From the NCBI GenBank assembly GCA_963706285.1, contig CAVPLU010000010.1, positions 64,001-128,000 of the forward strand: a DNA stretch of 64,000 bases, read 5' to 3'. This DNA is from Candidatus Bathyarchaeota archaeon. Its GTDB lineage: Archaea > Thermoproteota > Bathyarchaeia > 40CM-2-53-6. Positions 1 through 64,000 of the stretch are shown here, in pieces. The notes under the pieces are model-generated. The model worked only from the letters and a program-made list of their open reading frames with translations, was not told the DNA's origin and searched no databases. A program made the position numbers and the translations under genes. Numbering within the stretch: position 1 is the stretch's first letter; every line of letters begins with the position of its first letter.

Positions 1-666
1 GCCAGGGCTCTTGCAACAGACCCTGAGGTTCTCCTTCTCGACGAGCCCTTGGCTGCGCTGGATAGCAGAAGAAGAGCGAGTCTACGGACGGATTTCAAGA
101 ACATTCTAAGGACTCTTCGAGTAACCTCGATTTATGTTACTCACGACTTGGCTGAGGCATGTACGGTTTCTGATAGGATAGCAGTCATGGGATCCGGTAG
201 GATCGAGCAGGTGGGTCATCTTGATCATATTCTTGAGAAGCCAAATTCGAGCTATGTCGCCGAGTTTCTCGGTTTGAATGTCTACAGCGGGAAAGTTGAC
301 AGTATCTCAGGATGCCATGCAGAGATCGCAATCAACGGGACCATGATCTCAGCTGGTTCAGTTCCGAACCTGCAAGAAGGGCTTGTGTTGGTCACGCTCA
401 GGCCAGAAGACGTGATCTTGTCATCTGAACCAACTAGCGACAATCCGAAGTGGTGCAAGTGCAAATACAATAGCCTCGTCGGAACGATAGTTGAGATCAT
501 CCGAATGAAATCCAACGCCAAAGTGACTGTGGACGTGGGCTTCTCGATTGAGTCCGAGCTGACGTTGAGCTCCTTTGAGGAATTGAGCTTAGAGACTGGG
601 AGAAAAGTGCATGTGCATTTCAAAGCGGACTCAGTGGGCATCTCCCAAGGTGCAAACCAATGTTAA
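1..666 (+). CDS. ABC transporter ATP-binding subunit with C-terminal TOBE domain (molybdate/tungstate WtpC/ModC-like), 5' truncated by window edge
   Basis: Frame from base 1 reads ARALATDPEVLLLDEPLAALD (Walker B/D-loop), has the YVTHD H-loop and a TOBE-like C-terminus; directly upstream of moa genes. Confidence 0.85.
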   Translation, partial: ARALATDPEVLLLDEPLAALDSRRRASLRTDFKNILRTLRVTSIYVTHDLAEACTVSDRIAVMGSGRIEQVGHLDHILEKPNSSYVAEFLGLNVYSGKVDSISGCHAEIAINGTMISAGSVPNLQEGLVLVTLRPEDVILSSEPTSDNPKWCKCKYNSLVGTIVEIIRMKSNAKVTVDVGFSIESELTLSSFEELSLETGRKVHVHFKADSVGISQGANQC

Positions 667-809
667 CCAAACTCCAGTGTAACCGCAGTCTCTTTTCGAT
701 AGGTGGAGTAGCTGCGCGGACGCAATGTGCACATGCCAGCCGACATTATCTTGCAGCGATGTTCGCACCAGATAGCATCCAGATATCGGACACTCTGGAG
801 GGTTAGAGA

Positions 810-1844
810 GTGGACGGACCTCAAGCCATCGATGAGGAACGCGCTATCTACGACAGATACCACCGTCCAATAGTCTGCCTAAGGATATCCGTCACAAGCG
901 AGTGCAGTCTCCGATGCTTCTATTGCCACAAGGAAAACCAGGAACCACAGAAGAGACACCTGACAATTGAAGAGATCGGACTAATCTGCAGAGCCGCCAG
1001 CGGAATCGGAATAAGAAAGGTGAAGATCACTGGCGGAGAGCCATTACTTCGACATGACATCGACAAGGTTGTCCTTGCAATCAGTTCGACCCCAGGCATC
1101 GAAGAAGTGTCGATGACGACCAACGGCATCTTGATGGCGCCTAGAGCAGCTGACCTCGTTAGAGCGGGCTTGAAGAGGGCGAACATAAGCCTCCCATCAA
1201 TCAACCCCCAAACCTACCAGAAAGTGACTGGGACCGCGCAACAGGACGAACTACTGGGAAACTTGAACAAAGTCTTGGGCGGCATTGACGCGGCAGTCGC
1301 GGCCGGACTCTCGCCGGTCAAGATCAACATGGTCGTTCTGAGAGGACTCAACCATCACGAAATACCCAAAATGATCGAGTTTGTTCAAGAGAAGGGAGCC
1401 ATCCTACAACTGATTGAGCTTCAGAACTTAGGCATCGATCGCGATCTCTACAACAGATACCACGACAACCTACAATCAACTGAGAAGTGGTTGACCGAAC
1501 GCGCAAGCAAGATAGAGACAAGACATCACTCGCAAAATCGCAAGAGATACACGATATCTGGGACCGAGGTAGAGGTCGTTCGGCCAATGGATAATGAGAG
1601 CTTCTGCGCCGCTTGCACCAAGATCAGAGTCTCGGCGGATGGCGAAATAAGGCCCTGCCTTATGAGGACAGATAACAGCGTCCGAATACCGACCGAAGTT
1701 CTAGCGACTCGAAGCGAGGAAGCTATCCGACAACTCTTCGAAGAAGCTATCAAACGCAGAGAGCCCTTCTTTGTTTCCTCGAAGATGAAGCCACATCCGA
1801 TGAGAAGCGACAATCACGTCACAATTCCAGGTGCTCCAAAATAA
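810..1844 (+). CDS. moaA: GTP 3',8-cyclase (radical SAM)
   Basis: LRISVTSECSLRCFYC radical SAM motif, ITGGEPLLR, C-terminal FCAACTKIRV..G.IRPCL cluster motif. Confidence 0.95.
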   Translation: MDGPQAIDEERAIYDRYHRPIVCLRISVTSECSLRCFYCHKENQEPQKRHLTIEEIGLICRAASGIGIRKVKITGGEPLLRHDIDKVVLAISSTPGIEEVSMTTNGILMAPRAADLVRAGLKRANISLPSINPQTYQKVTGTAQQDELLGNLNKVLGGIDAAVAAGLSPVKINMVVLRGLNHHEIPKMIEFVQEKGAILQLIELQNLGIDRDLYNRYHDNLQSTEKWLTERASKIETRHHSQNRKRYTISGTEVEVVRPMDNESFCAACTKIRVSADGEIRPCLMRTDNSVRIPTEVLATRSEEAIRQLFEEAIKRREPFFVSSKMKPHPMRSDNHVTIPGAPK

Positions 1845-1905
1845 TCCCTGGACACGTTAAGGAGAAAGTTGATTCGTATCACAGAATAGGATTGGAGAGG
1901 TCTTC

Positions 1906-2151
1906 GTGAAAGTAATGGTCAGGTACTTTGCAAGCATGCGCGATGCGACCGGTGTCAAAGAAGAGGAAATTGAACTGCCTGATGGAAGCACGATTGAAAC
2001 TCTCATCAAAGAGGCGAAGAAGCGTCACAGTATGCTGAAATTACAGAATAGGGCAATCATCGTCTCCGTCAACGGAGAGTTCGGCGAGGCAAGCAGGCAC
2101 CTAGAACCCACAGATGAAGTTGCCATGTTTCCACCGGTGAGCGGAGGATGA
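1906..2151 (+). CDS. moaD: MoaD/SAMP ubiquitin-like sulfur carrier
   Basis: 81 aa, V.VRYFA N-terminus, ends FPPVSGG; GGAG upstream. Confidence 0.93.
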   Translation: MKVMVRYFASMRDATGVKEEEIELPDGSTIETLIKEAKKRHSMLKLQNRAIIVSVNGEFGEASRHLEPTDEVAMFPPVSGG

Positions 2152-2155
2152 GACC

Positions 2156-2578
2156 TTGATTAAGATCACTCACAGCGACTTCAACGTCGACGAGGAAGTG
2201 CGACAGATGAAGGCATCCTCAGTCGGCGGCATCGTCACCTTCATTGGGACGGTACGAGGCGAGTCCGAGGGGGAAGCGATCGAACGCATGGAGATCGAAA
2301 TCTACCCGGAGATGGCGGAGAAGCAGCTTCGCACCATAAGAGACGAGGCAATCAAGAAGTTCAACGTCAATGATGTGAGGATCATTCACCGTTTCGGAGA
2401 CCTCCACTTGGGCGACAACATCGTGCTCATCGCCGTCTCGGCCGGGCATCGCGCCGAAGCCTTTGACGCATGCAGGTACGCCATAGATGAACTGAAGAAA
2501 CGAGTGCCGATATGGAAGCGAGAACACACTAGTACCGGTGAACGTTGGGTTGAGGTGGGCAAACATGAAGACAGTTGA
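2156..2578 (+). CDS. moaE: Molybdopterin synthase catalytic subunit
   Basis: [34 protein letters not shown] motifs. Confidence 0.95.
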
Positions 2579-3014
2579 TCCGTTCGGAATGGTAGACATC
2601 TCGGGAAAAGATACAGTTCTTCGGAAAGCCGAAGCAGTCGGACGAATCATCCTCAAGAAAGAGACCATCGAGGCGATCAAGTCAGGTAACATCAAGAAAG
2701 GAGATCCCTTAGCCGCAGCTGAGATCGCCTGCATCCATGCAGTGAAGCAGACCCCCGATCTGATTCCGATGTGTCACAACATACCTATCGGCAGTGTGGA
2801 CGCGGACTTCACCATCGGTGTCGACTGGGTGGAAGCGAGATGCAGAGTCACAGCCACATACAAGACAGGAGTCGAAATGGAAGCTCTCACTGGCGTCTCA
2901 GTTGCCTTACTTACCATCTGGGATATGGTGAAGTATCTGGAGAAGAACGAGAACGGGCAGTACCCTTCCACGAAAATCGTGGATATCAGAGTCACGGAGA
3001 AAATGAAGAAATGA
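2565..3014 (+). CDS. moaC: Cyclic pyranopterin monophosphate synthase
   Basis: [26 protein letters not shown]; ATG at 2565 preceded by GAGGTG. Confidence 0.95.
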
Positions 3015-3511
3015 GCAAGCATGACCTGAACCGGAAAACGAAAGCAGCCTTCGCCCTCGTTATTACAAGCGACGAACGCAACACTGAAGATGACGAGACG
3101 GGCATCGCGGCTAAGAAGTTGATCGAAGCCGAAGGCCACAAGGTAACCAGCCACACAATAGTCCCCAACGACGCCGAGAGAATCAGAGCGAATGTGGAGA
3201 AGCATCTAGATGACCCTACCACCCAAGTCATTATCACAAGCGGTGGCACTGGAATCGGCTCCAAGGACAAGACCGTTGACGCATTAAGGCAACTGCTGGA
3301 AAAAGATCTCCCAGGTTTCGGAGAGCTCTTCAGGCGTCTCAGCTACAAAGACGTCGGCCCCGCCTCGGCCCTAAGCCGCAGCACTGCCGGCATCGCGAAA
3401 GGAAAAATCATATTCTGTCTTCCAGGTTCCAAGAACGCTGTCAAGCTTGCATTAAGCAAGATCATCCTTCCCAGCATTGGCCATATGCTGTGGGAGCTGA
3501 AGAGACAATGA
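3011..3511 (+). CDS. moaB: Molybdopterin adenylyltransferase MoaB/MogA
   Basis: [30 protein letters not shown]; ATG at 3011 overlaps the moaC stop. Confidence 0.92.
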
Positions 3512-4724
3512 CGATGAAACCTTTCGAAAAACTAGTGTCTCGGATTGATGCCGAACGCATCATCGACGCAAATGTGAAACGTATCAGCAGAATGGAGGAT
3601 GTGCCGCTGGAAGAAGCAGCGGGAAGGGTGCTCGCAGCCAACGTCACCGCCGAAATCAACGTACCTCCCTTCAGAAGAGCTATCGATGGACGGCTACGCG
3701 GTGAAGGCCAAGGACACAGTGGATGCTTCCGAATCAAAACCGAGGAGACTCAGGCTGATCGGAGCAAGGCACGCAGGGGAATCTAGCGACATCAACGTCC
3801 GCGACGATGAGTGTGTCGAGATAGCTACAGGGAGCCCTTTGCCGAAAGGAACTGACGCCGTCGTGATGGTCGAGTACACCAAACTGTCTGGAAACACTGT
3901 TGAGATAATGTGTGAAGCAGAGCTCGGAGAAAACGTTGCCGACGAAGGCGAGGATATCAAGAGCGGCGAGATTGTCGCTAAGGCTGGCGAAGTTATAACG
4001 CCTGGCAAGCTCGGGGCTGCGGCCGCATTAGGGCTTGCCACTCTCAAGGTATACGCTAAACCTCGGGTCGCCATCTATAGCACAGGTAACGAGATTGTCC
4101 CGCAAGGCGGAACTGCCAAACCGGGGCAAATATACGACATCAACAGCTGCACGCTGACCAGCATCGTGCAGATGAGTGGCTGCATACCCGTAAGGAAGGA
4201 GCTTGTTGGCGATGATCCTCAGGAGGCTTCTGGCGGCCGTGAAAGATGTCGCCGCTTGCGATATTGCAGTTTTCAGCGGCGGAAGTAGCGTCGGGAGCAA
4301 GGATCTCCTCGCTGCAACTGTTGAGGAGGTCGGTGTGGTACACTTTCATGGCCTTCGGGTTAAACCTGGTAAACCAACCCTCTTTGGGACTGTGCAGGGA
4401 AAACCGGTTTTCGGAATGCCAGGGAATCCTACAAGCTGTCTGACCAATGCCTACGTATTCCTGATTCCAGTCCTTAGGAAGATAGCTGGATTGCCTTCGG
4501 TCGAGATGAGAAGAGTAAGAGCAACCCTGAGCGGCGCCATCAATTCAGATGGCAAGCGCGAAGTGTTCTATCCTGTGAGAGTTGAGGGGGAAAGTGCCGT
4601 TCCGGTTTTTCGGCAGGGTAGCAATATCACAAGCATGAGTCATGCCAATGGGCTCGTCATCATTCCCATCGGGACGAAGAGGATCGAGAAGGGCGTCGAG
4701 GTAGAGGTCAAACTACTCCCGTGA
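3508..4724 (+). CDS. moeA: Molybdopterin molybdotransferase, split over three frames by two single-base insertions (~3682, ~4225)
   Basis: PPFRRA / MDGYAV, IATG.PLP.G.DAVVMVE, STGNE, SGGSSVG..D, KPGKP, GMPGNP occur in order across ORFs 3490, 3599 and 4203. Confidence 0.9.
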
Positions 4725-4883
4725 ATCGTTTCCTCATGCAACAACTCAAGTTCTGCCACTTCGTATCACACGATTGGTCTGGAATGACAAAGATGTGTGC
4801 TGGCATGGCGTCGAAAAACTGTCATACCGCAGAAAGCCACAGTAACAATCTTGAATTCATTTACCGCGAGGAGTTGTGCTGGG

Positions 4884-5060
4884 TCATTCCGATACTGTCA
4901 CTTCTGCTGCCTTAGCAGTGAACCCGCACTCTCTATGAGTCCCGTCACAGTATGGCATGGTCTTGGATTGACCACATCTACAAAGAGCTGTAATTTTCTT
5001 GTCATCAACCCAGATCTTGTTAGGTCCGTTTTCTGAGCTCTTGACAACTACCTTTACCAT
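4884..5060 (-). CDS. CDGSH iron-sulfur domain protein, 58 aa (not in ORF track)
   Basis: Hand translation MVKVVVKSSENGPNKIWVDDKKITALCRCGQSKTMPYCDGTHRECGFTAKAAEVTVSE matches C-x-C-x2-S-x3-P-x-C-D-G-T-H. Confidence 0.9.
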   Translation of the reverse strand: MVKVVVKSSENGPNKIWVDDKKITALCRCGQSKTMPYCDGTHRECGFTAKAAEVTVSE

Positions 5061-5163
5061 GACCTATCAAGGCCCAAGGATGAGCTAATGTCACCCAAAA
5101 ACACTGCTCTCTATCCCACGGAACGTCCCGTAGGGACCTTACTCTGAATCACACGCATGTTTG

Positions 5164-5397
5164 TCAATCCGTGCCCAGTATGACGTTGGATGCCTTGATG
5201 ATGGCGTAGGCCTCTTTGCCTTCCTTCAATCCCAAGTTCTGAGCTGCGGTCTTGGTAATGATTGAGACAATCTCAGTTCCGCCGGGTAGCTGCAGGACGA
5301 CTTCAGAATTCACGGAGCCATGTTCAACGCTTTTCACTTTGCCCTTCAAGACATTCCTTGCACTAATTTTCACTATCTTCACCTCACAACCAAGCAT
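5164..5397 (-). CDS. Molbindin Mop / single TOBE-domain molybdate-binding protein
   Basis: KISARNVLKGKV, SIIT, LGL..G, AIIKASNV. Confidence 0.9.
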   Translation of the reverse strand: MLGCEVKIVKISARNVLKGKVKSVEHGSVNSEVVLQLPGGTEIVSIITKTAAQNLGLKEGKEAYAIIKASNVILGTD

Positions 5398-5589
5398 GTT
5401 TCAAATGAGTCAGTCAAAGACAGGCCTGACTCACGAGTTTAGCAGTAGCTTCAACTCTTTAACTATTGGTTGATGATCTCTAGGAAAAGAGGTACCTAGC
5501 TACTTCCAATGATTGGGGGTTCACAGGTCTGGCTCCTTATCTGCTCGCCATTTTCTCTCTTTATTTGTGTTTGTCTTTCGACGCGCGAT

Positions 5590-7200
5590 TCACGTCTTGA
5601 ATCTCCGCTTATTCTTCCGTTTGGCTGATCCGGAACCAAGAGCCACTCTCTGCTTTCTATCCTCCATCCACAAGAAATACTGGTAGCCGTCGACGAGGGC
5701 TCTGAGGCTCGCGTCGAGGATGTTGGTTGAGACAGCGGCTGCTGTCCAGTCAGTTTGGGTGTTACTGTAGTCGATGTGGACAGCAACTTTTGCTGCTGTT
5801 GCGCTTTCAGGGTCAAGTTCTCTGACCCGATATGCAGTCAGTCTCATCTTCGAGATCTCGGGGCATCTAGACGACAAGGCTTTCCTGAGTGCAAGGTCGA
5901 AAGCGTTGACGGGGCCATTTCCCACTGCTGATCTCTCAACTGTGTGTCCTCTCACGTTGAGTTTGATTGTGCATCTAGCGGTTGATGCTTTGCCTCGTTC
6001 TGATATGTCGGCCTTCCACGAGACAAGCTTGAAGGAGTTTCCAAGCTCGCGCAACTTCTGGGCGAAGACTAGGGACAAGGTTGCGTTTGCTACTTCGAGC
6101 GCCACACCTTGGGCTTCCAGCTTCTTCACCGTGTTGAGGATGGCGGAGACTCTTGGATCATTCCTTTCGAGGTTGAAGCCGAGTTTTCTTCCTGCTTGTA
6201 CGACACTGGCTCTTCCTGCCTGTGCTGATACGGTGATGTCTCTCTGATTTCCAAAGATGGCGGGATCTACGTGCTCATACGCTTCAGACGTTTTCGCTAC
6301 GGCATCTCCATGAAGGCCAGCTTTGTGAGTGAAGGCGTGTGCGCCGACGAAGGGTTTCTGGGGGTTCTCTCGCACGTTAGTAACCTCATAGACGAAGCGT
6401 GATAGCCCCCTCAGTCCGGCTGTGCTGATTCCTGTCCGGACACCTAGCAGCTCGAGGTTTCCAACAACCTCTATCAAGTCTGCGTTGCCGCATCGTTCGC
6501 CTATCCCGTTGACGGTCACCTGAACTTGCGTCGCTCCAGCCATCACCGAGGCTATGGTATTTGCAGTTGCTAATCCTCGATCGTTGTGGGCGTGTATCCC
6601 AATCGGCTTGTCTAGTCGCTCCACTGCTGCCTGAGTCATTCGAGAGATTTCGTGAGGATACGCGGAACCTCGCGTATCGCAAAGCACAATTTCTTCAGCT
6701 CCGGCGTTTGCAGCAACTTCGATAGTGGAGAATGCGTAATCTTCGTCCTCCTTGACTGCGTCAAAGAAGTGCTCAGCGTCGTAGATGACTCTGCGACCCT
6801 GTTTGGAGAGAAAGTTGATGGAGTCACGGATCATCTCCAGATTCTCGCCCAGAGATGTCTGTAAGACATTCTTCACGTGAAAGACTGAAGACTTGCCAAC
6901 GAGCGTGACTATTGGTGTCCCGCAGTCCACGAGGTTCTTCAAGTTGGAATCGTTTGAGGCTTCAATTGCAGGTCGACGCGTCATTCCAAAGGCGATGATG
7001 TTTGCCTGTAATCTCTCTTTCATTACTTTGCGAAAGAACTCGTTCTCCGCTCGATTTCGTGGATTAGGCCACCCTCCCTCTACGTATTGAACACCCAATG
7101 TGCTCAGGTATCTGGCGATCCTCAACTTCTGAGGTACCGTCAGGCTTACTGCGACAGACTGGTTGCCGTCTCTAAGGGTCGTATCGTAGACTCTAACGAA
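5590..7200 (-). CDS. cimA: Citramalate synthase (LeuA/CimA family); exact start unresolved
   Basis: Open frame upstream of the track start gives VRVYDTTLRDGNQ; EGGWP, DAEHFFD, HAHND, GIGERCGNA, HKAGLH, GNGPVNA.D.ALR regulatory domain. Confidence 0.85.
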   Translation of the reverse strand, partial: FVRVYDTTLRDGNQSVAVSLTVPQKLRIARYLSTLGVQYVEGGWPNPRNRAENEFFRKVMKERLQANIIAFGMTRRPAIEASNDSNLKNLVDCGTPIVTLVGKSSVFHVKNVLQTSLGENLEMIRDSINFLSKQGRRVIYDAEHFFDAVKEDEDYAFSTIEVAANAGAEEIVLCDTRGSAYPHEISRMTQAAVERLDKPIGIHAHNDRGLATANTIASVMAGATQVQVTVNGIGERCGNADLIEVVGNLELLGVRTGISTAGLRGLSRFVYEVTNVRENPQKPFVGAHAFTHKAGLHGDAVAKTSEAYEHVDPAIFGNQRDITVSAQAGRASVVQAGRKLGFNLERNDPRVSAILNTVKKLEAQGVALEVANATLSLVFAQKLRELGNSFKLVSWKADISERGKASTARCTIKLNVRGHTVERSAVGNGPVNAFDLALRKALSSRCPEISKMRLTAYRVRELDPESATAAKVAVHIDYSNTQTDWTAAAVSTNILDASLRALVDGYQYFLWMEDRKQRVALGSGSAKRKNKRRFKT

Positions 7201-7524
7201 GCTGGGGTGCTTAGTCTGGTCTGTGTTCTGGGGTGGGGAAACAAGATGCGGCGATAAAGCGATCCCTCAATTTCATTGTCTCTCCCGTAGGCGTGACGCG
7301 GCCGCGATTAAAGCCTTGCTTAGGAAGCTGATCGTAACGCCATTCTGCGGAAATATCCGAGTAAGCCCCAAGAAACCTGCGTCGCCACTGCCCTCCCACG
7401 AACATCAGGCCGAATTTCCGTACCGGTCCTCTGGATCCGATTCGCCTGACCTCTCTCAACAATCTCGTGGCATAACCAACTGACTCTCAGAGTTTGTTGG
7501 ATTTCATGTGAAGATGCGGATTTT

Positions 7525-7959
7525 TCAGATGAAACCTGCCATTTGCACATACAATGAAATGCCGAGAGCGATATTGCCTAGCCACAACGCAAGCAGTAGC
7601 CGCATCCAGCCATTCATATTCATTGGAGAATTGTTAGTGAAGAACAGCCATCCGAGAGATACGACCATTATTGCGACGAGTCCCCCTAGTGCCGCGTGTG
7701 GCAAACTCGTGACTGCCCACATGCTCGCAAAGTCGGGCTCATTGAGAATGAAATCCAACAGCGCCGGTGCCATCACGGACATAAGTCCGGCGACATTAAG
7801 AAGGCTAGCAGCTCCCATGATTGACCAGTGTTTCCAGACACTGCCGGACGTTCTTTTCCTTGCGTACTTGACACCCACGAGAAGGATGCCCAGTATGCTC
7901 AGCTGAAGCAGAAGATTGAGATCGCATCCGAGGTCAGCAGCTGTTCCGAGAATTGCCAC
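7525..7959 (-). CDS. Small 4-TM membrane protein (DUF420-like)
   Basis: Four hydrophobic segments, His residues in KHWSIM and LPHAALG; GGAGG upstream. Confidence 0.6.
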   Translation of the reverse strand: MAILGTAADLGCDLNLLLQLSILGILLVGVKYARKRTSGSVWKHWSIMGAASLLNVAGLMSVMAPALLDFILNEPDFASMWAVTSLPHAALGGLVAIMVVSLGWLFFTNNSPMNMNGWMRLLLALWLGNIALGISLYVQMAGFI

Positions 7960-8142
7960 AGTAGGAGCCTCCTAGTACCCAATTGGAACATTCATGTGGA
8001 TAGATAAGCCCCGCGGAGAGGACTCGTCGGAACTTCAACGCATTTGTCAGCAAACGAGGCGGACTTGTCTGTACGCGAGCGTCTTGGTCAGACGCAATCT
8101 TACTGTGAGAATTCAAATCCGAGTGACGGATCGATATTCTTC

Positions 8143-9324
8143 TTAAAGCACCGAGAGGGCCTCATTCATGTCAGCAATCAGGTCTTCAATATCTTCAATT
8201 CCTGCTGAGTAACGGATCAAGCCTTCAGGGATTCCGGCCGCTCGTCGCTCTTCCTCTGTGCACTCAACATGGCTTGTCAGTGAAGGTGGCCCAACGACTG
8301 TATCGACCTGACCCAGGTTGGCAGCCATGTAGGCGTACTTCAGACGGGGTAAGACGCGGCTAACGGCCTCCAAGCCACCAACAATCTCGAAACTGAGGAC
8401 TCCACCGTAACCGCCGGGCATCTGTTTCTTGGCAACATTGTGCATGGGATGACTTTCGAGGCCTGGATAATTCACTTTCAGAACTTTCGCGTGCTTTTCC
8501 AAGAACCGGGCCATGGCTAAGGCGTTTTCATTCTGGCGCTCAACGCGCAAAGCTAGAGTCTTCAAGCTGCGAAGGAGTAGGCTTGCTCTGTGAGCATCGA
8601 GGGATGGACCGACAAGCTCCCGGTAGCGATAGATCTTGTTCACAAGTTCAGACTTGCCGCACACGACTCCGGCTAGGAGGTCATTGTGTCCACCGATGAA
8701 TTTCGTGGCACTGTGAACGACAAGGTCTGCTCCCAGATCAATTGGATGCTGGTTGATGGATGTTCCGAAAGTGTTGTCAGCGATCGTAATGGCACCCTGC
8801 TTGTGAGCAGCACTGAACATCTTTTCCAAATCAACCACACGCAACAATGGATTGGTTGGAGTCTCTAGGAAGAGGACATCACAACCTTTGGCAATCGCCG
8901 CTAGGATCGATGCTTCATTATCGGTGTCGCAAAGTTCGCAGCGGATTCCAAAGCGAGGCAGAATCTCTGTGAAATGGAGGTATGTTGCTCCATAAGCGTC
9001 CTTGATGGTCACAGCGCGCTGGCCCGGGCTTAGGAGAGCAAATAGTGTTGCACTAATAGCTGCCATTCCGGTGGAGAAATCCGTTGCTGCCTCTGCGCCC
9101 TCAAGTGCGGCGATTTTCTCGTTGAAAGCTCGCACGGTGGGGTTGGAATTTCGGCTGTAGATGTCTCCGGGTTTTCTCCCTAACGCTACCTCTCGCCATG
9201 ATTCCAGATTCTCGTAGGCAAAGGCCGCGTTCTCCATGATCGGTATGTTCATGGTGTGTGTTGACGGGTCAATGGATCTACCATAATGGACGCAACGTGT
9301 TGATGGGCCTTCTTTGGGGAGCAT
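8143..9324 (-). CDS. Cys/Met metabolism PLP enzyme (cystathionine gamma-synthase / methionine gamma-lyase family)
   Basis: YSR.SNPT, FSTGMAAI, ETPTNP, DNTF, HSATKFIGGH, LIRYSAGIED. Confidence 0.92.
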   Translation of the reverse strand: MLPKEGPSTRCVHYGRSIDPSTHTMNIPIMENAAFAYENLESWREVALGRKPGDIYSRNSNPTVRAFNEKIAALEGAEAATDFSTGMAAISATLFALLSPGQRAVTIKDAYGATYLHFTEILPRFGIRCELCDTDNEASILAAIAKGCDVLFLETPTNPLLRVVDLEKMFSAAHKQGAITIADNTFGTSINQHPIDLGADLVVHSATKFIGGHNDLLAGVVCGKSELVNKIYRYRELVGPSLDAHRASLLLRSLKTLALRVERQNENALAMARFLEKHAKVLKVNYPGLESHPMHNVAKKQMPGGYGGVLSFEIVGGLEAVSRVLPRLKYAYMAANLGQVDTVVGPPSLTSHVECTEEERRAAGIPEGLIRYSAGIEDIEDLIADMNEALSVL

Positions 9325-9425
9325 GATGATCTCCTCGTTTAGGAAGACGGGAGATCATTTAAGACAATTTATCCTTCGGGCTGATGTCAGCTGTTTTTCT
9401 GTCTCTCGCCGTGGTCGAGCGGGGG

Positions 9426-9710
9426 TTACAGGCTTTCGATGGATCCCTTCAGCTGATTCGTGGGATACTTCAGTATGACGGCATCCTTGATGCTCTCTAT
9501 CAGCTGAGTAGAGACTCTACCTTTTGCGTGACGAATCACGATTATCTTACCGAGAAGATCTTTCGCCACTTCCTTCTCAAACTCAACAACAAAATGAGTC
9601 ACCTTCATTTGCGTCGGGTCAAACTCCAGATCCTTAACCTTACCCAGCATTATCATGTTCTTACTGTAGACCGTTTTGTCCTTGATATCGCTGGATAACA
9701 AGCTAGTCAC
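9426..9710 (-). CDS. PRC-barrel domain protein
   Basis: SSDIKDKTVY..LGKVKDLEFD..IESIKDAVILK pattern. Confidence 0.75.
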   Translation of the reverse strand: MTSLLSSDIKDKTVYSKNMIMLGKVKDLEFDPTQMKVTHFVVEFEKEVAKDLLGKIIVIRHAKGRVSTQLIESIKDAVILKYPTNQLKGSIESL

Positions 9711-9921
9711 GATCTTTGACTAGCCGCCTTCATTCATAAATCATGACCTCGAAGACGAGAAGAAACCCCCTCGCGTTCGTATTCCGCCCGATGCTATGCT
9801 CGACATGACGCGGTATTCAAATTGCAGACTGTGTAGGCAACTTTTTTATGCTGTGAACAGAGTCAGCAGGCCTATTCCTATCTCGAAGAGGCCTACTAGA
9901 TCGATGAGTTGCAGAACAAGC

Positions 9922-10905
9922 ATGGCACAAGTCAGTCTATCTGAAAGAGCAATGAATGTTTTCGATCGTAAGGTGCAGGAGATTTCAGGATCGGTCCTGA
10001 ATGCACGTGATGTTACGACAATACAAGTGAACGTAGGGCTTCTCTGCAGCAATTCATGCATGCACTGCCATCTCGAAGCCAGCCCAGCGAGAAAAGAAAT
10101 GATGGGTTGGGAAACGATGCAGCTTGTGGTAGGTGTCGCCGATAAGATCCGCCCCAAATTGGTGGACATAACTGGAGGTGCACCTGAACTGAATCCTCTT
10201 CTCGCGAAGTTCGTTAATGCGCTGCGAAAGGGCAGTCATACCGTTCAGGTGAGGACGAACCTTGCGGTTCTACTTCAACCGAAAATAGAAGAGATGATGA
10301 CGTTTTACAGGAACGCTGGCGTCAGACTCGTTGCTTCGCTTCCCTGCTACACGAAAGCGAATGTTGATGCTCAGCGAGGAATTGGCGTCTACGAGAAGAG
10401 CGTTGAAGCTCTGAAGCGTCTGAACGCGATCGGCTATGGATCAGATGTCGACCTCAAGCTCGATTTGGTGTACAATCCAGGAGGAGCGTTTCTGCCTGGT
10501 GAACAATCCTCACTGGAATCTGATTATCGGGAGCACCTGCAGAAGGAACACGGCATCGTCTTCAGCAATTTGAGAACAATCACGAATATCCCGATAGGGC
10601 GGTTCCAGAACTGGCTTCGCCAGCAGAATCAGTATGAGGAGTACAAGCAACTTCTCAGGGATTCATTCAATCCTGAGACTCTTGAGGGATTGATGTGTCG
10701 ACATCAAATTGAGGTAGCTTGGGATGGACGAGTCTACGATTGTGACTTCAATCTGGCGCTACGAGCCCCAGTAGTCGCCGGTGTCTCGTCACATGTTAGG
10801 GACTTTGATGTTGACGCGTATTCTAAGAGGAGAATTGTCACGGGCGAATACTGCTTCGGCTGCACGGCCGGGCATGGATCATCATGCGGCGGCGCACTAG
10901 CCTAA
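9922..10905 (+). CDS. arsS: Radical SAM protein, ArsS/DUF3641 family
   Basis: QVNVG.LCSNSCMHCH, DITGGAPELNP, ASLPCY, LVYNP, MCR, YDCDFN, C-terminal CFGCTAG.GSSCGG. Confidence 0.85.
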   Translation: MAQVSLSERAMNVFDRKVQEISGSVLNARDVTTIQVNVGLLCSNSCMHCHLEASPARKEMMGWETMQLVVGVADKIRPKLVDITGGAPELNPLLAKFVNALRKGSHTVQVRTNLAVLLQPKIEEMMTFYRNAGVRLVASLPCYTKANVDAQRGIGVYEKSVEALKRLNAIGYGSDVDLKLDLVYNPGGAFLPGEQSSLESDYREHLQKEHGIVFSNLRTITNIPIGRFQNWLRQQNQYEEYKQLLRDSFNPETLEGLMCRHQIEVAWDGRVYDCDFNLALRAPVVAGVSSHVRDFDVDAYSKRRIVTGEYCFGCTAGHGSSCGGALA

Positions 10906-11150
10906 CTCATCAGGCTCGCCAAGTGCAACATATCTGCATGCTCGTTGCGCACGCACACGTCACACATCCTCTGAAAATTGCACTGTGGAATCAATGGTGC
11001 GGAATTCTGGCGCCCTAGAACTATCAAGCAAGGGGACCCATGGCGCTTGTCCAGTTCCTCAATCGAGACATAGTGACGACATGAGCTACTGGGAAACCAC
11101 GCAGTGCGGATATTTGTCAATGAATCAGAGTCGGAGTGAGCTGTAAGTGT

Positions 11151-11534
11151 CTACAGCTGGGCTCCGCACTTCTCGCAGAATTTGCTCTCGAGCGGTATCT
11201 TTGTTCCACAGCTGCGACAGAACTTGGTTGAGCCAGCGGGTTGCGTGCTGGGCTCAGCTGGTTGGGGTGCTGGAGAGGTCTGTTTTCCTGCAGCTACGTA
11301 GACTGTTTCTCCGTTTTTCGTTTCCTTCTTGACAACACCTTCTTCCACAAGGCCTTCCATCATTTCTTCGGCTTCTTGTCGGGATACGCCCTCTCTCGCT
11401 GCAATCGCTGCAAGTGTGACACCGCCAGCCGCCACGGTCATCGATAGGACTGTGGCTCTAGTGAGGCGTCGAAATCCTCTTCGGACTCCTCTTCTGACCA
11501 TTCTTCTCGCTCGAAACATATCGATAATCCTCAA
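11151..11534 (-). CDS. Arg-rich N-terminus + winged-helix-like segment + C-terminal zinc ribbon
   Basis: FCRSCG..FCEKCG zinc ribbon; VTLAAIAAREGVSRQEAEEMMEGLVEEG resembles a wHTH. Confidence 0.7.
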   Translation of the reverse strand: MRIIDMFRARRMVRRGVRRGFRRLTRATVLSMTVAAGGVTLAAIAAREGVSRQEAEEMMEGLVEEGVVKKETKNGETVYVAAGKQTSPAPQPAEPSTQPAGSTKFCRSCGTKIPLESKFCEKCGAQL

Positions 11535-11688
11535 ACAGGAATCGTTCTATTGGGTCATTACGATTGTTCAGAATTTAAGACATGTCCTGAGTGTTCGCAT
11601 AGCTTGGGCCCGTAGCTAGAATTGCACTCTGATCTCGTGATAACTGTTAAATTAACTGAGCTTGATGGTCTGGTTGAGGATCTGTGGA

Positions 11689-11814
11689 ATGTGGCGTGTT
11701 CGTAGAGCGAGAGCGAGAAGATCAATGTGGGGAATCTGGTTAGTCATCTTCATTTTCATCATCATTATAGTGGCCCTCGCCGCGATGCGATGGCGATGGT
11801 TACTGTTGCGCTAG
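11689..11814 (+). CDS. 41-aa single-TM peptide (not in ORF track)
   Basis: MWRVRRARARRSMWGIWLVIFIFIIIIVALAAMRWRWLLLR; GAGGA upstream. Confidence 0.55.
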   Translation: MWRVRRARARRSMWGIWLVIFIFIIIIVALAAMRWRWLLLR

Positions 11815-11829
11815 CGGAATGTGTTCAGC

Positions 11830-11991
11830 ATGGCTAATCTTCTCATTCTCCTTCTTGTGCTTGTGGGAGTCTTCGTTCTTTTTGCTGTTCTAGGATTCGC
11901 ATTTAGAGCATTGAAATGGCTTATCTCAATCGGCATAGTCGTCGTCGTTATTCTACTCATACTTTCGCTGATGAGGTTAATGCCACTGTAG
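11830..11991 (+). CDS. 53-aa two-TM peptide (not in ORF track)
   Basis: MANLLILLLVLVGVFVLFAVLGFAFRALKWLISIGIVVVVILLILSLMRLMPL. Confidence 0.6.
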   Translation: MANLLILLLVLVGVFVLFAVLGFAFRALKWLISIGIVVVVILLILSLMRLMPL

Positions 11992-12009
11992 TCTGATAGC
12001 GTTTAGACG

Positions 12010-12834
12010 GTGATAATCATTATGGCGTTTCTAGCACACGTATCATTGAAAAGGTCGGAGAGACTAGGCCTATTTTTTGTAACGTTGTTTCTATCTGGCC
12101 TGATATTTCCCTGCGAGACAGCCTTAGCAGCTGATGTCGCATCGAGCTGGAGAGGTGAGAGCGAAGTCACAGTTGATGGTATGTGGACTGCACGAGACGA
12201 GTGGTGGAACGCCACGCAGATGCAAGCTTATGGACGCGCAGGCTATTTCTGTATTCAGAATGACGATAAGTTTCTGTATGTTCTCATCGACTTCGTCTCG
12301 GACACGAATCTAGATGACAGGGACATGGCTAGGATAAGGATCGATGTGAAGAACGACAAGTCAGATCTCCCGCAGACAGATGACTTGATGATCCTTGTCG
12401 ACTGGCTGGAAGGTGCCCCTGTGACTAGGGCTGTCCGTGGTAGTGGAACTAGTTGGGTCCTGACGCAGGATGATCTGGGCGTGCGTGTTGCTCTCTCTGC
12501 CAATTCTCGAAACGATCGCTACTCGAAGGAGCATCATCTAATCTACGAATTTGCCATTCCGAGACAGATCTTCGGAGATAGATCCAAGATAGGATTCTCG
12601 GCTATGGCTGGAAGCCAGATGGGGACATCAGACGCCAATTTCATGAACCTTCCGAGAAGACACCATTTCATGAGACCATCTACGTGGGTCACGCTTCTAT
12701 TCGCAACTGAATCTGGAACGGGAACGGTGATCCCGTGGGGATTGATCGCTGTAGCGGCTGTAGTATTTGCCATTGTCGCAGCCATTGGAATCTACTATCT
12801 AAGGAGAAGAGAACGAAAACGAAGGTCGAATTGA
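12010..12834 (+). CDS. Secreted DOMON/CBM9-like beta-sandwich protein with C-terminal TM anchor
   Basis: Signal peptide, VTVDG.W..DEW, ND..FLYV, HLIYEFAIP, C-terminal TM plus RRRERKRR. Confidence 0.7.
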   Translation: MIIIMAFLAHVSLKRSERLGLFFVTLFLSGLIFPCETALAADVASSWRGESEVTVDGMWTARDEWWNATQMQAYGRAGYFCIQNDDKFLYVLIDFVSDTNLDDRDMARIRIDVKNDKSDLPQTDDLMILVDWLEGAPVTRAVRGSGTSWVLTQDDLGVRVALSANSRNDRYSKEHHLIYEFAIPRQIFGDRSKIGFSAMAGSQMGTSDANFMNLPRRHHFMRPSTWVTLLFATESGTGTVIPWGLIAVAAVVFAIVAAIGIYYLRRRERKRRSN

Positions 12835-12929
12835 TTTGGATGATCAAGAGAGCTTCAATTTGAATGGTTACAGATACTGCGTTCAATCCCGAAAAGTTGG
12901 AACAACCGTCAGTGTTGATTATCCAGGAG

Positions 12930-14876
12930 ATGGAAGAGATGAGACTCGATTTGAATAGCCGCCTATTTGCCGTTCTCTTGGTAGTCGTGGTTCTAAGCCC
13001 GACGTGTGTTGCCGCGTTGGCACCGCTTGACACGGCGTATTGTGGTGACGCTGTGTGCGCACCCTACGCCACAATAAAGAGTGTTGGATCCGTGAACCCG
13101 TATGTTTTGAAAGGCGTTCCATTCGAAATCTCCGTCGAGGCAGATGTCATTGCCTCAGAATATGCTACCTATGGATTCTACATTACGTATGCAGCAGCAG
13201 GGAAGTATGACTCTTGGCCCATCACAGGGGGGTATATGTCCAGCATACTGTATGGGTCCGGGTGGTTTGCGCAAACCGGCCCGGGTTATGGATCGATGTA
13301 CTATTGCCCTACATCAAAGAAAGTCTCGATCACGTTAAATGAACTCGGCCGCGTACCGCTTCATCTAGTCTTCTTTCATATGTCCAACATAGACTGGAAC
13401 AAAGACGGTGGTTGGCATCAGTACGTCTATGGTTCAACCCTTGGTAAACCTGTACCTCTGGGCAATACTCTGGCTACACGAGATTTTGAAGTTAATGTGT
13501 TGGCTTCTCTGCCGTCTGTTTCGATCTCGGATGTTCAGTATGTGAAGCCTCCGGATTCGATCACGGAGGGTGAGACTACGCCTGTAGTGGTGAAAGTAAG
13601 CTACAATCTTCCTGAGGCTATGACGTTGCAGTTTGACATTAATGATCTGGCTACGGGCGGAACTGTGGGTTCATGGGATTCAACGCAGAAGCTTTCCGGA
13701 ACAGGCGTTTTCACTTCATCGCCCATAAAGATCACATCTTTCGCGCCAAGTTCGATGGATGCGAGTAGGGCAGGTGACTGGAACCTTAGGGTTCAAGTAA
13801 GCGCAGAATCTACGCTAGGTTTGGCGGCGAAAGACACTGAGGACTTCACGATCAAGGTCGTTGCGAAGGCTTCGGCTACTCCGCCTGATGTGGACATAGC
13901 AAAAGTTGAGTATGTCAAGTCACCTGAAACAATCACTTTGGGCGAACCCACACCTGTGATAGTGACTGCAGAGTACCGGAACCTGCAGCCGAGTTCCAAG
14001 CTTCTGCTTTGGTTCAAAGATGTGGATACAGGCCAGGGCATAACCGGGGCGGTAGCATCGACAATTCTACCGGCGAGCGGAACCTACGTTTTCCCTCGGG
14101 CACAGTTGACGGCTTCAAAGACAGGTGACTGGCATCTGCAAGCTGTTGTGGAAGTGAACGCAGTTGGCGAAAGTACGGCAACGAGTAGCTTCACGATTAA
14201 AGTTGTTGCACCCACGGCTAGTGCACAGGCGCAGATCACGGACGTTGACTATGTGGCGTCGCCTGAAACTGTTTTGGTGGGAGAATCCACACCGGTGGTG
14301 GTTACTGTCAAGTACCAGAATCTTGTTCCAGGAACCAAACTAACCTTGAACATCATTGACCAAGCCTATACGTTCTACAGCCGAATCTCGGACCAGATAG
14401 TAGGTTCCACGACCTCAACCGCTCTCACCGGAAGCGGAACCTACACATTCCAGCCTGTATCCATCAAACCCGTTAGGGCCGGTGACTGGAGTCTGCAGGC
14501 TGAAGTACGTTTAGGAGATCACATGCTTATCTCAAATGGTTTCACCATCAAAGTTGTATCTGCAACGTCGACTTCGGCACCTAAGGTGAAGATAGTTGAT
14601 GTCAAATACGCTGAGCCTCCCGAGAAAGTCAAGGTCGGCAGACCCACCTCCGTGCAGGTTGCTATCCAATACTATGACCTAGCTCCAGGCACCAGGTTGA
14701 CTCTTGAGATCACTGAAGAAGGCAGAAGCCTCGCGACGTCTTCCTCCCCGCCTCTCACCGGAAGCGGGACTTACGTCTTCGACGTCGACATCATGCCGAA
14801 GAGGACTGGTGAATGGCGCCTTGTGGCAGAAGTTTCCGGTGAACGAGCCACCTTAACGATCTTAGTCGTATCCTAG
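12930..14876 (+). CDS. Secreted protein with four tandem ~115-aa Ig-like repeats
   Basis: Signal peptide; repeat consensus I.DV.YV..PE.I..GE.TPV.V.V.Y.NL...GTY.F...R.GDW.L..V seen four times. Confidence 0.8.
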   Translation: MEEMRLDLNSRLFAVLLVVVVLSPTCVAALAPLDTAYCGDAVCAPYATIKSVGSVNPYVLKGVPFEISVEADVIASEYATYGFYITYAAAGKYDSWPITGGYMSSILYGSGWFAQTGPGYGSMYYCPTSKKVSITLNELGRVPLHLVFFHMSNIDWNKDGGWHQYVYGSTLGKPVPLGNTLATRDFEVNVLASLPSVSISDVQYVKPPDSITEGETTPVVVKVSYNLPEAMTLQFDINDLATGGTVGSWDSTQKLSGTGVFTSSPIKITSFAPSSMDASRAGDWNLRVQVSAESTLGLAAKDTEDFTIKVVAKASATPPDVDIAKVEYVKSPETITLGEPTPVIVTAEYRNLQPSSKLLLWFKDVDTGQGITGAVASTILPASGTYVFPRAQLTASKTGDWHLQAVVEVNAVGESTATSSFTIKVVAPTASAQAQITDVDYVASPETVLVGESTPVVVTVKYQNLVPGTKLTLNIIDQAYTFYSRISDQIVGSTTSTALTGSGTYTFQPVSIKPVRAGDWSLQAEVRLGDHMLISNGFTIKVVSATSTSAPKVKIVDVKYAEPPEKVKVGRPTSVQVAIQYYDLAPGTRLTLEITEEGRSLATSSSPPLTGSGTYVFDVDIMPKRTGEWRLVAEVSGERATLTILVVS

Positions 14877-15066
14877 TGGATTGTCTGTGCGTACTGCCTT
14901 GCAGTGTTCGAATAGCATTACTCCTTGGTGGGTCTCGTGGTGCACATACACGTAGCCCCGTCGCGAATTTCATCACCCAATCATTTGCCTGTCCCATGAG
15001 CGAAGATCTTAGGCCTTCGTTTCGCATGAAACGCTGTGTGATAGGCGCTGACCTGAATTTTCGGAA

Positions 15067-15081
15067 TGGCGCCGGGAGAGG
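15067..15081 (-). other. tRNA 3'-end fragment (Ser-like, CCTCTCCCGGC-G-CCA)
   Basis: Plus strand TGGCGCCGGGAGAGG is the reverse complement of an archaeal tRNA-Ser-type acceptor 3' strand with G73 and CCA; only 15 nt. Confidence 0.4.
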
Positions 15082-15253
15082 ACTCTGCCCAGAGAGTTCA
15101 GCGTGGAGTCAGTGTGTGTGGTTTCGTTGTTGCGCGTGTTCGGGGGAAGGTCCGGACGGACGAGCGTCAAGCAGTGTAATGTCTGAATGGGAGCATGATC
15201 CAACACTTGCTTACAGATTTGTCTTTGTTCGGGCGCCTGTCACACGATAGGCC

Positions 15254-15466
15254 CTAACAACTCACTTCCTTGTCAACTTCTCCTTCGGCGTAGAAGACAA
15301 CCAAGGCGTCAGTGTCCTTGTAGTTGCAGTGAACAACTGCGACGTTGCTGACTACCTTTGGAGCTGGACCAGAAGGTGGTTTCCATGGCTCCTCGACAGG
15401 TCCACTTCCGCCACTCCCAGGTGGTCTGAACGGCTCCTCGATAGGCACATTATTCTTTTCCACCAA
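15254..15466 (-). CDS. 70-aa hypothetical protein with duplicated P[IV]EEP[FW][RK]PP motif
   Basis: AGGTGA ribosome-binding site 7 nt before TTG; internal repeat. Confidence 0.6.
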   Translation of the reverse strand: MVEKNNVPIEEPFRPPGSGGSGPVEEPWKPPSGPAPKVVSNVAVVHCNYKDTDALVVFYAEGEVDKEVSC

Positions 15467-15780
15467 TCTATCTCACCTGAACAGAACAAGACACGTAGCC
15501 GCTTATCAAAGCGGGCTATCCTATGGACGACTTGCCATACACAGCTCCGAGAAGAGACTCAGCTTCAACTCCACAGCCTACTGCTCGTGGATTCGAACCC
15601 TTCCAGATTCGAACCTCTCTCAATCTTGAATCCATCTCCAGCAACAGAATCGTCGCCGTCTCTCGCGTCGAGTACACCACTCCAGGCTAGATCGTCCAAG
15701 TTGAGAGTCATGTGAGCGTAGCTGAAGTGAAAGGAGATACCCATCCGGGGTTTGTGTGAACTGCGTCGAGCAGTAGAGAG

Positions 15781-15819
15781 CGATATCTGCCCCTAGTTAG
15801 GGGCAAGTACCACCGGGCC
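15781..15819. repeat. 39-bp hairpin-containing repeat, copy 1 (copy 2 at 22256-22294)
   Basis: 35/39 identical by manual alignment; contains hairpin TGCCCCT-N4-AGGGGCA. Confidence 0.85.
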
Positions 15820-15863
15820 CGCCGTTCTGATCTGACTAACAGAGTCTGGTGCCATCTTGGGGA

Positions 15864-15913
15864 GACCTTGACAAAGACGAAAGGACCCAGACAAGGTCTA
15901 TGGTGGACCGGGC
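15864..15913 (-). repeat. tRNA-Ala-like 3' end (GCCCGGTCCACCA) plus flank, homologous to 22139-22188
   Basis: ggacccagacaaggtctatggtggaccgggc vs ggacccgctcaaagctcatgatggaccgggc. Confidence 0.65.
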
Positions 15914-16148
15914 CATTTCCGTCCTAGCGTAGAAGCCCGCACCCGATAGCTCCGTAGTGATGTCGGGGTTGAGTCGGGTTCACAAGATATGACCCACGAC
16001 GCTAGGAGGATGCTCGGTGAGCCGACCCTTCACAACGAAAGATAGCCTTCTCAGCCTGACATCAACGTAAGGTGTCAATGAGCCGTGGTACGATACGAAG
16101 CTGAGCTCACGTATCTAGAGTAGTTGGGTAATCCCCTCTCTGGCCGCG

Positions 16149-16929
16149 CTACCCCACCGGTACGTTATCCACGCGAATCGCTCTTCGTCGCGTCACGATC
16201 AATGCCAGCAAAACGACTATGGGAAGGAGAAGAAAAGTCGCGGCGAACTCGGGAACCACGCCATATTCGACGGTGCTGTATTCAATGCTTTGAGCGTACA
16301 GAGTGTAGCTATCCACAAGCGTTACGCGTGTTTTCTCGAGTGTTATGATTTCGAAAGACGCTAATCTGGTTCCGACGGCGATGTCTGTTGGATCGCAATA
16401 GCTCATGGCTGCGTCCACAACCTTGCCTCCTGAATCATATAATGTCGCGGCGACCTTCGTTTCGTGAGCAATTCCTGAACCACTGTTCCTGATCTTTCCG
16501 CTGATGTGAAGAAATCCAGCGGCGTCTACGCTCTTGCTGCTTGAGACTATCTCTAGGAAAAGAGGTAGATTCGTAGACTGTTCGTAGGTCACGACAAGCG
16601 TCATAGTGGTCCGTCCTCGCCGATTGCACAAAGTCAATAACAGTCATGTCGAAGGGAGCCTTGCGACCAGGCTCAAGTATTGTTATCATCGTCTGACTCG
16701 ACCTCGTGCCGAGGAGAGTATTATTTGAAGTGTAGAACGTAGCCGTGATCATGACTGCCGTTATTGCAGTACTGCCAGTATTCTGGACTTCTCCAACCAC
16801 ATGATAGAGTCCCACGCTGTTGAGGTATCCGCTACTGCTCAGAACCGTTGCTTGCCCTTGAGCGGCAGCTGGAATGACAAACTGAAGGGGCAACAGCAGA
16901 AAGAGGCCAATCATGAGGCACTTCCTCAA
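16149..16929 (-). CDS. Secreted FxLYD-domain protein (two domains) with PEF-CTERM sorting signal; one-base insertion at ~16602
   Basis: VVGEVQNTG..ATFY and ISGKIRNSG..ATLYD domains; C-terminal VPEF + TM + RRR; ORFs 16435 and 16149 join if one base is removed. Confidence 0.8.
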
Positions 16930-17076
16930 TGATTTCACTCCTCGGTAGACCGGGCTGTTCAAGCATTTGAGTTATTGGTATGGATTCTCATCCTCGCTCA
17001 TGTCAGACTAGGTGAGAACGTTAAGAGGGAATCACCTTGTCTCGGTCAAAACGACTCCTGACGTTTCAGCCGATTT

Positions 17077-19293
17077 TCATCGCGCTCCTTTCGCGTCTTG
17101 CGCTAATAGTGCGTGTTTCATCTCAAGTCTCTTTGGAGCTCTGTTCGACGAAGTGCGGCCCGACGCCAGTTTCACCTGCCTCTTTCTTGAAGTTCTCTTC
17201 GTAGCTAAGTAGATGCAGACGGCGACAACTACGATTGCTCCCCCTGCCAATCCGTAGAGATAGGCGGATTGGCTGACGGTGGATTGGCTTACCTCAATTG
17301 TGAATTTGTCAAGACCATACGGTGCTGCGTTGAACTCACAAGCGTACTCGCCTGAGCCGATCTTTCCGGTGTCGATACTTGCGGTGTAGAGACCATTCGA
17401 ATAGGAGGTGGGTAGATCGAGAAGGATCTTATCGTCCTTGCTCACGATCAATCTGAACGTTGCCTGGGGATCACTAACCACGCCTCTAGTATAATTCAAC
17501 ACTTCATACTGCACATTAACGAGTTGGCCGGCTGACGCGTTCAGAGACCCCAGCTGCCTTTCGACAAGCCCCGGTTTCTGAGGGTTCTTTCCGAAGTACA
17601 GCGGGTTCCATGCAAGAGTCACAGATTTCTTGAGATCCCCTTGCGCGAAAATGAAAGGTCCCTGCCCCACCAGCTTAGTCAGCCCTTTCACGGATGGGTT
17701 AGGTTCCTCCCAAGGTTTGAAGTTCTTGTAGTCTTTCACATTGCTCCAAACATGTTCGGGCAGGAAAGTCATCCATGCGAAATCATAGACATGCCTGTAT
17801 CCAGTGCTGCTAATGTAGATCTGTAAGGTCGTAGGATCAGGAGCTTCCACCCTCATGACGTCGCTTAGGACGGCTAGATACTGCGGAACCTTGTTCGATT
17901 GCAGGTATTCAATGGTGAACTTCACGTCACTGGCTGTGAAAGGTTGACCGTCCTGCCATCTTACATCGTCTCTCAACTTGAAAGTGATCTTCATTCCTTC
18001 CTTTCCCGCAGCATAGCTCCATGTTTCAGTTACCCACTCTTTGGCGAGAACAGGGAGGTCATGTGATGTGACAGGGTCTACGCTGAAAAGGGGGCTGTAG
18101 AGAAGCTCGAGAACGCGCCACTCCTGCGTGCGACTGACAAGTGCAGGATTCAGAGTTGTAAACGGTCCCTCAACGCTCTGTGTGAACTTGCCACCAAACT
18201 GTGCTCCAGCCCTGCTCAAGTTGAGGTAGGTCCATGGGTTTACCACTCCGTACCCCCGCATGTTGGCGACGCCAGTCCAATCCGAGGAGACTGCGGTGAG
18301 TGTTGGGATCGAGTATATTGGCACATATGGTAGCAGGTAGGCGAGTCTCGCTTGCGCATCACGAGCTCCCCTAAGTGCCTCAGACTTGGTTGTTCCCGAC
18401 CACAAGGTTTCAAGTGCCCTGTCAAGAATCAGATCATGTATTCCGGAGTAGGCCAACGTCCAATTTCCGTCTCGTGAGGAATGAAACAATGCGTATAGTC
18501 CGAAAGGAGCAGCGGCCAGAGCAATGTCAGCAATCAATATGTCGTAGTCTCTGTCTCTCATCGTTCTCGCAACAAACAGATAGTCCGGCATTGTTGCATG
18601 CGTCGTCTGAATTCCAGCAGCGTTCGCATAATAAGCTACAACCTCCCCCGCGGCCCAGAGATCAGGATTCTCTGAACGCGTTGGGGTCAGCAGCGTAATC
18701 TGTCGCAGAGGTGCCCCGGTTCTTGGGTTCAGTCTCGTGCCCGTCTGACTGTCAAGTGCGTATCCAGCCTTATCAAACATCGTTGTAGCGTTCCGAAAGC
18801 TGAACTGAGGTACAGAAGCATCATAATTGGTCCATTCATCGGAGGCAGGGGGGACGAACGTTGTCGAAGGTTCCGCCCATCCATCTAACAGAACTTCAGC
18901 TATGTATTTTCCGTTAACTAGATGTGAAAACGCGTTTCGAAACAATCCATCATCAAAAGGCGAGCGCCTGCAGTTGAAGAAAAGAGATGCAAAGTGGAAG
19001 CTCCCTGCAGGAGACTTGTACACTCTGATATTTGGATAGGTGGCAAGGTTCTCCGCATCTTTGATGCTCCTGATGTTTTGGATCATGTCAATTTGATGAT
19101 TCTTGAGGTATGCTACTTCCTGATCGTAGCCCAAAAGTGGCGCTACAGAATAGACGATCTGATCAACATTCGGACCACACGGCCCAAACGCACATGGTTG
19201 TCCGCTGCTCGATTGTGCTACTGCGGGGGGGAAGCTCGGTATCGTTGCCAGCAGAAGGAGCATTGTCACGTAGGCCCATCTTGAGCCAGGCAT
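17077..19293 (-). CDS. ABC peptide/oligosaccharide substrate-binding protein (family 5) with C-terminal TM anchor
   Basis: FN..R.PFDD..FRNA, TLNP, TFKLRDDVRWQDGQPFTASDVKFT, GQGPF; signal peptide and C-terminal TM; no permease genes adjacent. Confidence 0.85.
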   Translation of the reverse strand: MPGSRWAYVTMLLLLATIPSFPPAVAQSSSGQPCAFGPCGPNVDQIVYSVAPLLGYDQEVAYLKNHQIDMIQNIRSIKDAENLATYPNIRVYKSPAGSFHFASLFFNCRRSPFDDGLFRNAFSHLVNGKYIAEVLLDGWAEPSTTFVPPASDEWTNYDASVPQFSFRNATTMFDKAGYALDSQTGTRLNPRTGAPLRQITLLTPTRSENPDLWAAGEVVAYYANAAGIQTTHATMPDYLFVARTMRDRDYDILIADIALAAAPFGLYALFHSSRDGNWTLAYSGIHDLILDRALETLWSGTTKSEALRGARDAQARLAYLLPYVPIYSIPTLTAVSSDWTGVANMRGYGVVNPWTYLNLSRAGAQFGGKFTQSVEGPFTTLNPALVSRTQEWRVLELLYSPLFSVDPVTSHDLPVLAKEWVTETWSYAAGKEGMKITFKLRDDVRWQDGQPFTASDVKFTIEYLQSNKVPQYLAVLSDVMRVEAPDPTTLQIYISSTGYRHVYDFAWMTFLPEHVWSNVKDYKNFKPWEEPNPSVKGLTKLVGQGPFIFAQGDLKKSVTLAWNPLYFGKNPQKPGLVERQLGSLNASAGQLVNVQYEVLNYTRGVVSDPQATFRLIVSKDDKILLDLPTSYSNGLYTASIDTGKIGSGEYACEFNAAPYGLDKFTIEVSQSTVSQSAYLYGLAGGAIVVVAVCIYLATKRTSRKRQVKLASGRTSSNRAPKRLEMKHALLAQDAKGAR

Positions 19294-19314
19294 TGTGCGG
19301 TCAATCCTCCAAGC

Positions 19315-20070
19315 CTAGGGGCCGCCAGAGGAGGGAGGGGGGCATTCCTCGGTGATTACTGAGTTGAAGAATGCGTTCAGATTGCTACTTACCTGCTCTT
19401 CGATGGGAGCGAAATTGCCTCCCCAGCCCGTGACTTGGTTTGTGAAAACAACATTCCCTTGGCCGTCTTTCACTGTCACGGTGACCAGTCCAACTGAGTT
19501 CGGAGAGCTCTGATCTCCACTCACATGCTCTGTTACCGATACCGAGTAGCCGACACCGTATCCTGCGTATGGAGTATAGCTAACCGCAGTGGCGGGATCG
19601 ATTTCACCCGCATTGATCAGCTCATTTTCCTGATTCAAGAAGGGCAAGGTCGAGACATCGACGATTCCTACCGACTGTGATTGTCCGATACCATTGACCA
19701 AGTCAAAAGCTATCAGGTCAGTGCTGACCGGCTGCGGAGGGTTGGTTCCCTGTGAGAATTCGCCAACATCAACAACAATCACAATGACATTGTCAGTCGC
19801 GCCCCCTCCACAGCCACCGCCACCGTTACCTCCTTCATCTGGGGGCGGAGTCGGTGGAGGAGGATCCCCATCTGGAGGAGGCGGCGGGGGCGGAGGTGGT
19901 GGAGGCGCTGCGAATGTTCCAGAACCAAACCCAACTTGCACCGGTTCGTTGAGTGATCGGGATAAGGAGTGTGGCATAGAGGCTTGGGCACTAGACTCTA
20001 CAGAATAAGAATGGGTGAGGAGTAGGAAGAATAGGAGGATTAGTAGACCGATGCTAGATCGAGTTCTCAA
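19315..20070 (-). CDS. Secreted proline/glycine-rich hypothetical protein
   Basis: Signal peptide, run of 11 Pro, GGNGGGGCGGG; GGAGG upstream. Confidence 0.65.
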   Translation of the reverse strand: MRTRSSIGLLILLFFLLLTHSYSVESSAQASMPHSLSRSLNEPVQVGFGSGTFAAPPPPPPPPPPPDGDPPPPTPPPDEGGNGGGGCGGGATDNVIVIVVDVGEFSQGTNPPQPVSTDLIAFDLVNGIGQSQSVGIVDVSTLPFLNQENELINAGEIDPATAVSYTPYAGYGVGYSVSVTEHVSGDQSSPNSVGLVTVTVKDGQGNVVFTNQVTGWGGNFAPIEEQVSSNLNAFFNSVITEECPPPSSGGP

Positions 20071-20208
20071 CTATCCTCCAGAACAAATCCGTCTCGCACA
20101 TCCTTAAATGACTAGTGCCCAGACTCGAATCTAATCTTCTAGACAACGGAGACGCTGACGGCAAATCGTCTTATAGGCACGACACGGAGTGTCAGCGGTG
20201 AGAGGAGG

Positions 20209-22101
20209 TTGGGCATTCTGAGGTGCCCCCATTTCCGTTTCTTCTGCCTTTGCATTCTTGTCGCGTTTAGTGTTACAGGTGTCCGTGTTCCTGCCGTGGG
20301 GGCAACCTACGCTGAGACAAGCTGGACTACAGTTACAGTGAACGTGAGCCCTTCTACGCCTATTGACATTCATGCTTCAAGCGGCTACGTGAGATCCTAT
20401 CCACGTGATCTAATTGTGAATTATAGCTATGCGATAATAGCATCTGGAAAGAGTTTCCAAATATCGATACACGTCGCTCAATCATTCGCATTCGCAAACG
20501 TAACTGGTACGACGATCCTTGTGAATCCGAAGAAGCCGTTCACGCATGCTATGGGCTTTGATGAGTTGGGGAACGACGTCTTGACCATCAACTTCGACTC
20601 TGAGAGTCCTCTGGGACAGTTCTATTTGACTGTGCTTCAGTATGTGACTGTCTACTCGATCAAGTACACTATCGACCCAGCCAAGGTCGGAAGCTATGAC
20701 AGGAGTTCAGAGCTCTACAAGGTGTACACGAAACCAGCCGAGTTCATTCAGAGCGATAACCCAGAGATAATGGCGACATCGCGGCAAATTGTGGGGGAGG
20801 AAAAGAACCCGTACCTGGCCGCGCTGAGAGTACAGAACTACGTTGTGCAGCACATGACCCGTGATGACGCTTTGCTCCCATGGAGTGCTGAACACGAGGG
20901 CGCGTTGTTCGCTCTACACTCGGGCAAGGGAGTCTGCCGACACTTTCCCGCCTTGTTCACAGCTCTCGCCAGAGCGGCTGGAATCCCCACCATTGACATC
21001 TGGGGATCTACACCAACTGACGGAGGCAACATGGCGGACCCCGGCGATTTGAAACACAACTGGGTGCAATTCTATGTGCCCAACTATGGGTGGATCCCTA
21101 CAGACCCGTCTGATGAAAACGGCCAAGGCGTTGACCAATTCGCTCGGTTACAGGACAATTCACGTGTTCCCGTCATGTCCGTCAACTATTTGGTCCAAAC
21201 AGCGTGGTGGTCAGGAGGAGATGCACAAGCCATCTCAGAGAAGGGAACAATCCTCTTAGGAGAACAGCCGACGATCTCAATACCGCCCTCAACTGTCACG
21301 GCGAGCCTACCGCAGGGCATATCATGGAATACTCTATCCGATGCCAAGGGGGATTTGTCTGATCAGAACGGCAGATCCGTGGGCGATCTGGGCCTGCCGT
21401 ACTTAGACATTAGCAGCCTAGCCGCCGGGTTCGCTGGAGAATCACTATTTTTCCGCTTCGATCTGAACGGCAAAGTTCCCAGCCAGATTGATACCACGCA
21501 CGTTGGCACGATTTGGTATTCGGTGCTTGTTGATGTTGATCCCGATTCCCGCACAGGATACCAGTGGAGCAGCGATTTCACGCCGGACTACACGTTGAAT
21601 GTCGGCATCACGTCGCGAACCCATAGCGTACTCTACTCCTCGATCTGGAAATATGCAGGCAACGGAACAAGTTGGAGCTGGATAACCCTCGACTATAACA
21701 CTCAGCAACCTGTTGTCGCTGGCGGAAGCGGACAAGATTCCTTTATCCTAAGTTGTCGGTATGGAGATATTTCGGTTTCTGGAGGATCGAAGATCCGGTT
21801 GTTTGCTCGAAGCGGCATTATGTACGATGGCAAGACATACAATGACTTGGTTCCTGACAAGGGCACCCTCACCGTGACCATGCCTTCGTCCACAGTGACA
21901 ACAATGTTCTCCGGAACCGCTGTAGCGACGACGACGCCATCCACCGTAACCAGCACGACGGGAAGCGCTGTCTCCGCTCCTCCCACTGCAGGCGTAGACA
22001 TGAGCCTAACGCTGCTTTTCGCTGTACTCGGCATAGCCGTCGTTGGAATCATCATATTCGTGATCAGAAAACAGCGACCAAGCGCTAAAAGCGAATCCTA
22101 A
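20209..22101 (+). CDS. Membrane-anchored transglutaminase-like protein with beta-sandwich domain and S/T linker
   Basis: GVCRHF (Cys), HNWVQFYVP..GWIPTDP (His/Asp) triad; Thr-rich linker, C-terminal TM. Confidence 0.85.
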   Translation: MGILRCPHFRFFCLCILVAFSVTGVRVPAVGATYAETSWTTVTVNVSPSTPIDIHASSGYVRSYPRDLIVNYSYAIIASGKSFQISIHVAQSFAFANVTGTTILVNPKKPFTHAMGFDELGNDVLTINFDSESPLGQFYLTVLQYVTVYSIKYTIDPAKVGSYDRSSELYKVYTKPAEFIQSDNPEIMATSRQIVGEEKNPYLAALRVQNYVVQHMTRDDALLPWSAEHEGALFALHSGKGVCRHFPALFTALARAAGIPTIDIWGSTPTDGGNMADPGDLKHNWVQFYVPNYGWIPTDPSDENGQGVDQFARLQDNSRVPVMSVNYLVQTAWWSGGDAQAISEKGTILLGEQPTISIPPSTVTASLPQGISWNTLSDAKGDLSDQNGRSVGDLGLPYLDISSLAAGFAGESLFFRFDLNGKVPSQIDTTHVGTIWYSVLVDVDPDSRTGYQWSSDFTPDYTLNVGITSRTHSVLYSSIWKYAGNGTSWSWITLDYNTQQPVVAGGSGQDSFILSCRYGDISVSGGSKIRLFARSGIMYDGKTYNDLVPDKGTLTVTMPSSTVTTMFSGTAVATTTPSTVTSTTGSAVSAPPTAGVDMSLTLLFAVLGIAVVGIIIFVIRKQRPSAKSES

Positions 22102-22175
22102 CTTGGACTTGAGTCGAATCTCAAGTTGTCAAAGGGCTGACCAGGACGCGGAGAGAGGGACCCGCTCAAAGCTCA

Positions 22176-22294
22176 TGATGGACCGGGCGGGATCTGGACC
22201 CGCGACCTTCAGAGGCACCTGTCTAGGTCCTAATCTTGATCGATTTAGTGAAGAACGGTATCTGCCCCTAGTGAGGAGCAAGTACCACCGGACC
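22176..22294 (-). pseudogene. Degenerate tRNA-Ala-like element, 119 nt
   Basis: 3' half GGTCGCGGGTCCAGATCCCGCCCGGTCCATCA resembles the archaeal tRNA-Ala T-arm and acceptor; 5' GGTCCGG pairs with it; T-loop and CCA degenerate. Confidence 0.6.
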
Positions 22295-22412
22295 TCACCT
22301 TCCATTTCGCTGTTACGCACCACTAGACATATCGCACACGCTAAGATAGTTCGAAGGTTCAGGGGGCTTCAGTCTGCAGCGACCAGCAATTGAGTCAAAG
22401 ATCCAATCCATC

Positions 22413-23423
22413 TTGGACAAGGCGTTAGCAGGCGATGAAATAGATCGTGAACAAGCGTCGCAGCTTCTGAAGACAGACGACAAGTCACCCGAAATGTATG
22501 CCATCATTTCAACGGCAAATACCCTGACGAGGAGACAGTATGGTGACAGAGGCGAAGTCTATGGTACGGTTGGGATAAACCTCTGGCCTTGTCCCAGGAG
22601 TTGCGCTTTCTGCTCCTTTGGAGCAAAGTGGAACTTGATCGAGGCACCGGTCGAATTCACTCTCGAAGAAGTTGTTGCTAGGGCAAAGTCGCTGGAAGAC
22701 GATGGCGTGAATGCTATTTTTCTGATGACCACTGCAGACTACCCGTTTGACCGCTACGTCGAGATCGCTAAGGCCGTGAGGAGAGCTCTCTCGGCGAAGA
22801 TGCCGATGGTGGCGAACGTAGGCGACTTTGGATCCGACAAAGCCAAGGATCTGGTCGACGCAGGATTTCAGGCCGTATACCATGTCCACAGATTGGGAGA
22901 AGGCAAGGACACTGGAATAAGCACTGAAGAGAGACTGCAGACCATAGGTGCTGCGCGAGATGTAGGACTCGACCTCAGCTACTGCGTTGAACCCATTGGA
23001 CCTGAACACACTCCGGCAGAATTGGTTGCCGAAATGTTTCGAGGAAGAGAGTTCAATGCGGTCAACCTCGCTTGTATGTGGAGAGTTCCTGTGCCAGGGC
23101 TTCCGCTTTCGAAGTTCGGGAGAATTTCTGAGGTGACCTTGGCCAAGACTGTTGCAGTGACAAGGATAGTGGCTGGTGATTCCATCAAGGCAATGGGTGT
23201 TCATGAACCCAGAATTCTCCCTCTAATCGCCGGTGCCAACCAGATCTATGCACAGACGGCCGGCTTTTCGCCCCGAAGGCGCCCCATTCTCAAAGACTCG
23301 GACGAGGAATCGTCGAAGAGAAAGGGTTACTCTGTTGAAGACTGTAGGAACCTGCTCAGAGAAGCAGGCTACGTCCCTCTCGAAGGCCCTACGAAGGTGT
23401 TTCGGGGCAACTGGTCGTCCTAG
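22413..23423 (+). CDS. Biotin-synthase-related radical SAM protein
   Basis: CPRSCAFC motif, GANQIYA near C-terminus; BioB/HydE-like size and layout. Confidence 0.75.
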   Translation: MDKALAGDEIDREQASQLLKTDDKSPEMYAIISTANTLTRRQYGDRGEVYGTVGINLWPCPRSCAFCSFGAKWNLIEAPVEFTLEEVVARAKSLEDDGVNAIFLMTTADYPFDRYVEIAKAVRRALSAKMPMVANVGDFGSDKAKDLVDAGFQAVYHVHRLGEGKDTGISTEERLQTIGAARDVGLDLSYCVEPIGPEHTPAELVAEMFRGREFNAVNLACMWRVPVPGLPLSKFGRISEVTLAKTVAVTRIVAGDSIKAMGVHEPRILPLIAGANQIYAQTAGFSPRRRPILKDSDEESSKRKGYSVEDCRNLLREAGYVPLEGPTKVFRGNWSS

Positions 23424-23672
23424 GGCCGAACAGGTCGATACAAGGTCATGCGCGTGGCTGGTTGACTTTGGGATGTCACGCCGGCAACGCAAAAAAACCA
23501 TTGGAATAGCGAAGAATTTGATCCCGTCGTCATACCCTGGAATCGAAAATGACATCCGGGCACTTGCAATTCCCGAGATAAGACAAGTTGAATGAGAGAC
23601 CTCACATCTTCAGTCCAAAGCGCTATAATCCCTGTTGCTGCCTCTACTCAGTTGATTCATGTTGGATGCAAA

Positions 23673-24041
23673 ATGCGAATAGCAACAGCCGAAGACGCAG
23701 AGAGCCTAGTGAGGAAATACTTACTCGGCACCAGAACTTCTCACGGGAAAATCTCCACTTTGTCGGCCGAAGAGAAGACCGAGGGCCCGGACAATCAGGG
23801 CACGTGGAGAGTCAAAGGAACATACCTCACGGAGGCAGGCATCAGATCAAAATTCTCGGCCAGCGTCTCGTCGCGCGGCGAAGTGTTGATCACTAGCTCA
23901 AGTTCCACTAAATCGAAAAGGCAATCCGGCAGAAGTGATGTGGGACGTAAGTTGACCAGCACAGAATACGCTGCAAGAAGGCGGCGAAGAAAGAAACAAA
24001 CCCCTGGGAAGCGCACCAAACCACGCAGAAATATTGCCTGA
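23673..24041 (+). CDS. Hypothetical protein with basic C-terminal tail
   Basis: IATAEDAESLVRKYL..TWRVKG (PepSY-like pattern), Lys/Arg-rich tail. Confidence 0.55.
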   Translation: MRIATAEDAESLVRKYLLGTRTSHGKISTLSAEEKTEGPDNQGTWRVKGTYLTEAGIRSKFSASVSSRGEVLITSSSSTKSKRQSGRSDVGRKLTSTEYAARRRRRKKQTPGKRTKPRRNIA

Positions 24042-24080
24042 CACAGAGACGGCAGCCTTACGTCGGTACGTCTACGGTGC

Positions 24081-24281
24081 CTACAATCTTCGTTCCCTGA
24101 ACAGTCTTTCAAGAAGCACCGGCAAGTCCTCATGATTCTTTGTAGCTTGGTCATCCAAGCTTACTTGCTGTTCTCGAGTAAGTAACTGCCAAGAGTGAGC
24201 GATCTCGTCAGTAGTCTCGTATGTGTGAACTCCACCCGGTCTTCTATCATGCCGGCGAACGGCCGCGCTAATCCTTGCCAT
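24081..24281 (-). CDS. Small hypothetical protein
   Basis: ATG-started 66-aa ORF with protein-like composition; no motif recognised. Confidence 0.35.
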   Translation of the reverse strand: MARISAAVRRHDRRPGGVHTYETTDEIAHSWQLLTREQQVSLDDQATKNHEDLPVLLERLFRERRL

Positions 24282-24677
24282 AGCGCAAAGATGGTCCGGC
24301 GGCTACAATAAGGTCTCGGTTCAGGTCGCGAAGCTGTGTTCCGTTTTTCCTATGATATCATGTCCAGGGATATTCAGTGCTTCTTACGCTGACGGGCTTG
24401 ACGGGCCTTCGCAATCGATCGAAAACGAGTCTATTCATGGCGATTGGTTGGCCAAAACGAGTGTTTGGTCTCTTCCTTATAGCTCGCAATGCAGCTACTG
24501 GTAATGAAGATCGTAGTGATGACGTTTCCAGCAAGATGCAAGAAATGCGGCGGTCCTATATTGTCGGTGGGATTGCTTTCTGGAAGCGACCTTTGTATGG
24601 GTTGTGCCAGAATCGTAACTGCTAGGAAAATGAGCCTCACTCTAGAGTAAACTGCGTATGTTCTGCAATCAAAGTTC

Positions 24678-25793
24678 GTGCGGGATTTGAAAGCGCTTTT
24701 AGTGGAATGTATTCTTCCTCGAAGCAAATCGCGAATCGATGAAGTGAACGACATAGCGAAAGCTGCTGGCTACGATGTGGTCGGTCAAGTCACGCAGCAT
24801 CGAGACTCGGTGGATTCAGCCTATTGTGTAGGCAAAGGGAAAATTGATGAGATCAAGGAGACTGTCACGGAAGACTCGATCGAGGCGATAATATTCACGC
24901 GACAACTTTCGGCAGGTCAAATATTCCGAATCCAGAGGAAGCTTGGTGATGTTCTCGTTCTCGACAGAAACCTGCTCATTCTGGAAGTTTTCGAGAAGCG
25001 CTGCGCCACGACTGAAGCTAGGCTGCAGATTGCATTGGCGCGGCTCCGATACACGTTCTCTTGGGGCAGAGAATCAATTCGAATGCACGGTATTGCAAGT
25101 GAGCAGATGGGAAGGGGAGGGCCGGGTCAGTATCCATATGAAGTCTATGAAGCGGTGTCGCGCAAACGAATAAGCAAGATCGAAGGGGAGCTTCGTGATA
25201 TTAGATCGAAGAGCAACCGTCTTCGTGAACATCGAGGAAAGGCTGGCTTCCAAATCGTAGCGTTGACAGGGTACACTCAAAGTGGCAAGACCACGCTGTT
25301 CAACAGACTCGCGTCGGAATCGAAGGAAATAGGTTTGGGACCATTTACGACGCTCTCTACATTTGCACGTAAGGTCTCCCCAAATGGGAGAGGGGATTCT
25401 TCTGACTCCTTCATCATGATTGATTCTATTGGGTTCATTGAAGATCTTAGTCCTCTGCTGCTAAGCGCTTTCCACACCACGCTGAATGAACTTGCAAATT
25501 CTGATCTTGTTCTCCTCTTCGTAGATGGTAGCGATGACCTGGAAACGGTGATACGAAAGATCACGGCTTCTCATGAGATCATGAGTAAGGAAATGCACGG
25601 CGTTCCTGTTTTGATCTGCATCAACAAAGTGGACCTTGTGACTCGTGAACATTTAGACAAGGTGCTCGCGGAGACTCGCAAGATATTCGCGGAAGATGAA
25701 ATACTCGAAATAAGTGCGAAGACTGGAGCTAACGTACCAAGTCTCCTGCAGAAAGTTGCTGAAAGGTTAATGCCGACGGTTCAGGCAACGTGA
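24678..25793 (+). CDS. hflX: HflX-family GTPase
   Basis: VGKGK, DRNLLILEVF, EARLQIALA, GYTQSGKTTLFN, DSIGFI, NKVD, ISAKTG. Confidence 0.9.
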   Translation: MRDLKALLVECILPRSKSRIDEVNDIAKAAGYDVVGQVTQHRDSVDSAYCVGKGKIDEIKETVTEDSIEAIIFTRQLSAGQIFRIQRKLGDVLVLDRNLLILEVFEKRCATTEARLQIALARLRYTFSWGRESIRMHGIASEQMGRGGPGQYPYEVYEAVSRKRISKIEGELRDIRSKSNRLREHRGKAGFQIVALTGYTQSGKTTLFNRLASESKEIGLGPFTTLSTFARKVSPNGRGDSSDSFIMIDSIGFIEDLSPLLLSAFHTTLNELANSDLVLLFVDGSDDLETVIRKITASHEIMSKEMHGVPVLICINKVDLVTREHLDKVLAETRKIFAEDEILEISAKTGANVPSLLQKVAERLMPTVQAT

Positions 25794-26056
25794 TCTCTCC
25801 AGTCTAGGTGCACACGCTCTCTGGTGCGCACACAGGTCATCACTGCAGAGAGGATTCTGGGAGAATAGGAGGATTTGTGTGTGCGGACCACGAGAGCACA
25901 CAACTTCAGAATCGCTTCTGCATGCTACGGCATAGGATCACTTGGATGGATTTGCAGAGATCCATGGCGTGATAACAGAATCTCATATATGGAGCGAATA
26001 GCTCCGCCCTCGGAATCAGTTGAATTCAGGGCTAGTGGGCGATATTACTGAAACTC

Positions 26057-26971
26057 GTGAAGCATGAGCGTAATCCGATCATTGCTCCTAGACCATCTCA
26101 CAATTGGGAGGTTAATGGAACATTCAATCCTGGGGCAATTGTGGATGGTGGAGCTGTTCATCTTCTTTACCGGGCAGTGGATCAAAACATGATATCGCGC
26201 CTTGGCTACGCACGGACCGTCAACGGAACAGAAATAGGCTTCCGCTCTTCGAGTCCAGTTCTTGAACCGTCTGCTGATTGGGAGGAATTCGGTTGTGAGG
26301 ATCCTCGCATAACAGCACTTGATGGGATATTCTGCGTAACATACACTGCCTATTCGCGACGCGGCCCCCGAATCGCTTTGGCCTCAACCGAAGATTTCAC
26401 TCACTTCCAGAGGTATGGGCTAGTTGGACCAAAACGCGACGACAAGGACTGTGTCCTTTTTCCTGAGAGAATGGATGGAAAGATCGCTCTGTTGCATCGA
26501 CTCGAATCCAAGGTTCAGATCGCTTACTTTGATGATCTCAGCTCTCTCACTGAATCTCAGGAGTTTTGGAGGAAATATCTGAATCATTACAATGAATATG
26601 AGGTTCTGAGGGGAAGATTTCCGTGGGAGGTAAGGAAAGTTGGCATAGGTCCTCCCCCGATAAAGACAGAACGCGGCTGGCTTGTAATCTATCACGGAGT
26701 CAGCATCGAACGTATCTACCGTGCCGGAGCGATTCTGCTTGATCTCGACAAGCCGACGAAGACCCTCGCTCGCACTAGTGAACCGATCCTAGAACCCGAG
26801 ACCGAGTTCGAAAAGCACGGTATCGTTCCAAACGTGGTGTTCCCAGACGGAGCTGTGGTGCGAGACAAACAACTACTCGTCTACTATGGTGGAGCTGATC
26901 GGGTCTGCTGTGTCGCCAGCGCCCCCATCGATGAGTTCCTAGATGAGCTAGAAAAAGAGGCCGAGTCGTGA
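26057..26971 (+). CDS. GH130-family glycosidase/phosphorylase
   Basis: FNPGA, LLYRA, GCEDPRI, TYTAYS, DKD.VLFPE, LLHR, IYHGV, NVVFP, YYGGAD. Confidence 0.9.
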   Translation: MKHERNPIIAPRPSHNWEVNGTFNPGAIVDGGAVHLLYRAVDQNMISRLGYARTVNGTEIGFRSSSPVLEPSADWEEFGCEDPRITALDGIFCVTYTAYSRRGPRIALASTEDFTHFQRYGLVGPKRDDKDCVLFPERMDGKIALLHRLESKVQIAYFDDLSSLTESQEFWRKYLNHYNEYEVLRGRFPWEVRKVGIGPPPIKTERGWLVIYHGVSIERIYRAGAILLDLDKPTKTLARTSEPILEPETEFEKHGIVPNVVFPDGAVVRDKQLLVYYGGADRVCCVASAPIDEFLDELEKEAES

Positions 26972-26978
26972 TCCAGAT

Positions 26979-28061
26979 TCATTCTTTACTGAAATTCTCG
27001 ATGAGAGCCTCTGCTGCAAGGAGAAACGCTAGGGTGGACTCCGCTCCCTGGTTTTCATTCAGACCTGCCTCATTGATTCCGTCGGAACATGCGCCTGTCG
27101 ACTCGTCATAGACCTTAACCGTCTTGGTGTTATTACCAAAGAACCAGCCCAAAGCTTGCTGTATGGCTTGCTCATATGATTCAGACTCAGTGAGTCTGTA
27201 GGCAATCGCTGCAGTTTCAATCATTCCGCCGGCTTCAATCGGCTGCTGATCGTAGGAGGCTCTTCGTGCACCTTTCACGTACCAGCCTTGGTTTCCGATC
27301 GGTGCGTGCATTCCATCGATTGTTGTGGCCTTCATTAGGAATCGAAGGGACTCCTCTGCCACATCAAGATAGACTCGTTTCCGTGTCGACTGATATGCGA
27401 CGAGCAACGCCTGACTCAGCCGCGCGTTGTCATAAGATAGAATATTCTCGAACCATTGCCAATCCGTGACTCGATTATTGTTGTATAATGCAACTAGACT
27501 GTCAGCGATTTCCTCTAGATTGGTCATGAGATTAGCCTCTTTTGTTTCCGAGCAGAGGCGCTCATGGAGGCCTAAGCAAGCATACGCCTTCGTTCGCGGG
27601 GATGTTGACTCTCTGACCCAAGGTAACGCTCTATCAAAGATGAGTCGTGCAGAAGCTCGCATACCACTTTGAAGATCGGAATTGATGACTCTTCCAGCCC
27701 CCCAGATAGCCCGACCGAGATGATCGCCTACTGTTGGTTCATCGGCAATCCTCTGGGAGAAGTCCATGAAATTGTGAAACTTTCCATTTTCCTCTTGCAT
27801 GAGGAGTAGGAAACTCAGTAGCTTGCGCTGCAACTTCGGAAGCCTCTGATCCGGCCAGAGTTTGATCGCTTTGGAGGCGAACACGAGCGCACGGGCGTTA
27901 TCGTCTACCATGTACCCTTCCTTTCTCACCATGACTGAGAACTTTGCGTGCTGGAGGAGCGCGATGTGGTCGGTTATGGAAAGGAGATGGTCAAGCTTCA
28001 CTGACTGTCGCAGTTTCATGCACTGCTCTTCGAGACTGCGTCGCAGGTTTGGGGATGTCAC
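26979..28061 (-). CDS. Six-hairpin (alpha/alpha) domain protein of the type usually fused C-terminally to GT4
   Basis: LLQHA..GY.VDDNARAL, GRAIW, WFE..LSYDNARL, DQQPIEA, GAC.DG..NENQGAESTLA. Confidence 0.8.
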   Translation of the reverse strand: MTSPNLRRSLEEQCMKLRQSVKLDHLLSITDHIALLQHAKFSVMVRKEGYMVDDNARALVFASKAIKLWPDQRLPKLQRKLLSFLLLMQEENGKFHNFMDFSQRIADEPTVGDHLGRAIWGAGRVINSDLQSGMRASARLIFDRALPWVRESTSPRTKAYACLGLHERLCSETKEANLMTNLEEIADSLVALYNNNRVTDWQWFENILSYDNARLSQALLVAYQSTRKRVYLDVAEESLRFLMKATTIDGMHAPIGNQGWYVKGARRASYDQQPIEAGGMIETAAIAYRLTESESYEQAIQQALGWFFGNNTKTVKVYDESTGACSDGINEAGLNENQGAESTLAFLLAAEALIENFSKE

Positions 28062-28145
28062 TGCATTGGTCAGCTGCCTTTCTCCATACCATTTATTGCC
28101 AATACTTGAAGTCGCTCGATTCTTTCAGATGACTCTACACGGACT

Positions 28146-29756
28146 TCAGAGACCAAGGGCGTGGTAGAATACATTGACGTAACTCATGGCTACGTTTGGC
28201 CATATCATAGCTCTGCTGTACTCATAGGCCGTTCTGCCAAACCTCTGTTGAGTTTGATTGTCTTTGAGGAGCATATTCACCTGTTCAGCTATGGAGTCCG
28301 GATTCTTGAATTCGCATTTCAAGGCTGCACCATTAGATATCACTTCTTCGGCTTGAAGAAAGGGAGTTGTGGCAATGGCTCTGCCTGTGCTTAGAGCGTA
28401 TGAGAGTGTTCCGCTGCTGATCTGTTCTCGATTCGGGTATGGGAGAATATAGATGTCGGTCGCTTGAAGGTACCTTATCAACTCATTTTCTGCCAGAAAC
28501 CGATTTACGAATCTGACATTCTTCTCCAATCCAAGTGACTCGACCATATCTAAGAGCAGTTGTCGGTACGATTCGCCTTCGATTTTCCTGACTTCTGGGT
28601 GCGTCTCGCCGATAATGAGATACAGGATGGATGGATGCTCTTTCACTATCTGTGGGAGCGCTCTTATCGCATATTCTATTCCCTTTCCGCGACTCAGCAA
28701 CCCGAAAGTCGAGAGGACGACTCGATCGTTCAACCCCAGGCTTCGTTTTGTCATTTCAGTTCCAATGAAAGGCACATTTGGACATCCGTGAGGTATGTAT
28801 CGGATTCTATCCAAGTGAGTGCCATAGTGTTGTTCCAGTATTCCTATACCGGCCTTTGCCATCACAACAACAAAATCACTGTGTTCAAGAATTTGTTCCA
28901 ATACTGTCTTTGCATCGGGAGCCGGCTCCTCAAGGAGCGTGTGAAGAGTGGTAACAACGGGTTTCTCAATTCGTCCTAGGAGTTCAGTAACGTACTCGCC
29001 CCATTCTCCGCCGAATATGCCGTACTCGTGCTGCAGGTTTACAACATCTATGTCTGAAGCGTTGATGTACTGAGCGGCCTTCTCGTATGATTCTATGTCT
29101 ACGGCATCGATCTGAGACTTCACTCGAATCTCATAGTCATAGTGTCCGCCTCTATCGTTGACTGCAATGACAGCTGGAGATGTCACGGCTCGTGCACAAA
29201 ACGTGGAGCTAGCGTCGACTAGATGCTTAGTGTACGTTGCTATTCCACATTCGCGGGGGGGATATGTGCTCACGTACGCGACTCGTATTCTGTGGAGTTC
29301 ATGACCATCTTTCGTTTCAAGAGAACCTAGAGCTTTCGTCATGTAGTGACCGTGGGCGATCTCCAGCAATCTTCTTTCTGTGGTGAGGCCAACTAGGGCG
29401 CCCTCTTTTGTAATAATCAGCTTTCTGATGTTGTGCCTATGTAGCGTGTCCAAGGCATCTGCTATCGTTCGTTCAGCGTCAATCGTTACAAGATGTTTTG
29501 TCATTACGTCTCTGGCAAGTGTTAGTTCAGGGTTCTTCCCAGCTTTGATGACTCTTTCCAGCATGTCTTTTTCGGTGATTATCCCCACGGGTTGGTCGTT
29601 CTCAACAACCACAATGGACCCGACATCTTCCCTTGTCATCAAATCCATTACTGTTGAGGTTGTGTCCAGAGGAGAAACCGTGGGTGGTTCAGTTCTCATA
29701 TTGGTTTCTACAGATAGGCCAAGAATTTCCTTCAAGTATGAGCCTGATTCACCCAT
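28146..29756 (-). CDS. CBS-pair + GT4 glycosyltransferase fusion
   Basis: N-terminal CBS pair (PVGIITEKD, LVGLTTERR); STYPPRECGIATY, QHEYGIFGG, IPHG, FGLLSRGKGIEY, SSGTLSYA. Confidence 0.88.
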   Translation of the reverse strand: MGESGSYLKEILGLSVETNMRTEPPTVSPLDTTSTVMDLMTREDVGSIVVVENDQPVGIITEKDMLERVIKAGKNPELTLARDVMTKHLVTIDAERTIADALDTLHRHNIRKLIITKEGALVGLTTERRLLEIAHGHYMTKALGSLETKDGHELHRIRVAYVSTYPPRECGIATYTKHLVDASSTFCARAVTSPAVIAVNDRGGHYDYEIRVKSQIDAVDIESYEKAAQYINASDIDVVNLQHEYGIFGGEWGEYVTELLGRIEKPVVTTLHTLLEEPAPDAKTVLEQILEHSDFVVVMAKAGIGILEQHYGTHLDRIRYIPHGCPNVPFIGTEMTKRSLGLNDRVVLSTFGLLSRGKGIEYAIRALPQIVKEHPSILYLIIGETHPEVRKIEGESYRQLLLDMVESLGLEKNVRFVNRFLAENELIRYLQATDIYILPYPNREQISSGTLSYALSTGRAIATTPFLQAEEVISNGAALKCEFKNPDSIAEQVNMLLKDNQTQQRFGRTAYEYSRAMIWPNVAMSYVNVFYHALGL

Positions 29757-29897
29757 TTCTCTCGCTTAGCCTGTGGGGGATCTTGCTATTATCATAGTAG
29801 CCCGACTGGACAGAGGAAGATCCATCCCGGTTGCCTACCGTGTGTATGGTAGCTTGGTGAGCTCACACAAAACGGAGGTCTAAATCCGGTAAGTGCT

Positions 29898-30272
29898 CTA
29901 TTTCGAGCTATTCGCAAATCCTATCCCAAATCGCTCATGTAGCTTGTTGAGAACATTGGGTATTCCCTTTGATCCAAAGGTCAAGATCACTAACAATTCA
30001 TCCACATAGAACGCCATGAGATACAAACGTCCGTACGCGACAACAACAGACTTGAGATCTCCAATTCCCGCACCGACAGGTCTTCCCCAAAGCAAGCCCA
30101 TTATGGTCGGGAAAATGTGCAACGTCAGCTCGTCAGTGTTCTTATCCGTGAAACTTTCTACATCAGGCCGCTGAGCATTCTGCAATATGTTTCCTTGTTG
30201 ATCTGCTATCCCTACCCAGCGTATGTCTTCGTCAAGTCGGAACAGTTCTTCTACGAGTTCCTTGGCGTCCAA
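29898..30272 (-). CDS. Roadblock/profilin-like fold protein (DUF6659-like)
   Basis: D.DIRWVGIAD..G, IGDLKSVVVAY pattern. Confidence 0.6.
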   Translation of the reverse strand: MDAKELVEELFRLDEDIRWVGIADQQGNILQNAQRPDVESFTDKNTDELTLHIFPTIMGLLWGRPVGAGIGDLKSVVVAYGRLYLMAFYVDELLVILTFGSKGIPNVLNKLHERFGIGFANSSK

Positions 30273-30436
30273 GACTCTCTTCTCTCACATTCTGGTCACG
30301 AAAGACGGATAATGATTGCGCAACTCAGGGATGCTTTACGTCAAGCTTCGATACGACACGAAGTTGGGTCGTTAGGGATTCCCATTAACACTGATCGTTC
30401 GTCGCTCTTCAGTCTGGTGTCTGGCACTTCTCCCTG

Positions 30437-31268
30437 TCAGCTTCTCATGGGAGCATTTCTTTCTTCGCCTAGATGACTTGCTTCGTTCGTATGCTGCCCA
30501 AATGGCCTTTGAGATGACTGTGCGCAGACTTCCCTTCTCCAACTCGTATAGGGCCGCGGCGCTGGTTCCTCCTGGTGAAGTGACCATGTTACGCAATTCG
30601 GCTGGATGTTTGCCGGATTTCACCGCGAATATGATGGAGCCCCGCATGGTCTCAGTAACCAACTCGTAAGCGATGTGGCGAGGAAATCCGAGGTGGACCG
30701 CCGCATCGATCATTGCCTCCATAACCAGAAGAACATAGGTGGGGCCTGTGCCGCTGACGGCGGTAGCCATGTCCAGGAACTTCTCATCATTCACGTAGAT
30801 TTCTTTGCCCAAAGCTTGTAGAATGGTTCTCGTTTGGGCGAGTTGATTTTGGTCTACTTCGGGTGTGGCAGTCCATACGCTTATGCCTTCACTGATCTGT
30901 GCTGGTGTGTTAGGCATCACTCGCACGACAGCATTGTGCGCTAGTCCTTCGCTGATGGTGCCGATTTTGGCCCCGGCCACGATGGATATCACCATTTGTC
31001 CACGTTGCAGCAAGCCTTTCAGTTCGGCAAGAACACTGCCTAGGTCCTGAGGTTTCACTGAGAGGACTATAATCTTGCAAGATCGGGCAGCTTCAGGATT
31101 CTTTGCGGCGACATTGACGCCATGCTTCTGCTGCAATTCCTCGCGACGTTTCTGGCGGGGTTCGCTGACTGTTACATTCTTGGGGTCCACTAGCTTCTTT
31201 GAAAGAAGTGCCTGAATCATGGCCTCGGCCATGATTCCTCCACCGACGAATGAAACGGAGTCTAGCAA
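30437..31268 (-). CDS. proC: Pyrroline-5-carboxylate reductase; one-base insertion near 30475 alters the tail
   Basis: FVGGGIMA, LSVKPQ, SIVAG, RVMPNTP, SGTGPTY, VTSPGGTS; repaired tail ..ERSK(H/Y)LGEERNAPMRS. Confidence 0.92.
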
Positions 31269-31425
31269 TGTGCTTCCTTCCCGTCTTCGATGGTTGCTAG
31301 AAGGGCGCGGAGCCTGCACATATGGATGACGCTGTCACGATTGAGAATCGGGCAAAGCCCACTGGAATCCAGCGTCAGGGGTGAGGCGATCATAGAAGTC
31401 CAATTCTGCTTACAGGAGGTGTATG

Positions 31426-32301
31426 TTAGAGGTTGATCAGTACGATACCGCCGATCGCTAGGATCGCCCCTAAGATCACTCTCTTGTTCATTCTTTCTGA
31501 CGTTGGTATGACCGCGTATGCGAGAAGCACGGTGACAAGAGACTTCAGGTTGTATGTTGGGACAACGTAGATTGTGGGTGCAAGGGACAACGCGGCAAAA
31601 AGTGTCACTTGACCGACGGCGCTAAGAAAGGATCCGCTGACAAGCTGTCTACTTCGTCTCATGTCTACGAGCATGCTCGCTCTCTTATCCCTCGGTATCA
31701 GATAGAAGGCTGTTAGCAGTAGAGGAATTCCGCTTGCGATGGATAGTGCCGTCATCGGGAGTCTGATCGTGGCGAAACCAAATCGCGTCAAGAAGTTGGT
31801 TACGGACCATCCTAAACCCGCAAGGAGTGCATACGCGATGCCCTTCCGCCATATCCATTCGCCGCTTCTGATCTCGGATGTGGACACAGTGAATATGCCA
31901 GCCCCAGCCAAGATGACTCCTGCAGTCACGGTGATAGTGGATGGCTCGCCCAGCAAAGCCATCCCCAGGAAAGGAGTCACAACGACTGAGATATTGGACA
32001 CGACGCTGGTCCTGGACGCTCCAACCGAATCTATGCCCAAGTAGTACAAGGTCATCGCCATGGGAAAGTGGAGCAAGCCCACTATCGTCCAAAGTGCTAC
32101 GTCGGCAAGAGTGAATCGATCCCACAAAGCCGATTCGTAGAAGATAGCTACGATGAATGAAATGATGAATGTGGCTGCGATAGTTGCAAAGAGCCCATGG
32201 ACTGGTCTAGTTGTCTCAAAGGCTTTCCTAAGCAGTATCTCCCGGCTACCCCACGCGAGAGCTGTAGTTAATGCAAGAAGGATGCCGACCGTCACGTCCA
32301 T
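31426..32301 (-). CDS. EamA/DMT family transporter
   Basis: About ten TM segments in two repeats, LLGE motif. Confidence 0.85.
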   Translation of the reverse strand: MDVTVGILLALTTALAWGSREILLRKAFETTRPVHGLFATIAATFIISFIVAIFYESALWDRFTLADVALWTIVGLLHFPMAMTLYYLGIDSVGASRTSVVSNISVVVTPFLGMALLGEPSTITVTAGVILAGAGIFTVSTSEIRSGEWIWRKGIAYALLAGLGWSVTNFLTRFGFATIRLPMTALSIASGIPLLLTAFYLIPRDKRASMLVDMRRSRQLVSGSFLSAVGQVTLFAALSLAPTIYVVPTYNLKSLVTVLLAYAVIPTSERMNKRVILGAILAIGGIVLINL

Positions 32302-32331
32302 GATAATCCGCCGGATTTCGGGTAACTCGAT

Positions 32332-33390
32332 TTAAGAGCGTGGATTCTGAGGTTGCCTTGCAGTTTTCTTTGCGTTTATGTAATAGACATTCCAGTCAAA
32401 GACGAAACTGCTTCCTTTGACAAAGCTTTGGAGGCCTTCTCTCAAATCGGAGAGGAAGAGTCTACGTTCAGTAGCAGACATTTCCGAGATCTCGTGCCTT
32501 ATGGTGGCGCGGCACAGTCTCATCTGCACGTAGTCTCTGATCCCTTTCATGTGCACTCTGTATCGTCGGTTCCTGAGGTATGCTTTTCCAAACCCCGCGT
32601 CGAGTACCATCTCGAGTTGTCTCTGGGAGCTGAGCGAACGGTGATAACTTTCCATTCGAGCGAGTGCAGACCTCTCGCGAGCCAATTCCGGGGAGGGGGT
32701 TCCAGTCCGATGTCTGCTGAGAACTTCCCCGAATATCCGGTGAGGTTTGACATCAATTAGATGCCAATCGTTGAACACCAAAATGCCACCTGGCTTGAGG
32801 ACCCTCAGGATCTCTTTCAGGCCGCTGCCGACATCGGAAATGGCAATGCCACAGTTGGAGATTGCGAGATCAAAGAATCCGTCTGGAAAATGCAGTTCTT
32901 CGCCGCTCATCTTGATGAACTTAGCATTGTGAAAGCCGACTTTGATGGCTTTCCTTCGAGCAAGCGTGATCATTGCTTCTGATCTATCAATCCCCACGAC
33001 CACACCCACAGAACGGACCGCCCTACAGATTTCAATGGCTGCAACTCCGGAACCCGTTCCCAAGTCGAGAACTACGTCTCTTGATGACGGAGAAGCAATC
33101 CTGACAAGATCTTTCGCAAAGAGTCTGAAAACGGGCACCCAGTATTTCTCCCAGACAACTGCGTCCTCTTCCCAAAGAGACTCCAAGACTGAGTCAGCTT
33201 CGGTGAGGGTAATTCCCCAACGATCTTCAGGTCTCGCAGGTCCAATTGCGCCACTGGTAGCCGTTGATTCCGGTCCTGACGAGTTAGTTTGCGGCAAGTC
33301 TGATCGTGACCTTCCGGGCGATTTCAGGAAGAAGTAATGCGTTGCATATGCTTTAGTGTTCGCTTGTTTGCGGGGCAGGAGCGACGGCAT
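32332..33390 (-). CDS. Class I SAM-dependent methyltransferase (true start probably downstream of the track start)
   Basis: VLDLGTGSG, GIDRSEAM, FPDGFFD, RVLKPGG. Confidence 0.85.
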   Translation of the reverse strand: MPSLLPRKQANTKAYATHYFFLKSPGRSRSDLPQTNSSGPESTATSGAIGPARPEDRWGITLTEADSVLESLWEEDAVVWEKYWVPVFRLFAKDLVRIASPSSRDVVLDLGTGSGVAAIEICRAVRSVGVVVGIDRSEAMITLARRKAIKVGFHNAKFIKMSGEELHFPDGFFDLAISNCGIAISDVGSGLKEILRVLKPGGILVFNDWHLIDVKPHRIFGEVLSRHRTGTPSPELARERSALARMESYHRSLSSQRQLEMVLDAGFGKAYLRNRRYRVHMKGIRDYVQMRLCRATIRHEISEMSATERRLFLSDLREGLQSFVKGSSFVFDWNVYYINAKKTARQPQNPRS

Positions 33391-33457
33391 CGTTGCTTTG
33401 GAGCCTAGATAGTCATTTATTCTCGGTTTGGGCTGCTCGATTTGAGAGGGACACGGT

Positions 33458-34741
33458 CTGTTTGATCAGCATGCTCAACTGCTGAAACCCAAGCAACTCA
33501 GGAAAATCCAGCAAGAGAGAATCAGGAAGACTGTGCAGTATGCTTACAGGAACGTTCCATTTTATCGGAGACGCTTCGACGAGGCTCAAGTGAAGCCTGA
33601 ATCGATCAAGACGCTTGACGATGTTGCGAAGATACCGTTCACTGTCAAGACGGATCTCAGAGACAACTACCCCCTAGGCATCCTCGCGGTTCCACCACGT
33701 CGCTTGTACTGTCTACATGCGTCATCTGGAACCACTGGAAAACCCATTGTGGTTGCGTACACGCGCAGAGATCTTGAGTGTTGGACTAGACTGATGGGCA
33801 GAACTTTTGACGTTGCCGGCGTTAGAAAGGGCGATATCGTCCAGAACATGTACGGCTACGGGCTCTTTACAGGTGGACTTGGCTTCCATTATGGCGCCAG
33901 AGCGGTCGGTGCAACCGTCGTGCCATCGAGTGTCGGTAACACTAAACGACAAATGATGCTAATGAAAGACCTCCGGAGCACTGTGGCTGCATGCACACCA
34001 TCTTACATGGTCTACCTATGCGAAGCAAGCCGCGCTGAAGGCTACAGCCCGAGAACCGATTTTGTGCTCAAGATCGGCCTCTTCGGCGCGGAACCGTGGA
34101 GCGAAGAAGCACGAAAACGAATTGAGGACACGTTCGGGCTCCGAGCCCACGATTGTTTCGGCATGTCCGAACTGTATGGCCCTGGCGTGGCGATCGAGTG
34201 CGATCAAAGGAATGGGCTACATGTTTGGGGCGACGAATTCTTGGTCGAGACGATCAATCCCGACACTGGTGAAGTTCTTGAGCCAGGCAGTGAAGGCGAA
34301 CTTGTTTTCACGATGCTTTCGCGAGAGGCGATGCCTCTACTTCGCTACCGCACACGAGATCTCTCAAGAGTCTTCGAGGAAGAATGCGCATGCGGCAGAT
34401 ATCACAGTCGCATTCAGCGTATAAAGGGACGAAGTGATGACATGCTCATTATCGGTGGCGTGAACATTTTTCCGAGCCAAGTGGAGCATGTGTTGATGAA
34501 TGTTCGCGGACTTGGAGATCAGTACCAGATAGTTGTATCCCACGAGGAGCTTGACCGATTGGCTGTGAAAGTCGAAGCTCCTAAGGGTAGATTGAACGAT
34601 CCCGAGCTCTTGAAAAAGGTTCAGACTGATCTTTTTGCCACTCTAGGAATACGCACAAGAGTCGAGCTTGTTGAGGAAGGCTCTCTTCCACGCTTGGAAG
34701 GCAAGGCAAAGCGTGTTGTCGATCTTCGACCAAAGGAGTAG
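33458..34741 (+). CDS. paaK: Phenylacetate-CoA ligase family; homology starts near 33458 (CTG)
   Basis: HASSGTTGKP, GYGLFTGGLG, GAEPWSE, GMSE, RYRTRD, GRSDDM, GKAKRVVD. Confidence 0.9.
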   Translation: MFDQHAQLLKPKQLRKIQQERIRKTVQYAYRNVPFYRRRFDEAQVKPESIKTLDDVAKIPFTVKTDLRDNYPLGILAVPPRRLYCLHASSGTTGKPIVVAYTRRDLECWTRLMGRTFDVAGVRKGDIVQNMYGYGLFTGGLGFHYGARAVGATVVPSSVGNTKRQMMLMKDLRSTVAACTPSYMVYLCEASRAEGYSPRTDFVLKIGLFGAEPWSEEARKRIEDTFGLRAHDCFGMSELYGPGVAIECDQRNGLHVWGDEFLVETINPDTGEVLEPGSEGELVFTMLSREAMPLLRYRTRDLSRVFEEECACGRYHSRIQRIKGRSDDMLIIGGVNIFPSQVEHVLMNVRGLGDQYQIVVSHEELDRLAVKVEAPKGRLNDPELLKKVQTDLFATLGIRTRVELVEEGSLPRLEGKAKRVVDLRPKE

Positions 34742-34760
34742 TCTCTGAGGTAATACTGGT

Positions 34761-36386
34761 TTGAGAAGACCTTCAATAGGCCTAACGCTATTTGTCGCCT
34801 TGATTTTCGTAGGCGCCTTTCTCAATCTGAAGTTCGTCCTTGCAATTCTCGCGCTGATCGTCGTGTTCGTAGGAATTGTCGAGTTCCGCCAATCAGGATC
34901 CACCATGGCAATCGTGAGTCTGGCGTTGGTTCTGGTTCTAGCAATTGGTTACTTCAACACCAACCCGCTGGTGGCGGCTGGCGCTGCGATCTATGGTATC
35001 TTCAAGTCTTTCGGCATAACGATCTCAGTACTCGCAACAATCCTGATGATCTTGCTAATGAGCGAGGTTAAGGCACTAGAGAGGATTTCCGTTGCGGTAA
35101 GAGCTGCGGCCACGACAAAGGAACAACAAGCTCTCTTCCTAAGTGTAGGGTTTGGGTCTTTCGCGACCTCGCTCGGAGTTGTGACGCCGTCGCTTCTTCC
35201 GCCTTTATTGATTGCGATGGAGTTTTCACCATTCGTTGCGATAGCGCTCTCAGTGCTTGGGTACAATGCAACCACATCTTACGCGCTCCTTTCGGTCCCA
35301 ATTAGCATGCCCGCGGACGTTTTCAAACTCGACGTGTTTATGCTCGTCTACAAGGTGAATATCTTTCTTCCAGTTGTTTCAGTTCTGGTATCAATCGCGA
35401 TGTTGTGGGTAGTCGGGCGCGGATCATCCGTCAGGAAAGGCCTAGTTCCAGCAATCCTAGCAGGCCTTTCGATTGGACTCTCATGTCTTCTCTTTGGATT
35501 TCTGCAGGTGCCGATCATGCTGATCGGAGTCTTAGCCGGGCTCGTCGGCATGCTCGTGCTCTACCTACTGCGGAACATTACAACTGCGACCGCGCGAGCT
35601 TCTGAACCGATCGATCGATCAGAGACACTGAAGGCACTCAGTCCGTGGTTCATTCTAATAGTTCTGGCATTGATGGTTAGTGTTCCCCAAGTTACAGACT
35701 GGCTTAGGCGCCTCGACGGACCCATTTTCTGGATCTTCGACAGACCCTTAGATTTGGATGCATTTGCTCAAGTCTACACTTGGATCTTCGTAGCAACCGT
35801 ACTATCGTTACCTATTCTGAAACCGACTCGACAGCAACTAAGAAAGACTGTAAATCTCTGGTTGAAGAGAATCCTGCAGCCATTCATCGCTTATGCTTTG
35901 TTCTTCGGAGTTGCGTATGTTATGGCGTGGAGCGCGATGGATCTCGCGAACGGCGCTATAGTTCCCACGAGCACGTTCGCAAGCATGAACATGAACAATG
36001 TAGTGGGGTTGACTTTGGCCGCGGTTTTCGGTTCAATGTTTGTGTTTGTCGCGCCTTGGCTGGGGCTCTTCGGAGCAGTCGTCGGAGGTTCTGAAGCAAG
36101 CTCAAACGTGATGTTCTTCCCGATCCAGCATAAAGCCGTGGAAGGCGTAGGTCTTACCGGCGCCGGACAGAATAGCTCAGCTTTCATGACTATCTACGGG
36201 TCCCACGCAAACGCAGGAGGCATCGCTTCAGCGATAACTCCGTCAAAGATCAACAATGCGGCCACAACGATCGGAGCGGACGCGAAGCTCGAAAGCGAGG
36301 TTATGAGAAGCAATCTTCCGATCGTGCTCGTGATCACATTTATTGTCGGACTTCTAACGGGCCTGTTCATCATGTTTGGGATCTAG
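34761..36386 (+). CDS. L-lactate permease family transporter
   Basis: Multiple TMs; GGSEASSNVMF, GGIASAITPSKI resemble the LctP C-terminus. Confidence 0.75.
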   Translation: MRRPSIGLTLFVALIFVGAFLNLKFVLAILALIVVFVGIVEFRQSGSTMAIVSLALVLVLAIGYFNTNPLVAAGAAIYGIFKSFGITISVLATILMILLMSEVKALERISVAVRAAATTKEQQALFLSVGFGSFATSLGVVTPSLLPPLLIAMEFSPFVAIALSVLGYNATTSYALLSVPISMPADVFKLDVFMLVYKVNIFLPVVSVLVSIAMLWVVGRGSSVRKGLVPAILAGLSIGLSCLLFGFLQVPIMLIGVLAGLVGMLVLYLLRNITTATARASEPIDRSETLKALSPWFILIVLALMVSVPQVTDWLRRLDGPIFWIFDRPLDLDAFAQVYTWIFVATVLSLPILKPTRQQLRKTVNLWLKRILQPFIAYALFFGVAYVMAWSAMDLANGAIVPTSTFASMNMNNVVGLTLAAVFGSMFVFVAPWLGLFGAVVGGSEASSNVMFFPIQHKAVEGVGLTGAGQNSSAFMTIYGSHANAGGIASAITPSKINNAATTIGADAKLESEVMRSNLPIVLVITFIVGLLTGLFIMFGI

Positions 36387-36466
36387 AAGCAAAGCGAACC
36401 ATGGCACAGCGATGTGAAGCGCTAGTCCTTTATCATATGTCGCAGTCTCCTCAACGGATGATCAAG

Positions 36467-37054
36467 ATGGACTATTTTGAAACAGTGAAAACCAGACAAT
36501 CAATCCGAGCATTTCAGAAGAAACCCGTAGAAGAAGAGAAAATCCTTAGGATTATCGAAGCTCTCAACTTGGCGCCGTCGGCAGGCAATTTGCAGGCATA
36601 CGAAGTCGTGGTTGTCAAGGATCCGATGCTCAGAGATCAGCTGGCGAAGGCAGCTTCGGGGGAAGGTTTTGTTTCAGAAGCGCCTGTCTGTTTTGTCTTC
36701 TTGACGTATCCTGAACGCTCATCCAAGAAATATGGACACAGAGGTTCTGAGTTATACTCTCTCCAAGACGCGACGATAGCCACCACATGCGCGATGTTTG
36801 CAGCTACGGCGCTCGGGTTGTCATCGACATGGGTTGGAGCATTTAATGAGGAAGCGGCGGCTAGAGTGGTTGGTGCACGGAGAGAAGAACGCGTTGTCGC
36901 GATTTTGCCAATTGGCTACGCGGCTGAGACTCCGGAAATGACTTCCAGGAGACCCATCAGCGATGGTGTATTCTTAGACACTTGCGGGGCGTCGTACCCG
37001 TTCTCATACACAGATGAGAGTTACAAGAGGTCGACTCGGAAAACTAAAGGCTAG
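36467..37054 (+). CDS. Nitroreductase family protein
   Basis: RQSIRAF, APSAGNLQ, GLSSTWVGAF, IGY. Confidence 0.9.
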   Translation: MDYFETVKTRQSIRAFQKKPVEEEKILRIIEALNLAPSAGNLQAYEVVVVKDPMLRDQLAKAASGEGFVSEAPVCFVFLTYPERSSKKYGHRGSELYSLQDATIATTCAMFAATALGLSSTWVGAFNEEAAARVVGARREERVVAILPIGYAAETPEMTSRRPISDGVFLDTCGASYPFSYTDESYKRSTRKTKG

Positions 37055-38106
37055 ACTTCTCTGAACAGGAACGGGTTGAGACATTTCATCTTCTCACGCC
37101 AAGTCTCCGGGTGGAGTAGTCGTTCCGTCGCGGCTACGCTGCTCAGCAAGCTGTTGCCATCTTGCGGAGTGAAACTGAAGCCTACAACTTCTCCATGCTC
37201 CCTGACGGATAACGTAGGAAGAACGATTGTGGTTTGGTTGAGTATACGTCCGTAGTGTCCGTGGTCACGGCCAAACGAGAACACCAGTGCAGTTTGGTCC
37301 TTGTATGTAGTAGCGACGAACGGGTTTGCGCGAATTCGCGCGACTACCTCTTCATGCGTGATGGGTTCCTCGAGCTTCAATGAGAACCAGATTGAATGCA
37401 TATACTGGGTTGGAATCTTGATGCTGCTTGAGAACAGGTTGAGATCACAGCCCATCGTCTGGAAGAGCGCATGTGCATCGCGGGCATGATGTGTTCCAAA
37501 GCGCTCGTTCTTGTGAGCGTCAACTTGTGGACTGGCTGTGAAACCTTTCTCTTCGCTGAGATCTGAGGCACGACGCATACAAACAAACCTGCCCTCCTTA
37601 AGGTGGGAACTCTCGCCTTCGAATGCGAGTGTCTTGATGATCGCTGCGACATTGTGCGTATTGCATGAGGCGACTTGCACATACCTGTGAGTGTCGGATA
37701 GAATGTTATCATTTATGCCATGAGCATAGATGGGTCCGAATCCGAACTCTGAACCCTGGGCAATAAAACCACGCGGGCCATCGATCTTCTCATAATATTT
37801 TCTCTTGTTGTCTAGACCTGTTCCCGATGGAGTGCAATCGATGACCGCGGTCGCTCGACGCATTCCGTCTTCGTACTCGTAGGTGGGTTCCATTTCGAGT
37901 TCTTGAAAGGTCCTCCACTTCTCCTTCTCTGCGCACAGCTTAGCATCTCTCTTGAGAAGATCCCAGACCTTCGTTCGATCAGTCAGGAGCGGGGTTCGCT
38001 TCGAGAACGTTACCTCATCGATCCCTAGTTCTTTTCTGAAGTCTGCAAGAAGGCCGATCAGTGGTTCGCCTATCGTTCCGGTTCCTACGACATGAACGAT
38101 ATTCAA
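37051..38106 (-). CDS. Divergent archaeal type II GAPDH-like NAD(P)-dependent oxidoreductase
   Basis: VVGTGTIG Rossmann motif, IDCTPSG, QGSE, SCNTH catalytic Cys, RRA.D, THHARD. Confidence 0.7.
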   Translation of the reverse strand: MNIVHVVGTGTIGEPLIGLLADFRKELGIDEVTFSKRTPLLTDRTKVWDLLKRDAKLCAEKEKWRTFQELEMEPTYEYEDGMRRATAVIDCTPSGTGLDNKRKYYEKIDGPRGFIAQGSEFGFGPIYAHGINDNILSDTHRYVQVASCNTHNVAAIIKTLAFEGESSHLKEGRFVCMRRASDLSEEKGFTASPQVDAHKNERFGTHHARDAHALFQTMGCDLNLFSSSIKIPTQYMHSIWFSLKLEEPITHEEVVARIRANPFVATTYKDQTALVFSFGRDHGHYGRILNQTTIVLPTLSVREHGEVVGFSFTPQDGNSLLSSVAATERLLHPETWREKMKCLNPFLFREV

Positions 38107-38220
38107 GAGCTAGATTCCGAGGTCATGTTCGACTCATGCGAGATAAAACTGCTTCTATGTTCCTGAGCGCAGACCGGAGAAAACCGTTATCACATGGGAT
38201 GAACATGCTTAACGCGCTCG

Positions 38221-38317
38221 GGGCCGGTAGTTCAGCTGGTTAGAAAGCCCAAAGCTTGGCTTGAACGTCGGCTTTACACGCCGAAGGTCGCCGGTTCGAT
38301 CCCGGTCCGGCCCACCA
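38221..38317 (+). tRNA. tRNA-Val(TAC) with ~20-nt non-canonical D-arm intron (~38243-38262) and encoded CCA
   Basis: Acceptor GGGCCGG/CCGGCCC, anticodon arm TCGGC-TTTACAC-GCCGA, T-arm GCCGG-TTCGATC-CCGGT; removing the intron gives 77 nt with D-stem GTTC/GAAC. Confidence 0.92.
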
Positions 38318-38457
38318 TGTCCCACGCACTTTAGATCATGATCGTTCGCTAACAATGCTGCCCACCACTGAGATTGGCTAACTTCAAATGCTCTAGACAT
38401 CGATCAATTCCATCGTGTACGCGCCGCTGTAGCGCGTGACGTAAGGAGACTAGCGCC

Positions 38458-39459
38458 GTGGCAGACTGGCGAGATCAGCTGAAGTTTGACCCATTGCCTC
38501 CGCTACTTTCTTCGGAGAATAGGTCGCTCATCCATTTTGCACAGCGCGACCTGCTCGATGAACAACCAGATTCCTCGGAGTCATTATGGCAACTGCCCGA
38601 GGTTAAGAGAATCCTCAACACACAGCTGAACGATGGCGCGTGGAAGTATCCTGCAGGCAAGAAACACATACGGTCTCAAGACAATTACAACCAAATAGAA
38701 ACCTTCAGGATCCTAGGTCAACTTGTTGAGATGCACGGCCTCAACAAACGACACTCAGCAATCAGAGCAGCCGCCGAATACCTATTCTCTCATCAAACAG
38801 AAGAGGGAGATTTCGCCCGGGGAATCTTAGGCAATCAATATGCGCCCTACTACTCCGCAGCCATCATGGAACTACTGATCAAGACTGGATACGACACTGA
38901 CCCTAGGATAGACAGAGGTTTTCGATGGCTTCTAGCCGTTCGCCAGAACGATGGCGGTTGGGCCATCCCCTTCAGAACCGTCGGGGGCAAGTTTGGCGGA
39001 CGCACGAACTGGGCTAGGATTCTGCATGCTGACACGATTAGTCCTGATTTGTCAAAACCGTTCTCCCACATGGTGACCGGCATGGTGCTGCGTGCCTTTG
39101 CAGCCCATCGCAAATACAGAACATCCGCAGAGGCATCGACCGCTGGTAAGCTCCTAGTTTCAAGATTCTTCAGAAAGGACACGTACTCGGACAGACAGAG
39201 CGTTGCTTTCTGGACGAAGTTCTCATACCCCTTCTGGTTCACGGATCTGCTCTCAGCGCTTGATTCACTCTCGCTAATGGGATTCACCAGAGACGATTCG
39301 CAAATCAATAGAGCACTCAACTGGTTCGTTGCCAAGCAAAAGAAAAACGGAGTTTGGAAATTGCCCATATTGAGAGGTAAGGATAAAGATCTTCCACTGT
39401 GGATCAGTTTGGCGATTTGCCGAGTGTTCAGACGGCTACTTTCTGAAACGAAAACCTAG
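38458..39459 (+). CDS. Prenyltransferase/squalene-cyclase repeat (alpha/alpha barrel) protein
   Basis: Repeated QxxDGxW motifs (QLNDGAW, QTEEGDF, RQNDGGW, QKKNGVW). Confidence 0.75.
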   Translation: MADWRDQLKFDPLPPLLSSENRSLIHFAQRDLLDEQPDSSESLWQLPEVKRILNTQLNDGAWKYPAGKKHIRSQDNYNQIETFRILGQLVEMHGLNKRHSAIRAAAEYLFSHQTEEGDFARGILGNQYAPYYSAAIMELLIKTGYDTDPRIDRGFRWLLAVRQNDGGWAIPFRTVGGKFGGRTNWARILHADTISPDLSKPFSHMVTGMVLRAFAAHRKYRTSAEASTAGKLLVSRFFRKDTYSDRQSVAFWTKFSYPFWFTDLLSALDSLSLMGFTRDDSQINRALNWFVAKQKKNGVWKLPILRGKDKDLPLWISLAICRVFRRLLSETKT

Positions 39460-39496
39460 CCACAGCATAACAGTCACAGGGTATACAGGGCCCTCC

Positions 39497-40525
39497 ATGC
39501 CAGATCTTATCAAACAGACTTTGAATCTATTCATTGAGATTCTCTTGTCAGATTTCCGCATAGTCTTCTTCGACGAGATTGATGATCCTTACAAAGTCAC
39601 ATTACTCTTTCAACTGAGCCTCCCTTGGCCCGCAATGCCTAGACTACTTCAGGAACTCAGGTCGAACGACGACAGATACACTCGTGAGTTCGGGATATTT
39701 GCTGTCACCAAAGAAGGAACCGTTGCTAGCGGGCATCTGCTAATGCGAATCTCCACCCAAACCACTAAAGGAAGATTGGAGGTGGGCGGAATCAGCGCCG
39801 TCAGTACTAGACCAGACTTTGCCAGAAGCGGGCTCATGACAAGTGTGACGAACAAAGCACACGAATACTTCCGAGAACTTGACCTTGAGTACAGCGTCCT
39901 GACAACATCTAGACGTCTGGGCGCGATGACGCTGTATCAGCAGTTGGATTATCGCGAGATATCTCACTCTATGGTTGCGGTGAAGTATCCAAATCAACCA
40001 CGCACACCCCCGCCAGAAGATGTACGTGTCCGAGCGTTCTCAGAAACAGATGTTGCCGACATTGATGGAGTTTACAAGCGAGCGGTCGAGGGAAGTACCG
40101 GATTCATCTACAGACCAAGGAACTTCCTCAAGGCACGGAACTACACCAAGGGTCTTCAGATCAAACCTAGGGAAAACATGCGGTTGGTGGAACGTGGAGA
40201 TTCAGTCACAGGATATGCGTACTGGGAGTCGAGCCCAACGACCTCAGACGCTCTAGAAATCATGGCCAATGATGAAATATCATTCCATGGCCTCTTGGCC
40301 GATGCAGAACGCCGAAACCCTGACGCGGCAGTGACGGTCTGGTGCGATGGTCTAATAGACCCTGAGATCAAATGGTTGAAAAGAGCTGGCTACGAGGGCC
40401 CTCTTGAAGCGTACGGAAGTTTTCTTGCAAAGTCCCTGAAACAAGAGACCAATTCGCATAGCATTAAGGAAATGTATGGCGTGGAGTTGGGCAAGTTCCG
40501 GATCGGCCTATTGGATGGCACCTAG
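39497..40525 (+). CDS. GNAT acetyltransferase (Eis-like)
   Basis: GGISAVSTRPDFARSGLM motif A, LYQQLDY. Confidence 0.8.
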   Translation: MPDLIKQTLNLFIEILLSDFRIVFFDEIDDPYKVTLLFQLSLPWPAMPRLLQELRSNDDRYTREFGIFAVTKEGTVASGHLLMRISTQTTKGRLEVGGISAVSTRPDFARSGLMTSVTNKAHEYFRELDLEYSVLTTSRRLGAMTLYQQLDYREISHSMVAVKYPNQPRTPPPEDVRVRAFSETDVADIDGVYKRAVEGSTGFIYRPRNFLKARNYTKGLQIKPRENMRLVERGDSVTGYAYWESSPTTSDALEIMANDEISFHGLLADAERRNPDAAVTVWCDGLIDPEIKWLKRAGYEGPLEAYGSFLAKSLKQETNSHSIKEMYGVELGKFRIGLLDGT

Positions 40526-40615
40526 CATGTTAGTGAAGTCTCAACCTCCATCGCCCACACTGAAGAAGGCATCCACGAAATGACGGTATGAACAGCGAAT
40601 GAACGCATTAGGGGA

Positions 40616-40987
40616 GTGAGACGACTGGCAGGCAAGGAATTGGAGAAAGTCGCGTCTCAGAAACTCATTCACCTTACAACCACAGGCAGAAAGACTCGAA
40701 ATCCCCACACTGTGGAGCTCTGGTTTGCCTTCTGCAACGACAAAGTGTACCTGAGCCATGAAGGCTCAAAGACCGACTGGATCAAGAATATCCAAAACAA
40801 TGATGAAGTCTCGTTTGAGATAGATGGAAAGCATTTCGGAGGGAGAGCACGCATGCTCGAAAAGGGCACTCAGGAAGCATGGCAGGCCAAGGTGGCCCTC
40901 TATGAAAAGTACTATGGCAAAGCAGCTGATGAGATCATTGAGGATTGGTTCTCATTGTCGCGACTCATTGCGGTCGAACCTTCGTAA
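40616..40987 (+). CDS. Deazaflavin(F420)-dependent nitroreductase-like split-barrel protein
   Basis: LTTTGRKT..PHTVELWF, DWIKN. Confidence 0.8.
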   Translation: MRRLAGKELEKVASQKLIHLTTTGRKTRNPHTVELWFAFCNDKVYLSHEGSKTDWIKNIQNNDEVSFEIDGKHFGGRARMLEKGTQEAWQAKVALYEKYYGKAADEIIEDWFSLSRLIAVEPS

Positions 40988-41529
40988 AGAGCTTGTGTCC
41001 ACAGAAGATCACTCATCCAGATGGTTCAAACTTAGATGCACGCACCTAGGAACCTCCACGAAAGACCTAACACTAACCATAGCGCCATTACTTGTGGCGA
41101 TTTGTTTCCCTCGGCCACAGGTCTAGCACTTGGAGTGTCAGGGTCAGAAACTCAAGAGTCATCTGATGGGACTGGGAGTTCCATCCGAGATCATTAGATG
41201 ACCGCTTCCTAAGTTGCACTAAAGATGCGGGTACTAACTTCTGGATTCACACACATTGTGTTAGAGAGGCAAGCTGTCGTTGTGCAGGTTTCTACCTGTG
41301 TCCCAATTGTGAAAGAGACGCCAAACCATGGAAAGCCACGGCAAGTGATTCGACTCGGCAGCTTCAACTACCGAAAAGTATGACACGCGATTAACACGGA
41401 AGTGTAGACTCTCCCTGAGAATCAGGGTCATCTGAGCACGTAGCTAAGAATCCCACTTCGTTTGACGCGCTTGGTTTCAGAATCGTTATCCATCAGCTCA
41501 GCATAATGAATCTTGTAGGCGATTTCAGG

Positions 41530-41890
41530 ATGGTCAAAATAGAGTATCGTCCATGGGAGGAAATCATCATTCACGAAGTAGTGGAGTATCCCTTGGCGGC
41601 ATTCCTTGAGATGCAGAGCTTCGGTGTTCCTCCAGGAGCGATGGGGCGAAGTCTGATGTGGGCAGGCGGGGTTGCGTTTGCGTATGTTGCGATGCCTGCA
41701 AGCGATGATGTTGTGGCTGAGCAGTTGAAGGGCAGGATGCATTGGGCGAGCGTTGTCTTCGCAGCAATGCCCACCTATGAGAGCACGATACTTCTCCAGG
41801 AGACTGAGTATCCGCATCCCCGTAGTGGATGTGAGTGGCAATCCAACGTTGTACGCGGTTGCTCGGTGGCTGCGTGAACACGCAGCCTGA
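41530..41890 (+). CDS. Conserved archaeal hypothetical protein; one-base insertion near 41800
   Basis: MVKIEYRPWEEIIIHE..LMWAGGVAF; the +1 frame continues IRIPVVDVSGNPTLYAVARWLREHAA. Confidence 0.7.
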
Positions 41891-42138
41891 GCTCCACATC
41901 TAGCCCTTAGAGGATCATCGAGAGTAGTTGTCGGAGGGTCAGCGTTCGAGCGTTCTTTCTGTACGCACCTATGTTCAGGATTTCTTCGATTTCCATGCTT
42001 CTTCACGCCACCTATCACTATGGTACATCAATGCTCCGATATAAGTACACTGTCGTGTTTCGACACATATCAAGAGATAGGATATGGAAAATCCATGAAC
42101 TCGAGCAGGAAATGAATCATCAGTTCGCGTCCAGAATC

Positions 42139-43098
42139 CTATCTTAATCGTGCCAAGACCTCGGCTGCTTGTCGAACCATGCTTTCAATGACTTCAGCGA
42201 CAGGTTTGATCTCGCGTACGAGTCCTATACTCTGACTGCATGGAAGAATGCCTGCATCTAAATCACCGCCCTCGTACATCCGTCTTGTCGCAGTCCCAGC
42301 AACCACTGAGAGGATCTCACCCAGTTCAGCCTGCTTGGATTCAAGTTCTGCCACTTTGAGGGCAGCCGGGTTCTTCCAAGCGCGAACAGTGTTCCTTAGA
42401 GTGCTCAGGATCGGTTGCGTGTCAAGTTCCGTGGCCGAAGCCAATGCCTTCTTCAAGTTGTCATGGATCGGGCACTCAGTCGTCACCAGTAATCGCGTGC
42501 CGACAGTGACTCCATCGGCACCCAAAGCCAATGCTGCCAGCAGTCCCCTTCCATCAGCTATGCCTCCGGCCGCAATGACTGGAATATCTAATGCATCCAC
42601 AGCGGTCGGTACCAAAATCATCGTCGTTAGTCCGACTTCGCCGATATGCCCTCCTCCTTCCGTGCCGAAAACGGTCACCGCATCCACGCCGGCTTTCTGT
42701 GCGTTGAGTGCGTGTCGAATACTCACGCACTTGTGCATGGTCTTCACCCCGTTGGCTTTGAGTCGTGCAAGCAAGTCTTCCGGCGGGCGATGACCGCTCG
42801 TCTCCACTATTGGAACGTGTTCATCGAGTATGACATCGGCGTAGAGGTTGTTGTCTATGGGTCTCATCGCCGGGAAGAGGCTAAGGTTCACACCAAACGG
42901 CTTGTCGGTTAGCTCCTTCGTCTTCCGAACGGCTTGACGGAACTCATCTTGAGTCTCATACATCGCCGAAGCCATAATGCCTAATGCGCCAGCGTTTGAG
43001 ATGGCTGCTACGAACTCAGGCTTGGAGACATGCATCATGCACCCGCCGATAATCGGGTACTTGGTCCCGAATAGTCTGGTCATACGAGTTTCGAACAT
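42139..43098 (-). CDS. Nitronate monooxygenase / FabK-like flavin oxidoreductase
   Basis: YPIIGGCM, TDKPFGVN, GTEGGGH, PVIAAGGIADGRG, VGTR. Confidence 0.88.
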   Translation of the reverse strand: MFETRMTRLFGTKYPIIGGCMMHVSKPEFVAAISNAGALGIMASAMYETQDEFRQAVRKTKELTDKPFGVNLSLFPAMRPIDNNLYADVILDEHVPIVETSGHRPPEDLLARLKANGVKTMHKCVSIRHALNAQKAGVDAVTVFGTEGGGHIGEVGLTTMILVPTAVDALDIPVIAAGGIADGRGLLAALALGADGVTVGTRLLVTTECPIHDNLKKALASATELDTQPILSTLRNTVRAWKNPAALKVAELESKQAELGEILSVVAGTATRRMYEGGDLDAGILPCSQSIGLVREIKPVAEVIESMVRQAAEVLARLR

Positions 43099-43302
43099 CT
43101 TCCGCTTCCAGCTGCAAACACGTCTTGATCTGCATCAGAACTGATGCCAAATTCAGGATTTCACACTTCCTATGGTACTCACTGCATGACCTGCCAAATC
43201 TGGTCCGATGGGAAGTTCGGATGTGACTGTGTCAAGTTAGCAAGTCTTTAGAATGGGTATGGCTTCACGTTACTCTAGATCCGAACAACTGAGGAATGGT
43301 CA

Positions 43303-43488
43303 ATGTCGGCAGAAGTACAGGACAATAGTAAGCCGAAATTGTGTTCTTTTCCCGTTTGTGGAGCGAAGGCCGATTGGTCTACAGGTTTCTTCGGGGAAAC
43401 CGAATACTACTGTAACACGCACAAACCGATGATTCCGGAAGGTTTCCTAAAGAAACTGGGAGTTAGGGCAGCTGCCGCCACGCCATAG
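43303..43488 (+). CDS. 61-aa putative Zn-binding protein
   Basis: CSFPVC...YYCNTH; GAGGA upstream. Confidence 0.6.
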   Translation: MSAEVQDNSKPKLCSFPVCGAKADWSTGFFGETEYYCNTHKPMIPEGFLKKLGVRAAAATP

Positions 43489-43594
43489 GTAGAGTAACCG
43501 CACTCCACGTCTGGAGCGACAGCCGTATCGTGACTTACAGGTCAGATTTGTCTAGACTCGTTGAGGGGTTTGGTTCTTCGGTTCTCACTGATGC

Positions 43595-44905
43595 TTAGGT
43601 TTTCTTTGTTTGTGTTGCAGATGTTGTGTGTGGAGTGGGCTGAGCTGCCGGAGTCGATTTTGTTCCGCGCATTCTACTAACTCCAAGGATAGCCAGTCCT
43701 ATGCCCAGCACAAATGCTCCGGCGATGCCCACCGCTATCGTAGTGTAAAGGACCGTGCTGTCCATTCTCCAAATGGCTCTGACAGTGTGAGGCGAATCCA
43801 TCGTGATTGCGGCGGCTGCGGAAGTTGACTGTGTATCTCCTGTCCATCTATCGAAGACTTGCTTTACGCCGTAGCTCACATCGACCTGTGTTGTAACTGA
43901 GAATGGTGCCGAGGTTCCCGCATCATACCATCCTGTTCCTTGAGCAATTCCATAGTCGGACAATACTGTGAGCATATACTGCGTCTTGTAGTGGGCAACC
44001 ACTGCATGAGGGCTACTCATAGTGACTTGCACTGGATTTCCTGAGACGGGAGCGTTATCAACCGTCCATTGCTGGAAGACGTATCGAGTTCCATCCCCGC
44101 CTGGAATGGATGAGGGCACCGAACCAACACTGGCTGAGTCAGTCGAAACGTACCAGCCCTCACCTGTTGCAGTCGTGATTCCCTGAGGATCTACAGAGAC
44201 CTTGAGATAGTTCTGAAGCTGGTAGTTTGCCACCACACTCTTGGCCGAGTTCATTGTTACTGTCCCGCTAGGTGAACTTCCTGAGAAGTCCCCACTCCAG
44301 CTCGTGAAGACATATCGCTGATTATCATTCTTCTGTACGATGAGCGAGGGAACGCTGAACGAAGCCGCGGTTCCTTGGGTGTAGGTTCCGTTTCCAGTCA
44401 CGCTAGCGATTCCCGAGGGGTTGCTTGAGACTTGAAGTCCGTAGGTTGGTGTAGGTGCTGGTGTAGCAGTTGTCTGGTAGCAGGATGAGTAGTCATACGG
44501 GTAACCATAGTACCCGTAGTATGGGTAGTATCCATAGTAACCGTAGTCATAGTACATGTTGCAGTATGATGAGTTGTATGGGTAGGAGGCGTAGTAGGTG
44601 TAGTAGTAGGGGTAGGAGTAGTAGTAAGGGTAGTAATACTGGTAGTAATTGAGATTCCACGCATCATCCTTGTCATTCATGTTGGGCGACATGCTCGGGA
44701 CATTTGGTGGAGTCACTGAGTTCTGTTCGTCTGACTCGTCCGCTGAGTTCTGGTCGTCTGAAACGGTCGGCGGATTCTGATCTTTCGACTCGGTTACGGA
44801 GAGCGCAGCTGCAGCACTCACGGCCGGGTACAAAGCTAGCAGTATTGTAAGCACCGCGATCAGTCCAACAGATCTGACCACAAGAGTTCTACTCAATTTT
44901 TTCAA
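43595..44905 (-). CDS. Membrane-anchored surface protein with Tyr-rich segment and three InlB B-repeat-like domains
   Basis: Signal peptide, Tyr tract, repeats G.GWY..G..RYVF..W.GD..VTM, C-terminal TM. Confidence 0.8.
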   Translation of the reverse strand: MKKLSRTLVVRSVGLIAVLTILLALYPAVSAAAALSVTESKDQNPPTVSDDQNSADESDEQNSVTPPNVPSMSPNMNDKDDAWNLNYYQYYYPYYYSYPYYYTYYASYPYNSSYCNMYYDYGYYGYYPYYGYYGYPYDYSSCYQTTATPAPTPTYGLQVSSNPSGIASVTGNGTYTQGTAASFSVPSLIVQKNDNQRYVFTSWSGDFSGSSPSGTVTMNSAKSVVANYQLQNYLKVSVDPQGITTATGEGWYVSTDSASVGSVPSSIPGGDGTRYVFQQWTVDNAPVSGNPVQVTMSSPHAVVAHYKTQYMLTVLSDYGIAQGTGWYDAGTSAPFSVTTQVDVSYGVKQVFDRWTGDTQSTSAAAAITMDSPHTVRAIWRMDSTVLYTTIAVGIAGAFVLGIGLAILGVSRMRGTKSTPAAQPTPHTTSATQTKKT

Positions 44906-45028
44906 CCGTCTAAGTGTGACCAGTGGACAATATTACAACGTTATGCGAGTCGAATGTAACGAGAAGCATGCGTGTAGGTTTCGCATTGTTCGATATCCTG
45001 CGCAATCCTTTGCGGTTAGATGATTAGT

Positions 45029-45790
45029 TTACATCTTGAGGTTCCATTCGTCTGTACCATACTTCTCTCTCACTAGGGCAGAGACCATGCCCGACTCCTC
45101 TTCCGTTACAGTGCCCTGAACCAAATGTGCTCTGAAGGTTCTTGTGAATGCGTCCTTCAGAGCTTCTTGGACCTCCTCGACTGAGGTCTCTTTGCCCAAT
45201 TCCGCTTTCACGGAGGTTACTGGAAGACGCGTGCTTTGAACGAATCTACGCGGTGTCGGAGGCTGTGCCCATCGCAGGATCCTCCACATCGTCTCAAGGT
45301 GCGTACTAACCAAAATGGAGCCATGATAAAATGTCGAGCCCCAACGAATTGCGCCTGCCCCTCCTGAGATCTTCTTTCCTTGAACAACTATTGTGTTGAT
45401 GGGAATTCGGTTCGATTCTATGCCTAAGATCTCAAGGCATGCGATCGTGCAGTCGAGGCTCAATTTGAATATGCTCTGGTGGAGGTCTGTGCTTGATAGT
45501 GGGAGCTTTCGAGTACAGATCGAGTAGTTGAGATTTCCAAGGTCATGATAGACCGCTCCGCCTCCGGTGAAACGTCTCACAACTTCGACGCCTAATTCCT
45601 TGCAAGCTTCGAGTTGCAGCTCCGCCGCAGCCGATTGGTTCTCACCGATGACCGCAGCATTACGATTTCTCCACAAACGAAGGGTTGGAGGTGACTTCCC
45701 TTCCCCAACACTTCTGGCTATGGATTCTTCAAGGGCAAGGTTCGAAGGGGCATCGGGATATTCTAGGTCGAGAAGTCGCCAGTCGCCCAT
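45029..45790 (-). CDS. lplA: Lipoate-protein ligase A catalytic domain
   Basis: NLALEE, PTLRLW, RRFTGGGAVYHDLGNLNYS, KKISG, HGSIL. Confidence 0.88.
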   Translation of the reverse strand: MGDWRLLDLEYPDAPSNLALEESIARSVGEGKSPPTLRLWRNRNAAVIGENQSAAAELQLEACKELGVEVVRRFTGGGAVYHDLGNLNYSICTRKLPLSSTDLHQSIFKLSLDCTIACLEILGIESNRIPINTIVVQGKKISGGAGAIRWGSTFYHGSILVSTHLETMWRILRWAQPPTPRRFVQSTRLPVTSVKAELGKETSVEEVQEALKDAFTRTFRAHLVQGTVTEEESGMVSALVREKYGTDEWNLKM

Positions 45791-45841
45791 TTCGGATTCA
45801 CTTCCCGCAAGCCGAATGCGCGAGGAAGTCTTAGTAAACGT

Positions 45842-46627
45842 CTACGACTTGCCTGCAAATTCGGTCCGCAACTTGTCTATCCTCTCAGGTAGGAAAGCAT
45901 GGAGTTTGAAGTTGCTGATGTGACGACCGATCAGTGCGATTATCCCAGGGGCCTCCGTTCCAAGCTTGCAAACGAGAGAGCTGGCTGTGAAGGACAGCTC
46001 TTCGATCTCTATGATGTCTCTCTCGATTCTTGAGAGTCGAATGGCCTCACGAAGTTCTTCTTGAGATCCGCCGACTGCTATGATTCTGTGAAATCTCTCA
46101 CGCCTCCATTGTTCGAATCGAGTGATCTGGTCGTCAGAGATCCATGCCTCGATGTGTCTGCGCCCAGGATTGAGTGACGTAATCCTGACCAGTATTGGAA
46201 CACCTTCATCGAGACAATAGGACTGCGCCGCTCTCTCCACAGGAGTGTCTATGCCGTCGCAAAGTTGAGCTATCAAAGCGTCCCGTGCAACTTCGCATTT
46301 GACACCTGTCGGGATTGGACCGATCTCCACTTCGACGCTCTGTCGCTGCTTGTTGATCCCACTCACGAAAGCCTTGAGGTTGTCGTTGACTTCGATCTCT
46401 GATAGGTCTCGCGGGGCCAGCCGCATCTTTCTCTTAATCAGCTCGATAAGGAACTCAGAGTCCGCGCCTTGGACCTCTGCGCTAACAAAGTTGTCTTTGG
46501 TCACCCCAAGTTGGACTGAAACGTCGAGACTCGAGGAGAGCCTGTCGATTCTCGTCTTGAAGAGAGGCATTAGCTTCTTCTGGGCATCGTATGGAATCCT
46601 TTCAGCTATCACCAGTTTGGCGTTCAT
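45842..46627 (-). CDS. DUF2110-like conserved archaeal protein
   Basis: RDI..IE.L, CKLGTEAPGII..IG C-terminal motif; directly downstream of TFE. Confidence 0.7.
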   Translation of the reverse strand: MNAKLVIAERIPYDAQKKLMPLFKTRIDRLSSSLDVSVQLGVTKDNFVSAEVQGADSEFLIELIKRKMRLAPRDLSEIEVNDNLKAFVSGINKQRQSVEVEIGPIPTGVKCEVARDALIAQLCDGIDTPVERAAQSYCLDEGVPILVRITSLNPGRRHIEAWISDDQITRFEQWRRERFHRIIAVGGSQEELREAIRLSRIERDIIEIEELSFTASSLVCKLGTEAPGIIALIGRHISNFKLHAFLPERIDKLRTEFAGKS

Positions 46628-46676
46628 GATAATCGTGCCTTCGAATGTGGCACGGAGGCAGCTCGTGCCTGCTGCG

Positions 46677-47183
46677 TCACTGTCTCAGCTCGTCTTCAAT
46701 CTGCTTGATACGTTTCTCTAGGAACTCGACAACGGAGGCATTATCGGCGCTCTGTAGTTGGCCACCACATTTCGAACATCTAAAGGAGGATTCCATTGCT
46801 TCCTCGAATGTCACGCGGACATCCCCGCAGGTGTTGCAGATGAAGAAACTGTGGTTTCTCTCGTAGTCGAGCTTCTGCTTCAGTTTCTCAAATGCGCGTC
46901 TCTTTCTGCTCCGGATGAACGCGTCCAGTTGGTCCGTTTGCAGTTTCCAGTAGAAGATGAACCAGCCGGTTTTCTCATCTCGGACTCTGGTGCAGGAAAC
47001 CAAGCCGTGATCGTAGAATTTGTAGAGGATCTTCCTTACTGTGTTCAGCCTCACGGTGGACTCGTTTGCGAGCATCTCGTCTGTGGCTTCGCTCTTCTTT
47101 TTGAGTAGATTTATGACCGTTACTGCTTCGTCGCCGCCGAAAAGGCGAGCGACCTTCATCAGCTCTTCATCCAAGACTGCCAT
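46677..47183 (-). CDS. tfe: Transcription factor E (TFE alpha)
   Basis: TDE.LA, LNTVRKILY, RD..TGWFIFYW, Zn ribbon CNTC..FRCSKCGG. Confidence 0.93.
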   Translation of the reverse strand: MAVLDEELMKVARLFGGDEAVTVINLLKKKSEATDEMLANESTVRLNTVRKILYKFYDHGLVSCTRVRDEKTGWFIFYWKLQTDQLDAFIRSRKRRAFEKLKQKLDYERNHSFFICNTCGDVRVTFEEAMESSFRCSKCGGQLQSADNASVVEFLEKRIKQIEDELRQ

Positions 47184-47321
47184 GTCAGAGCCCCAAACAT
47201 CGCGAATACCTACTCTTTGGTGCCGTTCCATTTAATCTTCTTCCAAAAGCTGAGGTATCTAGCAACTGTGGGAACCTTTTCAGCCTCGACGCCTCACCGT
47301 ACCCTAGGTAGGCATCATCCT

Positions 47322-47870
47322 TTGGCCGAGCAGATTGTGGTTCTTCGCATGGGGCACAGGATCCCACGCGATCTTAGGGTTACCACACATGTGTGTCTCA
47401 CAGCTAGAGCCCTGGGAGCAAACGGGCTCATCCTAGCCGACGTGGTTGACACGACTCTTGAGAAGACGATTCTGGATGTCTGTCAGCGATTTGGCGGCGT
47501 TTTCCGAATTCGAATGGGCGAACCCTGGAGACACGCTGTGAAGGAATGGAAATCAACAGGCGGAGAGGTTGTCCACCTTACCGCATATGGAATGCCATTG
47601 ACAGAAACCATCGAAGTCATCAGAGCCTCGCCTTGTCCCAAGCTTGTGGTCGTCGGTGCATCAAAGGTTCCAGGGGAGGTGTTTGGAGAGGCGACTTGGA
47701 ACGTGGCGGTAACTAATCAACCCATAAGCGAAGTAAGCGCTCTCGCCATATTCCTTGACAGGTACTTCGAAGGCAAAGAGTTCTCCATGGAATTCAAGAA
47801 TGCAGAGTTGAAGATCGTTCCCTCAGCGCGGGGAAAGAACGTGTTGAACCTCGCCAAACCTGATAACTAG
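47322..47870 (+). CDS. trm56: tRNA (cytidine56-2'-O)-methyltransferase
   Basis: LRMGHR..RD.RVTTHV.LTARA, VHLTAYG, VGA.KVP, N..VTNQP.SEV. Confidence 0.93.
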   Translation: MAEQIVVLRMGHRIPRDLRVTTHVCLTARALGANGLILADVVDTTLEKTILDVCQRFGGVFRIRMGEPWRHAVKEWKSTGGEVVHLTAYGMPLTETIEVIRASPCPKLVVVGASKVPGEVFGEATWNVAVTNQPISEVSALAIFLDRYFEGKEFSMEFKNAELKIVPSARGKNVLNLAKPDN

Positions 47871-47877
47871 CTCAGTC

Positions 47878-48424
47878 TCATGCTTGCAGTTTCGGCGTGC
47901 CTTTTCCTTCTTTCTTCCTAATCTTGGCGACATCGGCAAGTGTGACTTCCTTAATCGTTCCAGGCGCAGGCTTCGGGACAGGCGGTTCACTCGTCAGTAC
48001 CAGCAACCTTACTCGCAGAACGTGCTCGAGCGATCTTATGAGTCGCACGTTGGGCTCAATCTTGCCGAGTTCTATCTTCTGAATGATAGATAGGTGCTCC
48101 TTCACCTTCATAGCCAAATCTTCTTGGCTCAATTCCAGCTTTCTCCTGGCTTTCTGTATGATCTGCGGATAGTTCTCAGCGAGATCGAGTTCCTGAACTT
48201 CTCTTGGAGCTCGCCTGCCAGCAAATTTCGAAGGAACCGAGCTAAGCCTTGTACTGGACACGTGTGCTCGCAACGGGAATGGGAGTCCCCAAGGGGATGG
48301 GCTTCGCTTCCTGGTACGGTGTTCCTAGACTCGCACAGTCTCCGCAAGTGGTCATTTCTGCGCCTTCGACGACCACACGATTTGGTCTTCCATGAATTTG
48401 GCGCCCGCATATGTCACAGTTCAA
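47878..48424 (-). CDS. mbf1: Archaeal multiprotein bridging factor 1 (Zn ribbon + HTH), frameshifted near 48250-48300
   Basis: CDICG..VEGA..CGDC in ORF 48242; IQKARRK..SQEDLA..IE.G..P, TLADV in ORF 47878. Confidence 0.85.
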
Positions 48425-48501
48425 AATGCGCCCCGGCCGCGCAGAATGAGTCATGTCCACGCTTAAATGGTTTGACCGTTCTAGTCGAACCGTGTCATTT
48501 G

Positions 48502-49009
48502 ATGCTGAAAGCGACTTGGCGGGATCTCAGGAAACTCAGAGGTATCGCAAACTATCAATTTGGAAGCCATCTAGGCAATGTGCTCTTCAAGGGACCCATA
48601 GAGATTACTAGATCACGCAAGACCAACAAGATACGCCTGATATTTCGCGACGGTAGACTCATCTCAACTTTGCGAGCGAAGGACGGGTTTCTAGCGCTCA
48701 CACCCGACGGGGCGGAAGTAGTCCTAGCCTCAATGAAAAAGCCGCCAAGAGTTGTCATCGTTCGCAGCGATGTGGCCGAATTCATCAAGGCAGGCAGGAA
48801 CGTATTCGCGAAACACGTGATGGCCGCAGATTCATCCATTAGGCCCCAAGACGAGGCTATAGTTGTAGATGAGAAACGGCATCTCCTGGCCGTGGGACGT
48901 GCCGCACTTGGCTGGGTGGGAGATGACTCAGTTCAAGAGAGGAACCGCCGTTAGAACTAGGCGAGGCACCGGAACAGGTGCAATAGATTTATCCCATCAA
49001 CACTCCTGA
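48502..49009 (+). CDS. PUA-domain protein (ArcTGT C-terminal-like); one-base insertion near 48910
   Basis: IANYQFG, TLRAKDG, GRNVFAKHV, IRP.DE; repaired tail EMTQFKRGTAVRTRRG. Confidence 0.82.
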
Positions 49010-49033
49010 CCAATTTCATCGGTTGATTCAGCA

Positions 49034-49417
49034 ATGGCATACAAAGCGTACAAGGCTGTGAAGGGGGCGCCTCAGGGTAGAGACGCGAAACGAATGATGC
49101 AGAAGATGGGCATGAAGGTAGATGAGATTCAGGGTGTCACTGAGGTGTTGATACGTACCGCTACTCGTGAGATCGTGATAGAAGAGCCCGCTGTCACATC
49201 AGTTGTTGTTCAAGGGCAAAAGATGTATCAGATTACCGGTGGAACCACACATGAGAGGACCCCATCCACTGAAGTCGCCCCTGCGGAGGTTCCCGAAGAG
49301 GATGTGAAACTCGTAGCGGAACAAACCGGAAAGACATTGGATGAGGCTCGAGCAGCACTGAAAGAGGCTGGCGGCGACTTGGCGGTGGCAATCCTTAAGC
49401 TCAAAAATCAAACTTAG
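49034..49417 (+). CDS. nac: Nascent polypeptide-associated complex protein
   Basis: MMQKMGM, V.EV.I, YQITG, EEDVKLVAEQ, GDLA.AI. Confidence 0.92.
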   Translation: MAYKAYKAVKGAPQGRDAKRMMQKMGMKVDEIQGVTEVLIRTATREIVIEEPAVTSVVVQGQKMYQITGGTTHERTPSTEVAPAEVPEEDVKLVAEQTGKTLDEARAALKEAGGDLAVAILKLKNQT

Positions 49418-49583
49418 AATCGTTGTTGGCTGGGTGACGAACTAAGAGGATTCGGTAGCAGGCTTCTCACACGAGGCGGGGAAGAGAGGGTCCCCCCTAC
49501 AGGATAATGACCCCTCGTTACCAATGCAGACAGGCACTTTCGCATTCTGAAGAAACCTAGTGACATAAGGTTGTCAGCCGAAG

Positions 49584-50996
49584 CTACCGCGACGATCCCT
49601 CACTGAAGTGTGTCACGGTGTCGGCGAGGCTCGATAGGAAGCTGCCTACTTCCTCAACGGTATTGAAGTGCGTAGGGCTGGCACGAACCGCGATGGATCT
49701 GCCGTATGTCTTGAGGGTCCTCGAATAGAAGCCTCCGCCGTCTTCCGCCAGAACAGCAACCGCATGCTTGTTCCAAAGGTATTCAGCCACCGCGAAAGGA
49801 TCCGCATCATTGATGTTGAAGGTAAACGTGGGAACTCGCAAGTCCACTTCAGTTGGATCACTCACTCCATAGAGCTCCATTCCCTTAATCGATCGTACGC
49901 CCTCAACCTGCCCTCGCCCAGTCAGCATGCATTTCGAAAGCGTTCGTTCATAGTTCTCAATCCAAGACATGGCGGCCTTGAGAAGCCGTGCTCTTCCATC
50001 GTATCCGGAAAGCTCATCGCTGACTTCCGTCTCTACCTGGTTGCCCAACCAGCTGAGATAATCCATTACAGCCGTAATGGAAGCGAAGAGCGCCTGGTCG
50101 CGCGTACCAAGTTCCCACTTCTCAGGCCCATGGTCGGGCGCGGGAACCACCTTGTAGGGTTTCAGAGTTTCCAGTAATTCTTCCCGACCAAACATGAAAC
50201 TTCCGCGTCGAGCGAACAACTTGTAAGCTGAAAATACAGCGAAATCGAAATCCAACTGCTGCACATCGATCGGAACATGAGCTACCGTGTGCACTGCATC
50301 GAGAATAGTGTAGGCACCCGCCCTCTTCCCAATCTCAAGTACTTGCTTCAGCGGGGTTTTCGAGCCTAGTACATTCGAGACTCCTGTAACAGTGACGATC
50401 CGTGTCTTCTCATCGACCAGGCGCTCGAAATGGGATAGATCCAGTAGCCCGTTTTCGGGATTGAATTTTGCGAATCTGACCTCTTTGACAACACCTCTAC
50501 GTTGAAGCTCCAACCAGGGGCTGACGTTGGCATAGTGCTCATACTCAGTAGTCACAATGTTCTCGTCTCCAGACATCTCCCTTCCAAGGGCATAACTGAG
50601 ATGAAACAGCAAGCTTGTAGCGGACTCACCGGACACGATGCAATTCTCTGAAGGCGCGTTTAGGAAATCCCTAACAGATTTCCTACCTTCGCGAATAACC
50701 TCTTCGTTCCTCTTTGACTCCCATGATGGACCACCTGTATTCGCTGAGCAGTCCAAACGAGCTCTCGCCTCGGCGTCTGCCACTCGTTGCAGAACCAGTG
50801 ATCCCGCTGCATTTTCGAAGAAGATCCTCCGCCTTCCACTCGCGTCGGCTCCAGCGCGAGGGAACTCTTTCCTGATTGCGGAAAGAAGTTCACTGACGGC
50901 ACTATCTTGCAGGGGTGAGTTGTTGCTTTTCACGGTCGATTGCCTACCCACAGATCCATCGTAACCTCTAGAAATCTTTGACGATGACGTAGTCAT
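49584..50996 (-). CDS. Cysteine desulfurase-like class V PLP enzyme
   Basis: FFENAAGS, EHYANV.PW, SNVLGS, DAVH, FSAYK, ELGT, RVPTF, HFNT.EEV. Confidence 0.82.
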   Translation of the reverse strand: MTTSSSKISRGYDGSVGRQSTVKSNNSPLQDSAVSELLSAIRKEFPRAGADASGRRRIFFENAAGSLVLQRVADAEARARLDCSANTGGPSWESKRNEEVIREGRKSVRDFLNAPSENCIVSGESATSLLFHLSYALGREMSGDENIVTTEYEHYANVSPWLELQRRGVVKEVRFAKFNPENGLLDLSHFERLVDEKTRIVTVTGVSNVLGSKTPLKQVLEIGKRAGAYTILDAVHTVAHVPIDVQQLDFDFAVFSAYKLFARRGSFMFGREELLETLKPYKVVPAPDHGPEKWELGTRDQALFASITAVMDYLSWLGNQVETEVSDELSGYDGRARLLKAAMSWIENYERTLSKCMLTGRGQVEGVRSIKGMELYGVSDPTEVDLRVPTFTFNINDADPFAVAEYLWNKHAVAVLAEDGGGFYSRTLKTYGRSIAVRASPTHFNTVEEVGSFLSSLADTVTHFSEGSSR

Positions 50997-51147
50997 CGTA
51001 ATGGCACACTCTCACGAGATGCCGGACTTCCGTCTCTCAGAATCGGCGTCCTGACTTTGAAGAATCGGCATGAATGAAGCGAACATGGCTATGAGTAGAC
51101 CAACCGGAATGGTCTCGGTAGTCTTGGAACTACGCCGAGAGAGACTG

Positions 51148-52755
51148 TTAGCTCAGAATGTTCTCAATTGCGTCCATTTCGCAATCTTCTGGCAGGGGTA
51201 TTCCAGTTGCCTTAGCGGCTCTTTCGGTCAATGAGATCAGGTCGTTCCTATGCAGGAATTTGAGATTCCATTTTCTGGATCCTGCCATAAGCTGCTGGAG
51301 TCCGACTCCAATGCGGCCTTTCATGTAACCGTAGAGTCCAATGGCCTCTAAAGGTAGCTTGTCAAAGCGATTTCCTAGCAAAGACTGTAGCTCGCTTGTG
51401 GAAGCAAGAAAGGTCTTTGGAGACATTCCGTAGCGTTCAACGAATGCCTTGGGTAGCTGGCCGTTCTCTGCGAGTCGGGCGAAGTGCGCTGTCTTGGTCA
51501 CGGCGGTAATGGGAGACCTTCCTAGTAGGGCTGCCTTCACGTAGGGCCCCTTGCCGAAATTACTCATTGCGATTGACTTGTAGATTTGCGTCTCTTCGAT
51601 GAAGCCGCCAGCAATTACAATGTCGGGCACGTACTTGCTCTTCTTTCTTAGGATCTCGGCGCATTTCAAGACTTGAGCTTCGAGGTATACTGTGGGGGTC
51701 CCCATTTCGTCCATCATTGGAACAGGGCTCATGCCGGTTCCTCCGCCAGCTCCGTCGAATGTTACATAGTTGAGTTTTGCCTCTGAAGCCAGTTTCATTG
51801 TGAGAGCAACAGCGCTCGGTCTGTAAGCGCCAGTCTTCAGACTCACGCGCTTGACGCCTTGGCTTCTGAGACTATCTATGTCTTCAAGGAAACCCTTCTC
51901 ACTAAGCATGCCAACTCTGCTATGTCTCTCAAAAGACTGAATCATGCCATCTTTGAAAGCTTCCTTGACCCCGGGCTGTTCAGGGTCCGGGATGACTAAA
52001 TATCCCGCTTCCTTCAGTCGGAGTGCTCTCTGATGATCTGTAATTCGGACTTCTCCACCAATCGCCTTGGCTCCCTGTCCCCATTTTCTCTCGATTGTGT
52101 CTACCTCTAGCTTCGAAGCTGCGTAGGTATCCACTCCAAGTCTCTGGTCTTCGACGTTTGTTTGAACTGCAATGTCCCCGTGCTTTCCATCCCAGAACTC
52201 TCTGAATAAGTCGACCCTGCGTTTGAGCTCTTGGGAGTAAGTTATCTTGCCATGCTCCATCTTTGACTGCGGGTCCATCGCGCAGACGTTCTCGCCTACT
52301 GTTATGGTGATTCCCGAAATGGCTGCGCCAATGGCAAGACCTTCCCAGTAGGTTCTTGCTATGTCGGTTGAACCGTATGCCCCGATCAAGAGCGGCATCT
52401 TCAGAGGGACGCCGCCAACGTTGCTCTCGATGTTGACGTTCGGGAATAGTGCCAGATCCGAGTCGCTTTCTATACCCTCAGCTCCAAGAAGCTCCGAATG
52501 GATGTTGAAGTGCGACCAGTCCAGCCGGAAATCTTTGAGCGCTCCAGCCGTGCTATGCCCAAATTTCATGGGATCCGGATATAGCGCTTCTCTTCCTCTG
52601 AGTGCAGCCAAACCAATTTCGCACAAGATTGGACAATCATCAGTGCAGATTGGACACATGCCGCTTGTACAGCTTCTATCCTGGACTCTCGTCAAGGTTC
52701 CAGTCGTAGATTTTCCGTTCAGATAGGAAGAGTTCCTTGCAACTTCACCGTTCAT
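51148..52755 (-). CDS. Stand-alone FMN-binding glutamate synthase family protein
   Basis: N-terminal C..C...C...CE, GENV, KWGQGAK.IGGE, LKTGAY, DGAGGGTGMSP, AGG. Confidence 0.85.
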   Translation of the reverse strand: MNGEVARNSSYLNGKSTTGTLTRVQDRSCTSGMCPICTDDCPILCEIGLAALRGREALYPDPMKFGHSTAGALKDFRLDWSHFNIHSELLGAEGIESDSDLALFPNVNIESNVGGVPLKMPLLIGAYGSTDIARTYWEGLAIGAAISGITITVGENVCAMDPQSKMEHGKITYSQELKRRVDLFREFWDGKHGDIAVQTNVEDQRLGVDTYAASKLEVDTIERKWGQGAKAIGGEVRITDHQRALRLKEAGYLVIPDPEQPGVKEAFKDGMIQSFERHSRVGMLSEKGFLEDIDSLRSQGVKRVSLKTGAYRPSAVALTMKLASEAKLNYVTFDGAGGGTGMSPVPMMDEMGTPTVYLEAQVLKCAEILRKKSKYVPDIVIAGGFIEETQIYKSIAMSNFGKGPYVKAALLGRSPITAVTKTAHFARLAENGQLPKAFVERYGMSPKTFLASTSELQSLLGNRFDKLPLEAIGLYGYMKGRIGVGLQQLMAGSRKWNLKFLHRNDLISLTERAAKATGIPLPEDCEMDAIENILS

Positions 52756-52800
52756 GGAGTATCCTCTCTACTTATCAAATGCCAAGAAACGCGGAAGCCC

Positions 52801-52917
52801 TCAGGTTTCCAGCTTCAGAATGTCGTAGAATTCGCAGCATCTCTCGCTGATGTGGAGATGGTGCCGCAAGTCGTCCGGTTTGCCGAAGATGGCTCTGCAG
52901 ACTCTGCATTGTGGCAT
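52801..52917 (-). CDS. 38-aa C2H2/C2HC-type zinc-finger microprotein (not in ORF track)
   Basis: MPQCRVCRAIFGKPDDLRHHLHISERCCEFYDILKLET; lies between the conserved promoter motif and the GOGAT-like gene. Confidence 0.65.
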   Translation of the reverse strand: MPQCRVCRAIFGKPDDLRHHLHISERCCEFYDILKLET

Positions 52918-52952
52918 TTCTTTTCAGGGCTCGCAGTACGCCTTTCAGCCAG

Positions 52953-52974
52953 TATTAAGACGGGTGTGCACTTT
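52953..52974 (-). promoter_or_regulatory. Conserved 22-bp promoter/operator motif, copy 1 (AAAGTGCACACCCGTCTTAATA)
   Basis: 21/22 identical to 56255-56276; ends in a TATA-like CTTAATA 35 nt before the ATG. Confidence 0.75.
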
Positions 52975-53106
52975 CGTCCTTGCTCTTATGTCAATTATGC
53001 CGCATTGGACCGGAAAACTTGTAAATCTGGCTAGATGTGGAGTCGTCGAATGTCCGATTTGCTGGAAGGCTCTGTAGGATGTGAGGTTAATTGCTGATCG
53101 GTGCGG

Positions 53107-54468
53107 CTACAATTTCTTGATGTATCTCTGCACTTCCCAAGGGGTAACCTGTGTCCTGTACAAGTCCCATTCGCGATGTTTCTCTTCAAGGAAGTTCTCA
53201 TACAGGGTCTCACCAAGCGCCTCCCTAACGAGTTGACTTTTCTCGATCTCCTCCAACGCTTCGGAAAGAGATTCGGGTAGTGAAACTATGCCGCGTTCTT
53301 TGCGTTCCTCATACGTCAACTTGTAGACGTTCAATTCAGTAGGTTTAGGCGGTTCGATTTTCTTCTGTATGCCGTCGAGGCCGCTCAGGCAAAGCACTGC
53401 GAACTGGAGGTACGGGTTGCCCGCAGGATCAGGACATCTGATCTCACAGCGTGCGGCACTCTTTCTCTTGCCGAAGTTGGGCACGCGGATGAGTGGAGAT
53501 CTGTTTCTAAGCGCCCACGCAACGTAGACAGGCGCCTCAAAGCCTGGGACTAGTCGTTTGTATGAGTTTGGCCAAGAGGCGAGGATTCCGCACATTTCTC
53601 GCCCGTGAGCTAGTTGGCCGCCGATGAAGTTCAACGCTGTTTTGGACAGGTATCCCGTGCTTTCATTATCCTCAAAGAATACGTTCTTTGATCCGTCAGC
53701 GCTCCACAGGCTCTGGTGAACATGCATGCCTGATCCGTTCACACCAGGGAAAGGCTTGGGCATGTACGTGGCGAGGTAGCCGTTTCTCGCTGCAACAGCC
53801 TTGGTAACCATCTTCATAGTGGCGGTGCGGTCAGCAGTCACGAGGGCCTCACCATACTTGAAGTCTATCTCATTCTGACCAAGCGCAACCTCGTGGTGAG
53901 CAACTTCAATCTCGATTCCAAATGCTTCTGCAGTGTCCGCGATCTCTCTTCGGAGATCTTCCGTGAGGTCTCCCGGGTGCAGGTCAAAGTAGCCGCCCAT
54001 ATCGATCGGTGTAGGTGCGAGGCTGTCCTGTTCCTTCACGAGGAAGAACTCCAGTTCTGGTGCACAGTTGAATGTGAACCCTGCTTGGCTGCATTTCTGT
54101 AAGGCTCTTTCAAGCGCGAAACGAGGATCCGCCTCGAACCGTTCGTTATTGGGCGTGTAGATGTCGCAGATTAGCCGGCATGACGCCTTTTCTTCGGGAC
54201 GCCACGGAATAATCGAAAAAGTGCTTGGGTCCGGATAGGCTACAAGGTCGGATTCCTCAATTGGTCTGTATCCAGTGACGGATGAGCCGTCGAATGACTG
54301 GCCGTTCTCGAAGATCGATTCTATTTCTTTCGTTCGCACAGAGTAGCTCTTCAATATGCCATCTATGTCTATGAACTGGAGTCGAGCGAACCTAATTTCC
54401 CTGTCACGTATTATCTTGGAGACTTTGGCTACGTCTTCACGCCACTTCGAATCCTTGAAGTTCTTCAT
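53107..54468 (-). CDS. glnA: Glutamine synthetase type I
   Basis: FDGSSV.G, PELEFF, HHEVA.GQ.E, MPKP..G.NGSGMHVH, YKRLVPGFEAP, NRS.LIR, EIRCPDP. Confidence 0.96.
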   Translation of the reverse strand: MKNFKDSKWREDVAKVSKIIRDREIRFARLQFIDIDGILKSYSVRTKEIESIFENGQSFDGSSVTGYRPIEESDLVAYPDPSTFSIIPWRPEEKASCRLICDIYTPNNERFEADPRFALERALQKCSQAGFTFNCAPELEFFLVKEQDSLAPTPIDMGGYFDLHPGDLTEDLRREIADTAEAFGIEIEVAHHEVALGQNEIDFKYGEALVTADRTATMKMVTKAVAARNGYLATYMPKPFPGVNGSGMHVHQSLWSADGSKNVFFEDNESTGYLSKTALNFIGGQLAHGREMCGILASWPNSYKRLVPGFEAPVYVAWALRNRSPLIRVPNFGKRKSAARCEIRCPDPAGNPYLQFAVLCLSGLDGIQKKIEPPKPTELNVYKLTYEERKERGIVSLPESLSEALEEIEKSQLVREALGETLYENFLEEKHREWDLYRTQVTPWEVQRYIKKL

Positions 54469-54973
54469 TGAAAGCCGTCCTCAGTTGAATCCTGATATGC
54501 AGAGACTCTGTCCCAGCGCTACTTAACACATATCTACACATATGCGACCCATCCCATGTCAGCATTGCTGCTAGAGATCAACCGGACGCACATTGCGGCC
54601 ACGACGGGACTGAACAACGCACCGATGTGCTGGACGCGCGACAATGGTTTCTGTGATGGGACTTGTAGAACATGGAATGCAGAAATCTTTGGGGACTGTT
54701 TATCGAATCGTTCCGAAAATGCCTACACAGTTCCGAGGCATAGACGAAGTTCAATCGTTTTGAGGGTCCTCGGAATTTTGAATAATCTCTAGGGGAACGT
54801 TGAATCTACTTGTGTTCAAGAAATTGATGGAAATCTCTTCTGTGCAGTCTTCATACATCGCTGGTTATTCAACGGAACCTGACAAAGCTGCAAGTTCTGG
54901 CACCTAGATCTGATTGCATGAGAATCAAATCTGAATTGTCTGCCTGAGTTCATTATCGTTCACATGGTACACG

Positions 54974-56203
54974 TCATGCATAGGCTTCTTCGCCGTGTTG
55001 ACTGATATCGAGACCATCGTGTTCTTCTTGTGGACTGACTCTCACAGGAGTGAAGATGTCGATCGCTCTGAGAATTACGTATGACCCGACAAAGCCGAAT
55101 ACTGCGACGACGGCTACGCCAAGCGCCTGAATAAGCACCAGGTTAGGATTTCCAAATAGTAACCCATTGGGTCCAGTTGGGTTGACGAGGGTGGATGCAA
55201 ACAGACCTGTGGCTATTGTTCCCCATATGCCACCCATGCCGTGGCACGCAAAGACGTCTAGTGCGTCGTCCAATGTGGTTCTAGCTCTCCAACTCGCCAC
55301 ATAGTTGCACAGCAATCCGGCTACCAGTCCGATGATTATTGCAGGCATTGTGCCTACGTAGCCTGAAGCAGGCGTTATCGCTACGAGGCCACACACGGCG
55401 CCGATCGATATGCCTACTGCTGATGGCTTGCCTTTCCTAATCCAATCTACTATCATCCAACTTACAGCTGCCGCAGCTGCAGCAAGATTCGTGACAACCA
55501 AAGCGTTCACTGCCAAAACATTGGCTGCAAGTGCGCTTCCGGCGTTGAATCCAAACCAGCCAAACCATAGGATAGATGCTCCAAGAATCACGAAGGGGAT
55601 GTTGTTAGGGCTGATGCCATTCTCTTTCCAAGCTAGGCCTTTTCTTCTGCCGATTACGAGTGCGCCTGCGAGCGCAGAGACGGCGGCAGCGGTGTGGACC
55701 ACTAATCCTCCTGCGAAGTCAATTACGCCAATGGTCCTTAGCCATCCGCCAATGGCCCAGTTCCAGTGTGCTATTGGGGCGTAGATGAAGGTCGTCCAGA
55801 GAACTATGTAGATGAGCAGTGCTTTGAAGCGAATTCTCTCAGCAAAAGCTCCGATAATTAGCGCTGGTGTTATAGCTGCAAATTTTAGCTGAAATGCAAA
55901 ATAGAGAAGTTCTGGAATAGTATCTGAATAGTTGGGGTTCGGTGTCAATCCAACATTGTTCAGTCCAAGATCCGAAAGATCTCCAATAATGCCATTCATT
56001 GTCGGTCCGAGTGCGAGACTGTACCCCCACAAGGCCCAAATCAAACTAATGACAGCGAAGATCGCGAGACATTGAACTATGGTCGATATGAGGTTCTTGC
56101 GTCTGACCAAACCACCATAGAAGAATCCGAGTGCCGGAGTCATTATCATGACAAGACTAGTTGCTGCGATAACCCATGCCATGTCCCCAGAGTCCAACAA
56201 CAC
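54974..56203 (-). CDS. amtB: Ammonium transporter
   Basis: GFFYGGL, FQ.KFAAIT, DFAGGLVVH, WFGWFGFNAGS, DDALDVF..HG, GLD..HGE.AY. Confidence 0.96.
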   Translation of the reverse strand: MLLDSGDMAWVIAATSLVMIMTPALGFFYGGLVRRKNLISTIVQCLAIFAVISLIWALWGYSLALGPTMNGIIGDLSDLGLNNVGLTPNPNYSDTIPELLYFAFQLKFAAITPALIIGAFAERIRFKALLIYIVLWTTFIYAPIAHWNWAIGGWLRTIGVIDFAGGLVVHTAAAVSALAGALVIGRRKGLAWKENGISPNNIPFVILGASILWFGWFGFNAGSALAANVLAVNALVVTNLAAAAAAVSWMIVDWIRKGKPSAVGISIGAVCGLVAITPASGYVGTMPAIIIGLVAGLLCNYVASWRARTTLDDALDVFACHGMGGIWGTIATGLFASTLVNPTGPNGLLFGNPNLVLIQALGVAVVAVFGFVGSYVILRAIDIFTPVRVSPQEEHDGLDISQHGEEAYA

Positions 56204-56254
56204 ACTTCCCTCTCCTGAACTTGACCTAGAATTTTCAGGGGGCTCTTCTCTCGA

Positions 56255-56276
56255 TATTAAGACAGGTGTGCACTTT
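56255..56276 (-). promoter_or_regulatory. Conserved 22-bp promoter/operator motif, copy 2 (AAAGTGCACACCTGTCTTAATA)
   Basis: Lies between amtB and the divergent regulator; 21/22 identical to 52953-52974. Confidence 0.75.
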
Positions 56277-56352
56277 TCCGAGTGGTTCTGTATCGGCTTT
56301 GTCAGGTTGAGACTGGAAATACCTAAATGTCTCGCAGTCAGAAGGAGTTTCT

Positions 56353-57474
56353 ATGGCCGATTTGCTAGATGATCGGACCAATCTCTTGCTACTTCAGGAA
56401 ATCTGTGCCGGGAATGGCCTAGAAGTGAACCTGACGCAGTTGTCGAAACGCCTGAAGAGGCACAGAAACACGATCAGAGAGAGAGTCAGGAGCTTACTTT
56501 CTCACAAGGTAATTGACCGGCCAGTTGTTCCGTTTCTGGGGTTATTCAGAGAACGTCCCTTGCTGGTTGTGGTCTACGCTGACCTTCCTGAAGACGCCAG
56601 AGTTTCCAAGTGGATCAAGGAAGACATGAACATTTTCGGCGCCTATAGAGTCAGAGAAGGCGACTACAACATGATGCTCTTCGAATTTCACAGTGATGTC
56701 TGGAGTTATCATGTTTGGAGAGATTCTCTTGTCCCTGATGGTAAGATACCTGCAAGACGAGGAAGAACCGCATCTAACACTCTGTACCTTTCAAACAGAC
56801 TCGTAACGAAATATCAGCCCAACACTGCGATTCAGCTCATTGAAGAACAGTTTGCGAAACCACGCCGTGTAACCATCAATGATTACGTACTGGACGAACT
56901 TGCGCTGGACGTGATGAGGTGTCTTCTAGAGGGGAAGGGAATCAAGGTGAACGAGAATTTTCTCTCCAAGAAGATCGGTGTTCACAGATCCACTATCAGG
57001 AGGAGGATCTTGAAAATGGAGGAAGAGGGGATCATCCATCCTCCTCTTTGCCGATTCCCCCTTTTCTTCACGCCATCAAACTTCCTCCTGGTCTTCTCGA
57101 TGCTTGAAGTAAAGGAGCCTCGAAAGTTCATGAATGACGTGACAAACGATCCACATGTTAGCCTGGCCTACAACATAAGCGAAGGCAGATACAATATGCT
57201 CCTCTTCGAATCGCACGTGGACATGGAGAGCTATCTGCGGTGGGAAAGCAGCTACGAGACCAAGTACCCGGAATGTTTCGGCTCGATTAAGAACAACTAT
57301 CTTTCGCCGAGGATGACTATTTCGATCGACCAACAGAAAGTGTCGCTTGGCATAATTGCTGAGAAATTGAAAGCGCTAGGAGCTAAGTCGACTCACGCTC
57401 GCAAGAGAGATGATACGTCTCGAGTCTCAAGAGGCTCCTCAAGACCGCCTTTGCCATCGTCTGCCTTCCGATAA
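56353..57474 (+). CDS. Tandem Lrp/AsnC-like transcription regulator (two wHTH + ligand-binding units)
   Basis: Two aligned halves: LSKRLKRHRNTIRERV..EGDYNMMLFEFH and LSKKIGVHRSTIRRRI..EGRYNMLLFESH. Confidence 0.78.
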   Translation: MADLLDDRTNLLLLQEICAGNGLEVNLTQLSKRLKRHRNTIRERVRSLLSHKVIDRPVVPFLGLFRERPLLVVVYADLPEDARVSKWIKEDMNIFGAYRVREGDYNMMLFEFHSDVWSYHVWRDSLVPDGKIPARRGRTASNTLYLSNRLVTKYQPNTAIQLIEEQFAKPRRVTINDYVLDELALDVMRCLLEGKGIKVNENFLSKKIGVHRSTIRRRILKMEEEGIIHPPLCRFPLFFTPSNFLLVFSMLEVKEPRKFMNDVTNDPHVSLAYNISEGRYNMLLFESHVDMESYLRWESSYETKYPECFGSIKNNYLSPRMTISIDQQKVSLGIIAEKLKALGAKSTHARKRDDTSRVSRGSSRPPLPSSAFR

Positions 57475-57563
57475 CCGCCTCCATGTCTGATGCCATCTGA
57501 TTCAGGCTCGTTCCTGACAGGTGACGGGATTTCCTCAACTAGCCAGAAGGATGGAGATGGCGC

Positions 57564-58208
57564 TTATGTGGCGATTGCTTGTTTCTCCATTCGACCCTTT
57601 ATTCTCTTCAATCTGAAGAAATCTTCGCGCTCGCGTTCCTCCAAATGCATCTGGATGTATCTAATGGAGTGGAGAACCCGAGGGATAATTACGTAATCAA
57701 GTGAGTTGACGCGCCTCTTTGTTGAAGCTATGGCTTGCGCGAGTTTTCGCGTGGATGCTTCTGCGCTAGATAGTTCCGTGATCGCCTTCAACGCGTCTAT
57801 CATCTTCGTGGTAGCCTCATCGAGTTTTGCTGATGTCGCAAGCATATTGTAAGGTGCGGTCTTGATTGGTAGCACTTTGACTTCGACTTGCGGTAAGGTG
57901 ACTCCGATCACGTTACGAGTCTTGGTGTCAACTTCGAATCGGTCCTCGACGCCTATTGCGAACTGTTCAAGCCTCGCTAGTCCGTGCACCATCTGTGCTT
58001 CTATGAACAGAATGTAGGCTTCTTGAAGAAGCGCATACGAGCGTTCTCTAAGTGCGGATATCTGGCGCACGTTCTCAAAGAATTCGATCATCAGGGCATC
58101 AAGTTTCTCTCTAAGCAGATCTCTTCCTCGTTCTGCTATTGCTCGCCTCTTTCTCAGAGCGAGCAATTCCATTCTCGTCGGGTGAATGCCCGAGATGACT
58201 TCTGACAT
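57564..58208 (-). CDS. atpD: A/V-type ATP synthase subunit D
   Basis: PTRMELL, LL.EK.DAL, TKRRVNSL, EEREREDFFRLK. Confidence 0.95.
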   Translation of the reverse strand: MSEVISGIHPTRMELLALRKRRAIAERGRDLLREKLDALMIEFFENVRQISALRERSYALLQEAYILFIEAQMVHGLARLEQFAIGVEDRFEVDTKTRNVIGVTLPQVEVKVLPIKTAPYNMLATSAKLDEATTKMIDALKAITELSSAEASTRKLAQAIASTKRRVNSLDYVIIPRVLHSIRYIQMHLEEREREDFFRLKRIKGRMEKQAIAT

Positions 58209-59608
58209 TACACGGTGCCCTTGTTTCTGTGAGTTGGATGATATTTCGTGATGGTCGATGGATCGATGCGTTTTAGTTCGGTTTCAGGCAGCACGGACAG
58301 CAAGTCCCAGCCGAGGTCTAGGGTTTGTTCGATGTCTCTGTTCTCGTACTCGCCTTGGTTGATGAAGCGTTTCTCAAACGCGTCGGCGAAGTTCAGATAG
58401 AGCTTGTCTCTTGCTGAGAGTGCTTCTTCTCCTATGACGGCGACAAGGTCTCGGAAAGACCGTCCCTCAGCATATGAGTAGTAGAGTTGGTCCGATACTT
58501 CACGGTGGTCCTCACGTGTACGGTTCTTGCCAATTCCTTCTCTCATGAGTCGAGACAGTGATGGTGAAACGTCTATCGGAGGGTAGATGCCGCGTCTGTG
58601 AAGGCCTCTGTCAACGATCAATTGCCCCTCTGTGATGTAACCTGTCAAATCGGCAATTGGGTGAGTGATGTCATCGTGGGGCATGGTCAGAATCGGCATC
58701 TGGGTGATCGAGCCCTTGCCATTGTGTACTCTTCCGGCTCTCTCATAGATCGTGGACAGGTCAGTGTACATGTAGCCAGGATACCCACGTCTTCCCGGCA
58801 CTTCTTCGCGGGCGGCTGAAATCTCACGTAGTGCCTCCGCATAGTTCGTCATGTCAGTCAGTATGACCAGCACGTGCATGCCGAGCTTGAACGCAAAGAA
58901 TTCGGCGGCCGTAAGCGCAACCCTGGGTGTAATGGTTCTCTCTATCGCAGGGTCATCTGCCAAGTTCACGAACATCGTGACGTGTTCAAAAGCGCCTTGC
59001 TTCTCAAAGTCCTCCCGGAAGAATCTTGCCTCATCGGCTGTGATGCCAATTGCAGCGAACACGGTCGTGAAGGTTTCTCCCGTGCCTCGGACTCGAGCTT
59101 GTCTAGCTACTTGCGCGGCAACCGCGTTGTGCGGAAGTCCGGCGCCTGAGAAGAAGGGTAACTTCTGTCCTCTGACGAGCGTGTTCATTCCATCTATAGC
59201 CGATACTCCGGTCTGGATGAACTCTCTTGGGTAGGTTCTTGCGTACGGGTTGATCGGCGCTCCATGGACGTCCCAGTAATCTTCCGGAATGATATTGGGG
59301 CCGCCGTCGATTGGTGTTCCACTACCGTCGAAGACTCTTCCAAGCATGTCAGATGAGACGGGGAGTTTGATAGTCTCACCTGCAAATCTCACGGAGGTTT
59401 CTTTGACGTCTAAGCCTGAGGTGCCTTCGAAGACCTGAACCACAGCCATCTTGTCGCTTACTTCTAGGACCTGTCCTCTGCGTTCGGTACCGTCTGGAGC
59501 GACAACCCTAACGAGTTCACCGAAACCAACACCAGTCGCCGCCTCCACGAAGAGAAGTGGCCCGGAGATTCGCGTAATCGTTTTGTACTCTCTTAGAACC
59601 ATACTCAT
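58208..59608 (-). CDS. atpB: A/V-type ATP synthase subunit B
   Basis: [38 protein letters not shown]. Confidence 0.96.
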
Positions 59609-59610
59609 TC

Positions 59611-61404
59611 TTACTGCCCCTCCGCACTACGTGTCTCGGCGATCAGTTTGCTGAATTGATCGTCCAGATTTCCTTCGATTCTCTTTGCGACTTCAGCGAA
59701 CTTTTCTGATGGTTCGATCTTGCATCTTGCGATTTCTTGCCTCACAGGGAGGTCGAGGATCCGCTGGAGTGATGCTCCATCTTCGACGGCTCCCTCCATC
59801 TTCTTGTGGAACTTTAGGATCAGGTTCATCATTTCTGTCGTCTTCTGTGGTGAGCAGTAGCTGTCGACTGGATGGAGTGCGCTTTGAATGAGAAAGTCCT
59901 CCTTGATCATGCGAGCAGCTTCAAGAGTTGCCCTTTGGCCTTCCGATAGTGCATCTGGGCCGACGAGCATGACGATCTCTCTAAGCTCCTCATCCCTCTG
60001 CAGGAGCGACATCGCGTCTCGTCGAAGATGCTTCCTGGGTTGCTTGGCATCCTGTTCGTACCATTCTTCGATCGAGTTGAGGTAGAGCGAGTAGCTCGTA
60101 AGCCAATCAATGGCGGGAAAATGACGTCTCTCAGCGAGCGACTTGCTAAGTGCCCAGAAGACCTTTGTGATTCGAAGCGTATTCTGCGTCACAGGCTCGG
60201 AGAAGTCTCCGCCGCTTGGTGAGACAGCACCAACAGCTGATACTGAACCGGCTTTTGATTCACTCCCGAGCAATTCGACTCTCCCTGCGCGTTCGTAGAA
60301 TTCCGCCAGCTTCGAAGCCAGGTAAGCCGGGTACCCTTCTTCACCAGGCATCTCCTCCAATCGACCAGAGATCTCCCTGAGTGCCTCCGCCCAACGAGAG
60401 GTTGAATCAGCCATCAATGCGACATCGTATCCCATGTCTCTGAAGTATTCTGCCATCGTAATGCCCGTGTAGACACTTGCCTCTCTTGCAGCGATTGGCA
60501 TGTTTGACGTATTCGCTACCAGAATCGTCCGCGCCATAAGCGGCTGTCCGCTTCTCGGATCCTTCAATTCCGGAAATGTCTCAAGGACTTCAGTCATCTC
60601 GTTGCCGCGTTCCCCACAACCCACATAGACGATGATCTCGGCATCCGCCCATTTCGCAAGCTGCTGCTGCATCACAGTCTTGCCAGTCCCGAACCCACCG
60701 GGGATGGCGGCAGTTCCGCCTTTCGCTATTGGGAATAGAAAGTCCATTATTCGCTGGCCTGTGACGAGCGGCACGACCGAAGGGAGCTTGGACTTGATGG
60801 GCCGCGCCTTTCTAACGGGCCACGTGTGCATCAGCTGAAGCTTCACAAGCTGTTTCTCTGTCTGGACTTCAGCGACATCGTCTGTAACATGATACTCGCT
60901 CTCTTTCACAATTGACTTAACCGTGCCGGCCACGTTTGGAGGCACAAGAATTCGTTGGGTAACTAGGACGCTTTCAGGTACATCACCCAGAACGTCTCCT
61001 CCCGTGATCTTCTGACCGATCTTGACCTTTGGCACAAAGCGCCAAGTCTTCTTCCGGTCAAGCGCAGGCGAAGTGACACCACGCGCAATGAAAGTCCCCG
61101 CGATTTCTCTCAAAGTCGGAAGCGGTCGCTGGATCCCATCGTAAATTTGGTTAATCATTCCCGGGCCTAACTCGACGGAAAGAGGTTTCCCGGTCCTCTC
61201 CACATGCTCGCCAGGTTTGATGCCAACGGTCTCTTCGTATACCTGGACGGTCGCTCTCTCTCCTTCTACCCGTATGATTTCGCCGATGAGCCCCGCGTTC
61301 CCCACCTTGACGAGTTCATACATCTGAACCCCTAACATGTCACGGGCTACTACGACGGGTCCTATGATTCTCTCAATGACTCCTGGCTTGTACAAATGTA
61401 TCAA
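59611..61404 (-). CDS. atpA: A/V-type ATP synthase subunit A
   Basis: [38 protein letters not shown]; normal length, no intein. Confidence 0.96.
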
Positions 61405-61753
61405 CCGCGTTGGGCGTCATATCCCACTGGAACGGTGCACGTACGATTTGCAGGACAATTAAGCATTTCCAGAATTGAACCTAGGCACGGCCAGACTGCC
61501 TCAGGGGCAAGACTCGCAATCAAAAAGGACGCCAGCAGAGCGGTCGCCCTGGGCAGAGGAGATGTCATTCCCTTCAACTGGAGTACTTTGATTCAGCTCT
61601 CTTGCTTATACTCGCCGTCTGGCCACTCTTCAATCGGTTAGTTGGATGATATCGCTAAATGAGATGAAACACAACAGTAGGCAACTGATCGAGTGCACAA
61701 CAAGAATCGAGCAGATGCTAGTTCAGATAGCCGCTGCTGGATCCTGACTTTTC

Positions 61754-62749
61754 TTAGAGCAGGAAACGTCCGTTTTCCATCAGTTTCCTGTCGTCCACCC
61801 ATAGAGTTGCATCCTTCAGGATCGCGTCCACGTGAGTTCGCGACTCCCAATCTGCTCCCGTCTCATCAGTGTACGGATCACCGAAGGCGACATGCACACA
61901 TGGAAACTTCTCGTCCTGAAGTAAGTTACCGATAAGTTTCGTTAATGATGTGTTTGTCCCAATAGCAAACTCGCCAAGTCTGTTGCTGTTCTTGTCTGTC
62001 TGCAAGTATCTTGCGAACTCTTCCTGCAATTCACCGTTCGAGCATCTGACTGTGGAAATGTCGGCTCGGGAATCTCGCACATCTATCGTTACAGGCGATC
62101 GTTCTAGGACGCCGTACTTGTCGCTGAACCAGTCGCCTAGTTCGTTAGCAACAACCGTTCCTTGAGCCTTCCAGGCAGCTGTGAAGATTTCACCGTCAGG
62201 GAGGTTTCCCCACTGTCCCTTTTTCCGGAATATTCCATCTGAAATCTTCCATCTCCATTGAGGATGAAATTCCACTGTTAAGTCGGATCCTGCTGGAGTA
62301 GTGACGCGTGCTCTCTTGGCTTTCGCCACCGCATAGTGAACTTGCTTGGTGAGTTCAGAAATCTGCTCATAGTCAGCGCACATTCCTTCTTCCATTAGTT
62401 GCTCGTTTACAGATGGCATGTGGCCGTGTCGTGCATGCTCCTTGGCGAGTTTGATGAATGGCATTCTTAGGCCCAATTCGCCACGGATGCTTCGCGCAGC
62501 GTAGAATGTCACGTTCGCCCATCGAATAGATTCCTCTAGCGGCTTTGGAAGTGAAGTCAAAGGTCGCTTGCCAAAGTCCTCAAGAAATGTGATCTTCACG
62601 TTGTGTGGGGTAATTTTCTCAGCTGCACCCTTGAGCGCCTCCCCGATCTTTCGTGTAAAAGAATCCGTTACTATGAACACGTGCTCGTCTGGTCTAACGC
62701 CCATGCAGACCTCAACTGCCACACGGGCGCCTTCCTCAACCGTACCCAA
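61754..62749 (-). CDS. M29-family (thermophilic metallo) aminopeptidase
   Basis: GNLPDGEIF, LGEFAIGTN, QDEK, HVAFG, THVD. Confidence 0.85.
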   Translation of the reverse strand: MGTVEEGARVAVEVCMGVRPDEHVFIVTDSFTRKIGEALKGAAEKITPHNVKITFLEDFGKRPLTSLPKPLEESIRWANVTFYAARSIRGELGLRMPFIKLAKEHARHGHMPSVNEQLMEEGMCADYEQISELTKQVHYAVAKAKRARVTTPAGSDLTVEFHPQWRWKISDGIFRKKGQWGNLPDGEIFTAAWKAQGTVVANELGDWFSDKYGVLERSPVTIDVRDSRADISTVRCSNGELQEEFARYLQTDKNSNRLGEFAIGTNTSLTKLIGNLLQDEKFPCVHVAFGDPYTDETGADWESRTHVDAILKDATLWVDDRKLMENGRFLL

Positions 62750-62887
62750 GAGAGGATCACGAACTTTTGATGAAGAGAAAGAGCGTATTAACGCTTCGCG
62801 AGTGCACGAGTATTGTTCGATCCGATTTGATCGTATAGTTATATCTCATGGCGACTGAAACTCGTTTGAAACGGAGACTTCCCCATC

Positions 62888-63526
62888 TTGATTCCGCTTA
62901 AGCTCCTTGATGATGTGATGGCCCTGAAACGCGTTCCGAGAAGCGGATGGATAACATACAGAATCAGCAAGTACGATGTTGAGCCCGTTTCTTCGCATAC
63001 CTATTCAGTCGCCGTGATCGCGTTTGTAATGTCAGAGACTGTCCGACTGACGAATCGAGAAATCGATATGGAGAAAGTGCTGAAGATGGCACTACTTCAC
63101 GATCTATCCGAGTCCATGACCTTCGATATCAGCAAAGCCTACCTCCGATACCTCGGTAGAAACGGCGAGAAAATCAAGAGACATCTTGAGCGGAAGGCGA
63201 TCTCTCGCATTTTAGCAGACATCAACAATAGGCGACTAGCTAAGACTCTTAGAGTCACTGTTGAGGAATACGATTCCGCGAGGTCGCTAGAGGCGAAGAT
63301 AGTTCACTGCGCCGACGCCATTGATCTTCTGCTTCAAGTGATCGAATATGAGAAAATGGGATACCCTAAGACCACTCTCAATCCGATCTGGAAAGAAACT
63401 CGATCAAAACTGACAAAATACAAATTCCCACTCGCTGATCAGTGGTCGCGTCAACTTGAGAAAGTCAGAACAGGACTCCACAGCAAGCGTGCATACAAGA
63501 AGTCTAGAGTCGCTACAGTCAGATGA
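62888..63526 (+). CDS. HD-domain hydrolase (YfbR/HDDC2-like 5'-nucleotidase)
   Basis: LKRVPRSGW, E.V..H, ALLHDLSE, EAKIV..AD. Confidence 0.88.
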   Translation: MIPLKLLDDVMALKRVPRSGWITYRISKYDVEPVSSHTYSVAVIAFVMSETVRLTNREIDMEKVLKMALLHDLSESMTFDISKAYLRYLGRNGEKIKRHLERKAISRILADINNRRLAKTLRVTVEEYDSARSLEAKIVHCADAIDLLLQVIEYEKMGYPKTTLNPIWKETRSKLTKYKFPLADQWSRQLEKVRTGLHSKRAYKKSRVATVR

Positions 63527-63962
63527 CGCGGATGTAGTCGTTTGAGACCTGGACTACTCCGACTTCAGGTTCAAGCGCCCATATCCCGAACTCGTTTATC
63601 TCCGGGTCCACAACCAGGGCAACGACAAACGGCGAGAACTGCAACAGCTTTCCATGCGTGGTCAAGTCCGTTTCTGACATGAATATGCCGTATCCTGGGT
63701 GAGAGTGATACCAACCCACAATTCTACCATCAAGCCTACCTCTCACTATATCATCCGCAACTTTAGCCAGCTTACCTGCGGAAAGCACGCATGACGTTTC
63801 CGAATCACCATCTCCACCCACGACGATCTCGTTGACCCATAGTCCGTCTTCGAGGAATGATCCGATGAGCAGTCCAATGCGCTCGTAGGGACGCCTCACA
63901 TCGGCCGAGATTCGATCTAGGACAATGCTTGCGATGTTGATGTTGAACAAGTCGATCGCCAT
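63519..63962 (-). CDS. JAMM/MPN+ metalloprotease (Rpn11-like motif)
   Basis: E..GLLIG, VGWYHSHPGYGIFMSETD, VALVVDP. Confidence 0.88.
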   Translation of the reverse strand: MAIDLFNINIASIVLDRISADVRRPYERIGLLIGSFLEDGLWVNEIVVGGDGDSETSCVLSAGKLAKVADDIVRGRLDGRIVGWYHSHPGYGIFMSETDLTTHGKLLQFSPFVVALVVDPEINEFGIWALEPEVGVVQVSNDYIRVI

Positions 63963-64000
63963 CCCGGAGTGCCTGGCAATACGCTTCTATGGAAATAAGC

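Follow-up and report, generated by a model that had tools for sequence, protein, structure and literature searches.

The repeats near 15.8 and 22.3 kb of this DNA are probably attL/attR-type junction remnants from repeated rounds of site-specific insertion and rearrangement at tRNA 3' ends. Overall, we read the locus as stacked scars of such events. The surface-protein genes found there are likely the cargo of a flexible island and not of a working cassette machine. The window, meaning the whole 64,000-nucleotide stretch that we analyzed, is part of contig C10 of the genome under study, a Candidatus Bathyarchaeia (G000), whose closest relative is the sister genome G001. The G000 assembly is 89% complete with 7.5% contamination and, like the genomes compared with it, was assembled from metagenomes. 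The analysis covered 10 genomes of the genus, 59 of the family, and metagenome contigs (L-numbered).

An earlier note, made from the window alone, proposed a tRNA-derived repeat family that recombines surface-gene cassettes, using a recombinase supplied in trans. The tRNA origin is borne out, as are the recurrence of the repeat families in related genomes and, from synteny comparison with relatives, the position of the copies at borders of variable DNA. The idea of a single tRNA-like unit does not survive, and a working cassette system is not supported, since the assembly holds no recombinase and the repeats have diverged. The note described two repeat parts at both ends. The first, repeat B, has two copies:

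15772..15819, plus strand: left copy (B_left), with a hairpin at 15787-15807, TA, then a conserved CCACCGG at 15810-15816
22247..22294, plus strand: right copy (B_right), with a hairpin at 22262-22282, then CCACCGG at 22285-22291

This part holds in full. The copies are direct repeats that agree at 41 of 48 positions. None of 2,000 shuffles reached their alignment score, and both retain the hairpin. Genomes carry one to three copies, and arrays were never seen in the genomes searched. Between species B is 93-98% identical, compared with 65-81% for the flanking DNA. After CCACCGG the sequence continues in one of three ways, as a sense tRNA 3' end, as an acceptor-like CGGACC, or as a T-loop-like ATTCGAAC, and one simple att model therefore falls short. 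At the B loci of relatives, the stretches examined yielded no integrase, and nothing reached the Rfam gathering score for a tRNA.

What does B_left join? Two further features follow its hairpin:

15810..15823, plus strand: last 14 nt of a tRNA (T-stem 3' strand, acceptor CGGGCCC, G, CC)
15824..15886, plus strand: native downstream flank of tRNA-Val(GAC), displaced

The 14 nt correspond to the 3' terminus of tRNA-Val(GAC), a gene that G000 carries intact at C4:424463-424581. Window positions 15810-15886 are 79% identical to DNA directly 3' of the intact tRNA-Val(GAC) in G001:C235, and the upstream 960 nt of that contig are 97% identical to G000 C4:425422-424463. B had been taken for a 5'-half-like piece on the minus strand; the G001 gene and its flank align instead to 15810-15886 read on the plus strand, so what looks like tRNA at the end of B_left is the 3' terminus of a plus-strand tRNA. 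The conserved hairpin and CCACCGG thus run into the last 14 nt of tRNA-Val(GAC) and its native flank.

The second part, A, lies on the minus strand:

15864..15900, minus strand: left A-flank (the sequence that follows the tRNA-Ala CCA in relatives), a weak member
15901..15913, minus strand: 13-nt tRNA-Ala 3' end, GCCCGGTCCACCA, the core common to real tRNA-Ala genes
22135..22175, minus strand: right A-flank, a strong member
22176..22210, minus strand: 35-nt tRNA-Ala 3' fragment with variable loop, T-arm, and acceptor strand

The claim made for part A stands only in part. The acceptor 3' strand of tRNA-Ala, followed by CCA or TCA, is present at both ends, so that part A consists of tRNA-Ala 3'-end fragments, 35 nt on the right and 13 nt on the left. 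The right fragment has the T-loop TCCAGAT, ends in TCA instead of CCA, and is 91-92% identical to three real tRNA-Ala genes. Taken by itself, the ~35-nt similarity of the left and right flanks does not exceed chance, since 456 of 2,000 shuffles reached its score. Even so, the right flank is the sole genome-wide match at E <= 1 (18.5 bits, E 0.0034) to an A-flank profile drawn from seven copies in other genomes, and it shares 87-88% identity with the sequences flanking real tRNA-Ala genes in G002, G005, and G006. The left flank lies in register immediately behind CCA and scores only 5.7 bits, against a maximum of 1.1 bits among 28 control tRNA flanks. This weak left flank, together with B copies that are only 85% alike, indicates that the events are old, unless each copy goes back to an event of its own. 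On contig G005:C6, a 24-nt duplicate of a tRNA-Ala 3' end lies 2.2 kb past the gene itself.

Since part A is a minus-strand tRNA-Ala end and B_left is joined to a plus-strand tRNA-Val end with its flank, 15810-15913 is the relic of a native locus at which tRNA-Val and tRNA-Ala converged, and both tRNA bodies have been replaced by foreign DNA. Of the other tRNA-like pieces that had been pointed out nearby, the T-loop-like words at 15589-15616 are present. The Ser-like end matches two class-II tRNA 3' ends at 16 of 16 positions (15066-15081, minus strand), with marginal support (E 0.011-0.044).

Parts A and B had also been said to join into one tRNA-like unit at the right end. We rejected this candidate: it has no anticodon stem, a TCA end, and an altered T-loop, and no tRNA was found there by ARAGORN, or by Rfam even at E <= 10. 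Folding does give a cloverleaf-like four-way junction at the right end (z = -2.09, equalled by 7 of 200 shuffles). A functional structured RNA could be formed by B, either by itself or together with the right tRNA-Ala fragment; its conservation would reflect that role, and its breakpoint position would be incidental. It might be a tRNA-like element for regulation or processing, or else a tRNA that is split, permuted, or heavily interrupted by introns. Such an RNA would account for the fold, for the hairpin kept in most B copies, for one B_right substitution that reads as G-U on the minus strand, and for the T-arm/acceptor-like fragment that follows B within 15-45 nt in three species (G000 right end, G007:C115, and G001:C111). 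Housekeeping genes adjoin B at several loci, and real G000 tRNAs, with as many as three introns, are difficult to find. We nevertheless consider it unlikely. Besides the missing anticodon stem and tRNA matches, T-loop A58 is lost, every real tRNA 3' end in our motif scan encodes CCA, and C4 already carries all three Ala isoacceptors. The hairpin does not have a bulge-helix-bulge shape, and B aligned to tRNA 5' halves no better than shuffles did. Moreover, B_left demonstrably has the antisense strand of a tRNA-Val 3' end as its 5' part, and the evidence on strand conflicts (the right copy points to minus and G007 to plus, and the G005 copy lacks the hairpin).

The reading as junction remnants draws on what lies between and beyond the repeats:

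10938..22299, no strand assigned: variable island of 11.36 kb, missing from the same locus in G001
16149..16962, minus strand: FxLYD-domain surface protein in two overlapping frames, probably frameshifted
17077..19293, minus strand: homologue of solute-binding-protein family 5
19315..20070, minus strand: Pro/Gly-rich protein with a hydrophobic N-terminus
20209..22101, plus strand: transglutaminase-like protein with a hydrophobic C-terminal stretch

Positions 1-1002 of G001 contig C292 correspond to window 9936-10937 (94.7%) and positions 1055-3677 to window 22300-24916 (92.2%), with ~52 unrelated nt between the two matched stretches. The island is therefore an indel relative to the sister genome, and the unit of variation is 10938-22299 and not, as the earlier note had it, the repeat-bounded block from 15.8 to 22.3 kb. 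Genes of the island are found elsewhere in G001 in different contexts. B_right abuts the right edge. At the left edge (10937/10938) there is no repeat of either core, and the ~52 nt of G001 are missing. No end of the island has an intact tRNA, and searches of Pfam, PHROGs, and NCBIfam found no mobile-element genes within it. Inside the island, the two tRNA-Ala 3' fragments bracket the 6.2-kb block of surface-protein genes. In the product of 17077..19293, the second half of the family profile matches ahead of the first; the Pro/Gly-rich protein received no family assignment.

Four B copies allowed a comparison of G000 with G001, and each of them lies at a synteny breakpoint. B_right is at the island edge, where G001 C292 joins window 10937 to 22300, and B_left marks a break relative to the G001 tRNA-Val(GAC) locus. 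At the G000 copy C14:13828-13872, both G001 contigs extend beyond the break, and CCACCGG is still present in the G001 allele. The copy in G001:C111 caps a 1.09-kb insertion with a duplicated core of ~12 nt, and the site is empty in G000 (C13:~68541-68553). This insertion is a MazF toxin-antitoxin module that encodes a PemK/MazF toxin (E 7.5e-13); its other end has no B-like hairpin. Might ordinary deletion or duplication, or assembly or binning chimeras at short repeats, produce such a pattern? All the genomes are fragmented metagenome bins, the left edge of the island is untidy, and the tRNA-like words are short and partly palindromic. However, assembler k-mers are usually long relative to repeats of 13-48 nt, the breakpoints fall exactly at conserved cores in four of four cases, and the same joints of arm and core (below) recur in independent assemblies and 33 metagenome contigs. 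We judge this explanation very improbable.

The left tRNA-Ala core is preceded by two further features:

15914..16016, minus strand: conserved non-coding arm of 103 nt, with no Rfam match
16017..16059, plus strand: remnant of the first ~14 codons of a ~535-aa Bathyarchaeia gene

The arm and Ala core occur together in 7 of the 59 family genomes and in 33 metagenome contigs, and the DNA after CCA varies among these copies. The ~535-aa gene, widespread in Bathyarchaeia, encodes three winged-helix domains and a D...ExK motif; G000 lacks it, and other contigs have an intact copy next to the arm. Among the 20 contigs with at least 2.2 kb of upstream sequence, four have an intact tRNA-Ala 3' end 2.2-4.9 kb upstream of the arm and core in the same orientation. 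The non-tRNA partners (B hairpin, A-flank, and arm with gene stump) recur at such junctions in relatives and metagenomes. In L082 and L102, a PF00589 integrase gene ends at the Ala core (29.8 bits; cut-off 27.1), and L082, the one whose sequence reaches that far, has a second partial tRNA-Ala end with A-flank 6.4 kb further on. These contigs are near-identical, so the case counts once. PF00589 is present in 5 of the 10 genus genomes, and three of its loci adjoin tRNA genes or tRNA fragments. As the earlier note had supposed, no recombinase is linked to the repeats: neither the 89%-complete G000 assembly nor the island holds a PF00589 integrase, and the assembly contains no Y1 transposase (PF01797).

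How might these joints have formed? We propose that tyrosine integrases made them by crossover within a short core, which for B would be CCACCGG, at the border of T-stem and acceptor, and for A would be GCCCGGTCCACCA. Later decay and secondary recombination may have removed the intact tRNA partners and the recombinase. B could instead be the folded single-strand end of a hairpin-dependent mobile system, attC-like or IS200/IS605-like (miniature derivatives included), that moves small cassettes such as the MazF module or the surface-protein block with its enzyme in trans. B does lie at one end of inserted DNA, in fixed orientation and a few bases off the joint, and two direct copies bracket 6.5 kb. 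One cassette would be a toxin-antitoxin pair, a frequent content of chromosomal integrons, and archaeal integrons are reported in one preprint (bioRxiv 10.1101/2022.02.06.479319). We regard this as quite unlikely, because G000 encodes neither a Y1 transposase nor a PF00589 protein, B is low in copy number and never arrayed, and the MazF insert lacks a second hairpin. The stem base of both window copies is without GTTRRRY/RYYYAAC boxes, the integron consensus. The CCACCGG core and ~12-nt duplication better fit double-strand site-specific recombination.

Crossover at tRNA 3' ends, our preferred reading, has precedents. Archaeal integrases favor tRNA 3' ends, and their att sites can extend outside the gene (PMC8371274); scattered tRNA fragments from element integration have also been reported (PMC3293823). 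As in this locus, the elements of the SSV, pNOB8, pTN3, and pT26-2 types, which target tRNA genes by means of tyrosine integrases, are bracketed by partial tRNA 3'-end copies, with crossover in the T-arm/acceptor region, homology past the tRNA gene, and tandem stacking (PMC8371274). Unlike those elements, our locus has no integrase and no intact tRNA, and its cargo is surface proteins. The available text of that review contains no occurrence of Bathyarchaeota. In Caldiarchaeum subterraneum, fragment and intact gene are likewise far apart and close genomes heterogeneous, but a 5' fragment and a 1.8-kb recombinase-encoding element are involved, whereas our locus has 3' fragments and lacks a recombinase (Sugahara et al. 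2012, PMC3293823).

Integrase-driven rearrangements between tRNA genes of Thermococcales also break synteny exactly at the tRNA 3' end (PMC5495485). Here, the intact tRNA-Val(GAC) is on C4 and its native flank on C10; with assemblies this fragmented no inversion can be demonstrated, and a plasmid integrase was not found. The tRNA-anchored additive islands, or tycheposons, of Prochlorococcus share flexible cargo, partial tRNA repeats, and integrase-free remnants (bioRxiv 10.1101/2020.12.28.424599), although they belong to a different domain of life and the likeness is one of general features. Integron attC sites, archaeal ones included (bioRxiv 10.1101/2022.02.06.479319), resemble B in their imperfect hairpin at a cassette end, direct orientation, and toxin-antitoxin cassette, but our locus has no IntI, array, or R'/R'' boxes, and B combines a target duplication with a core that is conserved and of double-strand type. 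Neither of the conserved arms (the B hairpin and the 103-nt arm) matches a described archaeal integrative element. Island building at tRNA 3' ends is thus a known mode, and the conserved end-pieces that accompany it here are previously undescribed.

The repeats that bracket the surface-protein genes are tRNA-derived, as the earlier note had proposed. Part B, a hairpin followed by CCACCGG, is present as a direct repeat at 15772-15819 and 22247-22294 (41/48 identical), with an alignment score that was reached by 0 of 2,000 shuffles. Contig C235 of the closest relative (hereafter the sister genome) carries an intact tRNA orthologous to the tRNA-Val(GAC) gene of the genome studied (contig C4, 424463-424581), and over 960 nt of this gene and its upstream DNA the two genomes are 97% identical. 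The sister sequence directly after tRNA-Val(GAC) aligns to window positions 15810-15886 on the plus strand, so the left part B comprises a hairpin, TA, the last 14 nt of tRNA-Val and the native flank of that tRNA. This alignment contradicts the earlier note on both the strand and the nature of part B.

15787-15807, plus strand: hairpin of the left part B, followed by TA
15810-15823, plus strand: last 14 nt of tRNA-Val, followed by the native tRNA-Val flank

The native tRNA-Val flank meets the A-flank (the sequence after the CCA) of the left tRNA-Ala fragment, and the fragment itself, head-on. Positions 15810-15913 are what remains of a locus with converging tRNA-Val and tRNA-Ala genes, in which both tRNA bodies have been replaced. 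The intact tRNA-Val(GAC) gene of the studied genome now has a new downstream neighbour, the gene for a Cys/Met-metabolism enzyme. Nearby, 15066-15081 (minus strand) has a 16/16 match to two class-II tRNA genes at their 3′ end, and two T-loop-like words lie at 15589-15616. Both sites are inside ORFs without homologues, and they suggest that further junction debris is present between 15.0 and 15.8 kb.

Part A consists of tRNA-Ala 3′ fragments. At both ends of the insert an acceptor 3′ strand is followed by CCA or TCA, and the fragments at 22176-22210 and 15901-15913 lie on the same strand, 6.27 kb apart, bracketing the insert as direct repeats. The right fragment (22210-22176 on the minus strand) has 91-92% identity with the final 35 nt of the three real tRNA-Ala genes of the genome; its T-loop reads TCCAGAT, with A58 thereby lost, and its 3′ end is TCA. 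The assembly itself (2.13 Mb, 21 contigs, 51% GC, 89% complete, 7.5% contamination), in which the window is positions 64001-128000 of contig C10, has tRNA genes with one to three introns, nearly all of which encode CCA and which reach up to 60 bits against Rfam RF00005. A motif scan turned up ~30 tRNA 3′ ends; every one has CCA and pairs perfectly with a 5′ acceptor in cis. The three tRNA-Ala genes (GGC, CGC and UGC) are ordinary genes, all on contig C4. Several tRNA-Ala T-loops in this genome read TCCGAAT, with C at position 55. Another tRNA-like 3′ end with TCA instead of CCA occurs at C4:348195-348325; its 5′ acceptor counterpart lies 100 nt upstream, and the site is possibly a further degenerate tRNA.

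Is the right end, where part B adjoins the tRNA-Ala fragment, a tRNA gene? The earlier note had joined the two into one tRNA-like unit, a claim that does not survive. No 5-bp anticodon stem can be drawn upstream of the right fragment, ARAGORN reports no tRNA at either repeat end, and Rfam gives no tRNA match at the repeat ends at gathering score or E ≤ 10. The cloverleaf-like fold of the unit has only a slight edge over shuffled sequence (z = −2.09), and it arises because the acceptor-like word beside part B and the tRNA-Ala acceptor strand share a CCGG palindrome. Judged against RF00005, the right unit is not a functional tRNA gene. We rejected an intron-bearing tRNA with acceptor, D-arm, anticodon arm and introns placed by hand: one option would need the anticodon CUA with C33 and an 8-nt “intron”, and this reading has neither a bulge-helix-bulge nor model support. 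Part B as the 5′ half of tRNA-Ala or tRNA-Ser carrying a D-loop intron was likewise rejected: the alignments were convincing by eye, but their Smith-Waterman scores equal the shuffle median. A permuted tRNA at the left end, with its 3′ half before its 5′ half, is ruled out by the homology to contig C235 of the sister genome. A split or permuted archaeal tRNA also fails in general: the apparent 5′ acceptor of the left part B is the antisense of the tRNA-Val 3′ end, the hairpin lacks 3-nt bulges, and all three Ala isoacceptors are ordinary genes. We caution that adjacent junction fragments can fold in a tRNA-like manner and mimic a gene.

Part B occurs in three copies in the studied genome and in one or two copies in each of five congeners (E ≤ 1e-5); a sixth congener, G009, has a weak 20-nt match only. 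Among 185,579 species genomes, a degenerate B pattern found five stretches, on congeneric Bathyarchaeia contigs only, and it had no match in viral contigs or in JGI metagenome contigs. All 4 of the 4 copies that can be compared between the studied genome and its sister lie at synteny breaks, a count that leaves out five copies with no close sister genome (two in G002 and one each in G005, G007 and G003); every genome compared is a fragmented bin. These breaks bear out the proposal that the repeats are tied to variable DNA. The flanks of the copy on contig C14 lie on two sister contigs, both of which extend beyond the break, and CCACCGG is kept at the break in the sister allele. On contig C111 of the sister genome, part B caps a 1.09-kb insertion (451-1539 of stretch L012) in an intergenic T-arm-like site that is empty in the studied genome (contig C13, ~68541-68553). 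The two joints of this insertion share a duplication of about 12 nt, and its cargo is a PemK/MazF toxin (E 7.5e-13) with a 64-aa upstream ORF.

Between species, part B is 93-98% identical, compared with 65-81% for neighbouring DNA, which fits either the end of a recently spreading element or strong constraint. The copies diverge immediately after CCACCGG, placing the joint in or just after this heptamer. What follows is a tRNA-Val-type 3′ end in three copies, a CGGACC-type end in two and T-loop-like words in three, and these three kinds of continuation are not explained by any one simple att model. Terminal inverted repeats of a transposon are at odds with the direct orientation of the window copies and with the single B of the 1.09-kb insert. 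An integron with attC sites and IntI finds no PF00589 recombinase in the genome, and the three B copies never lie closer than 6.5 kb or form an array. An IS200/IS605 element or a miniature derivative would call for hairpins near both ends and for the Y1/HUH family PF01797; the latter has no match in the genome, and B stands at a single end of the 1.09-kb insert. A second palindromic hairpin, of the GCACTC...GAGTGC type, lies beside tRNA fragments in G002 (contig C134, stretch L009) and in the sister genome (contig C235, stretch L045). It is joined to ...CCGCCGG-TAT, in the same position as B relative to a T-loop-like word, and is absent from the studied genome; it may represent a sister family of element ends.

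The variable DNA is larger than the repeat-delimited block that the earlier note took as the unit of variation. Contig C292 of the sister genome joins homologues of 9936-10937 and 22300-24916 with ~52 unrelated nt between them, which makes 10938-22299 an 11.36-kb indel whose right edge abuts the right part B. The left edge of this island is untidy, and parts of the island occur elsewhere in the sister genome in other contexts. GC content (0.48-0.54) is the same inside and outside, giving no contrast with the surroundings. Pfam, PHROGs and NCBIfam detect no mobile-element genes in the island, and it contains no intact tRNA; the intact tRNA-Val(GAC) and tRNA-Ala genes are on contig C4. Its cargo is as follows.

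Within 10938-22299: a TrmB-like regulator
Within 10938-22299: unassigned proteins
16149-16962, minus strand: FxLYD surface protein, two overlapping ORFs each with an FxLYD domain, the second ending in a membrane anchor
17077-19293, minus strand: solute-binding-protein homologue with its halves in swapped order
Within 10938-22299: a Pro/Gly-rich protein
Within 10938-22299: a transglutaminase-like protein

The two FxLYD ORFs are probably one surface-protein gene with a frameshift. In the solute-binding-protein homologue, residues 41-274 match the second half of the family profile and residues 364-572 match its first half; this gene has undergone either rearrangement or fusion. Directly after the transglutaminase-like gene, a 39-nt hairpin-forming stretch (22094-22132) is 90% identical to a site on contig C227 of the sister genome.

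The left tRNA-Ala fragment is preceded by a conserved arm. On the minus strand, 16059-15901 is 86-89% identical to three other genomes from two genera and more weakly similar to three more (7/59 family genomes), and this ~160-nt block ends in the tRNA-Ala acceptor strand and CCA (loci L038 and L072-L110). A pattern made from the 3′ part of the arm matched 33 JGI metagenome contigs and no viral contigs. The 3′ ~100 nt of the block are non-coding, and their invariant hairpin, together with three G-C/G-U pairs, resembles an acceptor/T-arm minihelix with G3:U70. Could the 165-nt block ending at 15901 be a new structured RNA? It has no Rfam match, RNAalifold on 24 block sequences recovers only an invariant 6-bp hairpin and three acceptor-like pairs with little covariation, and the 5′ third runs antisense to the opening ~20 codons of the gene for a ~535-aa protein; we rejected this reading on the last two grounds. 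The window keeps ~14 codons of that gene (16017-16059), the only homologue in the genome. Three contigs carry the gene intact, others in fragments.

L097, 170-1774, minus strand: member of the ~535-aa family
L084, 172-1794: member of the ~535-aa family
L092, 966-2582: member of the ~535-aa family

Of 8,000 candidates scored, 606 match this large ~535-aa Bathyarchaeia family at E ≤ 1e-5; these are mostly unnamed or labelled winged-helix regulators, often on short contigs and often fragmented. Three winged-helix domains of the protein are modelled with confidence; its invariant D...ExK motif sits in a C-terminal, putative nuclease domain for which model confidence is low. It belongs to no Pfam family, a PDB sequence search returned no matches, and a fold search found only tandem winged-helix look-alikes (TM ≤ 0.19). 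One candidate role is that of a nuclease in a mobile or defence element.

Does homology between the two ends extend beyond the CCA, as had been suggested? A direct comparison of the left and right ~35-nt A-flanks is not above chance (456/2,000 shuffles match the score), and in this form the claim falls. With a profile built from seven A-flank copies in other genomes, the right A-flank is the sole match in the studied genome at E ≤ 1 (E 0.0034). The left A-flank scores 5.7 bits, in register directly after CCA; none of 28 control tRNA flanks exceeds 1.1 bits. By these scores, the right A-flank is a clear family member and the left a weak one. In congeners the A-flank directly follows a real tRNA-Ala in G002 (CGC), G005 (UGC) and G006 (anticodon beyond the contig end), and it also follows GGGCCCG-type tRNA ends on contig C300 of the sister genome and contig C81 of G006. 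On contig C6 of G005, a real tRNA-Ala has an A-flank, and a 24-nt copy of the 3′ end of this gene lies 2.2 kb further on; no integrase accompanies them.

Among the 33 contigs with the arm, the DNA after its CCA varies, and the A-flank is there in four. Upstream sequence of 2.2 kb or more is available for 20 of them, and in four of these 20 an intact tRNA-Ala T-arm and 3′ end, oriented like the arm, lies at an upstream distance of 2.2-4.9 kb. Another conserved flank comes after the tRNA-Ala end in three of the four; in L105 it comes after a third partial copy. We rejected a minimal single-gene element of 2.2 kb at tRNA-Ala: in L086 and L104 this interval contains other genes, and of the ~535-aa gene just a stump. 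In the near-identical contigs L082 and L102, counted as one case, a 551-579-aa PF00589 protein (29.8 bits, cut-off 27.1) terminates at the core itself. In L082, which alone extends so far, another partial tRNA-Ala end, then an A-flank, lies 6.4 kb further on. The A-flank could be an element's near arm or native sequence downstream of a tRNA locus; the arrangement in L082 favours the latter. None of 75 other neighbouring proteins matches an integrase family at E ≤ 1e-8.

Which recombinase could have acted here? The window has no integrase gene between 1 and 38 kb, and in the 89%-complete genome PF00589 has no match, not even to a XerA-type recombinase. PF00589 is found in 5 of 10 genomes of the genus, where three loci adjoin tRNA genes or tRNA fragments; these three short loci contain neither B nor A. 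Of the features of tyrosine-integrase elements, we find bracketing tRNA repeats and an empty site with the break at the core (4/4 B copies); a regenerated intact tRNA at one end and an integrase gene within the element are absent.

The simplest account of these observations is insertion, recombination and decay. Successive site-specific insertions at tRNA 3′ ends would have fused partial tRNA ends to element arms, secondary recombination would then have parted the fragments from their intact genes, and decay would have followed. An active cassette system is unproven. We also put forward, as a speculation that is probably wrong, that the B hairpin with CCACCGG, and the 103-nt arm with the GCCCGGTCCACCA core, are the working ends of undescribed, Bathyarchaeia-specific families of small gene-shuffling modules. 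Such modules would dock at tRNA 3′ ends or look-alikes, usually without their own integrase, and would carry single cargo units such as the MazF pair or surface-protein genes. For mobilisation in trans they would perhaps rely on a tRNA-linked integrase, or on the widespread ~535-aa protein, with its three winged helices and D...ExK motif, whose gene start is part of the arm.

To our knowledge, the mobile elements of this Bathyarchaeia lineage are barely described. Our reading implies that an uncultivated Bathyarchaeia lineage builds its flexible surface-protein DNA at tRNA 3′ ends, in the manner of better-known archaea and bacteria. The B hairpin with CCACCGG, the A-flank and the 103-nt arm offer markers for island boundaries and mobile DNA in these bins.

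How does this reading compare with known systems? Archaeal integrases prefer tRNA 3′ ends, and their att sites can extend outside the gene, according to PMC8371274; the proposed account would agree with both the preference and the extended sites. Scattered tRNA fragments are likewise described for Caldiarchaeum in PMC3293823, and they match the reading proposed here.

Follow-up and report, generated by a model that had tools for sequence, protein, structure and literature searches.

What controls ammonium assimilation in the Bathyarchaeia, and do the nitrogen genes gathered at this locus share an operator that could tell us? Archaeal nitrogen control is understood mainly for the NrpR/PII system of methanogens and partly for the Lrp proteins of Sulfolobus and the haloarchaea, and our literature search listed nothing on how nitrogen is regulated in Bathyarchaeia, uncultured archaea that are abundant in sediments and wetlands. 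The window analyzed here, a stretch of 64,000 nucleotides, carries three units of interest on the minus strand. The ammonium transporter gene amtB (54974..56182; PF00909, E 4e-122) has its likely start at the ATG at 56182, the upstream GTG at 56203 reading GTC in relatives, and no glnK was found downstream of it. The type I glutamine synthetase gene glnA occupies 53107..54468 (PF00120 and PF03951; TIGR00653 with 513 bits, above the cut-off). The third unit opens with an ORF for a 38-aa zinc-finger-like protein of Cys/His type (52801..52917), which had no family match in Pfam and NCBIfam and is conserved in relatives (89% in genome G030 and metagenome contig L047, 61% in G069, and also read in G031); a glutamate synthase (GOGAT)-related gene follows it.

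The initial annotation placed a 22-bp motif on the minus strand before both amtB and the zinc-finger unit, with 21 of 22 positions identical, and both copies are indeed there: AAAGTGCACACCTGTCTTAATA at 56255..56276 in the amtB promoter and AAAGTGCACACCCGTCTTAATA at 52953..52974 in the zinc-finger promoter, the latter identical in G030 and L047. With up to three mismatches allowed, these are the only matches in the window (0 expected from 100 shuffles) and in the whole genome (2,134,064 bases; 0 in the reversed control), and the form AAAGTGCACACCYGTCTTAATA likewise has just two occurrences in the entire 2.13-Mb genome, both in the window and upstream of these same units. The sequence GAGCCC(CC)TGAAAA reported downstream of both copies was also recovered, as the second boxes GAGCCCTGAAAA (52921..52932, minus strand, 20 nt downstream of TTAATA and 3 nt short of the zinc-finger ATG) and GAGCCCCCTGAAAA (56232..56245, minus strand, 9 nt after TTAATA and roughly at the expected transcript start). 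The pattern GAGCC-N0-3-CTGAAAA has three matches in the genome against none in the control; the gap that separates it from TTAATA is unequal in the two promoters, and its conservation in close relatives is limited to CTGAA(A/G)(A/G). Conservation does not extend to the GTGCAC palindrome to which attention had been drawn: GTGTAG or GTGTAA stands in its place elsewhere among the members of the box, and on this comparison of sequences it is incidental.

A relaxed pattern, GTG[CT]A-N4-[CT]G-N2-TTAA, was derived from the amtB, zinc-finger and glnA promoters and from the relative L011. It has four matches in the genome, all intergenic and each pointing at a gene, and these are the promoters of amtB, glnA, the zinc-finger unit and gltB, all of them nitrogen genes. 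The single new site lies on another contig upstream of a 1490-aa gltB, which is bona fide by its GATase_2, Glu_syn_central, Glu_synthase and GXGXG domains; the genome-wide scan for further nitrogen genes that had been suggested gave this site and none elsewhere. A position weight matrix (PWM) sets the four sites apart, at 25.3 bits or more, from the next best match in the genome (17.1) and from the maximum of the reversed-genome control (18.6). The weaker, same-spaced version described at glnA is present at 54523-54539, within a box TATGTGTAGATATGTGTTAAGTA (54520..54542, minus strand) that scores 25.3 bits, compared with 17.1 for the next non-member. Written as GTGTAGATATGTGTTAAG, it shares 16 of 22 positions with the gltB box, and it also matches the regulator-side box of the congeneric genome G031 over GTGTAGATATGT-N-TTAAG; the glnA promoters of G030 and G035 are unrelated to it. 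The candidate nitrogen regulon of the initial annotation therefore stands insofar as four nitrogen-assimilation promoters are marked, but it is a feature of one lineage and not a broad regulon. The four copies have a common origin in duplication, and function can therefore not be argued from their similarity as if each were an independent case.

The box joins two elements of different character. The amtB copy consists of a specific half, AAAGTGCACA, a variable spacer, CCT, and a generic TATA core, GTCTTAATA. The specific part can be written AAAGTG-YA-N4-YG, or, for the conserved box, as a 5' element AAA-N-TG-YA-N4-YG, while the 3' half fits the generic TATA core of this genome, G-N-C-TTA(A/T)AT, obtained from 56 upstream sites. 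TTAATA is enriched 8.9-fold upstream of ORFs, and in each of the window's three units a TATA-like element precedes the start codon, by 35-72 nt. Among four distinct amtB promoters, no column varies in the two halves of the box (19 of 19 invariant, positions 1-10 and 14-22), and every column varies in the 3-nt spacer at the BRE position (0 of 3 invariant, positions 11-13), against a background of 104 invariant columns out of 148 (P about 0.0012 for the box footprint). It had been argued that the lack of a purine-rich BRE implies an activator. This argument is weak, because such a BRE is equally missing from the generic upstream profile (56 sites); as both the TATA half and the missing BRE are generic here, they give no argument for activator dependence.

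The gene divergent from amtB (56353..57474, plus strand), present in a single copy in the genome, encodes a 373-aa protein that resembles two Lrp/AsnC proteins joined in one chain, each unit with a winged HTH and a RAM-like domain. Its halves are 31% identical (E 4e-20), and the AF2 model (pLDDT 90.6) contains two such units, so that the description of the neighboring protein as a double Lrp agrees with both the homology of its halves and its predicted fold. The second unit passes the Pfam cut-offs for HTH_11 (31.0 against 25) and HTH_24 (22.8 against 21.9); the HTH matches of the first unit fall below the cut-off, and this unit is homologous to the second and modeled as the same three-helix domain. 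By sequence the RAM domain PF01037 was not matched even at E up to 10, NCBIfam gave only sub-threshold LysM/ChrS matches, and a PDB profile search gave weak matches to Lrp proteins (E 0.008-0.02). For each half of the predicted model Foldseek found many Lrp/AsnC regulators, with a probability of 1.0 and, over about 145 aligned columns, TM scores of 0.58-0.68 relative to the target; these included NMB0573, PH0140, FL11/PH1519 (with the DNA complex 2e1c), ST1022, which is a glutamine-binding Lrp/AsnC regulator, E. coli Lrp and AsnC, and LrpA; the overall HTH and RAM fold, as predicted, is superposable on solved members of the family. Conserved H/R/T/R residues occur in both predicted HTH helices. 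Such a fusion of two Lrp units would make a natural "single-chain dimer", which is unusual, and its diverged HTHs could read an asymmetric site.

The position of the box ties it to this gene. Read on the minus strand, the opening codons of the regulator gene, start codon included (MADLL), give the 13-mer GCAAATCGGCCAT (56353..56365), which stands 76 nt from the amtB box. As GCAAATCGGNCAT, this regulator-start 13-mer occurs exactly three times in the genome: at the regulator start codon, 75 nt from the zinc-finger box and 76 nt from the gltB box. The zinc-finger copy, GCAAATCGGACAT (53050..53062, minus strand), is a relic start that would read MSDLLEGSVGCEVNC followed by a stop; L047 retains the 13-mer but has diverged in the codons that follow, and no longer regulator pseudogene is detectable behind it. 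At glnA we found a degenerate relic, GCACATCGGTGCG (54618..54630, minus strand), which matches at 9 of 13 positions and stands 75 nt from the box (P about 0.005 for such a match at a spacer of 74-78), and the whole glnA module is identical to the zinc-finger module at 54 of 117 positions without gaps. Thus at all four promoters the box lies 75-76 nt from the regulator start codon or its relic. In the 260 nt upstream of the regulator gene, the best PWM match fell at exactly offset 76 on the opposite strand in 7/7 genomes with a regulator of 75% identity or more, among them 4/4 loci that had not contributed to the matrix (G031, G063, G052 and G044). The box points away from the regulator gene, and the gene on its far side varies at the constant 76 nt, being amtB, the zinc-finger gene, or the gene of a RAM-only or a Zn-ribbon protein. 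Judged from these spacings, the link between box and regulator is stronger than mere adjacency.

This rule has a limit in more distant relatives. The motif was expected in orthologous promoters, and it recurs at offset 76 in the close relatives just described, but in none of 22 loci with regulators at 48-63% identity is the top PWM match at that offset (best score 10.3); a ATGATATATA-type block stands at this position instead. Across the regulator family the recognition helices hardly vary, yet these distant orthologues lack the box, and either the true operator would be another shared feature or specificity may have drifted. In five other genomes that have the box, it is present only beside the regulator, which confines the multi-promoter regulon to the present lineage; six further matches with one mismatch in these genomes (five in the control) include none at nitrogen genes: five are inside ORFs, and the sixth, whose TATA half is broken, precedes an Lrp/AsnC-like ORF. 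The neighborhoods of the regulator were surveyed at the 29 loci of the order whose upstream DNA was usable. On the side of the box, the first gene was read as amtB in two, the zinc-finger gene of the GOGAT-related unit in two, a Glu/Leu/Phe/Val dehydrogenase gene in two, and in four a Fer4 gene like the first of a Fer4-PyrRedox-GATase2-GluSynthase operon. Among the regulator contigs of the species collection, the regulator adjoins amtB or GOGAT-type genes in 6 of 12, and in the window its neighbors are nitrogen genes and an A-type ATPase.

We consider it somewhat probable that these promoters form a small nitrogen regulon, built by cassette copying and read by the tandem-Lrp protein, for which we infer the binding, the ligand and the sign of control. 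The 22-bp motif would be the present lineage's form of a conserved box, a specific 5' element fused to an ordinary TATA core, and a cassette that runs from the regulator start over the 76-nt spacer to the box and TATA would have been copied before four nitrogen-assimilation units. The amtB copy would have kept the intact regulator gene, and the zinc-finger/GOGAT-related, gltB and glnA copies only the relic of its start, the glnA cassette being the most decayed. The tandem-Lrp protein would bind the box at its 5' half and may contact the distal 13-mer as well. A small molecule held by its RAM-like domains, most likely glutamine or another amino acid, would make transcription of the four units respond to nitrogen status. 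Because the element sits just upstream of the variable, non-conserved BRE position, we lean slightly towards activation, by help in the recruitment of TBP/TFB, rather than repression.

The same element and protein might serve repression, with TFB/TBP blocked until the ligand releases the regulator, which perhaps bridges to the distal 13-mer, and to this reading we assign a considerable chance, though one short of even. Most characterized archaeal regulators with sites that overlap the BRE/TATA region repress, NrpR and LrpA among them, and here the conserved box abuts and partly overlaps that region, with a second conserved block 76 nt away that suits wrapping or looping. Yet the sole variable columns are the three at the BRE position, which fits a poor-BRE promoter that needs help, and the Lrp of Halobacterium and Sa-Lrp are described as raising glnA expression (PMC2894021, PMC3584215). 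It is unlikely that the element, while real and shared, is read by some other factor (another transcription factor, a TFB paralogue or the small zinc-finger protein), with the 76-nt geometry that of a compact bidirectional promoter. The distant orthologues, with their near-identical recognition helices and no AAAGTG box, speak for such a reader, as does the generic core promoter within the box; it would leave the exact 76 nt in 7/7 genomes, kept while the gene on the other side changes, and the regulator-start 13-mer, retained even by copies that have no regulator gene, hard to account for.

Duplication could also be the whole story, a promoter segment having been copied as amtB-glnA entered the stretch between the regulator and the zinc-finger unit, with no common regulation following from it. 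The strong copies are direct repeats that flank glnA-amtB, the regulator directly adjoins the zinc-finger unit in G069 and G031, and the relic starts show that copying took place. A mere relic is nevertheless improbable in our judgment: between their conserved blocks the copies are unalignable, with spacers of 9 and 20 nt and about 50% identity overall, whereas the box itself is 21/22 identical and invariant in relatives, and all four copies are at nitrogen-assimilation genes, one of them on another contig. Very improbable, finally, is an enzymatic role for the 373-aa protein, as in the siroheme decarboxylases NirDL and AhbAB, which share its tandem Lrp-like architecture, fused or heterodimeric, and are enzymes of haem d1 and haem synthesis. 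NirDL (4ch7) is the best whole-chain Foldseek match (E 3e-9, TM 0.47/0.55), and AhbA and AhbB are annotated as Lrp/AsnC regulators though they are enzymes, according to PMC3942049. The NirDL match, however, has 10% identity and superposes poorly (rmsd 12.8 A), Pfam, even at E up to 10, yields nothing but DNA-binding HTH families, both HTH helices have conserved basic residues, and the genomic context is unrelated, with amtB, GOGAT, GDH and ATPase genes as neighbors and no haem genes beside the regulator in the window.

If the regulon is read by the tandem-Lrp protein, we class the system as a variant of Lrp-type control of GS/GOGAT, the variant being new. The NrpR operator is GGAA-N6-TTCC, and the motif is distinct from it, as had been stated: this operator occurs in 0/4 promoter regions, also when the gap is N5-7. 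The NrpR domain PF01995 had no match in the genome (the control search was positive in two methanogens), and neither had PII (PF00543); as completeness of the genome is 89% and contamination 7.5%, these absences are provisional. NrpR of methanogens is likewise a dedicated archaeal transcriptional control of glnA, amtB and nif-type genes through promoter operators, but it belongs to a different protein family. A wider reading, which we put forward only tentatively and hold, taken as a whole, to be less likely than not, is that an uncharacterized family of single-chain tandem-Lrp proteins may govern ammonium assimilation, as its master regulator, in Bathyarchaeia and neighboring lineages, replacing NrpR/PII; that its regulon in this organism may have grown by cassette copying before amtB and a fused gltB, genes mostly missing in relatives; and that surplus regulators may have decayed, leaving the 13-nt relic as a distal operator.

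Sa-Lrp of Sulfolobus acidocaldarius, as presented in PMC3584215, binds the control regions of gltB, gdhA and glnA and responds to glutamine; it too is an Lrp-type protein of the Thermoproteota, outside the NrpR-bearing euryarchaea, with the same gene set as here. That account describes a single HTH and RAM chain that oligomerizes, with degenerate AT-rich sites and pleiotropic targets, whereas here one chain has two diverged units and only four genomic sites, and the box is sharply defined, GC-containing, fused to TATA and fixed 76 nt from the regulator start. In Halobacterium salinarum the lrp gene adjoins glnA and Lrp overproduction is reported to induce glnA (PMC2894021), and in Haloferax mediterranei an Lrp-type gene also adjoins the glutamine synthetase gene (PMC8229911); these are single-unit proteins for which those accounts define no shared operator, whereas the usual divergent partners here are amtB, GOGAT genes or GDH, not glnA. 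E. coli Lrp is described in PMC1784095 as exerting direct positive control of gltBDF, again an Lrp-family protein that controls glutamate synthase, but it is a global regulator that acts from multiple upstream sites at a bacterial sigma-70 promoter.

Our analysis offers an expressible 373-aa protein, four defined DNA targets with a 10-nt specific element and a 76-nt rule that holds across genomes, and with these, nitrogen sensing in these archaea becomes testable in vitro, culture-free. The locus would also illustrate how a regulon may grow, as a cassette of regulator and operator is copied to newly acquired genes and start codons persist as fossils.

The 535-aa protein encoded behind the zinc-finger gene (51148..52755, minus strand) matches only the FMN-binding GOGAT domain (PF01645, E 1.5e-7). 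It has 7998 homologues, many about 70% identical and named glutamate synthase-related or FMN-binding, and a search for a solved structure related to it by sequence found none. After a gap of 151 nt, a class-V aminotransferase gene follows (49584..50996, minus strand; PF00266, E 4e-47); the order is kept in G030, and the gene may be regarded as a candidate member of the operon downstream of the GOGAT-related gene.

The 22-bp motif AAAGTGCACACC(C/T)GTCTTAATA lies on the minus strand at both places named in the initial annotation, upstream of amtB (56255-56276) and upstream of a unit formed by a zinc-finger-like ORF and a GOGAT-related gene (52953-52974); a search allowing up to three mismatches finds no further copy, either in the window or in the rest of the genome (G000), and shuffled sequences and a reversed control gave zero matches. 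The genes on the minus strand are a class-V aminotransferase (49584-50996), a "glutamate synthase-related" FMN-domain protein of 535 aa (51148-52755), the Cys/His zinc-finger-like ORF of 38 aa (52801-52917), glnA (53107-54468) and amtB (54974-56182). On the plus strand, beside amtB, stands a 373-aa HTH protein, here called the regulator (56353-57474), followed by the A-type ATPase genes D, B and A. No glnK was found after amtB, and Rfam gave zero matches in 52000-57000 at E up to 1. Homologue names assign the genome, in which the window spans C10:64001-128000, to Bathyarchaeia (2.13 Mb in 21 contigs, 51% G+C, 89% complete, 7.5% contaminated). The same upstream contexts recur on several of its contigs (C6/C7, C3/C5 and C10/C11/C15), with TAAGACGTGCACTCCATGGCTTATAT at C10:1760, C11:1753 and C15:30610, a sign of repeated elements or of redundancy among contigs, in keeping with the 7.5% contamination.

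To describe ordinary promoters in this genome, we built a profile from the DNA upstream of long ORFs (1,382 regions), having dropped a tRNA-based consensus because the Aragorn predictions were intron-rich and looked unreliable. The hexamers TTAATA, TTATAT, CTTATA, TCTTAA and GTCTTA are enriched in these regions, and 56 matches to TTA(A/T)AT prefer G at -3 and C at -1, with no purine-rich BRE. Hence GTCTTAATA, the motif's 3' half, is just the usual TATA core of this organism, and what is specific is AAAGTGCACA; the lack of a purine-rich BRE, previously taken as a special mark of the nitrogen promoters, is a general trait of G000. The GTGCAC palindrome noted earlier falls outside the consensus, with GTGTAG or GTGTAA at gltB, glnA and the site in the related genome G069. 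The second box, GAGCCC(CC)TGAAAA, is indeed present downstream of both copies, but out of register with the core promoter (20 nt after TTAATA at 52953-52974 and 9 nt at 56255-56276), and in close relatives it is reduced to CTGAA(A/G)(A/G). Across four non-identical amtB promoters (from G000, two contigs of the relative G030 and the metagenome contig L051), positions 1-10 and 14-22 of the box are invariant in 19/19 columns and positions 11-13 variable in 3/3, while 104 of the 148 columns in the remaining intergenic region are invariant (P ~0.0012).

In G069 (L011) the regulator gene directly adjoins the zinc-finger/GOGAT-related unit, as it adjoins the zinc-finger ORF in the congeneric G031, and the G069 promoter reads AAAGTGTAAGCATGCTTTAAGTA. 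From this promoter, both strong copies and the weak glnA site proposed earlier we drew the pattern GTG[CT]A-N4-[CT]G-N2-TTAA, which has four matches in the genome, every one intergenic and aimed at a gene: amtB, glnA, the zinc-finger unit and, at C12:13582-13598, a glutamate synthase large subunit of 1490-1513 aa with all four GltB domains. The genome scan for further nitrogen genes suggested earlier thus yielded one new site, upstream of gltB. The reversed-sequence control gave seven matches, so that it is the placement of the matches, rather than their number, that is informative. With a weight matrix from five sites, the four genomic sites score 25.3-31.4 bits, against 17.1 bits for the next best in the genome and 18.6 for the best in the reversed genome. 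The box is bipartite, unique in the genome, selectively conserved and restricted to four nitrogen-assimilation promoters. The gltB promoter (G000:C12:13320-13720; L069 5800-6220) carries two AAAGTG boxes 13 nt apart, the first AAAGTGCGCACT, with a 10-bp palindrome AGTGCGCACT, and the second AAAGTGTAGACA; between this promoter and the start codon lies an unusually long leader (~180-250 nt), within which there is a 47-aa ORF.

The likeness between these promoters extends beyond the box. The genome has exactly three copies of the 13-mer GCAAATCGGNCAT, one as the complement of the start codon and first four codons of the regulator gene and two upstream of the zinc-finger and gltB boxes, at 76, 75 and 76 nt from the box; glnA has a 9/13 version 75 nt from its box, and its module matches that of the zinc-finger unit at 54/117 positions without gaps. 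We read the promoters as copies of one cassette, composed of the regulator start, the spacer, the box and the TATA element. Reading frames after the relic ATGs decay within 15-44 codons, and no longer regulator pseudogene was detected behind the relic starts (best tblastn E 0.5, with E up to 100 allowed). In the metagenome contig L047, of the same lineage, the 13-mer is intact and the next codons are changed, a pattern that suggests that it is the DNA, not a peptide, that is constrained. The two strong 22-mers form direct repeats on either side of glnA-amtB, and together with the position of the regulator gene beside the zinc-finger ORF in G069 and G031 they indicate a history in which amtB(-glnA) was likely inserted between the regulator gene and the zinc-finger unit, with the cassette copied along. 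amtB was found in 2/10 genomes of the genus (a further match in the relative G035 is weak, at E 1e-4 and with stops), the GOGAT-related gene in 3/59 genomes of the family and the fused gltB in 1/59, and footprints of the gltB and GOGAT-related promoters are limited by these few genomes. The 505-nt amtB-glnA spacer (54469-54973) contains, besides a decayed copy of the cassette, an ORF of 78 aa (54556-54792) that matches no Pfam or NCBIfam family.

The 76-nt tie between box and regulator gene holds across genomes. The gene is single-copy in G000 and was found in 35/105 genomes of the order, and we compared the 5' ends of 30 loci by a matrix search in the 260 nt upstream. Where the regulator is at least 75% identical, 7/7 loci have their best matrix match on the opposite strand at an offset of precisely 76, with spacers also checked by hand; four of the seven (G031, G063, G052 and G044) played no part in the matrix. 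At 66% identity one locus has its peak at 76 too, a weak one (7.3 bits). The loci of 48-63% identity, 22 in number, show no matrix peak at this offset and have an ATGATATATA-type block at about the box position. On its other side the box faces a gene that varies by genome (amtB, zinc-finger, a RAM-only AsnC protein or a Zn-ribbon protein), and this geometry indicates that the box goes with the regulator gene. In five intergenic regions between the regulator and a Fer4/GOGAT gene (L015, L016, L018, L019 and L022), all at distant regulator loci, two other conserved blocks are shared, one ATATATATCATGATTAT-like and one TTATG-N-CAGAAATGATA-like; the former lies about at the box position and has TGTAA-N-CATG in common with the G069 box. 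The 6-mers common to the modules of the lineage and the distant regulator loci are of the CATAAT/AATTAT type only, too weak for a family-wide operator.

The earlier proposal that the shared motif defines a candidate nitrogen regulon is supported for four nitrogen-assimilation promoters in this lineage but not more broadly; in five other box-bearing genomes the box is found beside the regulator only. An order-wide scan with AAAGTGYA-N4-YG-N2-TTAA gave nine matches in 5/105 genomes (control 6), and the strict box occurs only in G000, G030 and G069, apart from two matches (G091 and G098) that we took as chance, given the control and their position away from nitrogen genes. The glnA promoters of G030 and G035 are without the box and have AAGGCTTATACTCTGA instead. 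A metagenome scan for AAAGTGCACANNNGTCTTAATA gave seven loci, two of them (L047 and L051) from the same lineage; the other five are one unrelated locus in five samples, without a homologue of the window genes, and were taken as a chance match. The copies of this unrelated locus (five contigs within L048-L053) match 19/19 fixed motif bases and differ in the three unfixed bases (CGT, CAT, TGC) and at a few other sites. A one-mismatch box, TGTCAGTATGCCTTCA, upstream of an ordinary Lrp/AsnC-like ORF (L113, G063:C7) is probably also due to chance, its TATA part being broken.

The two halves of the regulator are 31% identical (E 4e-20), and the AlphaFold2 model (47 homologues, pLDDT 90.6) predicts a tandem Lrp-like fold of two units, each with a winged HTH and a beta-alpha-beta-beta-alpha-beta domain. 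Foldseek matched the whole chain best to the fused siroheme decarboxylase NirDL and each half to many Lrp/AsnC regulators. Sequence families recognize the HTH only, the RAM family PF01037 giving no match even at E up to 10, and a PDB profile search returned weak Lrp matches. Neither PII (PF00543) nor the NrpR domain (PF01995) was found in the genome, at 89% completeness, and the NrpR operator GGAA-N6-TTCC, from which the motif had been distinguished, is indeed absent from the four promoter regions. We infer that the regulator may bind the box and act as an activator, with a ligand such as glutamine modulating it. The chief weakness of this reading is that the recognition helices are nearly constant across the family while the box changes. 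Lrp-type control of nitrogen genes is already known, as Sa-Lrp is described as glutamine-responsive and as binding the gltB, gdhA and glnA control regions (PMC3584215), and a haloarchaeal Lrp gene is reported to adjoin glnA (PMC2894021, PMC8229911); the G000 system would be a variation on it. Literature searches listed no study of how Bathyarchaeia regulate nitrogen genes. Assembled contigs of public runs, which carry no information on transcript starts or strand, covered the promoters patchily; RNA-library contigs of run X20 match amtB-like and glnA-like sequence at 90-95% likeness, which does not prove that this organism expresses its genes.

Genes for amtB or GOGAT-type proteins adjoin the regulator in 6/12 species-collection contigs. 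For 29 loci of the order upstream DNA was available, and there the box-side neighbour is amtB in 2, the zinc-finger ORF in 2, a Fer4 gene heading an archaeal GOGAT operon in 4, a Glu/Leu/Phe/Val dehydrogenase in 2 and PhoU_div in 3, the rest being small unknown ORFs or unassigned; ORF picking was crude, and these counts are lower bounds. In certain families the dehydrogenase gene is divergently paired with the regulator (L108 in G068, L109 in G080), and in family f2 the PhoU_div/DUF47 gene is the regulator's partner (L103, L104 and L107, from G059, G061 and G060). The 38-aa ORF precedes the GOGAT-related gene in every contig long enough to see, and C4, C7, H20 and C27/C28 are kept across genomes (orthologues in L011, L055 and L082), which suggests a C2HC-type zinc knuckle. 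At L056 (G035:C200) the GOGAT-related gene has neither the zinc-finger ORF nor the AAAGTG box, retains CTGTCTTAAATA and lies directly behind a glutamate dehydrogenase-like gene, identified by eye from the translation. On contig CAZAXO010000012.1 (L019/L022) one archaeal GOGAT operon stands between two paralogous tandem-Lrp genes, each of which has a Fer4 gene as its divergent neighbour.
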